The translations under genes and the position numbers were made by a program. Shown here in pieces: positions 1-64,000 of a stretch of 64,000 nt of DNA. Location of the stretch: the NCBI RefSeq assembly GCF_963506605.1, contig NC_083281.1:30876001-30940000 (forward strand). Direction: 5' to 3'. This DNA is from Zootoca vivipara. Its lineage: Eukaryota. Below the pieces are notes generated by a model. It searched no databases, had not been told where the DNA came from, and worked only from the letters and a program-made list of their open reading frames with translations. Position 1 is the stretch's first letter. The number at the start of each line of letters is the position of its first letter.

Positions 1-11747: not shown

Positions 11748-14700
11748 ACCATAGTCATTCCAAGAGGCAGCAGCATAAGCTGCGTGCAGCCAACACACTC
11801 CAGAGATGGATCTCACCCTCACTTCCTCCTTCTGTCTCCCAGAAAACCCTGCTTCCAAACTCCCTTTTCCTGTCCCCTCAAGCATATACCCCATCACCTT
11901 GGTAACATCTCACACACACACACACCCCAGGGTAAAGGATTCCTCTCCTCTGTGGCCCATCATTGTTCCTTTAATGGTCCTAGCTTGGCCACGCTGGTTT
12001 GTATAAGCCAGCCCTGGAATTCCCTATCTGGCACAGTTCTGCACTTTAATCCATGTCCTGATAAATGAAAATCCTAACGTTTATTAATTTTACCTACATC
12101 TATTCCACCACACACACATAGACTTGAAAGTACTACCAAATGTGTGCCTCCTTAACAGAAAGTGAATTACACCAAGTTCCTTAAGGAACTTTATCTCCGA
12201 AAAGGTTCCGGGTTCAATGCCAGGCATCTCTAGGGCAGCTCAGGGAGGGACCCCTGTCTGAAGCCTTGAAGAACTGCAACCCATCAGCCTAGACCAGCTG
12301 TCCCCAACCTGGTGCCCTCCAAATGCTGTTGGACTCCAACACCAATCACCCCAGCTAGCATGCCCAGCGGTCAGGGGTGATGAGAGCAGGAGTTCCACAA
12401 CATTTGGAGAGCAACAGGCTGGGTGACCTAATCAAGCTGGATGGCGTGATGGTCTGGCTTGCTATAAAGCCAGTTTCCGCTACTCCTACAAGTAAAGATT
12501 CAAATAGGCCTTCTCCTGAGTAGCTCTAGAACGCAGCCTCAAACATTTTACTAAGAAGTTGCTGCATTCACATAGATAATCTGAATTGGCCAAATATCAG
12601 CTAGATTGACAGCCACTTGAGATTGAAAGGCCCGGGTGTGTGTGTGAAAATTAGTTACACACCACAGCTCATTCGGTTCAATATTTTGGCCTATTTAAAC
12701 TAACCAATTTTTTTTACAAGTTTCCTGTGGTTTTATCTGTTTGTTTGCTTGTTTCCAATTTGGCTGCTGAATAACACTGGTTCATTGTTATTCTTCTGCA
12801 TAAACTGGTCCTATTTACCGTAGGTTTTTCACCCAATCAATCAACTCCCTGGAGCACACTTTGTTTACAGATGAGGCATGTGCGTGTCCTAGCGGGCATC
12901 AAGAAATGAGGCATACCCTGCTGCCCAAAACTGTTGGCAGAAAACTTTTTAACACTGTTTTGAAGATCTGCTGGCTGGGGAGCTGTTAGATCCATTGTTT
13001 AGCTGTTTGTTTGCTTTTTTAAAAAAAAAGATTGTAAAACGGCAAAAGTTTGCAAACTAATCAGACGAAACTTTTTTCTTCATGTTGGAACTATGACTAT
13101 ATATCACTGCAGTGTGGGAGAATCTGAGGAGTTTCCTCAAACTTCATCTTGCGACCAAGGGAAAATGAAGAACAGATGCTGCCTGTGTTAGGTTCTGAGG
13201 GGGTTTAATCTTTCCCAGAAAGCCTGTTGATTTTGATTTCAGACAATGAGGGGGGCAAAGCACAGGGAGGTGAACTGAAGTGGCAGCGAAGGTGATACAA
13301 GGTGGAAGAAAGTGAGCAGACCAAAGGGGAATGTGAGAGGGAGGCAGAAAGGCAACACCGGCAGATAAAAGAAAGCAGGTGAGAAGAAAGGGTAGAAATG
13401 TTCGAGATGGTAAGGAGAAGGTGGGAAAAGGCATGAGAAGAGAGAAAAGGGCAACATAGCCGGGGGCAGAAAGGATTGTGGGAAAAGGTGAGAAAGTGGC
13501 AGCAGGTAAAGGACTGAGGGAGTGTAGACGAGACAGAGAGAAGGTGAAAGGCAAGAGGATAAAAAACAAAGGCAAGACACGTAATGGAGGACAAAAAGCG
13601 AAAGAACGTTGGAGGGGAAAAGGGGAGTTGCTGGTGACACAGAAAGAACAGAGGCTGTGAAAGTTGTGGATAGATGAGGCAGTCCAAGTTGTTTTGCCAC
13701 TGCAGGCAAAACTCCCCACCGCCCCAGAACAGATCTGGGGGCTCCCCCCATGCAGTCATGCCCACACTGCTACCAGCCCCACCCCTGAGGCTACATCCTC
13801 ACCTGTGGCTGCACCTATGTTGCCGCCTTAGCGTAATGGTGAGGGCGCAGTGGTGAGGACAAGGGTGCTGTGGTGGCAGCAGAAGTGGCATGGGCGAGCC
13901 GCCGCAGGGCTAGCAGCAGCACCATGGTAGGGTCAGGGAAGGTGGTTGGATCTGCCTCCCAAGGCAAGTGGCTTCGCCTTGCGATGTAAAGGCTTCTTTG
14001 CTGACAAAACATGAGCCCCAGTGGTGATGTTGCCTTCCCCTCTTCCTCAACAGCAACCACAAGCTTCGTTGGAGAGAAGCAGCAAAAAAACCCCACCCAG
14101 AATCCAAAGAGGACACAGCTACTAAAAGGGCTCAAAAGTCTGACCAACAATACAGGAAATATTGGTTCACTTGTATTGGGGGAGGGGGAATAGTATGCCA
14201 GCACGTAATATGTGGTGAGATGCTATCACGCAGTAAATCAAAAGTGAAAATGTGGAAGTGGGCTCCAAGTTCCTGGGTGGGGGTTTGAGATGGGTCTTAG
14301 GTCTAGACTAGCTGAAGACCACTGGTGTGCACCAACTGGCAGCAGATCTCCAGGATTTCCGACAGGTTTTTTCCCCTGCCAGAACCAGCTGCAGATGCTG
14401 GGGATTGAACCTGGGACCTTTGCATGCAAGGCAGATGCTCTACCACTACGCTACTATTGCCCTTCCCCACTTGCAGCATCATTAATCTTTATCAAGCCCA
14501 CCACTTTTTTTTTTGTCAATGCCATTCCTTGCATTGGGAACACTTTTTATCAAAAGGATGCTTATAAATTTTCCCAAAAAAAGAGAAAATAAAAATTATG
14601 GGTGCCACTAAAGAGATGGATTTTCTACATTTTTTATTTTAGATTGTGGGTAAATTTAAGCATGCAACAAACTCGGTTGGCTTCAAAGGAAATTTTCTGT

Positions 14701-15887
14701 GGCCACCAGGCTAATCTTCCTCAACATGTAATCAGCATCAATCACAAGCTTGTATCTGAAGCTACAAAAGTTGCTGTTTGTTAATGAAAAATTTAATGAT
14801 AATAGCAGCAGCAGTAGCCATTGTGTACATGGGGCCTAACAGAGTGGCATGGGCAACATAGAAAGATCTCTGCTCCCTAAGAACTTACAAACCAGCCTCT
14901 ACTGCATGTATACATACACCCAAAGAACTACAAAAATGCAATAGGTTTCACACTGCAATTACTGTCACTACGGTACCAATAAAATCTGATCCATGTAGTT
15001 CCAAGGACCACCAGTAGTTGATGAGCTTCATTCAGGTGGTCCATGTCAAGTGTATGGATTTGTGGCAGAAGACAGGAGACTGCAACATCCATCACACAAT
15101 CCATCCTATAAATTTTGCATTGTATTTTTATTGCTTCTTTCATTTCTTGTATTGCTCTTCACTGTATTACAATTCAGACTGTAATACACAACACATAAGA
15201 AATAAAAGCAACAATAAATATCAATTTTTAAAAAAATCATACAGCATTTAACACAGTGGATTAAGTGGTCTGCCAAGACCCTCAGCAATTTCCAAGTGGG
15301 CCATGGAGAAGAAAGATTGAGAACTACCTGTTCTGATTTTAACAAGATCAGATTCCTGGCAACAGTAAAAATTCTTCCATTTAGGAAGAACGTCAACTTA
15401 TTTTGAGTAACCTGTGAGTTAAATGCTTCTCAAATATTGATGCTAAAAGCACAATCCTGTATATGTCTACTCAAAAGTAGGTGCACTGAATTCAATTAGG
15501 CCTAACTCCACATAAGTAGGGAGGCGTTGTTGTTCTTGGTTGTTACTATGTTATGTATTTTGGTGTTTTTATATTGCAAACCACCCTTGATCCTCAGATG
15601 AAGAGCGGTACACAATTTTAATTAATAATAATAATGTATAGAATTTCAGCCCAAATGTGCAAACACACACACAAGCAACCCTGTCTAATTGTTATATTAT
15701 GATTGCTCCCTCCCAGCAACACCCCCGGTTTTACCTTCCTGGGCGTGGGTGGGCCAAAACAAAACAGCAAGATTGCAGGCAGGTGCGCACATACACACAA
15801 ACTGCATCACCAGAGATCAATTATTACATAAATGTTGTTCCTGGAGGAGGAAGCTATCCAGCCTTGCGAGAGTGCAAGATGCAAAAC

Positions 15888-16024
15888 CAGGCATCCCCAA
15901 ACTGCGGCCCTCCAGATGTTTTTGGCCTACAACTCCCATGATCCCTAGCTAACAGGACCAGTGGTCAGGGATGATGGGAATTGTAGTCCAAAACATCTGG
16001 AGGGCCGAAGTTCGGGGATGCCTG
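15888..16024. mobile_element. ~136-bp hAT-type MITE
   Basis: TIRs CAGGCATCCCC / GGGGATGCCTG; perfect TSD TGCAAAAC. Confidence 0.8.
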
Positions 16025-16070
16025 TGCAAAACCTTTCACATGCACCAATCTTTCAAGCTTGCATTTAAAC

Positions 16071-16202
16071 TAAGGTTACCAGGTTTTTTTCAATGAATCT
16101 GAGGATACTTTTCAACTTCAGTTGAAGGGGATGGATTTTGTCAGGGGACTGATTTGTAAATCTAGGGACTGCCCGGGGAAACGGGGACATCTGGTAACCT
16201 TA
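16071..16202. mobile_element. hAT-type MITE
   Basis: TIRs TAAGGTTACCAG / CTGGTAACCTTA; TSD ATTTAAAC. Confidence 0.75.
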
Positions 16203-16871
16203 ATTTAAACCCCTAACTGCAACAAGGGAGCAAAAAGATTTTTCATTATCATCCGTGTCATTTTTCTCCTCCTCTCTTTAGAGTGCAGGTGGAGGACCTA
16301 CAGCCTTCCAGATGTTGGTGGACTCCATCTGCCATCAGCCCAAGGCAGGAGAAGGGCTACATCTCTAGAGCAAAGAAGTTGCCCTGCTTACAGAAGGTCC
16401 CAGGTTCAATTTCCCCAGCATCTCCTAACAGACCTTGGAACATCCCTCTGCCTGAAACCCTGGACAGCCTCTGCCAGTCAGTGTAGCCAATATCAAGCTA
16501 GATGGATTAATGGTTTGACTCAGTGTAAGGTGCTTGCTATGTCCCAATGGCCAAGGATAATGGGAGTTCTAGCCCAGAAGGCACAAGGAGGGACACAGGT
16601 TCCACACCTCTGCTTTCGATGGACCTGATGCAGAAAGGTCCCCAAATAGTTTAAGGTGAAGCTCGGCTCTTAAAGCTTGAAGACTTTACTTCAAAATCCA
16701 CACCACTCATATGGATAAAGGAAACAAACAACTTCCTTTACATTTGATGGCATGTTCTCTTTCTGCACATTTATTTTACAGCATTGACAACATGACACCC
16801 CATAACATAATGCAGCTTACATGAAATAATTCTAAGAGCAAATTCATATACACAATAACACAGAAAACCAT

Positions 16872-17145
16872 TTGCAGTCGTTTTCGGTCATCAACAGCTA
16901 TCAGTCAGTCAATCACCCACTTCCACCACCCTTCTGAGTGATCCCCCCTCCCCTCCCCATCCCCACCCCCTCCCCACCCCTTCTCTACATAAGTGCCTGG
17001 GGACTCCTATTTCACTGTATCTGAAGAAGTGTGCATGCACACGAAAGCTCATACCAAAATAAAAACTTAGTTGGTCTTTAAGGTGCTACTGAAGGAATTT
17101 CTTTATTTTACTTCGACCCAGACCAACACGGCTACCTACCTGTAA
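16872..17145 (+). mobile_element. Penelope-like element terminal fragment carrying a hammerhead motif
   Basis: CTGAAGAAGTGTGCATGCACACGAAAGCTCATACC...GGTCTTTAAGGTGCTAC, typical of reptile Penelope-like termini; flanked by ACAGA(A/G)AACCAT near-direct repeats. Confidence 0.65.
17017..17054 (+). ncRNA. Minimal type I hammerhead ribozyme-like motif
   Basis: GUAU-CUGAAGA-A-[GUGUGCAUGCACAC]-GAAAGCUC-AUAC: core boxes, stem II, stem I pairing GUAU/AUAC and a UC cleavage site. Confidence 0.55.
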
Positions 17146-17649
17146 CAGAGAACCATAACATCAAAAGCAACTTAAGTGTCTGTCTGTCTTCTTTTTTTTT
17201 TAAAAAAAAAGCAAACACAAGAATAAGAAAGACAGGAAACTGGTGGTATGTGCAACTAGTCGCAGTAGTCAAGCCACAACTTGCATGTGGTTCTTCAGCT
17301 ATCAGGTAAGGAACATAAGAAGACTGTTGGATCCTGCCAGTGACCCATCTTGTCCAGCATCCTGTTCTCAACCAGATGCCTATGGGAAACCTCCAATCAG
17401 GATTTGAGAACAAGACCACTCTCCCCTCCTGTGGTTTTAGTATTCAGAAGTATTACTGCCTTCAACTGTGAAGGCAGAGCATAGACATTGTGGCTAGTAG
17501 CCATCAATAATAGTCTTCTCCACAAATTTGCCCAGTCTTCTTTGAATGCCATCTAGGTTGGTAACCACTGCTGCCTTTGGGATCGCTGGAAGAAATTAAA
17601 CTTCGGGCAGCAATTCTAACCCCCATTTACCTGGCAGTAAGCCCCACTG

Positions 17650-18358
17650 AACTTTCTTGGGCTCCTTGAACACTGCAGATGGTGACAGCAGTCACGAAAT
17701 TAAAAGACGCCTGCTTCTTGGGAGAAAAGCAATGACAAACCTAGACAGCATCTTAAAAAGCAGAGACATCACCTTGCTGACAAAGGTCCGTATAGTTAAA
17801 GCTATGGTTTTCCCAGTAGTGATGTATGGAAGTGAGAGCTGGACCATCAAGAAGGCTGATCGCCGAAGAATTGATGCTTTTGAATTATGGTGCTGGAAGA
17901 GACTCTTGAGAGTCCCATGGACTGCAAGAAGATCAAACCTATCCATTCTGAAGGAAGTCAGCCCTGAGTGCTCACTGGGAGGACAGATCCTGAAGCTGAG
18001 GATCCAATACTTTGGGCCACCTCATGAGAAGAGAAGACTCCCTGGAAAAGACCCTGATGTTGGGAAATATTGAGGGCACTAGGAGAAGGGGACGACAGAG
18101 AATGAGATGAAGTAAAATAAAAAAATTCCTTCAGTAGCACCTTAAAGACCAACTAAGTTTTTATTTTGGTATGAGCTTTCGTGTGCATGCACACTTCTTC
18201 AGAGAATGAGATGGTTAGACAGTGTTCTCGAAGCTACGAACATGAGTTTGACCAAACTGCGGGAGGCAGTGGAAGACAGGAGTGCCTGGCGTGCTATGGT
18301 CCATGGGGTCACCAAGAGTCGGACACGACTAAACAACTAAACAACAACAACAACAACA
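17650..18358 (+). mobile_element. Bov-B (RTE) LINE 3' fragment, interrupted at 18110-18199
   Basis: ORF ...EIKRRLLLGRKAMTNLDSILKSRDITLLTKVRIVKAMVFPVVMYGSESWTIKKADRRRIDAFELWCW...; (CAA)n tail. Confidence 0.88.
18110..18199 (-). mobile_element. Short Penelope-like insertion inside Bov-B
   Basis: Reverse complement of ~17024-17113; flanked by the 14-bp duplication CAGAGAATGAGATG (18096-18109, 18200-18213). Confidence 0.75.
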
Positions 18359-19279
18359 AGCCCCACTGAATTCAACAGGACTTCTATCCGAGGAAACATG
18401 CTTAGGGGCGGCTGTGATCCTCTCGCTGCTTGCTCTTGAGCAAGCCCCATTGAATTCTACAAAGTTTACTCCCAGCCAGAGAGGCATGTGTTTATTTCTG
18501 ATGGCTGCTAAAAACATGATACTGTAGTTTAGACCAGCTTGCGCAGATGCTTAGAAAGTTGAGGCAATTTTAATCTCTTTTAGCAATTTAACTTTCGTGG
18601 GCTTTTAAGTGCAACTGTACATTTTTCCTCGATTCCCTTGTTTTACTTGTTTGTAAACCACTTAAAGGTTTTATTTTCTTTCTTTTCCCAACCAAGCGGT
18701 GCACAAATTTTATGAAAGAAACGAACAGGATTGCACTACTTGAGTATGCCCAGGATTTCAAAAGACCTGCCGGTCCTTTGAGCAAACGCTTTCCAAGAGG
18801 AAGTAAAGACAGGAGCGTGATCGTCAGTCTGTAATGGCAGAGTTATGGTTCTCATCAGAATAATAAAGAAATAGAATGACAATAAATATATACGGTACTA
18901 TAAAATCCACAATGTGGGGAGTGGGGACGGAAGAGGCAGGCAATGCGTAAAAGGGAGCGCGATTTTTTTTAAAATAATAAAAAAAGGCGAACAAAGAAAG
19001 GCTTGCCCAGTTGAGCGAGGAGGAGACGCTGAACAAAATGGGACTTGTGTCTCCGAAGGAAAGCAGAGCTGGGCTGTCAACCCCCAATCCGGCTCCGGCT
19101 CAGCCCTTGTTCCTCTCAAAGCAGCCATCGAAGCAGAAATAAGAGGCGAAGGCACGCCTGACGACCCCAACCCAAGAGCCCCGGGAACGATTAGTTTCCC
19201 CACCCCACCCCTCTAAGAATTTTTCTTCTTCTTTTCTTATAAATCTATATACTGTATTTAAAGAAGTTGCAAAAGGCAC

Positions 19280-19950
19280 TCACGCAGCTCAGCAAAGAGC
19301 AGACCCCGAGGCACGCTCCCATGACGCAGCTGGCCCCCGAAACACAACTCCGTCCGGCGCAGATCCCGACAAAGTTGCCTCCTCCGCTCGACCTCCACGG
19401 ACTACCTGCCGAAGCCGCTCGGGGTTCCTCGGCACGTTCCGACTCTTTCCCACCTCTTCGGCTCTTTCCGCCCACGCTCGGGAACGCCTCGTCGTAGCCG
19501 CGCCCCTTCCCTCCCTCCTGAGTCGGTGGGGCGGGGCTTGGCAGTCGCCGAGCGCACCTGAGACGGGCCAGACGTCGGGCAGCAGGAGGAGGAGCCTCGC
19601 AGTGGCGGCAGGTGCGTCGAAGCGCCGGGGTGGAAGGGAAAGAGGCTGTCGGCCTTTGGAGCAGCAGCGCTGCGCTACGTCGCGCACGGGGTGATTCTTC
19701 ACAATGCTCGGAATAGGGATCTGCCCAGCCCTGAGAGGAGCAGCTGACCCTACTCAGCTGGGGTGGTGACGTCATTGCTGTCGCCTTGTGGTCGAGGTGG
19801 CTGGATCCGTATGACGTCATCTTACAAGGTGTGCCGCTTGTCCCCCAGCCACGTGCAGCCCAACAGCCGACACCCGGCGAGGTCTTTTCCCTATTCCTTC
19901 TAGGGCTTACCCCTTGATTCGCGAAGTCCACGTTGACGAGGCTGCATCGA
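19280..19950. promoter_or_regulatory. CpG-island promoter of SERINC2 (possibly bidirectional) with GC box, two full CREs and an E-box
   Basis: High GC and CpG density. GGGGCGGGG at ~19528, TGACGTCA at 19767-19774 and 19812-19819, CACGTG at 19850-19855. Confidence 0.75.
19284..19322 (-). CDS. SERINC2: SERINC2 coding exon 1 (start codon)
   Basis: ATG at 19322; 39 nt encoding MGACLGVCSLLSC, followed by a GTGAGT donor. Matches the recalled SERINC2 N-terminus MGACLGACSLLSC and lies in a CpG island. Confidence 0.93.
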
Positions 19951-20693
19951 TGGATTTTATTTTATTGCGTGTTTATGTTCGTCGTCGTTTAGTCGTTTAG
20001 TCGTGTCCGACTCTTCGTGACCCCATGGACCATAGCATAGATAAAGTCTCTGTATAGACATGCATATACTGTATTATTAATAACCGAAGAACATAGGAAG
20101 CAGCCTTATATATGGGTGTGGGCGTGAACATCAAGTAAATAAATAAAAATACTTAACTGAAAGTAGAAATTATAGAAAGATTTTTGACATGTTTTTCTTG
20201 GGGTCAAAAGAAAGCAATTTAAAATGTTGTTGAGACATTTCATTCTGAATCAGGACGATGACAGGTGGGTTTCCTGCCCCACACCCACACCCACACCCCC
20301 GCAATATGAATCCTAGCTGTGCCCATAAGTTGAGGGTGCAGGTGTTCGTTCAAAAGTACCACTTCTTCTTAGATGGCACTTCTCTCTGCAGTTTTTTTTT
20401 TAAAAAAAAATATGTCCCCCCCTCTTTTTTAACCATTCCAGAAAACTTTAAAAGCCCAGCTAACAGGAGGCACCTTGTCAGTTGGTCAGTACGTTAATCT
20501 GGATGCCATATTTGGGCATCGCTCCAAGCTTGTGGTTTTATATCCATAGGATGGGATTCTGGAGAGAGGGAGGGAGACAAGTGGTCCATCCAGTCGCTAG
20601 CCAAGTGTTAAGTATCCCTTTGCATGAGTACAGGGGATGGTTGCCACAGAAATTACGAGCTAGAGGTGCTCCAGGAAGGTGGGCTAAAGGGGG

Positions 20694-20902
20694 CAGGAAG
20701 TTCCACCTAAAGATTAGGAAGAACTTCCTGACAGTAAGAGCTGTTGAATTTGCTGCCAAGGAGTGTGGTGGAGTCTCCTTCTTTGGAGGTCTTTAAGCAG
20801 AGGCTTGACAGCCATCTGTCAGGAATGCTTTGATGGTGTTTCCTGCTTGGCAGGGGGTTGGACTGGATGGCCCTTGTGGTCTCTTCCAACTCTATGATTC
20901 TA
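20694..20902 (+). mobile_element. CR1 LINE 3' fragment
   Basis: ORF end reads FHLKIRKNFLTVRAV; 3' end TTCCAACTCTATGATTCT. Confidence 0.75.
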
Positions 20903-21374
20903 AGTAGAGAACAATAGACCTGTGGTGAGTCTTGTCCTGAACTGGGAAGAGACTGAGAAGCATGACTTGCTTTCTGTGCTGGATCCAAAGATATGGCTTG
21001 CAGTGGGGAGAGTGGATGCCCTGAGTCCTTCCATCTCCTGTTCAGCCTGTATATGGCATGGCATGGAGAACACAGCTAGATAAAAGTTTTATACTCCTCG
21101 AATAACACTAGACTTCATAGACATCCAAGGGGGCTGAATGTTGGAAGATGCGGGACAGATAAAATCAAGTACCTTCTGCGGAGCATAGTTAAATGATGGC
21201 ACTCACTCCCACCAACTTGGGTCACTTTAAAAGAGCACTAGACAATTCAATGAGGATAAGGCTATCAATGGATACCTGCTGCTATGGCCATATTCCACCT
21301 ACACTGTAAGAGGCAGCATGACGCTTAATACCAGTTGCTGAGAATCACAGGTGGGCAGTGCTGTTGAGCTCAGG

Positions 21375-21594
21375 CAGTGGCGGAGCTTCGTGCTCTGGCA
21401 CTGGGGGACGGAGAGCAGGAGGGGGCATGGCTGGCATGCATCCCGGGGGCGTGGCATGTGTCCTGGGGGCGTGGTGCACCGCCTGCGGAGGCATGACGCC
21501 CAGCGCAGGCAGGGGGGCAGCCGCAATGGCACCCCACTGGGATCGCGCTGCTGGGGGCGGTGCACTCCCCCCGCCCCCTCTTCCTCCGCCAGTG
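21375..21594. mobile_element. GC-rich hAT-type MITE
   Basis: TIRs CAGTGGCGGAG / CTCCGCCAGTG; perfect TSD AGCTCAGG. Confidence 0.75.
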
Positions 21595-21710
21595 AGCTCA
21601 GGCCCTGCTTATGTGCTTCCCATAGGTTGTCCGCAGTGAGAACAGGATGCTGGAATAGGTGGACCATTGGCCGGATCCAGCAGGCTGCTTTTATGTTTTC
21701 ATGTTCTCAG

Positions 21711-21960
21711 TGGATAGCTCAGTTGGTTAGAGCATGGTGCTGATAATGCCAAGGTTGCAGGTTCAATACCCATATGGGACAGCTGCATATTCCTGCATTA
21801 CAGTGGTACCTCTAGCTGCGGACACGATCCGTTCCGGGGTGCCGTTCGCAACCCGAAAAGCCACAACGTGAAGCAAACGCAACAAGAGGTATGACTGTAC
21901 AGTATAGGGAGTTGGACTAGGTGATCCTCAGGGTCCCTCCCCACTCTACAATCTATGATT
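21711..21960 (+). mobile_element. tRNA-Ile-derived SINE with CR1-like tail, interrupted by a Tc1/mariner MITE (21801-21897)
   Basis: Head TAGCTCAGTTGGTTAGAGCATGGTGCTGATAATGCCAAGGTTGCAGGTTCAA; tail ...ACTCTACAATCTATGATT; inner TA-flanked CAGTGGTACCTC...GAGGTATGACTG. Confidence 0.7.
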
Positions 21961-23531
21961 CATTGTTGATCTTCCATAACTCAGCATGGAGGAGGATAGG
22001 CAGGAGACTAGGATTGGTTGGCTCTGCCCGTCATTGGCTCTGACTCCACCTACTGTTGAACTCTTTGCCTTCTGCCCTACCAGCCACAATAGGCACCAAC
22101 CACCACTGCACTAAACTGGTTGCAGAGCCATGGGATTAGGCGCTTATGGTACTTTTTATTGCGTTCCCCACCCCCACCCCACCCACCCAGTGTCTTGTAA
22201 TAAAGAAGAAGGCTTACAGCATTGAACTGGAATAGATCTGGCAGTAACCAAATGAAAGGCAGAATCTCAGGCCGGGTAGGCTGAGAGAGAAAAGAGAGTT
22301 TAAGTCAATGTGAGATGTAAAACAAAAGCATAGAAAAGGGAGGCCAATGACTCTGATGGTGGTCCTCATCTTGCCTCCTGTACAGAGTTGTACCACCACC
22401 TCTCATCACGTCCCAAAGGGAGATTGTTCCAGTGTTGATCCAACACAGCCCCCAAACAGCCAAGCTGCTAAGTGAATTCTGCTTAGCTGCTGGGGTCTAT
22501 ATTTAGATCCCTGTGAAAGGGGTTAGCGAGTTGCCTGGAGCCAGCAAAGCATCTAAGGATGTCAGTGTAACAGCAGTTAGGGATGAAAAATAACCAGGAG
22601 CTTTAAGTAAATCCTTTGGACTGAGCAGGGCTGGGGGAGGGAGCAGGAGAGAGAGTGAAAGCAGCCTCTGATTACAGATGGGAACTTTGCTGGAGCTTTG
22701 CCTGCAAATTGGCACCTCCTCTGTGCTGGAAAAGAGGGCAGTGAGCCACATAATTTCATGGCTAGATCTGTGGGTGGTGGGTGCTGGCAGATGGGGGGGA
22801 TGGACATTGTGCAGAAAGAGAGCTCCAGCAAGCCCCCATCATGTTACCCCGCTCAGTTGCACAGTTTTCTCTTTACATCAAATTTTATATGGCTTTTATC
22901 TTTGTTGTATGGCTGACTTTGATGCCGACTGCTTAGAGATAATTGTGATTAAGTGGCATGTGCATTGCCTAAATAAATAAAACAGCTGAAAGTGCTAAGA
23001 TTGGTTGGTACTGCCTGTCATTGGCTCTGACTCCTTCTATTGTTGGTCTTTCTGCCTTCTGCCCTACAAGTCCCAAAGGGCACCAACCACAACTGCTCAA
23101 ACTGAACCCCACTATTACAGTCATCAAGAAAAAAGAATGCTCTCCAGGTCTTAGGCTGTGATTACCAGTGGGATAGCTACTGTGATCTAGCCTTGAGGCA
23201 TGGACTACAGAGACCTAGATTCAGATTCCCATTAGGCACCGAAGGTCACTATATGTCTGGCCTGTGTGTTGTCAGGCAAGGAATGTCCAGAGTGAGGACA
23301 TTGACAAAAGCACACTTGTGTTAAGCTATGGAAAGTCATGCCCACCAATCCAATGTCTCCTCCTGCACCTGTTCTCTCCAGTCCTGCCTCTGACTCTCGT
23401 CTCCTTGCAGTTACAGATCACTGATCCCTTCTTCTTCCAAGACAGTCTTCAACCCCATTTCTCCCAGTGCCCACACATCAGTATCCAGCCACCACTGCTC
23501 AGTGTCCAGTCAGTCCCTGACACTATCCTTA

Positions 23532-23882
23532 AAGGTAAAGGGACCCCTGACCATTAGGTCCAGTTGTGACCGACTCTGGGGTTGCGCGCTCATCTCGCAT
23601 TATTGGCCGAGGGAGCCAGCGTATAGCTTCCAGGTCATGTGGCCAGCATGACAAAGCCGCTTCTGGCAAACCAGAGCAGCACATGGAAACGCCGTTTACC
23701 TTCCCACTGTAGCGGTTCCTATTTATCTACTTGCATTTTGACGTGCTTTCGAACTGCTAGGTTGGCAGGAGCTGGGACCAAGCAACAGGAGCTCACCCCG
23801 TCACAGGGATTCGAACCGCCGACCTTCTGATCAGCAAGCCCTAGGCTCAGTGGTTTAACCACAGCGCCACCTGGGTCCCTTA
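23532..23882 (-). mobile_element. Sauria SINE, full length
   Basis: Same family as the 5843 copy; TSD ACACTATCCTTA at 23520-23531 and 23883-23894. Confidence 0.88.
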
Positions 23883-24416
23883 ACACTATCCTTACATCTT
23901 AGCTTAGCCTACTTAACAGGGTTGTTGTGAGAAAACCATGCGCAGATGGTACCATGCATGCCACCTTGAGTTAATCATAGAATTGTAGAGTTGGAAGGGG
24001 CCTCCAGAGTCACCTAGTCCAACCCCCTGCAATGCAGGAATCTCAGCTAAAACATCCATGACAGATGGCCATCCAACCTCTCCCTAAAAACCTGCAATGA
24101 TCTTTTTTAGGAAGGGCAGGAAGAGTAGTAAGAAATGGCACTGCCATCAGATTCCAGGGATGGAGAAGGATTAAATCCTATTTGGAAAAGTGAATCCATT
24201 GGGATGCATCTGAAGTTGTGTTTGTTTTCTGTTTTTAATGTTCTCATTTTTATAATAATTAAAATACATGCCACAGCTCCTACCACTGTCAATACTATAT
24301 ATAGCCGGTGTGAACTAACACATAAAAATGCAAGAACAGAGAGACCAAGGAAAGAAATAGCACAATTCCACCACCGAAGCAACAGACCAGGCTTGGGACC
24401 ACGTGGCCCTCTAGGT

Positions 24417-24551
24417 CAGGCATCCCCAAACTTCGGCCCTCCAGATGTTTTGGACTACAATTCCCATCACCCCTGACCACTGGTCCTGTTAGCTAGGGAT
24501 GATGGGTGTTGTAGGCCAAAACATCTGGAGGGCCGCAGTTGGGGATGCCTG
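24417..24551. mobile_element. ~136-bp hAT-type MITE
   Basis: TIRs and perfect TSD CTCTAGGT. Confidence 0.8.
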
Positions 24552-25219
24552 CTCTAGGTCATGTTGGACTACAACTCCCATCATCCCTGGCTGCTGATTA
24601 GATTGGCTGGGATTGATGGGAATTGGAGTCAATTGGAGTGCCACAGCTTCCCTACTCCTGCAATAGACCAAAAGACTAACAAGCTGAAAAGTACTACAAC
24701 AGATAAACCTCCATAATGCTCAAGCTGCATTGACATCCAGTATTTTAAAAAATGGTATTTTCTTAATGCGGGGAACCTTATATCCAGTACCATAAATGGC
24801 CCCACAGGCCTTTCTATCTGGCCCTCAGGACTCTCTGCAGACTGTGCCTTTTCTCCTACTAGCCCTGATCCACAGTCTCCTCCAGTTCTTTAGCCTGGCT
24901 GGCACATGCCCTTGAACTGTACAAAAGACTCTGCGTGCTGGGATATGTGTGCAGAAGCCTCTAATTCTGAATGGCTGGACTCCTGAACAAAGATAAGGGG
25001 CACACCTGTTCCCCCACAGGCATATGGCCCTTGGAAGGTTGCCCACAAAGGATTGCAGCCCTCAGGCCGAATCTTGAACAGCAACCATTTCAATACAAGA
25101 CCTTGCAAGATCACCTTCTAAGGAACATCAACCCCAACAAGCCTAACCAGAAGCAAGCATTAGATGATGGAGTTTCTTCCACACAGGATGGGGCCTTCCT
25201 GTTGTTGGCTGTTGTTATT

Positions 25220-25791
25220 GCAGACTGTCTCACCAGAGTGGTGCATGCTCTGGTTATCTCCCGCTTGGACTACTGCAATGTGCTCTACGTGGGGCTACCT
25301 TTGAAGGTGATCCGGAAACTACAACTAATCCAGAATGCGGCAGCTAGACTCGTGACTGGGAGCAGCCGCCAAGACCACATAACACTGGTCTTGAAAGATC
25401 TACATTGGCTCCCAGTACGTTTCTGAGCACAATTCAAAGTGTTGGTGCTGACCTTTAAAGCCCTAAATGGCCTCGGTCCAGTATACCTGAAGGAGCGTCT
25501 CCACCCCCATCGTTCTGCCCGGACACTGAGGTCCAGTACCGAGGGCCTTCTGGCAGTTCCCTCGTTGCGAGAAGCCAAGTTGCAAGGAACCAGGACCTCC
25601 CCGTAAGTGGCGCCCGCCCTGTGGAACGCCCTCCGATCAGATGTCAAAGAGAAAAACAGCTACCAGATTTTTAGAAGACATCTGAAGGCAGATCTGTTTA
25701 GGGAGGCTTTTAATGTTTAATTGATTATTTTATTTTTCTGTTGGAAGCTGCCCAGATGGGCGGGGTATAAATTATTATTATTATTATTATT
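25220..25791 (+). mobile_element. L2-clade LINE 3' fragment
   Basis: Encodes [41 protein letters not shown]...LHWLPV; (TTA)n tail. Confidence 0.85.
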
Positions 25792-27943
25792 GGCACTAGG
25801 AAAGGCTTTTAACTGTGAAAAGGATCAGCCTAAAAGTGTACCCAGAAGGGATGGGGCTATAGGAGCAGCTATGCACTCCTTTTATTTCAGCTTAGATCAT
25901 GCTGGAACGCCTTTTCTGACCATTGTCTCTCTCTGGCCTCACACTAGCAACCTGGCTGGACAGCTCTTAACAGCCTTGTCCTGGAGATTGCCCTAGTCCT
26001 GCTGGACAGCTCCACTGCCTCACCAGTAATTGAGTTCCAGCTTGGTGAGAATAGGGCACTGTGTTGTTGTTTAGTCGTTTAGTCGTGTCTGACTCTTCGT
26101 GACCCCATGGACCATAGCACGCCAGGCACTGCACTTAACAGTTAATTTGTACCTGTGTAGGGTCCTACATTCCTCAGGATTCCTTATTAGTGTTGTGCTC
26201 CAAGCAGCTAGAAGACTGAAGATCCTAGGCAAGACATGGCACAGCCAGGACTGACCATTCCACATGACGCACAAACCAAAGCTATTTTAGAATGTTGCTC
26301 CAGCAACATGTAACCTCAGGCTGAGCCTTAAATAAGGCTGCAGCTCACTCTGGGTGATTTGCTTGACCACCTACTGGAAGAAACTCTTCTGGTTAAAAAG
26401 GGCCTAGCCTGTTTCAGCAGCCATGGACTCTGGCAGTGCAGGGGAGGCAAAGGGGAGCATTTAGTTAGAAAACCACAAGAGGTGAACTATCTTTTCGCCC
26501 CCTTTAAGACTTTTCCTGCTTTAGTACTGGTTCTTCATTTGGTTGACTGGGGGCCATAAAGGGATACACACACAAATGCACACAATCATCTACGATGGAT
26601 TGCATCCCAGTTTTAGGGTTTTCTCTCTCTCTCCTCATAAAACAACCCCTACAAAAACCTTAATACAACTAAATGGCAATCAGGAGAGAGAGAGAAAGGG
26701 GGTGGGGACCCAAAGTGGGTCCTGTCTTGACTATGGCAGAGTCTGGAGGAAGCAAGGTAGAGCGCCCAGCAGGGACAACGGACCAACAAGCAGAGACAGA
26801 GTAGCAACTGGTCATGAACCAGACTCTGGCAACAAGAGTGGTCAGAGACAGCTTCAGAACCCTGGACAGGTCCCATGAAAGAGGCAACTTCTTCCAACAA
26901 GAGCTGGGTTCTTGCATAGTTCCCCAGCTTGGTTACCCTTCCCAGGCTCTGCCCTATTGCTGAAGAATGCAGATACTTGAAAGGGTGGTCCTCTGGCTTG
27001 CCTCTTGTCACATCTCTGCTAACTCTTCAGTCTCAGTAGTACAGGAGGCCCTTAGGATCCTTGTGTAGGGGTCTCCAGTTCAGAAGGTCCCTAGCTGCTG
27101 GACAGGGTCTAGATTCAAATTTACACTTGCTGCCCTGGGGCCCTGAAACCTTGAGCCTTCGAGTGAAAAGCAGGGCTGCCATTTGACAGACGAATGCAGT
27201 TGTGGGCGGAGGTGAAATAGGGAGCAGTTGGGTGGGCAGAGCTGCAAGCCAGCCTGCAGCCCTCGGGTGTATTGAGAGATAATGTGCCATCAATTAGTGT
27301 GGAAGAAAGGTTCAAGTGGCTACCAGTTAGCTACCAGGCTAAGTTCAAAGTGTACTGGTGTACAAAGCCCTATACAGCATTGGAACAGGGTAGCTAAAAG
27401 ATTATCTCACTCATTATACACTCAACCAATCACTGTGCTCTGCAGGAAAGGGCCTCCTGCAGATACCATCTCATCAGGAGGTCCGTTCCGTATGATGTAG
27501 GAATCAGCACTTTCCCACGGTGGCACTTACCCTTTGGAACACCTTCCCAATAAACATCAGACTGCACATTTAAAGCATCATCATACCAGTTTAAGTAGGC
27601 ATGGCTTCCCCCAAAGACTTATAGGAGCTCTAGTTTGTTAAACGTGCCAAGACTTGTTAGGAGGCTCCCACATTCTCTTCCCACGGCTAAAATATTCAGA
27701 GTGGCATAACAATCAATCCCTCTTCCCAGGGAACTCTGTGAATTGTAGCTATGTGAGGGGAATAGGGGGCTCCTAACAACTCTCAGCAGCCTTAACAAAC
27801 TACAGTTCCCATAAGTCATCTGGCTGGGTTTCCCCAGCCCACCCTGAGCAGCTTACAGCAGATCTAAAAATATAATAACTTTGGCTGCTCCCATTGGAAG
27901 GAGCAAACATGAACAGCAGTAGATTTGCCAATGAGCTTCTCTG

Positions 27944-28095
27944 NNNNNNNNNNNNNNNNNNNNNNNNNNNNNNNNNNNNNNNNNNNNNNNNNNNNNNNNN
28001 NNNNNNNNNNNNNNNNNNNNNNNNNNNNNNNNNNNNNNNNNNNNNNNNNNNNNNNNNNNNNNNNNNNNNNNNNNNNNNNNNNNNNNNNNNNNNNN
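27944..28095. other. Assembly gap (152 N)
   Basis: Run of N. Confidence 1.
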
Positions 28096-28211
28096 ATCCT
28101 TCAATGCATTGCAGGGCATTGGACTAAATGACCCTTGGGGTACTTTCCAACTCTACAAATCTATGATTCTGTGGTTTTCTACTTCAATCCCTGAGCAACA
28201 GGTCATCAAAT

Positions 28212-28261
<50 letters not shown>
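28212..28261. repeat. (TTG)n microsatellite
   Basis: Directly visible. Confidence 0.95.
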
Positions 28262-28779
28262 ACTAGTACTACTACCACCATTATTTGAACAAAAATCTAC
28301 AGACGCAGCAGCCCTCCCCCAGCAATAAAGGCAGTAATGAAAGCTTCAGGGGCAACAAATCATCGCTAACAACCAACCACAAACACCATCATAGCCTGTC
28401 AAAAGCCTTGGAAAAGAGGTATGGCTGCTGCCATTGGGTTAAAAAAAACTGCCAGAGACAAGCTAATCCACATCCCTGGCAGCTCCAAAATAGCCATGTG
28501 TAGAAAGGCAGGCACCAAGTGTTGTGCCAGCTGGGAGGCAGGAAAGCAGGAGGAAGGCAGAAGGGGGGGAACAGAGAGGGGGGATTTATACAGGGTGTGT
28601 GGGAGAAGCAGAAGCCCTGCTTTCCCTGCTTTCCCTGCTCCTAAACAGTGCAGAAGAGAAAGGAAATGGACCACTGCTAGGCCTGGTTAGCCAGGGGGGA
28701 AAGCTGAAATGTATCCAGGTCTCCCCCTTCAAAGTGGTTGGTAGATCCGGCAGGCAAATCAGGCAGCTAGCAGTCTGCT

Positions 28780-28974
28780 GATACCCAGAGCATCCTGAGA
28801 GCGGTTCAGCCAAGGAGAGAGAGAGAGAGACACGGAGAGATGCTTTTGTTGGCCATGGAGACTGTCTGGGCACAGTGAAACCCCTTTCCACAGGCAGATT
28901 CTATTCTCACCCCAATCTCACCGGAGAGCACCACAGCGGCAGAACCGGCTCTCCATTTCTTAGCAGTCCATCTG
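28780..28974 (+). other. Candidate non-coding 5' exon of the PKI gene (start approximate)
   Basis: Repeat-free region ending in a consensus donor CTG|GTAAGT (28975-28980). The PKI ATG exon has an acceptor only 7 nt upstream of the ATG, so an upstream UTR exon is required. Confidence 0.4.
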
Positions 28975-30087
28975 GTAAGTGTGCCTGGCTGCTTTGTGCC
29001 CTTGATGTGGAGGAGGCTGGATGGTTTGTGGAGGAAAAGGGGGAAAGGGAGGGATCTGGGAGGGAATGGGGGGAGGTGTTACAGGTGGCTTATGATGGGT
29101 TCTACTATTCTGGATGTATATATGGATCAGTGCATTATTTATCCATCCAGATAGCTAGTGAATGTTCCTTGGGAGTTAAAGAAGAAGAAGAATATGTGTG
29201 TGGGGGGGGGATAGAAAGAGAGGGGGGAGAGAGAAAGAGAGAATTGGCTTCCATGGCCAACTATGGGTGTGAAATGCAAAGAAAATAAACTTTCTAAAAA
29301 CCAAAATATTGTTCACTTGTCATTTCCATCTTTGAAGCCATGTGTGCATTAGCAGGGTTTTTGTGTGTGACAAATACTCCAAGTGGAATGACTGACGTTC
29401 TCATTGTGGTAGTGGTGACAAAAGGAGGAGCCCAGCTGAAACCTCGCCAAGCACACGGGCAGATGGCTCTTTACTATAGTTGTCATCTATTTGCACAAGT
29501 CACATAGTGGAGTCACAGTGGTTGTGGATTGCGACATCGGCTTGGTGAGTTTGGGGTGTGTCTGTGAAGCAATAGGAGAGGCTTCCCTACATATGTATTT
29601 GGTAGAGAAACATGTCTTCCCAGGTGCTTTGATTGCGCGGAGCCTCAGAAACTGGCTTCTGGAGGTCTCCTGTGATTAGGTGCTTCCTTGCAATATCAGA
29701 CTGGAAAGTTGAGGTGAGCAAAGAGAGGGGATTGTGGTATCAGAGCTGAAGATGGAATTGGGTGGCATAATTTTGACACAAAGTCCCTGCTGTTTTCCAG
29801 CATTCATATAAATGGAAAAGACCAGTGTCCGGTGGAAGAACAGCTGCTTTGCATTCGGTCCCAGGTGCAGTCACTGGCAATTCCAGGTAGGGCTGGAACC
29901 CCACCTGAAATCCTGGAGAACCACTTCCAGTCAGTGGAGGCAATGCTAAGCAATGGTCTGACTCTGTACACGGCAGTTTCCTATGTTCCTGAACAGGCAA
30001 CTGCCCTAAGCAATAGCATCATTTTAATCCTATTTCACACACACGGTCTTTCTCAGTACCTCATTTAGGCTCATGTGACCCAAACTT

Positions 30088-30090
<3 letters not shown>

Positions 30091-30162
<72 letters not shown>
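30091..30162. repeat. (TC)n microsatellite
   Basis: Directly visible. Confidence 0.95.
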
Positions 30163-30164
<2 letters not shown>

Positions 30165-32123
30165 GCTTTTCAGCCTGAAATTTTCCAGAGCAAACCCTAG
30201 TTTCAACAATGGGAATTAGCACAGGGGGGAGCCAATATGGTTTCTGTGGGCACCCATACACCCAGAGAGGCCTTTCGTGGTGCCCACAGGGCCACCTCTC
30301 CCCAGTGAAATTAGTAGCCAATAGAATAGGGAGTAGGAGCGATGTGTGTTTGGTTGGGGGTGTGGTGCACAGAAGATAGGAACATAGGAATGTGCCTTAC
30401 ACTGAGTCGGACCACTGGTCCATCTAGCTCAGCACTGTCTACAGCAACTAACAGCGACTCGAACCTGTTACCTTCTGCATGCAAAGCAGATGCTCTACCA
30501 CTGAACCACAGCTCACATGTTGACTATAGTTTGTCTGCTTTGCATATATGCCCATGGGTCCTAAAAGGATAGCAACTCCTGGCCTAGCAGCATCCCTGTA
30601 CTGCATGCCGTGAAAAAGAATGCTTCTCCTCCCCTGCTACTAATCCTCGTTAAACCGAGAGAGCCAATTAAACAAGCCACCTCTGAATTTATGACTGCTC
30701 TACTTTGGAGCGCAGATAAGATTTCTAGCTTCTCCTTCATTACACATTGGCTTTTCGAATTCAGGATGGTGAGCTACATCCAAAAATGTTGTTCCTCAGT
30801 ATGTTTCTGAGGTGTATAAATCGCATACCATCTCTGGTGTTTGTGTGTGTCCATTGTTTCAACAGTGGAAAATAGGTGCTCTCTTGTAGCACACATATCC
30901 ACGTAAATGTTTGTGTGGGCAGTACACACATACATATCTTCGTATATAGATAAAAAAGTAAGGCTGTCATCACGCTGCAGTTTGTGTGTCTGCCAAAAGG
31001 TGGCCAAGCCAACTGCAGCATAATGGCAGGCAGGCATGCGGGGAAGCGGTGCAGGTGGAGAGTGATTTGGTTAGGTGCAAAGGAAAGAGGGGGTGGACAG
31101 GTGCGGTTGGCAAAGGAGTTGACAGGTAGGTAGGATTGGCAAGTAAAGCAAGCAGGGGAAGCAGCCTCATGTGTGTGTGTGAGAGAGGGGGGGATTGAGC
31201 ATTCAGCTAGCATTTGGTGACCCCATTTTTGTGGGGTGGTGGGAGGTTTCTCCTCTTTGATTTATTTTCTCTAAGGTTTGTTTTTTTTGTTTTTTTGTCC
31301 TTCTGAAAACCTTGGGTTTTCCCCAAGCCTGTTGATATGTAATTTTGTGGGTGTGGGTGGTGCTGTTTTGGCTACACAAGCCATGCTGGTTTGGGCTGAT
31401 GGGGGTTGTCTAAACCATTGCAGCGGGGGAGCATCAGGAGGGGGAAAGCTGGTATGTAGAATATTTGGATATGTTTCTACTCGTTCTGATTACAGTTGTA
31501 GGTTAAAACAATGCAGCAACATTTGCTGCCTGGACATGCAGTTATGGGGAGAGGGAGGGTAAAAGGAAAGCGCTACATTGGTAATTGTATTGCTACTGGC
31601 AAATGTAAGGGTCAGTAGGGTGTAGTGGTTGGAGCGCTTGGCTAGAACCTGGAAGACCAGGGTTCAAATTCACATTCTACAATGAAGCTCACTGGGCAAC
31701 TTTGGACCAGTCACTGCTATTCAGCCCAACCTAACACAGTTGCTGTGGGGAGGGTGGGGAGGGGGAGAGACATGCATGCCACCTTGAGCTGCCTGGAAGA
31801 AAAGTAGGCTATAAATGAGGGCTGTGCACCAAATTTGGTGAAAATGCAAACCAAATCAGGCCAAATAATGATCACCCAGAGTAAGGTTGCACTACCAGGA
31901 GAGATCTGGTGTTGTCAGAGAGGAAGGAAAGACATGTAGCTCCAGAGAAGCAGCAAACCCCAGCAGGATTTAATCCTCCCCTCACCCACTGGTATGGATA
32001 GGTTGCAATCCTGCTGTTTCCAGGGTGCTGCTTCTTCAGAATGTTCCTCACAGGCAGAGCCTGGAAGGAAGCAAACCCCAGAAGGATTAAAATCCACCTG
32101 TCTACAGGAAACTCCTTCACAAG

Positions 32124-32475
32124 GTAGGGATGCGGGTGGCGCTGTGGTCTAAACCACTGAGTCGCTTGGGCTTACCGATCAGACACTTGGTAGTTCGAAT
32201 CCCCATGGCAGGGTGAGCTCCCATTGCTCGGTCCCAGATTCTGCCAACCTAGCAGTTCGAAAGCACGCCAAAAAGTGCAAGTAGATAAATAGGTAAACAG
32301 CGCTTCCTTGCGCTCTGGCACTCATCACTGTGTCCCGTTGCACCAGAAGTGGTTTCTAGCTTCTGTGGACGAACGCCGGCTCCCTCGGCCTGAAAATGAG
32401 ATGAGCACCGCAACCCCATAGACACCTTTGACTGCACGTAACCATCCAGGGGTCATTTGCCCTTTTTTAGCCTTT
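32124..32475 (+). mobile_element. Sauria SINE
   Basis: tRNA-like head GGGATGCGGGTGGCGCTGTGGTCTAAACC; TSD ACTCCTTCACAAG at 32111-32123 and 32476-32488. Confidence 0.85.
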
Positions 32476-32983
32476 ACTCCTTCACAAGCACCTTCTCCAA
32501 AGGGAAGGCATTTGCAAAGCAGCACCAGCAGGATCGAACCCTCCTACCTGCAGGGGGGTTCAGGGGGAGAGAAAAACAGTTACTCCTTCTCCCATGTCAG
32601 CAGGGGGAGGGGAACAGCTTACTTGCTCCTGCCCCAGGCCTTGCTTTCTGTTTATAGCAGGGGTGGGGAACCTGCGGTTTTCCAGATGGTGTTGGACTCC
32701 AACTCCCATCATCCCTGACCACTGTCCATGCTGGCTGGGGCTAATGGGAGTTAGAGTCCAACAACATGTGGAGGAACACAGGTTGCCCCATGCCTATTTA
32801 TGTATTTATTTAGGCAATGCATGTGCAACGTAATCACAATGGTCTCTTAAGTGGTGTCCATCAAACTCAACAATACAGTAAAGATAAAATTGGTTAAAAT
32901 TATAAAATCATAGTTTATTCCTTTAGAAATTTGAGGCAGTGGGGCTGAAACATGAAGAATTCTCCCTCTCTCTCTCTCTCTCT

Positions 32984-33018
<35 letters not shown>

Positions 33019-33624
33019 CATTCCCAACCCCCTCCAAAAAAAAACCCAGAAAAGGCAAAATAGAGAAAAATTAAATCTAGTAAGATTAAGAATAATAGGA
33101 GCCATCCTTTGCAAACAAGATCAGTGGGAGCATATGCAACATGGCCTCCAGTGGAACTTTTGCCGCCTTGATTAGTCAATATTTTGACAGTTCTCATGTT
33201 TGGCTGAGAATTATCTCCTCCATTAGAAAGTCTTGTGTTTGAGGTGCAAATTTCAACAGCGGTTAGGGGTGCCGCGGGCAACACTGGCCTCCATCCCTCT
33301 TTCTTTCCTTCCCTCCTCTGGTGCCCTCTTGCGCCTCTGCTTCCCAAAGTCTTGCACAGCTATTTATTGCAGCAGCCCTAGCTATAAGCCCACAGGTGAA
33401 CATTGCCTCTGGGAAGCACCTCTTTTGGGGGCAAGTGGGGGAGCTCAGAGATCAGGGGGCGGCAACAGTGGCTGCCCAGAGGACTCCCAAGGATAGTGGA
33501 GAAGAGAGGAGGCTGAGAGAATACTCCACAAGAGAGAGTGTTTGAAAAGGGGTGAGGGGCTGCCAGCTCTGCAAGCAAAGGGTGACATAACTGGGCCCCA
33601 CAGGGGTGCCACAGAAAGAATGTA

Positions 33625-33875
33625 CAGTGGTACCTTGGTAGTCGAACGACTTGGCTCCTGAGCAAATCGGCTCCTGAAAGCCGCAAACCCGGAAGTGAGT
33701 GTTCTAGTTTGCAAACATTTTTCGGAAGCCGAACATCCGACACGGCTTCCGCAACTTCCAGTTGAGTGTAGGAAGCTCCTGCAGCCAGTTGGAAGCCGCT
33801 CCTTGGTTTTCAAACAGTTTCGGGAGTCGGACAGACTTCTGGAATGGATTAAGTTAGAGAACCAAGATACCACTG
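33625..33875. mobile_element. Tc1/mariner (Tigger-like) MITE
   Basis: TA-flanked CAGTGGTACCTTGGT / ACCAAGATACCACTG. Confidence 0.78.
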
Positions 33876-34562
33876 TAGTTGGTCAAGGGAGCCATGGGCT
33901 CAGAAAGGTTGAAAACCTCTGAGCTAATGGAACGTGCTTAGTTTTGCCATGACCTGATGCATATGTGCCATCTCATGCCAAAGATTGTGGTTCAATGAAG
34001 GGCTTCAAATTTGCCCATTAACTTTGGGAGGAGGGTGCCCAATACCCACAAATATATTATCGTGGGTACCAAAGCACCCACGACCCCCCGGAGTTGGCTC
34101 CAGTGGCCTGCTGACTGTGGTAACACAGGGGTGAGCTTTTCCCTGGTGGCTCCAGTTTTGTGGAATGCCCTCCCTGCCAAAATACGAGCTGCGCCATCAG
34201 TGTTGGCATTCTGCCGGCTCCTCAAGACACACCTCTGGGCAAGCAGCCCCCTGAACTGGACTGAACTTGTGTTTTTATTGTTTTAACTGTTTCTTAATTT
34301 TTTTCAATCGTTATGCTTTTTAACTTTTTGCTTTATCATATATTTTGTTTATTAAAGATGTTTCAGTGTTGTTGTGTATTTTAATTATGGATCAGAGTTG
34401 TGAATGGCTTAGAAACCATTTTATCTTCTGCATAGGACTTGATTGAATATAACCTAAAAGCTCTAAGAACAATAAAATAAATTCAACGAACTCTGAACCA
34501 CCCACACAGACTCTCAAAACAGTTATATCATATATCGAATTGATCTTCCATAAATGACTGGG

Positions 34563-34925
34563 TTACACCTCAGGGGAAAATTCCCTAAAGAAAACTGTTT
34601 TCAGTCTGCGCCTGAACGTCATCACACTAGGCACCTGTTTGATTTCAGCTGGCAATTTATTCCAGAGAACTGGAGCTACAACACTAAAAGCCCAGTTTCT
34701 CGTGCAGGCTAAGCACACCTCTGGGGCATTTGTTACTCTCAGCAGTGCTTCATTTGAGGAGTGCAGCTGCTGGGAAGGGATATAGCAGGAAAGGACTTTA
34801 AATGCTAAAAGCAAAACCTTGAACTGTGCCTGCTAGCATCTTGGCAGCCAGATCAGCTCCTTCAGCAGAGGTGTAACACGGTATCAATGGTGTGCCTTAG
34901 TCAACAATCTGCTGCATTCTGCAAC
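34563..34925 (-). mobile_element. Degenerate L2 LINE fragment
   Basis: Remnant AFSVVAPVLWNKLP...FRRRLKT. Confidence 0.65.
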
Positions 34926-35510
34926 AGCTCTTTGTTGAAGGGTTTTATGCAGATAGTAAAGGCCCAACTATTAGGGATGCTGTAGCAAAAGTGTGGGGAA
35001 CCTTTGGCCATCCAGATGTTGCCGAACTGCAACTCCCATCATCCCTGGCCATTGGCCATGCTGGCTGGGCCTGATGGGACGTGCAGCTCAGGAACATCTG
35101 CAGGGCCGAAAGGTTCCCCTGTGGTAAGCAATTGCAACCCACATCCCGGGAAGTTAGCACTGCAGCTCTGCTGCCCCAGCAAGCTAGGAGATAAAGGACC
35201 CCTGGAGAGTTAAGTCCAGTCAAAGGAGACTATGGGGTTGTGTCACTCATCTCGCTTTCAGGCTGAGGGACCTGGCGTTTGTCCACAGACAGCTTTCCGG
35301 GTCATGTGGCCAGCATGACTAAACCATTTCTGGTGCAATGGACGGAAACCAGAGTGCACTGAAACACCATTTACCTTCCAGATAGACAAAGGGATTAGTT
35401 TCCCCATTAACAGGAGCAGATCACCAGAGCAAGGAAATGCTGGTGGTGCCGTTTAGATCTGCATGGCGGGGGATCTAGCTCACTTAAGCTTTTTCTTCTA
35501 TCCCATCAAG

Positions 35511-35647
35511 CAGGCATCGCCCAAACTTCGGCCCTCCAGATGTTTTGGCCTACAATTCCCATCATCCCTGACCACTGTTCCTATTAGCTAGGGATCATGG
35601 GAGTTGTAGGCCAAAACATCTGGAGGGCCGCAGTTTGGGGATGCCTG
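35511..35647. mobile_element. ~136-bp hAT-type MITE just upstream of the PKI acceptor
   Basis: TIRs CAGGCATC / GATGCCTG. Confidence 0.75.
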
Positions 35648-35715
35648 TCATAAAGGCATGCCAATAGGGGCCCTTGCCTAACTTGGAACTTCCTGTGTCT
35701 TGTTTCAGGGGAAGT

Positions 35716-35860
35716 ATGACTGAGGTGGAGCCTGTGTTAGATTTTGCATCATCTGGGCGCACTGGTCGAAGGAACGCGTTGCCGGACATTCTGGGCTCAC
35801 CGTCTGGCGTCAGTCCCACTGACTTGCCAATGAAACTGGCGGAAATGTCTCTAAACTCAG
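35716..35860 (+). CDS. cAMP-dependent protein kinase inhibitor (PKI family, PKIB-like) coding exon 1
   Basis: Acceptor TGTTTCAG|G at 35708, ATG at 35716 with A at -3, donor CAG|GTAGAT after 35860. Encodes MTEVEPVLDFASSGRTGRRNALPDILGSPSGVSPTDLPMKLAEMSLNS, containing the PKI pseudosubstrate F-x4-R-x2-RRNA-hydrophobic and NES LxxxLxxMxL. Confidence 0.92.
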
Positions 35861-36329
35861 GTAGATAGTGGCCTTATTCTCTTATGCTTCCCATGCCAGT
35901 GGTATCTTTGGCTAATGGATCTGCTCCTCACATTCTTCCTCTGTTATACTGGACTTGTTGGTTTGAACGACCCTAGTACACCCAAAACCTACTCAGTAAT
36001 GAAATCGCCGAACCTGCGACTTCTTGCATGCAAACCAAACGGCTTGTGCAAGGACATGAAAATAGCCTGCTGGATCAGGCCAGTGGCTTATCAAGTCCAG
36101 CTTCCTAATCTCACAGGGTCCAACCAGATGCCTGAAGGAAACCAGCAAGCAGAACATGAGCACAAGAGCCCTCTCCCCTCCCCTGGTTTCCAGCAGCTGT
36201 AACTCAAAAGCATTGAGGCCAACAACTGTGGAGGCAGGGTGTAAATAGCATGCGTAGTAGCTAATGCTAGTCCCCTCCTTCATGAATTTGTCTAATCCTA
36301 TTTCAAAGCCATCCAAGTTGGTGGTCATC

Positions 36330-36843
36330 TGTCAAGGCTTTGGGAAAGCTATTCCTCCCCTGGTTGCAGCAAGAGCAGAGAAGACAAACTGAATCCTTTT
36401 TAGTGAGTTTTATTCAATCCTAATAGTGAGAGACAAAATAACACAACAAGCCTTAACATGGCGTTGCTCCAAACTGGGCTCCTCCTCCCTCCTTCCTGTC
36501 AACAGCCCCTTCCCTTACAGTGGCCACTTGTGGTCAAATGCCTTTGAGTCCTTCGTTCCTGTGCTCCTAACGAACGTCATGTTCTGGGAGAAGGGGGATC
36601 AGAAATACTTTCCAGTGACAATGTGTCAGTTGGCTGCCCTGCCCCAGTCCTACCCCCCCTTCTTCTAACACTGCCTAACTTTTTGTTCGCCTATCTCTGA
36701 GTTGGGACTTCCCTCAGACTCCTCAAACTCCTGCTGTAAATCAAAGCTGCATTCCTCTTCTCCCTCAGAGTCAGAAGAAGGGGGCGGGTGATCTCCACCA
36801 TTCCTCCTCCGCTCTCTCACCCTCTTGAGTCCAATCCCTGACA
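36330..36843 (-). mobile_element. Solo LTR in the PKI intron
   Basis: TGTCA...TGACA termini and 5-bp TSD TCATC (36325-36329, 36844-36848). It splits an older CR1-related repeat. AATAAA on the - strand at ~36409. Confidence 0.7.
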
Positions 36844-37219
36844 TCATCATTGCCTCCTGGGAGAGCAAATTCCATAGTTTGACTATGTACAGTATGAAGT
36901 ACTTTCTTTTATTTGTCCTAAATCTTCCAGCAGCCTAAACCTAGTGTCCTAAACCTTACCCTCAAGCTGCAGCCTTATTCTCCACGGATATTAATTACAT
37001 CATTAAAAAACTATTTCCACTGTAGTAGATGGTGAGATGCATAACACAGGTTTTAGCAGGAGCCAAATTGCAGCAGAATAGAAACAGCGCAGGCCGAGAT
37101 GGAACCTTGTTCCCTCCTTACATCCTTCATTGAAATGCCCTTTTTTTCCCTCTGGCTGCTCCTTCACTGATCTTGTCTCTTTGCTTGACCCTCTCCCCAC
37201 CTCCCCTCCCCAATCCCAG

Positions 37220-37302
37220 ACAGGTCTCAAGAAATGCAGTCGCCAGCCACAGAGGTGCCCCCAGCAGTACCTCAAAGCCCAGAGCTGAAAGATACCTCTT
37301 AA
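37220..37302 (+). CDS. PKI-family gene coding exon 2 (terminal)
   Basis: Long pyrimidine tract then CCCAG|AC. The phase-1 join gives DRSQEMQSPATEVPPAVPQSPELKDTS-TAA, for a total of 75 aa, the typical PKI size. The tail is not conserved among PKIs, so the call rests on splice signal and length. Confidence 0.72.
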
Positions 37303-38994
37303 CCCCTCCTCATGGAGGCATCGGAAGCCACATAGGACATGGAAGGACTTCCCAGTATCAGAAGAAGTTTGCCTGTGTGTGTTTGTGTGGGGTGACCCAG
37401 CAAGGCTGTCTTACATCTCTCAGCATGGACTGACAGAGGAAGATGAGGGATTCCACAGCCATCTGTTTTACAAAGATGAGGGCAGAACCTTGAAGGGACC
37501 ATTTTCTTCTGTGGGACTTGAGGGGAGCGAAAGAAGAGGAAAGGGAGGGTCTGTTGAAAGGCTTACAGAGCCTAGGAAGCTGCCTTCCACAGACTATTGG
37601 TTCTAGCCAGCTCAGTATTGTCAACACTGATTGGCAGCAGCTGTCCAGGGTTTTTGGCTGAGCATCTTTCTCGGCCCTATCTGGAGATGCTGAGGGTTAA
37701 ACCTGTGACCTTTGACAGGCAAAGCATGTGCTCTGAGCCCCTTCCCTAACTGTACACTTGCTATCCTAGAGGATCCTGAAGGTTATTAAAGGATCCAAGG
37801 TGTTCTTTCCTCCTTCTTCAGAGAGTGCATTCTTCACTGTGATGTTTGGGGAAAATGACTTGTTTATTTGGGATTTGGGATTTGGTGTTGTCGTTTTTTC
37901 ACCAACAGATCCAGTATTCTTTTTCACACAAAAAATGCTAGGGGCAAGACGTGGGATCAGCTTATCCTCCCTCCTGGTTGATCCCCCATCAAGAGTGTAA
38001 TTATGTCCTGTATACCGGTACTTAGGGAATTTCTGTGGTTTGAGGAACAGAATTACCCCAACCTCTCAAAAAGGAAAGAAATGTAATGGCATTACCAAAG
38101 TCATCACCAACCTGGTCTTCAAGAACATGAATTTGGAATTCAAAACATTAAGATGGCAAAAAGTCTTGTTATATCTTAGAAACTACTTGGTTCACAGGCA
38201 TATCGGGGGTTGTCTGTGTAGAATTTGATGTTGAGCTCATTCTCAAAAAATATCAGCTTTCTTTAGAGGGAAGGACTCAAGTTTCAAGTCCTCATGGTTG
38301 TGAAGCAATGCTCACATTATAGAAATGACAGAAGGGTCTCACCATCTTTCCTCGGGTGACAAGCACACACACACACCAGCTACTATATTTTAGAAGGTCA
38401 CAGGATGGCATTCTGCGAAAATTAGGAGGTGATTGTCAGGTTGTGTGATTTTTGTTAGGCGTTCCCTCTCCCCTTTCCTCCATCCTTTGAGTGCTGGTGC
38501 AAAGACAGGCCTAAAAATGTCCAGGCAACATCTGAGAAACTATTACAATTGTAGGAGGGAGGGTCAGAAAGATTTCCAGTAGTCAAACAGATAGATATTT
38601 AAAACACAAGAGTCCATATAGTCCTGATTATGGCACAGCTACTATCCCAGTACAGTAATTGGCAGGAAATTACCCTGCCTCCCATTGCATCAGAACAATG
38701 GCTTAAGCACAAGGGAGTAGAAACATAGACAAAGGATAGAATGGAAATATAGAATGGAAATATAGACAAAGGCTGCCCCCCCCAAAAGACCTTTTCCTGT
38801 TCCCAAAATCCACCACATTGAGCTTTCATGCTCACACACCACTGTTAAGAACATTGGACTGGTTTCCTCCAGGGCAAAGATTATTCAAAAATTCAGAGAT
38901 GGAATGGACATGTTGTAGAAAAGAGGGTTGCCCCAGTTTATAGAGTTATAAAGCACTCGTGTTTAGTGAGGATCTGTTCGTGCTAATACTGCTC

Positions 38995-39000
38995 ATTAAA
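38995..39000 (+). terminator. Candidate poly(A) signal of the PKI gene
   Basis: ATTAAA followed ~20 nt later by a GU/U-rich tract (TGTGTGGTTTTACTTTCTGGTTTTT). Confidence 0.35.
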
Positions 39001-39300
39001 CTTCCACCATTCCAACAACTGTGTGGTTTTACTTTCTGGTTTTTATTCCAAAACATAACTCAAATCCCCTTTTTTTGAGCTATTCTGCCCTGTGCATTAG
39101 TACCCTAGAGAGGCAAGTCTACACCCAGCATCTGACAGCTCCAGGGTGGGTGACATGGTAAATGCCTTAGAAGTGTCAGAGATAGGTTCCAATGGCCCTG
39201 GAAAGGGGTGTGGGGCTGGAGAGGGAGGCATGGCTTTCCCTTAGGATCCTCAGTATCAAGCTCCCCAATCCTACTGGAACCCTCCCTCTACATCTCCAGC

Positions 39301-39390
39301 CATAGCTGCCAAGTTCGCCCTTTTTTTAAGGGAAATTCCCTTATGCTGAATAGGCTTCCTCGTGAGAAAAGGGAAAACTTGGCAGCTATG
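39301..39390. mobile_element. 90-bp hAT-type MITE
   Basis: Perfect 15-bp TIR CATAGCTGCCAAGTT; TSD TCTCCAGC. Confidence 0.8.
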
Positions 39391-39728
39391 TCTCCAGCAA
39401 ACCATCTACCTGTATCATCCAGCCATGAGAGAAGCACGAATGATCAACCATCAAAGCCTACGGCCCAAAATGAACTACGGCTTACTAGTTAGAAATGCAA
39501 AAATGCCTTTGCATTTATTTAGTTAAGGATTGGGGTACCTCAGCCCCAGGGGTCAAACTAGCCTTCCAGGCCTCTTGGGATTCTCCCGAGGCCACCTGCC
39601 CAGGCACAGCCTTTAAGGGAGGATGGAGAGTGATGTGGCCATATTGCCAAGGCAAAGCAGTGTTCCCGTGTTTCTCAGACTTGGCCATCAACCCTGCAGG
39701 AATAGTTCTACAGAGCCATAGTGTCATT

Positions 39729-39850
39729 CAGGCATCCCCAAACTTTGGCCCTCCAGATGTTTTGGGCTACAATTCCCATCTTCCCCGACCACTGGTCCTG
39801 TTAGTTAGGGATCATGGGAGTTTGGGGGGGCTGCAGTTTGGGGGTGCCTG
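39729..39850. mobile_element. hAT-type MITE (internally deleted copy)
   Basis: TIRs; TSD GTGTCATT/GTGTAATT. Confidence 0.72.
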
Positions 39851-40821
39851 GTGTAATTCATGGGCCAGGAGTCAGCTTCACCTGCTGAACAACAGCCTGA
39901 AGGGAAAGAAGGCTGGGGCCAGCTGGTTCTCATCAGTGCCTTCTCCTCCACATCCTTGAAGGCTGATCAGCTGCAGGTGGAGTCACTCCTTCTTCTCCCC
40001 CCACCTTTCAGGCTGCTGTTCGGCAGGTGAAGCTGACTCCTGGCCCATGACACATACTGATTCCCATGGAGACAAAGGGAATGGTTGTAACTCAGTGGTG
40101 GGGCATCTGTTTCACGTGGTCCCTGGCCTAATCCCTGCCACCAACAGATAGTACTGGGAGAGACTGCTGTCTGAAATTAGATTATACCAAACTGGGTGTA
40201 CCGTATGAGAGGCTTGTCTCAGAATACAGTAAAGCATTTTACTAGGTTTCCATTGGTTTCAACGGATGAGCTGCAGTACCTTTTCTGGACACTACGAGGG
40301 TGGCGCTGCAACACAGGACATTGAAAATTAGTATCCGCTTTCAACTGCAGCTACTTTCAACATATGGCTCCCACTCACCAAACCAGTAATAGTCTCCAGG
40401 TGTAGTTGGACTCCAACTTCCATCAGCTCCAGACAGCATGATAAACATAACCAGCAGCCTCTCCTACCGCCCACAGCCAAGGTTTGGGCCAACTCCAAAC
40501 CACCTTGGTCTGCAAGATGTCAAGCAATGTCCAAGAGGACAATGTGCTGAGCAAGGAAATGGTTTGGGCAGCAAGAGGCTATAGTACAAATGCCATTTGA
40601 CTTCCTTCCAGTGCCGCCCTCCCCCCATTACCTTGTAAGCAGCCACTTCAACTGCGGTTCAAGCTGGCCGTGTTGTGTAATCATTTTGTTCAAGTGGACA
40701 GGGATGTTAAAAAGTAACTATGCCAGAAGAGGCAGAAGAAAGCATTTGGAAGGAGAGCTCTGCACAAACCGGAATTTGCAGAGTGAGCGCCGCTATGAAA
40801 TACAATGGCATCTGAACCTGT

Positions 40822-41013
40822 TGAACACCAACCTACCTTAATTAGCAATCCTATACAAATTGCTAAGAGTGAATTCAGTTCCTCAAGGAGGAATCCTTAT
40901 GTAGCCCAAGCTCATGAACACCAACCTACCTTAATTAGCAATCCTATACAAATTGCTAAGAGTGAATTCAGTTCCTCAAGGAGGAATCCTTATGTAGCCC
41001 AAGCTCATGAACA
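40822..41013. repeat. Perfect 93-bp tandem duplication
   Basis: Units start at 40822 and 40915; TGAACA at all three junctions. Confidence 0.92.
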
Positions 41014-41728
41014 AGGGATATTGAAGTGGGGGTATAAGATAAATAAGGGGAAGTGTGTTCAGTGGTCACAGAATGCTGGCTGGCTGTTGAAGGGAGAGGA
41101 ATGGAAAATCTGGGGGGGGGGAGAGAACAGAATAGAATGGTGTATTATGGAAGAAGATATGGCTGGCCGTCACCCTGAAAAGCAGCACTTCACGTTGCAA
41201 CATTGTGTTGCAAGTCTCAGGTTTTTATAGACTGGCGGGGAGTGCTTGGCACTACCTGGGATAGTTAAAGAAAACCAAAAAAAAATCTGATTTTTAAATG
41301 GGTAGTATGATTTGTGAGTTTTGGCCCACCATGCCAAAAAGTGGGTGAAATCATGCCGAAGCCATGATTTGGTCTTGATTCAAAAATGGCTCCTGGCATC
41401 CAAAGTACAATAAAGCGGCTGTTCCTACCTCAGGAACTCTTGGACAAACCTATGCCAAAAAATGGTTGAAGTCATGCCTAAGTGATGTTTTGGTCTGCCA
41501 TCTTGATTCAAAATGGCACCCGCCTTCCAAATGTCAACAAGGGTTGCTGACCCCACCTCAGGAACCCTTGTGCCAAGTTTGATGACAATATATCAACGAG
41601 GATCCATAGGGAAGAGAGAGCTGAGGTGGACAAACAGACAGACACACCTCTTACCAAAATATATAGCAGATGGGCATTGCGGCTGGTTGCAAGGTCTGAA
41701 TCTAACACAGGTAGACAAGAATTTAAAA

Positions 41729-41864
41729 CAGGCATCCCCAAACTGTGGCCCTCCAGATGTTTTGGACTACAACTCCCATGATCCCTAGCTAACAAGACCA
41801 GCGATTGGGGAAGATGGGAATTGTAGTCCAAAACATCTGGAGGGCCAAAGTTTGGGAGTGCCTG
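41729..41864. mobile_element. ~136-bp hAT-type MITE
   Basis: TIRs; TSD ATTTAAAA. Confidence 0.8.
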
Positions 41865-44085
41865 ATTTAAAAGGTCAATGGTAGATGACATGGGCACAGC
41901 TAGGCCTCCAAACCTGGAGCAGTTATCTAGTGCCTGCAAAGTCTCTCCTGCAGGGAGTGGGAAATTTTTTGAGCCTGAGGGCCACGTTCACTCATGAACA
42001 ATCTTCCAGGGGGCCACACAACAGTAGTGGGCAGCACCAGAGGTAAAAGTGGGTGCAGCAATGGGTGTTCCTCTCATTTTGTATAGCAGGCCACACCAAA
42101 GCTGCAGATTTCTAAAGACCCCCATCTCTCCGTCAACCATCGTGCCATGCAAGAGACATTATTCCAGTGCTAGGACACATTCCAGCAGGACAGAAGCACT
42201 TGAGGACACTGGCAGAGCAACCCCTGCTGGCACTTGGAGCATGCCCCCCACCATTGTGGGCACCCTTGACAGTGTCTCTGGTGCCATGCAGCCTCAGTGC
42301 TGCCCAGTGTGCCCCCCGCCCCTGCCTTCCTACCCTACTGCTTGAGGAGAAAGGTGAGGTGTGTGGCCTAAGGAGAGTCCCCAAGGCCAGATATGCAAGA
42401 CACATGGCCTCTAAACTTTGGGTTCCCCAACTCTATTGGTTATCCAGGTTGCCTGGTTGCTGAGAAGAAGAGTTTGGATTTGATATCCCGCTTTATCACT
42501 ACCCGAAGGAGTCTCAAAGCGGCTAACATTCTCCTTTCCCTTCCTCTCCCACAACAAACACTCTTTGAGGTGAGTGAGGATGAGAGACTTCAGAGAAGTG
42601 TGACTAGCACAAGCTCATCCAGCAGCTGCATGTGGAGGAGCGGGGAAGCGAACCCGGTTCACCAGATTACGAGTCCACCACTCTTAACCACTACACCACG
42701 CTGGCTCTCTGAGGCAGTCACCTCAAGCAGTGCAGCAGGCTGGGGACAGACGAGAGGGGTGGCAGGTCAGGAAGGAGAAGGGTGCCCTCATGCACCTTTG
42801 CCACTCCTCCTTTTGGCTGTGGATACAGCACCATGAGGAACTTGCTGCTGCCCACCTGGGCAGGGCTCTGAGGCCGGCGGCCCCCCAGGCTGTCTTCAGT
42901 AGCCTCAGGTCATGGGTTCCCCATGGAGGCCAACACAGGGCAGTGACAGAGTGCAGAGCCCCCAGACACTGCTCTTCCTGTCTGTCACCCTTGGCCACTG
43001 CCTTGGGTGTGCCATTCTCTGCTCAGAGCTCTTGCTGCTGCTCATGAAGCATCCTTAACAAACTACAATTCCCAGGGTGGGTGCACTATTTTCTGATTTG
43101 CCTCAGGTGGCAAAAGGTCTTGGGCCGGTCCTGTCTCTGGAGCATTGCAGAAGTTGCAGAACATTAAAGCGAGGCAGACAACTCTAAGCGTGAGCTCAAG
43201 AGAGTTGACATTATTGAATGTAACACTGCACAGACCATATTCCATGCAATACTCAGCCCCGAGCACAACTCAGATTTCAGGATCAAAGTCAGATCCAGGA
43301 GCCGTTATTGCTGCTCTTAGTGCTGATTCAGGTGACTACAGGCCCAAGGTGAACAGGGTGGGCAGTGCTTTCGGGAGCCATGTTGCTCTGCAGCTACTAG
43401 ACAACATGGTTTGTGCAGGAATCGGTAGCGATATGGACTGAGGCCACCTGGCATCTCTTTCCACCAGTGGGCCAGGAGCCAGCACTGGGAAAGCAGCCTT
43501 TGGCAGGGTCAGCAGGACAGAGTGACCTTGCTGGGAAAGGAACATGCCCTAAATAGCCTGGTGGCATTGCAGAAACCCGTTGAATAAATAATCGCCGTCA
43601 CTCTTCTGTCTGAAAGAAGATTGTCACATCAGAGACTACCTTCATGGCAACAATTAGTTTCCCACAGTCGGACCAATCCAAAGCTAGTTCATGGGAACCC
43701 TATGTGCACATCAGAGTCTCTATGTGCACAAGCAATAACTCTGAATCAAGGCTGGGTCTGTGTGTGGCCAAGTTGAAAAGAGGACAGGGCTTCTGCACCT
43801 TTAAGAATTGTGTAGATAAGGGGATTTTAGCTATTAAAGGTGCAGGAGCCCTGTGCTCTTTTGCTTCCAGCCAGCCGAGTGGGGAGAGGCATCAAGCTGA
43901 GAGAGCAGAATTGGCAGATTAGCCAGAGGTTAAATTCTGCTGCTTTAGCCTCATGTGCCAGTACCCAACACAGAATCAAACCCTGCCCACCAGCTGACAT
44001 CATGCCCCATGTACTAGAGTGATGGCCTCACAGGCCTACTTTGACTCCCAGTGGACCAGAGGTTCCACACAAATAATCTAGGGGC

Positions 44086-44221
44086 CCTGCATCCCCAAAC
44101 TCGGCCCTCCAGATGTTTTGGGACTACAACTCCCATCATCCCTAGCTAACAGGACCAATGGTCAGGGATGATGGGAATTGTAGTCCCAAAACATCTGAAG
44201 GGCCGAGTTTGGGGGTGCCTG
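44086..44221. mobile_element. ~136-bp hAT-type MITE
   Basis: Same family as the 15888 copy; left end and TSD are degraded. Confidence 0.7.
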
Positions 44222-44633
44222 GCCTAGGCTATCCTCCTAGTGGTGCAGCAATAAATCTGCTAGCACATTTGCAAAGCTAAACAGGGTCTGGTATGGTTTC
44301 AAATTGTATGGGAGACTACTTGTTGTGATTCCCGCATTGCAGGGGGTTCGACGAGATGACCCTGAGGGTTCCTTCCAATTCTACAATTCTATGAGATGGA
44401 TCTGGAAACAGAATACAAAGTCCTTCTATAGTTCTACACAATCCTTCTTTGTTTTTGTTTTTAACATTACGGTAGTTCCCACCACCACCCACACCGACAC
44501 ATGTGGCATTTAATGATGTTTTATGATGCTTCTGCCTGCCCTTGGCTTTTACTGTTGTTTGTTCCTTTTATAACCATTGCAGTTTTCATTGTGCAATGAA
44601 ATTTTGTTGGAAGCAGGAATGCTGCATGAATGG

Positions 44634-45006
44634 AAAGGTAAAGGATCCCTGGACAGTTAAGTTCCGTCAAAGGTCACTATGGGGTTGCGGCGCTCATTTC
44701 GCTTTCAGGCTGAGGGGGCCAGCGTTTGTCCACAGACAGCTTTCCGGGTCATGTGGCCAGCATGACCAAACCGCTTCTGCCTCAATGGAACAACATGACA
44801 GAAACCAGAGCACATAGAAACGCCGTTTACCTTCCCACCACAGCGGTACCTATTTATCTACTTGCACTGGCGTGCTTTTGAACTGCTAGGCTGGCAGGAG
44901 CTTGGACCAAGCAACGGGAGCTCACCCCACCATCGGGATTCGAACCACTGACCTTCCGATTGGCAAGCCCAAGAGGCTCAGTGCTTTAGACCACAGTGCC
45001 ACCCGC
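44634..45006 (-). mobile_element. Sauria SINE
   Basis: Same core and tail as the other copies. Confidence 0.82.
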
Positions 45007-46649
45007 TAGCAGAACCCTAACTGTGATGCTGTGGTTGCTGGGATGGTGCAAGGCAATGGTCATGGCAGCTCCGTGTTGGCCATGACCTCACGGCCGCCTT
45101 GTCTCAAACCCCTTCTGGGGAATGCAGTGGCCCTGCCAGTCCACCCCTCTCATGCCCTGTGGCTGGTTGATATAGACCACATTGAAGCCTATGAGGAAAT
45201 GCTGAGTGGGTGTCAATATTTTAAATCGGGGTGGCTAACCTTTTTATGTCCAAGGGGGTCCACTTTGCAGAATTTTCTTTAAAAAATGAGTGGGATTTTG
45301 TAGCCCCGTGTATATTAATTAAAACGATTGAACTTAAATTATAATTAATGGCTACTATTCATTCAATTAAATTTTGGGGAGGTCTTGGGAGACCTTAATA
45401 TGACTGTGTGTTGTGGGGAGGGGAGGAGGCCCATGGGTAAGGGGTTTTACCATCCCTGTTTTAAATGATGCCTCCTTAAGTATTTCAGTCAAAACTCTCT
45501 TAAGACTCAGAAGGACAGAAGGGAGATGCAAATAGGGACATGTGCACAGAACAGCAGCTCTTTTGGGGAGCTCAAGTCAGTACAGCTTTGGGGAGGTGGG
45601 GTGTGATTGCTGTGACTGGCTCCCCATCCCTTTAACACAATGCATTCCCTAATAAATCCAGGGCTGATGGGAACATGTGGAGGGCACCAGCTTGGCAAAG
45701 GCTGTTCTAATGAATGTAGCTCCAACCCCTATCAACTTGAATGTCTGAAAAATGCCTATCTGCAGGCCTTTAATCCACTGCTGTGTTGCAACGGCTATGG
45801 CAGAAGGAACACAGAATCACAGAATTGTAGAGTTGGAAGGGACCCCAATGGTCATCTAGTCCAACCCCCTGCAATGCAGGACTCCTGCCCACAGCCATCT
45901 CTGGGTGGGTGGGCTCAGACCGCTAACCTTCTGGTTAACAGCCAGATGCACTGACCCATCAATAGGCGAGAGTCAGGAAGTGGGGCTTTGGTATTTCAAC
46001 AAGGGCCCACCTCCCTCCCTTCAAACCCCACTTGAGTACTGAGCTTGCAGCACCTTAAAAAAAAAAAAGGCTGACAGGTTGATTGTGGCATGCTCTTTCA
46101 CAGATCAGAGGCACTAAATGCTGTCCTCAGTTGACCCGAATATATCTATATTTACACATGGGTAAAGGGGGGAGGGAATGTTGATAGTGGGGTCAAGAAG
46201 CAATAGCATGCAAAGTGAGAGAGCCAGCATGCTGCAAGTTCCAATCCCCACCCAGCCATGACACTCGCTCGGGCCACAGGAACACAGGAAGCCGAGTCAG
46301 ACCAAGGGTCCATCTAGCTCAACATGGTCTACACTGACTGGCAGCAGCTCTCCAGGGTTTCAGACTGGGGGTGTCTCTCAGCTCCACCTGGCAAATAAAG
46401 TCGTGACCTTCTGTGTGCAAACCAGACGTTCTGCCATTGAGCTGCAGCCCTTCCCTGTTTGCTGAGTATAATTGGTTAGTCTGCGCTATGAATTCCACCC
46501 AAAGATAGTGACAGTCCAGAAACCCCCTCCAACTGCAATGCTGCGTACTCACCTACCTGGGAGTAAGCCATATTTGATTCAGAGGGGCTGGCTTCTGAAT
46601 AGATATACCTAAGATGGTGCTGTTAGCAGGATAGTCTCTATCCTGCTCT

Positions 46650-46652
<3 letters not shown>

Positions 46653-46711
<59 letters not shown>
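46653..46711. repeat. (CA)n microsatellite ~750 bp upstream of FABP3
   Basis: Directly visible. Confidence 0.95.
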
Positions 46712-46712
<1 letters not shown>

Positions 46713-47049
46713 GGGTACCCTACCTCCCAGGGTTGTTGTGAAAATAAAATTGGAGGGAGAACAGTGTATACTGCAGCTCCTCGTACAAAAGTGCAAGAGA
46801 TTAGCCCATCATACAAGCGACACCTGCTGAAATTCCCTCTTCTTACCCCCAATTAAAGGTGGAGCAGCCTCATCCCCTTTTGCATTTGACCTGCCTAGCA
46901 GGAAAGATGGCATAATATTACAGTACAACGACAATTATTGCAATAGTAATTAAAAGGGAAGCACAGATCCCGAGGCTGCAGTGGCCACTTCTATTTTATC
47001 ATATCAATCTGGGCACAACTCCTGCCCCTTCTAAGGCCACAGGCAAAGT

Positions 47050-48800
47050 CTGCCAGGGACCGCGTCTGTGTGGGGGCTGGGATGGCCGAGAGGCTACACC
47101 GGTTGAATTCCAGCCTGTCTTGTCGAGACGCTACACCAGTTAAATCCCAGCCTGTTTTGCAGCACCACCACCAGAAGCGGCTCCACCCGGCAGGCGTTCC
47201 TAAAGACTTCGAAAGCCCTCGATAGCTCGTTCGGGCTGCTCCAATCTCCCGGCTTGTCACTTACAAGGGGTGGGGGTGCGGGGTATGACGGACAGCCCAT
47301 CACTTGTGATCTTTCCCACCCATGTGATCAGAAGCAAGAGCTATTTAAGGGAGACCGGCGGCCGCGCCTGGAAAATATATACATAAATATAAAGAGCGCC
47401 AAGCCACCAAGCGTGCTGCGTGAAAGCCTCTCTCCTCGCTGCACAAACATTCCCGACAAGGCTCGCTATGGCTGAAGCTTTCGCAGGCGTCTGGAACCTG
47501 GTCGACAGCTGCAATTTCGACGATTACATGAAAGCTATCGGTAAAAGCAGGAATACTATTTTTTCCTTCCGTTTTTTTTTTGGGGGGGGGTGCGTGGGTG
47601 GAGATTGCCTAGGAGGAGAACGCACGACCTTGCAGGCTGTTGGCACTGCAACTCCGAGAAGGCCTGCGGGGTTTTTCCTTCCACCATCAGCCACTCGCCC
47701 GCCCGGGAGGCTGAAATGTTATCGGTGCATCTTGGAATGCGCTCGGCTTGGACAGCTCGCTCGGTGCGGTGCCGTTTGGTAACGCCGAGCGCCGGCGAGC
47801 TGGGGCGTTTTCTCCTCCGCGGCCATCTGGAAATCCCTTGGAGAAGTTGAGCCGCCAGCCACGTGGGCGGAGGGCAGGCATTTCATTCAAACCTTGCCGT
47901 TTTATAGTACTGGAGGAGCTCCGCGGCGGATTAGGCTGCCGGGAGAATCCTTCCCTCTTAATCCCTTCTGGGTGTAAATGCGTTTAATTCGGATCCACGC
48001 CGTGGCTGCAGGTGATGCATAGGGTAGCTTGGGTATATTGCATTCTGCTGCCCCCAGCCCCACCCCCGGAGGTGCAGAAAGTAGGGTCCCCGCGTCACAG
48101 CATAATCCTAGGTCTACTGGGGGGGGCACCCCCTATTGAATTCAATGGGGTTTACGCCCAGGTAAGGGTAGCTAGTGGTGGTTAGGGATTGCAGCCATTC
48201 ATTTGTTGTAGCAAAACGCAGCAAAGAGCCTTGGGGCGCCTTGAGAGCGAACGCGTGTATTAGATGGCATGGGCTTTCCTGGATTTGCAGGAGAGGAAAA
48301 TGCCACGTGTGGAAAGGGTTGGGGACGCGCGTCTGCCGCTGCAGCGAGTAAATCTGCACGCTTCCCGGCGCCTTTCAACAAGCCAAGAAAAAGGATCTAG
48401 CTGCCCAATCGTGACTCTCGAGTATGATGTATTGTTTTATCTCTCGTCGTGCATGGTGGTTAGCCTAGAACTAAGCTTAATGGCGCTTGCTTCCGAGTAG
48501 GCGCACAAAAGGTCTCGCGGTTAAGAGGCGTCCGGACGCACCGGGCGAGGTCAGAACGGTGAACCAAGTTTGGGGAAGAGGGCGGGGAAAGCTAGCCCGG
48601 GGCAGCTGAGCTTTGGGAGCATCTTCCATTCGCGCTAGGCCACGCCGCCTCCGCCCAGGGCGCTCCTCTGTCTGTCTGCGGGGCGATTGGTTTACGCTGG
48701 TTGGAATGGGGCCAAACCTCGCCCGCTTGGCTCCTGCAGCGCCTTGGCAGAGCTGTCCGCCCGAGATTTATTCCTCTTTTCTTACTCTCTTAGGCCACAA
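47050..48800 (+). promoter_or_regulatory. FABP3 promoter / CpG island with TATA box
   Basis: CpG-rich across exon 1 and the start of intron 1. TATAAA at 47388-47393; AT-rich MEF2/CArG-like CTATTTAAGG at 47341-47350. Confidence 0.65.
47468..47540 (+). CDS. FABP3: FABP3 (heart-type fatty acid-binding protein) exon 1
   Basis: 73 nt encoding MAEAFAGVWNLVDSCNFDDYMKAI(G), GT donor; canonical FABP exon size. Confidence 0.95.
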
Positions 48801-49216
48801 GGTGGAAAAGATGGAATTTATACTTATCTTAGCCTGTCCTATGCAAAGCAAATGACTCACTGACTTACTCGGAAGTAAGTCCCATCATAAGTAAGGCTTG
48901 CTCCGAAGTAAATGCAGGTATAATCCCTGCATAAATGATGGAGAGTTGATCAGGAGACATAATTTCTTTTGTTTGTTTCTCTAGTTTCATGTTCATTACG
49001 ATGATCATTTTTTCCTTACATTTACATGGCAACTTTCCTCCCGGGAGCTCAAGGTGTGGTAAATGGTTCCCTTTTCCTTCCCATTTTATCCTCACAACAA
49101 CCCTGTGAAGTAGGCTGTGCTGCTGTGAGTGACCGGCCCCAGGTCACTCTGTGAACTTAATGGCCGAGTGGGGATTCGAACCCTGGTCTCCCAGGTCTTA
49201 GCCCAATATTCTAGCC

Positions 49217-49353
49217 CAGACACCCCCAAACTGTGGCCCTCCAGATGTTTTGGCCTACAACTCCCATGATCCCTAGCTAAGAGGATCCAGTGGTCAGGGA
49301 AGATGGGAATTGTAGTCCCAAACATCTGGAGGGCCACAGTTTGGGGATGCCTG
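49217..49353. mobile_element. ~136-bp hAT-type MITE nested in a MIR-like SINE
   Basis: TSD TTCTAGCC; the flanks (CCTCACAACAACCCTGTGAAGTAGG...GGATTCGAACCC / ACTACACCACACTGGCT) are continuous SINE sequence. Confidence 0.78.
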
Positions 49354-49906
49354 TTCTAGCCACTACACCACACTGGCTCTCTTAATATGTTCCGCCTTTT
49401 ATTCTCTCGCTTTTATGTGTGGGTCCTGAGCAGCCCTATGCATCCCCTCTCATTGTATTTATCTGGTAATCCACGGCCCCTATTCTTTATGGGAAGGGCA
49501 TGCCTCATTTGTGCTAGCAGCTACCATTGTCATTAGTTAGGGGTCAGAGCCCTCCTTAGACTCTCCAGGGCTTTGTAATGAATATGTACCTACCGGTAAG
49601 TACATGAGCATTTGCACTAAAGCACCATGCAGTGCTCAGCCTGCCATTTTGCACAAAGCTTCAGGTATACCTGGAGTTGTTTATCATGACTGAAGGACTC
49701 TTCCTCCTCCCCCTTCAGATTTCTCCCTCTGTCTGCAAACTTGGGTAGTGAGTGCTGCCGGACTGGTACCAAAAAACCACTTAAGACACAAGCAGGAGGT
49801 ATCAGCATATATGGAGAGAATCCTGAAGGGGAATCCTCCCCCTCCCCACAGACACACAAAAGGCTCCGTGAGTACTGAGCATGCTCAGTAGCCATGGAAT
49901 GTAGGA

Positions 49907-50545
49907 AAAAATCGGAGTGGAAAAACCAGAGCTTTGGGGCATTGTATATAATGAATTAAAAAAAGATATTCAAATTCCCATTCACAAAAAGACCAGAGGC
50001 ATAATCCTATTAGGGATTATGTCGACTGAAATCAAGAAAGAAGTAAGACCATTTTTTATGTATGCAACATCTGCTGCCAGGATTCTGGTCGCAATGAATT
50101 GGAAGAGTGAAATTACACCTACAAAGTCAGAATGGCAGGTAAAAATGACAGAATACATCCAACTGGCAATAATGACAGGGAGAGTTGGAGGTGCTCGATG
50201 CAGAAGGTGGATAAAGAATGGATAGTATTTAAAGAATATTTGAAAATCTATTATAATGGCAAAAACCTCCTGGCAGAACTTAAATTATTTTTGTAGTGTA
50301 TAGACAGTAAACTAAAGAATATTTCTCTGAAGGAAATTAAGGAAAGAAAGTATAATAATATGATAGTGTAAATGAGACTTAGTTTTTTTGAGAACAACCA
50401 GAAGTTTATTTTACCTTACTTTCATTCTTTATTTTCCTTGTATTTTTCTTTTTGTTGTATATTGTGTTTGTGCATAAATTTTAGCATGGCAAATTGTTGC
50501 ATAAATATGTGTTGAATGTTTAATAAATATTCTTTTTATTTAAAA
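49907..50545 (+). mobile_element. 5'-truncated L1-type LINE in FABP3 intron 1
   Basis: ORF2 C-terminal remnant (YATSAARILVAMNWKSEITPTKSEWQVKM), AT-rich 3' UTR, AATAAA and A-tail; TSD AATGTAGGA (49898-49906, 50546-50554). Confidence 0.75.
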
Positions 50546-53474
50546 AATGTAGGATGACTGCTCAAAAAGAGAGAAGGGGAAATGGGAGGAGAGTGAAATT
50601 ATCTGCTTAGAGAGAATATTGGGTGGCTGGAACCTTGGGACAAGAACACTTCTATTAGGAGGGGGAATATGCTGCAACACTTTGTTGCAGGACCCACTTC
50701 TATTACTCCTTTAAACTCCAAAAACAAACATCTTTCAGAATAATGGGATATGAGGCTATGGCAAGGTTAAAGAATACAGCAGGTGAAATAGACTCCTCAA
50801 CAGAGCTATGGCATGAAGGGGCTCAGGTGGTGTTCTGTAGTTTGATGACTGGGGTGTTTGTGCCTTTTTCAGCTGAAAAATGTTAGGAGGCTGTGATGCT
50901 CTGTGGAATCTTGTGTGCTTGCTGGAACTGGGAAATATTGTTGGGAGATTGCCTAAGAGTGGCAAATCAGTACAGAACAGGTGGGGCCTAATTTTGAGTA
51001 GCATGATATGCTGATTAAAATTTTAAAATATAAAAAATTTGGAAGAAATTACAGATAAAGGCAAAGTACCTTTTGACCCTGTATACTCTTTGGCCAGGAA
51101 ATTGGAAGATGAGATCAGGTTCACATGATGCCATACATTTAAAACACTATGCTGCCACTTTAAACAGTTGTGGCTTCCCTCAAAGAATCCTGGGAGCTGT
51201 AGTTTAAGGGTGCTGAGAGTTGTTAGGCAATGATGACTATTCCCCTCACAGAGCCATATTTTTCAGAGTTGTCTGGGAAGAGGGATTGACTGTTAAACCA
51301 CTTGGAGAATTGTAGCTCTGGGAGGAGAATGTGGGTCACCGAGCAACTCTCAGAACCCTTAACAAAAACCCCAGGATTCTCTGAGAGAAGCCATGAGTGT
51401 TACAAGTCCTATAACAGTGTTTTAAATGTATGGTGTGAATGTGGCCAAGTTTCTACCTTAAATAGAAACTGGGCAGAAGCCTGCCTGCCTGCTTTCTGTT
51501 GTATCTCTCAATAAGAAGTTAGAGACATGCTTATTTTCCGTGTGCGAGAGAGAGGGGTGGTGGTGGAATATTCCAGGGAAGGTCAGTTCCCATGGTGCTT
51601 ATCTTCCTTCTTGGAATACTAGCATACCTTATTGCACTCTGAGCAAGATTATTTTCCTCCTCCAAGGACACTCACATTCCTGAAGGCCCCAGTAGACATT
51701 GTGACATGTTTGGAAGAACTAAGGGTGTTTATTTAACTGGCATTAGCAATCCAGGATATCAGCAAATGCTTTCAACAGTGTCTGCTAACTGGAATCTTTT
51801 TTAACTGGAGACCCCAGCAGTTGGAGTTTTCTACAAGAAAAGCAGTGTGTTCTCCATCCCTGAGCTTCTGACCCTTCTGTTAATCATAGGAACCTACAAC
51901 ATAATCTTGTAATGGGTCACACCATTGGCCTATCTTGCTCAGTAGTCTCTATATTTAGGGGTGGTGAAACCCAGGACCGGGAGCCAAATCCTTCTGTACA
52001 AAGATAAAATCTGTATTTGTTGCTTTGCGCGCTTTTGCCTCTGGCCCTATCCACAATGTTGTGCTGTCCTTGGAAGACTGCCGAGAAGAGGATGTTGAAT
52101 TGTGAAATTGGAAGGGACCACAAGGGTTCATCTAGTCCAGCCCCATGCAATGCTGGAATCTTTTGCCCTACATGGGTCTCGAATCCACAATTCTGCAGAC
52201 TGAGCTTGAGCTGGAATGTTTCCCAGCCCTTGCTCTGCATTGACTAGCAGTGGCTCTCCAGGATATCAGACAAGTTGGGCATACTTGGCTATACCTGAGG
52301 ATGATGGGGACATCAAACCTGGTACCTTCTGCATCCAAATCAGATGCTCCATCACTGAGCTTACAATCCTTTCCCCAATCACAGAGGATGTGGAAGAGAT
52401 CTCTGTTTTAAAAGCAAAACTGATCCGGGGAGTCGGTTCTCATCTTTGGGAGATGTGGAGGTGAGGCCTACCACCCACCCCATCTTCAAAGTCACCCTCT
52501 TAAAATTGTATTGTATCTATTAGGCCATGTTTTCTTCAAGGGGCTCCCCATTTTAGCCTCCCAGGACCACTGCGAGGTGTGCAAGGCTTGGTGAGTGCCA
52601 CTGGCCCAAGGTCATGCAGTGAGCCTTAAGGCAGAACAGGGATTTGAACCTGGGTCTGCTCCAGTCGTATTCTGACACGCTATACACAACACAACACACT
52701 AGTTACTGATCAGAGGGGGGGAATGTAAGGATTGCTGGTCATAGGGTGCAATGCATATGGAAGACTGGGCTCTCTGGTGGGAGCACAACAAAGCCATTCC
52801 TTTCCATTGCAGTTGCACAAATCCAATCAGATTAGCAGCTAAATGAGGAGAGGTCCACCCCAAAGGAATGCAAATGGTAAGAGTCTTGCCACACTGCTAA
52901 ATCCTGCCTGGAGAGTTCTCATTTGCAGCTTATCATATACAAACATGTGGGTCTCTTAGGAGTGCTCTCCACTACATGGCTGAATGCCAGAACGAACACT
53001 CCCTGCAAGGACTGGTGATGGAGGCCTGATTTCTCTATCTCAGTAAGTCAAGGACTCCCTTGCTCCACCTTCAGTCCAACTGATTTAATTTTGATGAATA
53101 AGCCTTTGTTCTTTTTGGTAGTGTGGCAGGGTGTTGGGTTATTGTGTTCTGTTGTGTGTGTGTGTTTAACCAAGCAGTTTTGCGAGCAGCTCTCTCTCGA
53201 AGGTATGGGGGAAGCTGTTGCTGAACTACAACTCCCATCAACCCTAGTGAGCATAGCTAACGGCCAGCAATGATGGGAGTTGTGGTTCAGCAACATCCGG
53301 AAGGTCAAAGATTCCCACACCTCCACTTTATTTTTAATCCTTCATTAGCTTTCTTCTATTTTAACAAATCTGCTTTTCATACCAGCATCCCATCAACACT
53401 GTGATTATTATGGCACTGACTTCTAAGCTTTTAGGCTGCTAATCCCCCCCATTTAATCTCTCCTTTTCCTGCAG

Positions 53475-53647
53475 GCGTGGGCTTTGCCACAAGGCAGATG
53501 GCAAACCTGACCAAACCCACCACCATTATTGAGGTTGACGGCAACAAGATCACTCTCAAGACCCAGAGCACTTTCAAGAATACGGAGATCAAATTCACGA
53601 TGGGAGAAGAATTTGATGAGACGACCGCAGATGACAGACATGTCAAG
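53475..53647 (+). CDS. FABP3: FABP3 exon 2
   Basis: 173 nt encoding [58 protein letters not shown]; KPTTIIE is FABP3-like. Confidence 0.95.
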
Positions 53648-56223
53648 GTAGAGTTCTGGCTGTCAAGATTGTGATTGCAACCCTTGCTAGGTCCCATCAG
53701 GAGCTACAAAAGGGTTAGATATGAATATAGAAGATGTTTTATAGCCGATCAGACTATTTAGCCCATGACTGTCTAGTTTGACTGGCCATGTTGTCAGCTG
53801 CTAGCAGTCCAGGTTGGTCTATTTAGGGCAAATGGGGCTCTACCACACCATCCTGGGTCTGGCCTCAGCCAGCTTTCACCTGCTTGCCTTCTTACTTGCA
53901 TCCAGTTCAAAAGGGGTAGCCCTGTCTGCTTGCTTGCTTCCTGCTCCTTAGTCCCATAGTTGCCCTTGTAAAACTCAGCAGGAGATGGGGCAAAACCAGA
54001 ATTAATTGATTCTGCTTGTCGTTGACTCTGCCTTCCACCCTACCATTCCAAATGGACACCAGCCACCACTGCCTGCTGCCTGATCCTTGTCACTCGAGAT
54101 GCCAGGACTGAACCAGATCAGTGGAGATTAAGTCTCACACTGGCCACGATGCCTATGTCCTGCCTCCACTTGGTTTGGAATCACAAGTGGGGAGAATTTC
54201 TGTTGTGCTGCTGTCCTGCTTGCAGGCTTTCTGAAACCTTTGGCCTGATCTGGTAGGGCTTTCCTTCTGTTCTTAACTTGGGGAGAAATGCTGCAGAAAC
54301 AAAAAGTGATGAGGTGGGCCTGGGAGAGAGAATGCAGAAGGTCAGGAAATGGGAACATTTGGCCCTCCGCTTGTTGCTGAACTACAGCTTTTATCAGCCC
54401 CACCCAGCATGACCAAAAGCCAGGAATAATGGAAGTTGCAGTTCAGCAACCTCTGGAAGACCAAAGGTTCCCTACACTTGGAGTAGGTGGCAGCTTGTGA
54501 AGACTCTGCTTTATGGTCCATACAGAAAGGGCTTTGTTCGGGAGTAGCCCAGGGTACCTGAGCCCTTGGTCATTTGTGGTGCCACCCCCCAAGCTCTCCT
54601 ACTCACCCAGTCTCTTAACTTGCCTAGAAGTCTTCTCTGCATTCATTCAAATTTGTGCCATGGGCATGTGGCCAGAGTCCTTTAGGTACCTAGTCACACC
54701 CCTGTTATTGCATCTGACCAGACCAGAGCTTACCTATTTTTCTATAAGCATTGGGTTTTTCTTTAAGTGTTAGCAGTGCTTTCTCTTTTTTAGGGGATAC
54801 TCAAGAGTACACAGTACTGGCACCTCTTTTTGTTTTTAAAAAGTGTGGCATTTGCTGAAACAACTTCAGTAAAAAAAAAGTACTGAGTGTTAGGTTATTC
54901 CGGTCTCGGAGCAGAGTTAGATTTGATAACAATTTGGAACAAGTAGAACCTGTAACAAAAGCTGGGCAGGTGCATGCTTACTCTCGAGCAAGCCATGCTG
55001 AACTCAGCAAGTCTTATTTTTGAGTAAACCAGCAGAGGTTTGCACTGATTAACAACCTTAAGTTTGTATACTGGATTCCTATTCATCGACGTGGTTTTCT
55101 CTTACCTGTTATCAGATCCTGAACAAACCAATTCCGCTGTTGTGACGTTGATATTTATTGTCTGTCAAAAGAAGCTGTGCTACTGGTTTCTACCCTCAAA
55201 TGACACAGCCGGCAGTTCTGAAGCCTTGCCGGTGGTGGGTGGGGTTTAAAATAAAAAAGTAGCTTAGAGCGTATTAAAACCATTCTTCTTTTCAATAATC
55301 ACATAGCCATGACTCACTGCAGGATCTCTTACTGGTGAGAGCAGCTTGTGATGATGTCACAACATATTTTAAAAATTAGGATTGTGAGCCGAAACTGATT
55401 TTAATTGAGGAGTTGAGTTTGTTTTTTTAGATCCATTTTTGCCCTGGTATGTTAATGTGATGGGAAAGGAGGGTATTTTGTTCTGAGTGGTGAAAGTAAA
55501 TTCTTCCACTGCTTTTCCTTATTCTCAAAAAGGTGCCTGTTTTGAGGGCTTGCTGGTGTGCAGTTTCAGTTGCCCTTGCTTAAAGGGAAAAGCCAAATGA
55601 CTTAATTGACTAAAAATATTGTTTTAAGTGGTGTACAGACACTTGTCAAGCAAAACGTAACGAGTGGGAGCAATGGAAATATCTCATTTGCATTCCACAG
55701 GAAGCAAGCATGTGTGAATTACTGGCAAGCTGCATGTTTGACCTTCGAAGCAAATGATTTTGGCTGGCTGGCAGCCAGAGGACAAGATGTTAAAACAACA
55801 TGTATGGCCTGCGAGAGGTTCTGCTTTAGAGCTTCACGGGAGTTGCAGGGTGCTCTGCACAGATGACCTGAGCCTGAAGGTTAACAATAGGATAGGCTTA
55901 CAGCAGCTGGCAGCCTCACTGGCTCCCATGTGGGGCATATATAAGGGTAGGGGATATGACTCAGTTCACATTTAAAGGGGAACTTGCCTAACAAACTTTT
56001 TGAAACAATATAAGAACTGAAAGGCCCAGTCATCCTTCAAAATGCACACTTATCTGAATTTTGCACTGTGGTTCTTTGGCTAACTAATGGGTACAAAGAT
56101 GTGGAGCATTGTTAGCAGACCCCTGTTCTTCCACACAGCTACACTTCCCAAGGTTCCCTGGGGGAAATGATTAAACCACTCTAGAAATTGCAGCTCTGGG
56201 ACAGGAAAAGGGGCTTCCTAACA

Positions 56224-56597
56224 CAGTGTTTCTCAACCTTTTTTGGGCCACGGCACACTTGTTCCGTGAAAAAAATCACGAGGCACACCACCATTAAAAA
56301 AGTTTAAAAAATTAACTCTGTGCCGCCCTATATTATAATTATGACTGTAAGAAACACTTGCCAAATATTGCTTTCCGGCGGGTCAGTGGTGTGTATTGGC
56401 GGCCGCCAGGCTCGTTTGCACTGAACTTTGGGAAAGAGGAGGAGAAATATTGCTTTCTGGCGGGGCAGTGTAGCTTATTGGCGGCCGCCAGGCACGTAAC
56501 AATGTAAATCGCCCTTCTCGTCGCCACATGTTGCGGCACACCAGCCAGCGTCTCGCGGCACACTAGTGTGCCGCGGAACAGTGGATGAGAAACGCTG
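56224..56597. mobile_element. hAT-type non-autonomous element
   Basis: TIRs CAGTGTTTCTCA / TGAGAAACGCTG; perfect TSD TCCTAACA. Confidence 0.8.
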
Positions 56598-56835
56598 TCC
56601 TAACAACTCTCAGCATTTTTTTGGAGGAAGCCATGGCTGTTTAAAGTGGGATGATACTGCCTTAAATCAATAGTGCTGATGGGGCCTTGCTTGCACCCCA
56701 TCCAAGGGATGAAACGGTCTGTCCGCCTTCCTCCTCTGTAGTCTGTGTTGCGCTTGTGGAACTCAGAATTATTTTCTGTTACGAACCACAATTCTGCAGC
56801 TCTCTAACGAGCTTGATTTGATTTCTTTCTTTCAG

Positions 56836-56937
56836 TCCCTTGTGACACTAGATGGAGGGAAGCTCCTTCATGTGCAGAAATGGGATGAGAAGGAGACCTC
56901 GCTAGTCCGAGAACTGAAGGACGGAAAGTTGATTTTG
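56836..56937 (+). CDS. FABP3: FABP3 exon 3
   Basis: 102 nt encoding [34 protein letters not shown], bounded by TTCAG| and |GTAAGA. Confidence 0.95.
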
Positions 56938-57663
56938 GTAAGACAAAAGTACGCTGCTCTTTACCTGTGGCCTACATGGGCAAGTTAAAAATTTGAAGAG
57001 AAAACTGCAAGGGAAGGAAATCACTCCTGGAAACTATTTAACCTGCCTCCAACCCCACCCCACCCCTGGTCACATGAAAATGTGCCTGGGGAAAAACGAG
57101 CAAGTAACTCTTTACTTTTGGCTGGCTCTGCAATTTAATGGTTGGCTGGCTATATCAATTAGAAACATTTTGATCAACTGCAAGAGGTGCCCACTTAATC
57201 AGGCTGCAGAGTGCTTGTTTTTACTTTTTCAAAATTGTGCTTTAGACTAGTACATACAATCCTTGTCGGTGGAGGCACTGCCCCACCCTGGGAACCCTCG
57301 TGCCAATTTTGGCAATGATATCTCAAGAGCCAAACCTGTGCAAAAAAAAAGGTCAAACTGAAGTCCCACCCTGGTCCGCCATCTTGATTCAAGATGGCAC
57401 ACGCCATCCAAATGGTGACAAAGTCTTCTGCCCTCCAGCTTGGAAACCCTTGTGCCATGTTTGGCAATGATATTTCAAGAGGCAGCCAGATCTATGGAGG
57501 ATAGACAGTCAAACCTCTTTCCAAAATATGCAGTAGGTATTAACCCACCCTTACGGTGTTGTAAGTAATGCCCTAAGACTAAGTCATTATACCATCTATA
57601 ACAGGCCTCTTGGGGAGTCACAGGGTTTCTGGGCTAAGACTTGCTTACCTTTTCTTCTTTCAG

Positions 57664-57717
57664 ACTCTGACGATGGGCAACGTGATCTGCACCCGTACCT
57701 ATCAAAAAGCGGAATAA
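57664..57717 (+). CDS. FABP3: FABP3 exon 4 (stop)
   Basis: 54 nt encoding TLTMGNVICTRTYQKAE-TAA. Exons sum to 402 nt (133 aa), and the ligand-binding R-x-Y is retained. Confidence 0.95.
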   Translation, partial: TLTMGNVICTRTYQKAE

Positions 57718-57959
57718 GAGCCTGTACCTGTTCTCTTGCCAAGTCATCCAATGCCAAACTTGTTGCCAAATTGCCTTTGTGATTCCCTTCCTCCCCACAA
57801 GTGTTTTTTGTATAGTTGTTGAACCTTTTTGAATCTGTTCAGTGTGCAACTTGAACTCTCTCGCCCTGATCTTTGGGGTTTTCTTTTCTTTCATTGCTTT
57901 TTTTTTAAAAAAAAAAATACTGAAGAAGTGGGCGAGGCAGAAACAAACAATGTGGAAGT

Positions 57960-57965
57960 AATAAA
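57960..57965 (+). terminator. FABP3 poly(A) signal
   Basis: AATAAA ~240 nt after the stop codon, followed by GU-rich sequence. Confidence 0.75.
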
Positions 57966-59777
57966 CTGAAATAGTTGTGTAATGGTGTCTGGCTGGATCT
58001 CTGTCTGCTTGGATTCTGACTAATAGACCTTTCCATTTGTGTGTGTGGGGGGGCTTTTCAGCCCGGGGGCCACATTCCTTCATAAGCAACTTTTAGGGGG
58101 CCATGTGGTAGTGATGACCTGGTCTGGTGAGGGGTGTGGCTTATGGAGAATCCCAAGGGGGTATACAGATAAATCTGGAATGTCAAAGCTTGATCCCAAG
58201 GTTCCCCACCCCTGGTTCATTTTACTGAAAATGTATTCCTCCTTCTCTGCCAACCATCAAAATGGATGTTTAAGTTGGTTAAGCAGATCAGAGCCCTAGC
58301 ATTATCTGGGATAATTAAATTGGTATGATTACAGGTACTCGCTGTTATTATAGCCTCACCCTTGCCTGCTGGCCGGATGGCAATTGTGTTACAGAGCTGC
58401 AGAATCAGTGATGCGGTTCAAGCGTGCTGCATACAGACTAAACCTTGACAGTCTATTGTTTTACAAAGCGACGCTAATTTGTCAGATGGGTATCGTATTA
58501 TGGAGCCACGGGAGCTTAAGGTGTCTCTCATTGTGGCATCTTAAGACCCAGCTTTTGGATTGACTGTTTGTGGTGACATTTTTGCTGGCCCAGTTAAAAT
58601 TGAGTGTAAGGGAATATGGACCAATTAATCCCTCACCCAAAACACCAAAATTAAGAATGAGGCTCTTCTAAAACAAAACAGAAACTTTGTTTACACTTGG
58701 TGCTTTACCACTGCAAGGTGCAATACTTTGTTTCAAACAGGCACTCTTAACAGAGATAATGTATTAAATATCTGAATGCAACACTTTCAACCTGTCACTG
58801 GACAGAGAATTTTCTTTCTTTCTAGGATGGCTATTCTACACTATATATAAAACCTTCCAGATCCTTCATCTGATCCCAGCCTTTCCCCTCAGGTAGACTG
58901 AACCTTGTCTGCCCACTTATCAGCTCCCTCTAGCACAGTGTTTCTCAACCTTTGGTTCCCAGCTGTTGCTGGACTACAATTCCCATCATCCCTAGCTAGC
59001 AAAACCAGAAGAGTGCTGGGAGACGTAGGTCCAACAACAGCTGGGGACCCAAGGATGAGAAACACTGCTCTGGCAGATAAACCCTGTGAGACTCCACTTA
59101 GATAGCCAGAGACCCCTTCTGCCTATACAAAGTCCCTGACTCCATACCCAGGTCCCTTTCTAACCCACATACAATCCCTGCCTGTTTGCTGTTGGACACT
59201 CCCCATCCCTTTTTGATGGTTAATTTCCCCCTCTGATTAGCTGATCTGTATGCCAGCACCCACTGGTTGCTGGGTCACAAGGCAGATCCGAGGCCTCTGT
59301 CACACACTCCTTCAAGCAATTTGATATGGAAGCTCTTGGCTGAACCAAGTCATTATCCAAGCTTCAAAGCAAAGATAAGTTTCGGTGACTTTAAAATAGG
59401 AGGGCGGAGGGAATTTTCCTGGTTTTTCTCTTCAGTTGAGGTAGCCCGATCTAAACAGGTTTGTCTGGAGTCGTGGATACCTGATATTAAAGTTTCCTAA
59501 TGTGTGTGGTTTTCATTTAAAAATCTGTTGTGTGGTTTCCACTGCCCCCCCCCCATGGCTAATCAAATGTATTTCTGACATTATTTTACACGTTATGCTT
59601 TGAGAAATGCAGGCAACAAAGACATGGGGGTGCTACTTGCAAGAGGCAGTTTACATTGCTTACAATGTTTGGTTCCAGGATCATTTAGAATCGGAATTAC
59701 CAACCATTTGGAGGACAATAGGCCCATATTTGAGAGGTCTGTGGGTGCCGGTCACAAAATGACTTCCAATAGTGTCT

Positions 59778-60120
59778 AAAGGTAAAGGGACCCCTGACAG
59801 TTTGGTCCAGTCGCGGACGACCCTGGGGTTGTGGCGCTCATCTTGCTTTACTGGCCGAGGGAGCCGGCGTACAGCTTCCGGGTCATGTGGCCAGCATGAC
59901 TAAGCCGCTTCTGGCGAACCAGAGCAGCGCATGGAAATGCTGTTTACCTTCCCGCGGGAGCGGTACCTGTTTATCTACTTGCACTTTGATGTGCTTTCGA
60001 ACTGCTAGGTTGGCAGGAGCAGGGACCGAGCAATGGGAGCTCACCCCGGATTCGAACCGCTGACCTTCTGATCAGCAAGCCCTAGGCTCTGTGGTTTAGA
60101 CCACAGCGCCACCTGCGTCT
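59778..60120 (-). mobile_element. Sauria SINE
   Basis: Full length; TSD CAAT(A/G)GTGTCT. Confidence 0.85.
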
Positions 60121-61424
60121 CAATGGTGTCTTAGTTCAACGTAAAAATTCACAAAGTACAATATGATGAGCTCATATAGACATTTATTGAAAGAAGACCA
60201 GCTCACTATGTCAGAATGTACTGTTGTAGTACTGAAGGCTACAAACCAATGCCTCGGTGCAGGGACATCTGAACATGTATTAATAATCCTTAAATGGCTT
60301 TTCCCATTTACCGTATATTGGCTGGGAGCACAACAGCACAGCAACGTGAGCAAAGGCTCAGAAAGACAAGAAACCCAGATTTCTAATTATCAAGGACTAG
60401 AGTCCCAATTTTTAGAAAGTAGCAACCAAACATCCACAAATCAAAATCTAAACATTGCAGACTACAGAATCGTAACTACACCTAGAATGTCAGCTCAACC
60501 TCATCCATGTGGAGTATACATACTGCTTTAAAACACCAGCTGTGGTTTTGCACTGGAGATTATGCTGCAGTCCATAAGATCTATGCCTTGCAGGTGTTAC
60601 TACTGAAGGATGCCAGTAAAGAATCAGAACCCAGCTGTTTTGGACACTGGAGATGCTGACCAAAAAGTAAAATCTATTTGCATATCAATGAACATAACAT
60701 TGAGAATCAAGTATTGTGCTTTTCTCCCTTTTTAAAAACACATGGCTAGTAGATGGTTTTAGCTGATATTTTCTAAAAGCACCCATCTCAGACATGTTTG
60801 CAGCTGGCATGGAACATGTATATCAGGACTGGCCAGGAAGTGTGCCTAGGTTTGAATTCAGCTTCTTGAAAATCATAGCTTTTTCCCAGGATTTTATTCA
60901 TTTTAAAAAATGATTTACTGTGAATTTCTATTCTGTCAGTGATAGAGAAGTGGTCAGGAATGTGTTAACTCATGTGCTCCTTTGAAAGGCAAGGCTTAAA
61001 AATCTCCCTCTCTACACAAAACTCCTTAAGAAACTCTTGACAGCCCTTAAGGACAACCTCATGCTCAGAGGGTGGGGCAGAGAAAGAGAATAAGAGGCAT
61101 TGTATAATGCCATAATTAATTAACGATTAACTGGAGTTGATATTTGAGAATGCATCTGGCCAGGAGTGTCTCTGCCAGTACATTTTTAAAGGTAATTTCA
61201 AAGTGCTGCTGCTTACCTTTAAAGCCCTACACAGCTTGGGACCCATGGAAACCTGAAGCCACAGCTGTTCCCATGTCACCCTCCCTATGCACTGTCATTT
61301 TTGGAGGTTGTCCTCTGGGTGCCCCCACCAGAAGTCAGTGGCAGACTGGCTGTCTTATCGGTACCCATTTGGTTATCTTTCAATGCCAGAACACTACCTT
61401 ATTCATTCAGACTTTTTAGCTTTA

Positions 61425-61698
61425 CAGTGGTGCCTTGCTAGACGAATTTAATTCGTTCTGTGAGTCAATTCATTTTGCGAAAAATTAGTCTAGCGAATCC
61501 CACAGGAATGCATTGAATTATTTTTTGCCCATAGGAATGCATTAATTGAATTTCAATGCATTCCTATGGGAAACCGTGATTCGCTAGACGAATTTTTCAC
61601 AAAACGAATTCGTCTTGTGAGGCAACCTACGCTAAAAAAATCTCTTCGTTAAGCGAAAAATTCATCTTACAGGGCATTCGTCTAGCGAAGCACCACTG
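61425..61698. mobile_element. Tc1/mariner (Tigger-like) MITE
   Basis: TA-flanked CAGTGGTGCCTTGCTAGACGAA / TTCGTCTAGCGAAGCACCACTG. Confidence 0.8.
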
Positions 61699-63238
61699 TA
61701 CTACTACCACCACCACCACCATTATATTGCTGGTGAGCTGGATAGTTCAGATTCTCCATCAATTTTTCCCATGTTAACTGCCTTAAGAAGCATGAGTGAA
61801 GAGCAAAATTATTTTTTTTAAAAAGCAAGCAGCCTACAAGACAGGTCAAAGACTAATTGCAGACAATTTTTTTAAGGTATGCTTTTTTATTAAAGATTTT
61901 CTTGATTTGCAGAAATATATGCAATGTCTCTTGTAACATTTTTACAAATCGGTTTCATTTGTTGAGACATTGGGAAGAGGGGGATAGAGGTAGATGGGGG
62001 AGGTGGGGTGGGATGGGGTCAGGTGACGATGTTCATATTTTACTTAATATATGTGGGGGTTTTTTTGTCAGTGTCACTGAACCAACTGGCATTCTCCAGC
62101 AACAAAGCACTGGGTGAGAATGACTGTTTCTCCTTCACTAAAACCAAGTGGACCTGGTTTGCATGCCACATCAAACCAGCCTTCTCCCATTTACCACCCT
62201 GCAATTGCTCTGGACTACAACTCCCAAAACCTAGCCATGCACTGCTATCCTGGCTTGGGCTGTTGGGAGTTGTAGCATCTGGAAACCACCAAAGTTGGAG
62301 GGCTGCATTAAACCATAATTAAAACAAGCTGTAGTTTGATATGAATGAGTAGCATGCTAGGACACGCTAAAAGTGTTGATGCTTTACTCCTCTCCTGCAG
62401 GGAAAGACTCCAGAATTTTGTTTGTGTTGCCTAAACCCAGGCTTGTGCTTATGAGGAAACAGACCACAGGTTCAAACCAGGTCATGTCAAGCCTAACTGG
62501 CTTCCTTCCAAGCAGGAGAGGAGCAAAGCACCTATGATTTCAGCAGCATCGACCCAGAGACTCCGTGTCCACATTTAATTACATTTCCCTTTAACCACGG
62601 ATTAACGTAATGTGCAAACCAGGCCAGTACAATGCCTGATTTATTGTCATTAGGAAAGCCAGTCAGGTGTATGATGTCCACAAGCAGTGAATCATCCCTG
62701 GAATAAGAGCTCTCATTCTACTTGTCTGACATCGTGCGGTTAGCAAACCAACTGAAGCAGCCTCATAGCAGAGGATTTTGGCAGACTTCCTAGTTAGTTC
62801 ATACTGACACCCCAAGCATGCAAAAGCATTTTCCCTTGTCATGGTTTTGATGGAAGCTCTTACACAGAATGTAGAAGTGATCTTGCACTCTCTCTGAAAG
62901 AACTGATAACTGGGTGGTAGTCTAAAATAAACACCACAAAAACTTTTAATACAGTAACCCCAGTGAAACTAAGCTCTGCTAGGTCACTGTCTCAAAGGGA
63001 GACCATGTTACCTTCAGCTGCATTATGACAGAAGCACAGAATGCAAGTGTAATAAACAAACAAACAAACTGACCTCAGATTGCCATTTAATAGACAAAGG
63101 AAGCAAGCCTGGGAAAATATCCACACCCTAAAGACTATTTTGTATCCAACAGAAAGACTTCTTCCTTTCTATTACCCAGCTGTTCCATTGGCCAAAATGT
63201 AACAGAAAGGGATTACACCTCGGGAGGAGAAAAAAGGC

Positions 63239-63244
63239 TTTATT
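63239..63244 (-). terminator. Candidate ZCCHC17 poly(A) signal (alternative at 62640-62645)
   Basis: TTTATT on the + strand is AATAAA on the - strand, ~620 nt downstream of the stop. Confidence 0.45.
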
Positions 63245-63867
63245 TCAGAGTTTAAATGGCTAGCAATATAACCACAAAGCTCATCTTCACATTTTGATTT
63301 GTGCTTTTGCAACCCCTAGGACTATTCAATTAATGAATTTTTTCTTCCTCCAGTACTGCAGTATGAATGGGGCAAAAATGCAGTGGTGTGATCAGTGCAG
63401 AACAAATCGACCAGCCAAGATGATGTGTCCACTGCTCTTTCTGCTGGCGTGCAGAGAATGACTGGCGAGATGCTGAATCAACACACAGCTGCCACCCTGG
63501 CTAAGGAAGCTGCATTGATTGCCTGTGCCATGCATGCTTCATGGAGATGGCTCAGGGTTGTTCCAAAGGAACTGCCTGGCACAAGGCCCAGAAGAAAAAG
63601 GAGCTACAGAAGGAGAAGCGTTTCACATGAATGAGGGCAACATCTGTGGCAAGGAACACCCAACAGCAGCTGGCTTCTTCCATGTAGAGAAAAGTGGCGG
63701 TTCTTGTGGGAAAAATTTGTAGGAAAACAACGGTGCTTTTCAAAGAAGGAATAGCCTTTTGTTATAATGCAAGTTGCACTAGCTCAACTATTCTTTTCTC
63801 CAGCAGATTACAGGAGCCCAGAGGGTGCACACTGTGTCAGCACAGCCTAAGGCCTTGGATCCGCTTC

Positions 63868-64000
63868 TCAGTCCTTGTGCTTCTTCTTATGATGCTTCTT
63901 CTTTTTTCGCTTCTGGGATGCACTAGCTTTTTCAGTCCGTTTTGATTTCTTCCTTGATGGCTGAACATCATCAGCATCTGACTCACCACTGTCAGAATCC
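63868..64000 (-). CDS. ZCCHC17: ZCCHC17 (pNO40) last coding exon, partial
   Basis: The minus strand reads ...DSDSGESDADDVQPSRKKSKRTEKASASQKRKKKKHHKKKHKD-TGA, resembling the recalled human C-terminus (...SDSDSSDSESD...KKKKHKKKHKE). It is convergent with FABP3, as in human. Confidence 0.85.
   Translation of the reverse strand, partial: DSDSGESDADDVQPSRKKSKRTEKASASQKRKKKKHHKKKHKD

Follow-up and report, generated by a model that had tools for sequence, protein, structure and literature searches.

Organization of the locus

In the 64-kb window of Zootoca vivipara DNA that we analyzed, two exons on the forward strand, 35709-35860 and 37220-37302, join to encode a 75-aa protein of the PKI family, which together with its orthologues we term T4. 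An acceptor AG at 35707-35708, with a pyrimidine tract before it, opens the ATG exon. This exon comprises a 7-base leader, the ATG at 35716-35718, codons 1-48 and one base (G) of the split codon 49; positions 35716-35859 accordingly yield the 48 residues quoted in the original prediction. Within the ATG exon, F10, R15 and R18-R19-N20-A21-L22 make up the PKA pseudosubstrate, and L37-M39-L41-M44-L46 the nuclear export signal. The donor GT at 35861-35862 begins a phase 1 intron of 1359 bases (35861-37219, GT..AG, + strand), which ends in the acceptor AG at 37218-37219. The tail exon then completes codon 49 with two further bases (G+AC, giving D) and adds codons 50-75 (37222-37299, RSQEMQSPATEVPPAVPQSPELKDTS), followed by the TAA stop at 37300-37302. 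The gene is thus intact, with an open frame and canonical AG/GT splice sites. The two-exon structure first read from the DNA is corroborated by these sites, the phase-1 junction, the translation and a letter-for-letter match of the 75-aa product to the database protein XP_034975564.1 (P0001), named "PKIB-like [Zootoca vivipara]", for which a gene model therefore already exists. Short ENA/Logan contigs of bird, shark, frog and teleost origin carry full-length T4 ORFs lacking the intron, and intron-free ORFs on short contigs of other species use the very same junction (P0022, P0041, P0045, P0071, P0095), implying that spliced mRNAs with this junction are made.

Upstream, a candidate first (5') exon lies at 19811-19881 (+), with a donor AG/GT at 19881/19882. 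It is modeled on the Podarcis lilfordi protein P0381, whose first 12 residues (MTSSCKVCRLAP) match those encoded by 19811-19846 (MTSSYKVCRLSP), and a splice from 19881 to 35709 stays in frame (..R-G-S-M, as in P0381). Past residue 12, P0381 and the Zootoca leader sequence diverge, suggesting that this exon is probably a 5' UTR carrying an upstream ATG; no reads supporting it were found. A CpG-rich stretch of the gap between the SERINC and PKI genes contains the cAMP-response-element palindrome TGACGTCA twice in perfect form, at 19767-19774 and at 19812-19819. The two copies are 45 bases apart and are the only two matches in the 64 kb (0.31 expected); they might form a candidate shared promoter element. 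At the other end, the 3' UTR covers at least 37303-37734 (+), judging from a contig of 185 bases (run X13) together with a few RNA-seq reads at 37550-37748. The + strand downstream of T4 has no AATAAA before 41409, i.e., none within 4 kb.

The left flank holds the 5' half of a SERINC gene on the reverse strand (530-8300), which runs past the left end of the window. Four colinear pieces at 8040-8300, 6966-7205, 2245-2448 and 530-817 match positions 1-61, 58-111, 109-139 and 123-192 of the Pfam Serinc profile (PF03348). The SERINC piece scores only 48.8 bits over 67 residues against human SERINC3, and we designate the gene SERINC2 by context. On the right lies a four-exon FABP3-like gene on the forward strand (47468-57717; exons at ~47468-47542, 53477-53650, 56836-56937 and 57664-57717). 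Human heart FABP outscores brain FABP in all three of the exons tested (80.3+48.3+30.8 versus 78.4+45.2+25.4 bits, summing to 159.4 versus 149.0). Beyond it, at 63871-63999 on the reverse strand, is a Lys/Ser-rich last coding exon ending in ..SRKKSKRTEKASASQKRKKKKHHKKKHKD and a stop, which, by its likeness to the mammalian ZCCHC17 C-terminus, would belong to a ZCCHC17-like gene. Hence, of the flanks named at the outset as SERINC2, FABP3 and ZCCHC17, the SERINC and FABP3-like identities hold, whereas the number of the former comes from context and the third name from that likeness. T4 is therefore not situated between SERINC1 and FABP7, as PKIB is: its FABP neighbor scores as the heart type and a ZCCHC17-like exon follows. 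In sterlet, a model named heart FABP (P0165) combines exon A of T4 with exons 3-4 of FABP, implying the same FABP neighbor on the same strand.

Family membership, conservation and transcripts

The two exons were searched separately, the joined product being used only in the form of P0001. Even by itself, the product of the ATG exon matches the Pfam PKI profile (PF02827) with 67.4 bits (E 1.4e-18; cut-off 25), a match far beyond chance, and a protein atlas search with T4 returned generic PKI clusters only. The inhibitory determinants and the export signal had both been placed correctly in the original prediction and align with those of PKI-alpha in solved complexes. F10, R15, R18, R19, N20, A21 and L22, which are invariant in 31 T4 sequences, align with the PKI-alpha residues in 1cmk_I; likewise, at the level of sequence, L37, M39, L41, M44 and L46 align with the L-x-L-x-L-x2-L-x-I of PKI-alpha in the exportin complex (3wyg_D). 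Across these 31 sequences 31 alignment columns are invariant, including every pseudosubstrate residue along with L37 and L41. Further toward the C-terminus, the tail motifs Q-S/T-P and SPELKD-x-S are kept from sharks through birds. T4 also resembles the PKI family in being a small, largely disordered protein: the predicted structure of the 75-aa Zootoca form (mean pLDDT 63.6) has a single confident helix, at 34-51, which spans the export signal. On a matched species panel T4 is the best conserved of three paralogues, with a mean identity of 74%; PKIB and PKIA each average 64%.

One way of accounting for the Zootoca gene would be as a silent or decaying relic that has stayed intact by chance, and we checked RNA by mapping three raw Zootoca RNA-seq runs and one contig set to 34400-40300. 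High read depth was confined to 35000-35650 and 39300-39830, interspersed hairpin repeats to which the reads fit only partly. Depth was 0 over exon A beyond the repeat and about 0 over the tail exon, and the reads across 35860/37220 that had been proposed as a check were not seen in these runs. This zero exon coverage, together with the absence of a canonical AATAAA within 4 kb downstream, is what a relic might display. However, the reads examined amount to about 6% of each run and come from unspecified tissue, and hence the lack of exon reads is neither support for T4 nor evidence of silence; moreover, a few reads and one contig do fall in the 3' UTR. Against decay, the gene has an open frame and canonical splice sites, and the protein differs from its Podarcis lilfordi counterpart at just 2 of 75 residues, is 95% identical to Varanus T4, and keeps all 31 of the family-invariant residues. 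We accordingly consider a relic to be quite improbable.

Relationship to PKIB, PKIA and PKIG

Mammals have three PKIs: PKIB between SERINC1 and FABP7, PKIG beside SERINC3, and PKIA on 8q21 with the FABP4/5 cluster. No PKI is known at human SERINC2-FABP3. The name given to the Zootoca protein by NCBI, "beta-like", and that of several orthologues, "beta", raise the alternative that the window gene is simply the lizard PKIB orthologue, mislabeled or relocated. PKIB is indeed its nearest paralogue, at 51-57% identity as against 42% for PKIA. T4 is nonetheless not PKIB, since Zootoca has a PKIB gene of its own (P0383, XP_034965090.1), which lies on a 120.5-Mb contig. The window protein is 51% identical to this PKIB but 72-76% identical to shark T4; thus, it is nearer to its shark counterparts than to the PKIB of its own genome. 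The same T4/PKIB pair occurs in Lacerta and Podarcis, where T4 is likewise not the only PKIB-like gene. In Podarcis lilfordi, T4 is on an 85.0-Mb contig and PKIB on one of 119.7 Mb, and five further genomes, those of Varanus, Phrynosoma, Sphaerodactylus, Stegostoma and Hymenochirus, likewise place the two genes on separate large contigs, making six species altogether.

Our main tree was built from 56 sequences, covering T4, PKIA and PKIB, over 77 alignment columns. It recovers T4 as a clade with support of 100/99, a grouping present in all (100%) of 200 bootstrap trees; PKIA is a clade with 100/100. The window protein falls inside a tetrapod T4 clade (98/89), branching within T4 follows the species tree, and the Zootoca PKIB groups with squamate PKIBs apart from T4. 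PKIB itself is not recovered as a single clade, and two cyclostome proteins shift between trees, joining T4 in one and PKIB in another. Forcing the window protein into the PKIB clade lowers the log-likelihood by 23.8 with an AU test p of 0.067, a borderline value by which its joining to PKIB is not formally rejected. Set against this, the separate Zootoca PKIB, the strongly supported T4 clade, the different contigs and the heart-type rather than brain-type FABP neighbor make PKIB orthology exceedingly improbable. The claim that this is not the PKIB locus is thereby upheld, and the phylogeny proposed for checking it places T4 with its shark orthologues in a clade of its own, nested in neither PKIB nor PKIA.

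The case with respect to PKIG is made by position and names. The tree covers T4, PKIA and PKIB, no "gamma" appears as a name among the best 120 matches in each of three lists, and there is no PKIG among the 150 listed representatives. This gives some room to the idea that T4 and mammalian PKIG are true orthologues, the latter having evolved fast and moved, with vertebrates having only three PKI lineages. Human PKIG adjoins SERINC3 and ADA and has no FABP gene close by, whereas the gene in our window is neighbored by FABP3-like and ZCCHC17-like genes. Annotation pipelines, for their part, never call T4 "gamma". Furthermore, a gene named PKIG is expressed in chicken (PMC4227886), and chicken T4 (P0388) is annotated separately as an "uncharacterized protein". 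We hence judge identity with PKIG to be very unlikely.

T4 is kept in sharks, rays, ray-finned fishes, lungfish, amphibians, tuatara, turtles, crocodilians, birds and lizards, and it coexists with PKIB and PKIA in sharks, bichir, teleosts, lungfish, frogs, tuatara and lizards, including geckos. The original prediction saw T4 in one lizard only, which would have accommodated a recent PKIB duplicate restricted to squamates or sauropsids. Yet the MTEVEPVLDF N-terminus, shorter by one residue than that of other PKIs, and the SPELKD-x-S tail are found in sharks, rays, bichir, teleosts, lungfish and amphibians, and the branching of T4 follows the species tree; the probability of such a recent duplication is practically negligible. 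In mammals, T4 appears to be lacking: none features among its best 120 matches, and published gene lists for the SERINC2-FABP3-ZCCHC17 interval of sheep and pig contain no PKI gene. The monotreme proteins named PKIB (P0225, P0263), considered as a surviving mammalian T4 for their Pro-rich tail, have an 11-residue N-terminus and fall among amniote PKIBs, and were rejected. Thus, the proposal of retention in lizards and loss in mammals agrees with the presence in lizards and with the absence of mammals from those best 120 matches, but retention is no lizard peculiarity, since animals from sharks to birds keep the gene. The suspicion that it might exist in annotations only as a "PKIB-like" or "PKIA-like" model is confirmed by the database names of T4 proteins, and literature searches found no publications on a fourth PKI.

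Origin, proposed action and comparison with known PKIs

We consider it highly probable that these two exons supply the coding sequence of a functional fourth vertebrate PKI gene which predates the split of sharks and bony vertebrates, was vertically inherited, was lost in mammals and was most likely born in the two rounds of vertebrate genome duplication (2R). On its sequence, this gene is separate from PKIA and PKIB, and by position it would be separate from PKIG as well. T4 forms a separate clade with members in both cartilaginous and bony vertebrates, as expected of a 2R ohnologue. The window order of SERINC (-), PKI (+) and FABP (+) parallels that of SERINC1, PKIB and FABP7, an arrangement that is the same in human and chicken. 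The published chicken gene order is NKAIN2, FABP7, PKIB, SERINC1 and HSF2 (PMC7597553). By analogy with this parallel arrangement, T4 would most likely be one of four copies of a SERINC-PKI-FABP block produced by the early vertebrate genome duplications. It would have arisen before sharks and bony vertebrates parted, then passed down vertically, and its loss would date to the ancestor of living mammals or earlier. An old paralogue might also have come from a local or segmental duplication instead of 2R. In favor of this, a single locus was seen here, and the cyclostome proteins, which bear on the timing relative to 2R, are placed unstably. However, the mirrored order and strands suggest that whole blocks, rather than single genes, were copied, and we regard a non-2R origin as unlikely.

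As to its action, the invariant residues lead us to infer the following mechanism. The free PKA catalytic subunit would bind the T4 pseudosubstrate R18-R19-N20-A21-L22, aided by F10 and R15, and with Ala at the phospho-acceptor position T4 would act as an inhibitor, not as a substrate. Exportin-1 would then be recruited by the helix around L37-x-M39-x-L41-x2-M44-x-L46 and the kinase so removed from the nucleus, in the manner of PKI-alpha. More speculatively, and with considerable doubt, one might envisage T4 as the most constrained and ancestral-like PKI, driven by a CpG-island promoter with two CREs placed head-to-head with SERINC2, such that cAMP/CREB would induce its own terminator of nuclear PKA. 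Loss of this feedback inhibitor on the mammalian stem might then have altered the shut-off of nuclear PKA signaling, with PKIA, PKIB or PKIG taking over.

T4 is a real, undescribed and most probably fourth PKI paralogue of a known family and not a new kind of molecule; given that gene models exist already, what is new is that it is recognized and named. It would fill the empty PKI slot of the SERINC2-FABP3 block, which would make this a clean case of a paralogous block in four copies from which a single lineage has lost a gene. The jawed-vertebrate PKI set would thus number four, with mammals as the exception, and results on mammalian PKIs may not transfer to non-mammals. T4 is present in chicken, Xenopus and zebrafish-type teleosts, the main non-mammalian models, so an unrecognized paralogue may buffer the effect of knocking out or knocking down pkia, pkib or pkig in these animals.

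Among the known PKIs, PKIB shares with T4 the Pfam family, the GRRNALPDILGS pseudosubstrate (in non-mammals), the export-signal spacing, a similar length (77 versus 75 aa) and the layout of an ATG exon and a tail exon, as well as an opposite-strand SERINC upstream and a same-strand FABP downstream. It differs in its N-terminus, MTDVEPVVTDF against the MTEVEPVLDF of T4, which is one residue shorter; in having GAGTSDLPHK where T4 has GVSPxDLP[LM]K; and in an acidic, Gly-rich tail ending in EGKSMDS, whereas that of T4 is Pro-rich and ends in SPELKDTS. Its FABP neighbor is FABP7 rather than an FABP3-like gene, and T4 is the more conserved of the two and apparently missing from mammals. PKIA has the F, R and RRNA pseudosubstrate residues identically spaced and keeps all five hydrophobic positions of the export signal (3wyg_D, 1cmk_I). 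In contrast to its [IL]-H after the Ala, T4 has L-P, and T4 is without the T-[ST]-Y-A motif that precedes the Phe in PKIA, which is 42% identical and forms a separate clade (100/100). PKIG belongs to the PKI family by annotation, would be expected to have the pseudosubstrate and export signal just as T4 does, and is set apart from it by its place beside SERINC3, with no FABP neighbor.

A PKI gene apart from PKIA and PKIB

The original prediction of two exons encoding a 75-residue protein-kinase-A inhibitor (PKI) is borne out by the splice sites, translation, a Pfam match and database identity. The ATG exon, exon A (35709-35860, + strand; ATG at 35716), has an AG acceptor behind a pyrimidine tract and a donor GT starting at 35861, and the tail exon (37220-37302, + strand) is preceded by AG and closed by TAA at 37300-37302. 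Translation of 35716-35859 gives the 48 residues first reported and that of 37222-37302 the tail residues and stop, with an Asp arising from the codon split G/AC at the junction. The exon A piece matches the Pfam PKI profile even alone (67.4 bits, E 1.4e-18). Database searches were run with each exon separately; the joined product is letter-for-letter identical to the database protein P0001 (XP_034975564.1), confirming the suspicion that an annotated model exists. The gene is real, intact and under strong constraint. A 152-N assembly gap lies at 27944-28095, within its long first intron.

The window gene belongs to the PKI family but lies outside the PKIA and PKIB groups; we term its own group type 4 (T4). 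Using bird PKIB as a query, we collected bona fide PKIB from many T4-bearing species: both occur in Varanus, Phrynosoma, Anolis, Sphaerodactylus, Salvator, tuatara, crocodile, tortoise and quail, as well as in two Xenopus species, Hymenochirus, lungfish, bichir, several teleosts and the zebra shark. A separate PKIB is also present in Zootoca vivipara itself (XP_034965090.1, P0383); it lies on a 120.5-Mb contig and groups with Podarcis PKIB in a 90% cluster. Identity of the window protein to this Zootoca PKIB is 51%, as against 72-76% to shark T4; it shares 84-85% with axolotl and bird T4 and 42% with snake PKIA. The reading of the window gene as PKIB is contradicted, and the claim that this is not the PKIB locus holds. 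In Podarcis lilfordi the contig bearing T4 measures 85.0 Mb and that bearing PKIB 119.7 Mb, and the two genes likewise occupy separate large contigs in five further species. A PKIA search recovered PKIA as a third distinct protein in many of these animals.

The proposed PKI phylogeny separates T4 from PKIA and PKIB, but with one reservation. In a 69-sequence tree, T4 and two long-branched cyclostome proteins form a starred clade (95/83), outside PKIB and PKIA. A 56-sequence tree, which took in 14 PKIAs, the Zootoca PKIB and 18 gnathostome T4 proteins, unites the latter as a clade (100/99; 200/200 bootstrap trees) and places the window protein inside its tetrapod part (98/89); PKIA forms a clade (100/100), and PKIB an unresolved grade with Zootoca PKIB among the squamate PKIBs. 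The reservation is that forcing the window protein with all PKIBs (-23.8 log-likelihood units) is not formally rejected by the AU test (p 0.067), on an alignment of only 77 columns. Because branching within T4 proceeds from cartilaginous fishes through ray-finned fishes and then lungfish and amphibians to amniotes, its sequences indicate inheritance by vertical descent. The platypus and echidna "PKIB" proteins were considered as surviving T4 copies and rejected, as both group with amniote PKIBs. These monotreme proteins (P0225, echidna; P0263, platypus) are unusually divergent and have a high Ala, Pro and Gly content; their end branches measure 0.63-0.75, compared with a median of 0.085.

The candidate 5' end and transcript data

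The Podarcis lilfordi T4 model (P0381) carries 23 additional N-terminal residues, of which 1-12 match 19811-19846 on the + strand. This match, with an AG/GT donor at 19881/19882, points to a candidate first exon that would cover 19811-19881 (+ strand), in CpG-rich sequence 5' of the SERINC gene. Joining the donor to 35709 would be an in-frame splice, by which translation from an upstream ATG at 19811 would run in frame into the PKI start and add 26 residues. Since the extension past its first 12 residues is unconserved between the two lacertids, 19811-19881 probably represents 5' UTR containing an upstream ATG, and is likely non-coding. Perfect CRE palindromes (TGACGTCA) occur just twice in the 64-kb window, both in the CpG-rich SERINC-PKI interval and 45 bases apart (19767-19774 and 19812-19819), the second overlapping the upstream ATG.

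In three Zootoca RNA-seq runs of unspecified tissue, of which about 6% each was read, exon A past the upstream repeat had zero coverage and the tail exon almost none; the reads sought across 35860/37220 were not recovered, leaving the junction unconfirmed in this species. A few reads and one 185-base contig fall at 37550-37748. The repeat in question is a hairpin-forming interspersed element with 50-base, 94% complementary arms, which occupies 35520-35647 and has relatives at 35027-35086 and 39737-39826. It stops 60 bases short of the ATG exon and draws thousands of partly fitting reads, mimicking expression of the exon's bin. In other species, short ENA/Logan contigs bear uninterrupted ORFs through the T4 junction, for example in a bird (P0022; 500 bases, 11 member sequences), a shark or ray (P0041; 14 contigs), frogs (P0045, P0071) and a teleost (P0095). 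Because these collections call uninterrupted ORFs, the contigs should be spliced mRNAs. The duck T4 intron (P0124, P0397; Logan contigs) seems to be just 78 bases long and in frame, such that contigs retaining it encode a 101-residue form with 26 added residues between the nuclear export signal and the tail.

Genomic neighborhood and distribution

Of the claimed flanks, SERINC2, FABP3 and ZCCHC17, the first is a SERINC family member by Pfam and the second a heart-type FABP by score. The SERINC gene runs on the - strand from 8300 down to 530 as four colinear open pieces covering Pfam Serinc positions 1-61, 58-111, 109-139 and 123-192; it is only distantly similar to SERINC3 (48.8 bits over 67 residues). 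The FABP gene has four exons (47468-57717, + strand), and in comparisons with solved structures the three longer ones all score higher with heart than with brain FABP (sums for the human chains, 159.4 versus 149.0 bits). At the right edge, a - strand exon ending in KRKKKKHHKKKHKD-stop is the last of a candidate ZCCHC17 gene, its terminus being what we take to be that of ZCCHC17. In two public gene models T4 exon A is joined to exons of a neighbor: to heart-FABP exons 3-4 in the sterlet Acipenser ruthenus (P0165) and to a stathmin in the catfish Bagarius yarrelli (P0167). These are annotation errors, which indirectly hint at a like neighborhood in both fishes.

The proposal of a gene retained in lizards and lost in mammals needs widening on its first count, as T4 extends from sharks to birds; on its second, no mammalian protein is among the best 120 matches to exon A. 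Sharks and teleosts score 78-84 bits against this exon. Gene lists of the sheep and pig SERINC2/FABP3/ZCCHC17 interval name no PKI gene (PMC11161479, PMC12586332). Around chicken PKIB the order is NKAIN2, FABP7, PKIB, SERINC1, HSF2 (PMC7597553), and chicken expresses a gene named PKIG (PMC4227886); its T4 is a database entry for an uncharacterised protein (P0388). A 2020 review counted three endogenous PKI isoforms (PMC7723848), and we found no description of a fourth in the literature. T4 is best read as the fourth PKI ohnologue, retained in every jawed vertebrate sampled apart from mammals; its separation from PKIA and PKIB comes from sequence comparison, and that from PKIG from position and names. 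It adds a further member to a known family, with a pre-existing gene model.

Conservation and proposed function

Across 31 T4 proteins, 31 columns are invariant, including F10, R15, R18, R19, N20, A21, L22, P23 and D24, along with the export-signal residues L37 and L41; L or M occupies positions 39 and 44 throughout, and L or I position 46. In the tail, Q-(S/T)-P is kept, as is SPELKD-x-S from sharks to birds. Mean pairwise identity in a matched seven-species panel is 74% for T4 and 64% for both PKIB and PKIA; the best-conserved of these copies across jawed vertebrates is the one that mammals appear to lack. AlphaFold with the T4 alignment predicts a mostly disordered chain with a single helix (34-51) over the export signal, weak evidence at a mean pLDDT of 63.6.

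The best reading of these sequences is that T4 would act both as a PKA inhibitor and as a nuclear exporter of the catalytic subunit. As a pseudosubstrate it would block the free catalytic subunit, and it may also carry that subunit out of the nucleus. In HMMER comparisons, residues 8-26 of the window protein align with the PKI peptide in its complex with the catalytic subunit of PKA, and residues 1-60 with the full-length PKI-alpha chain from two exportin complexes.
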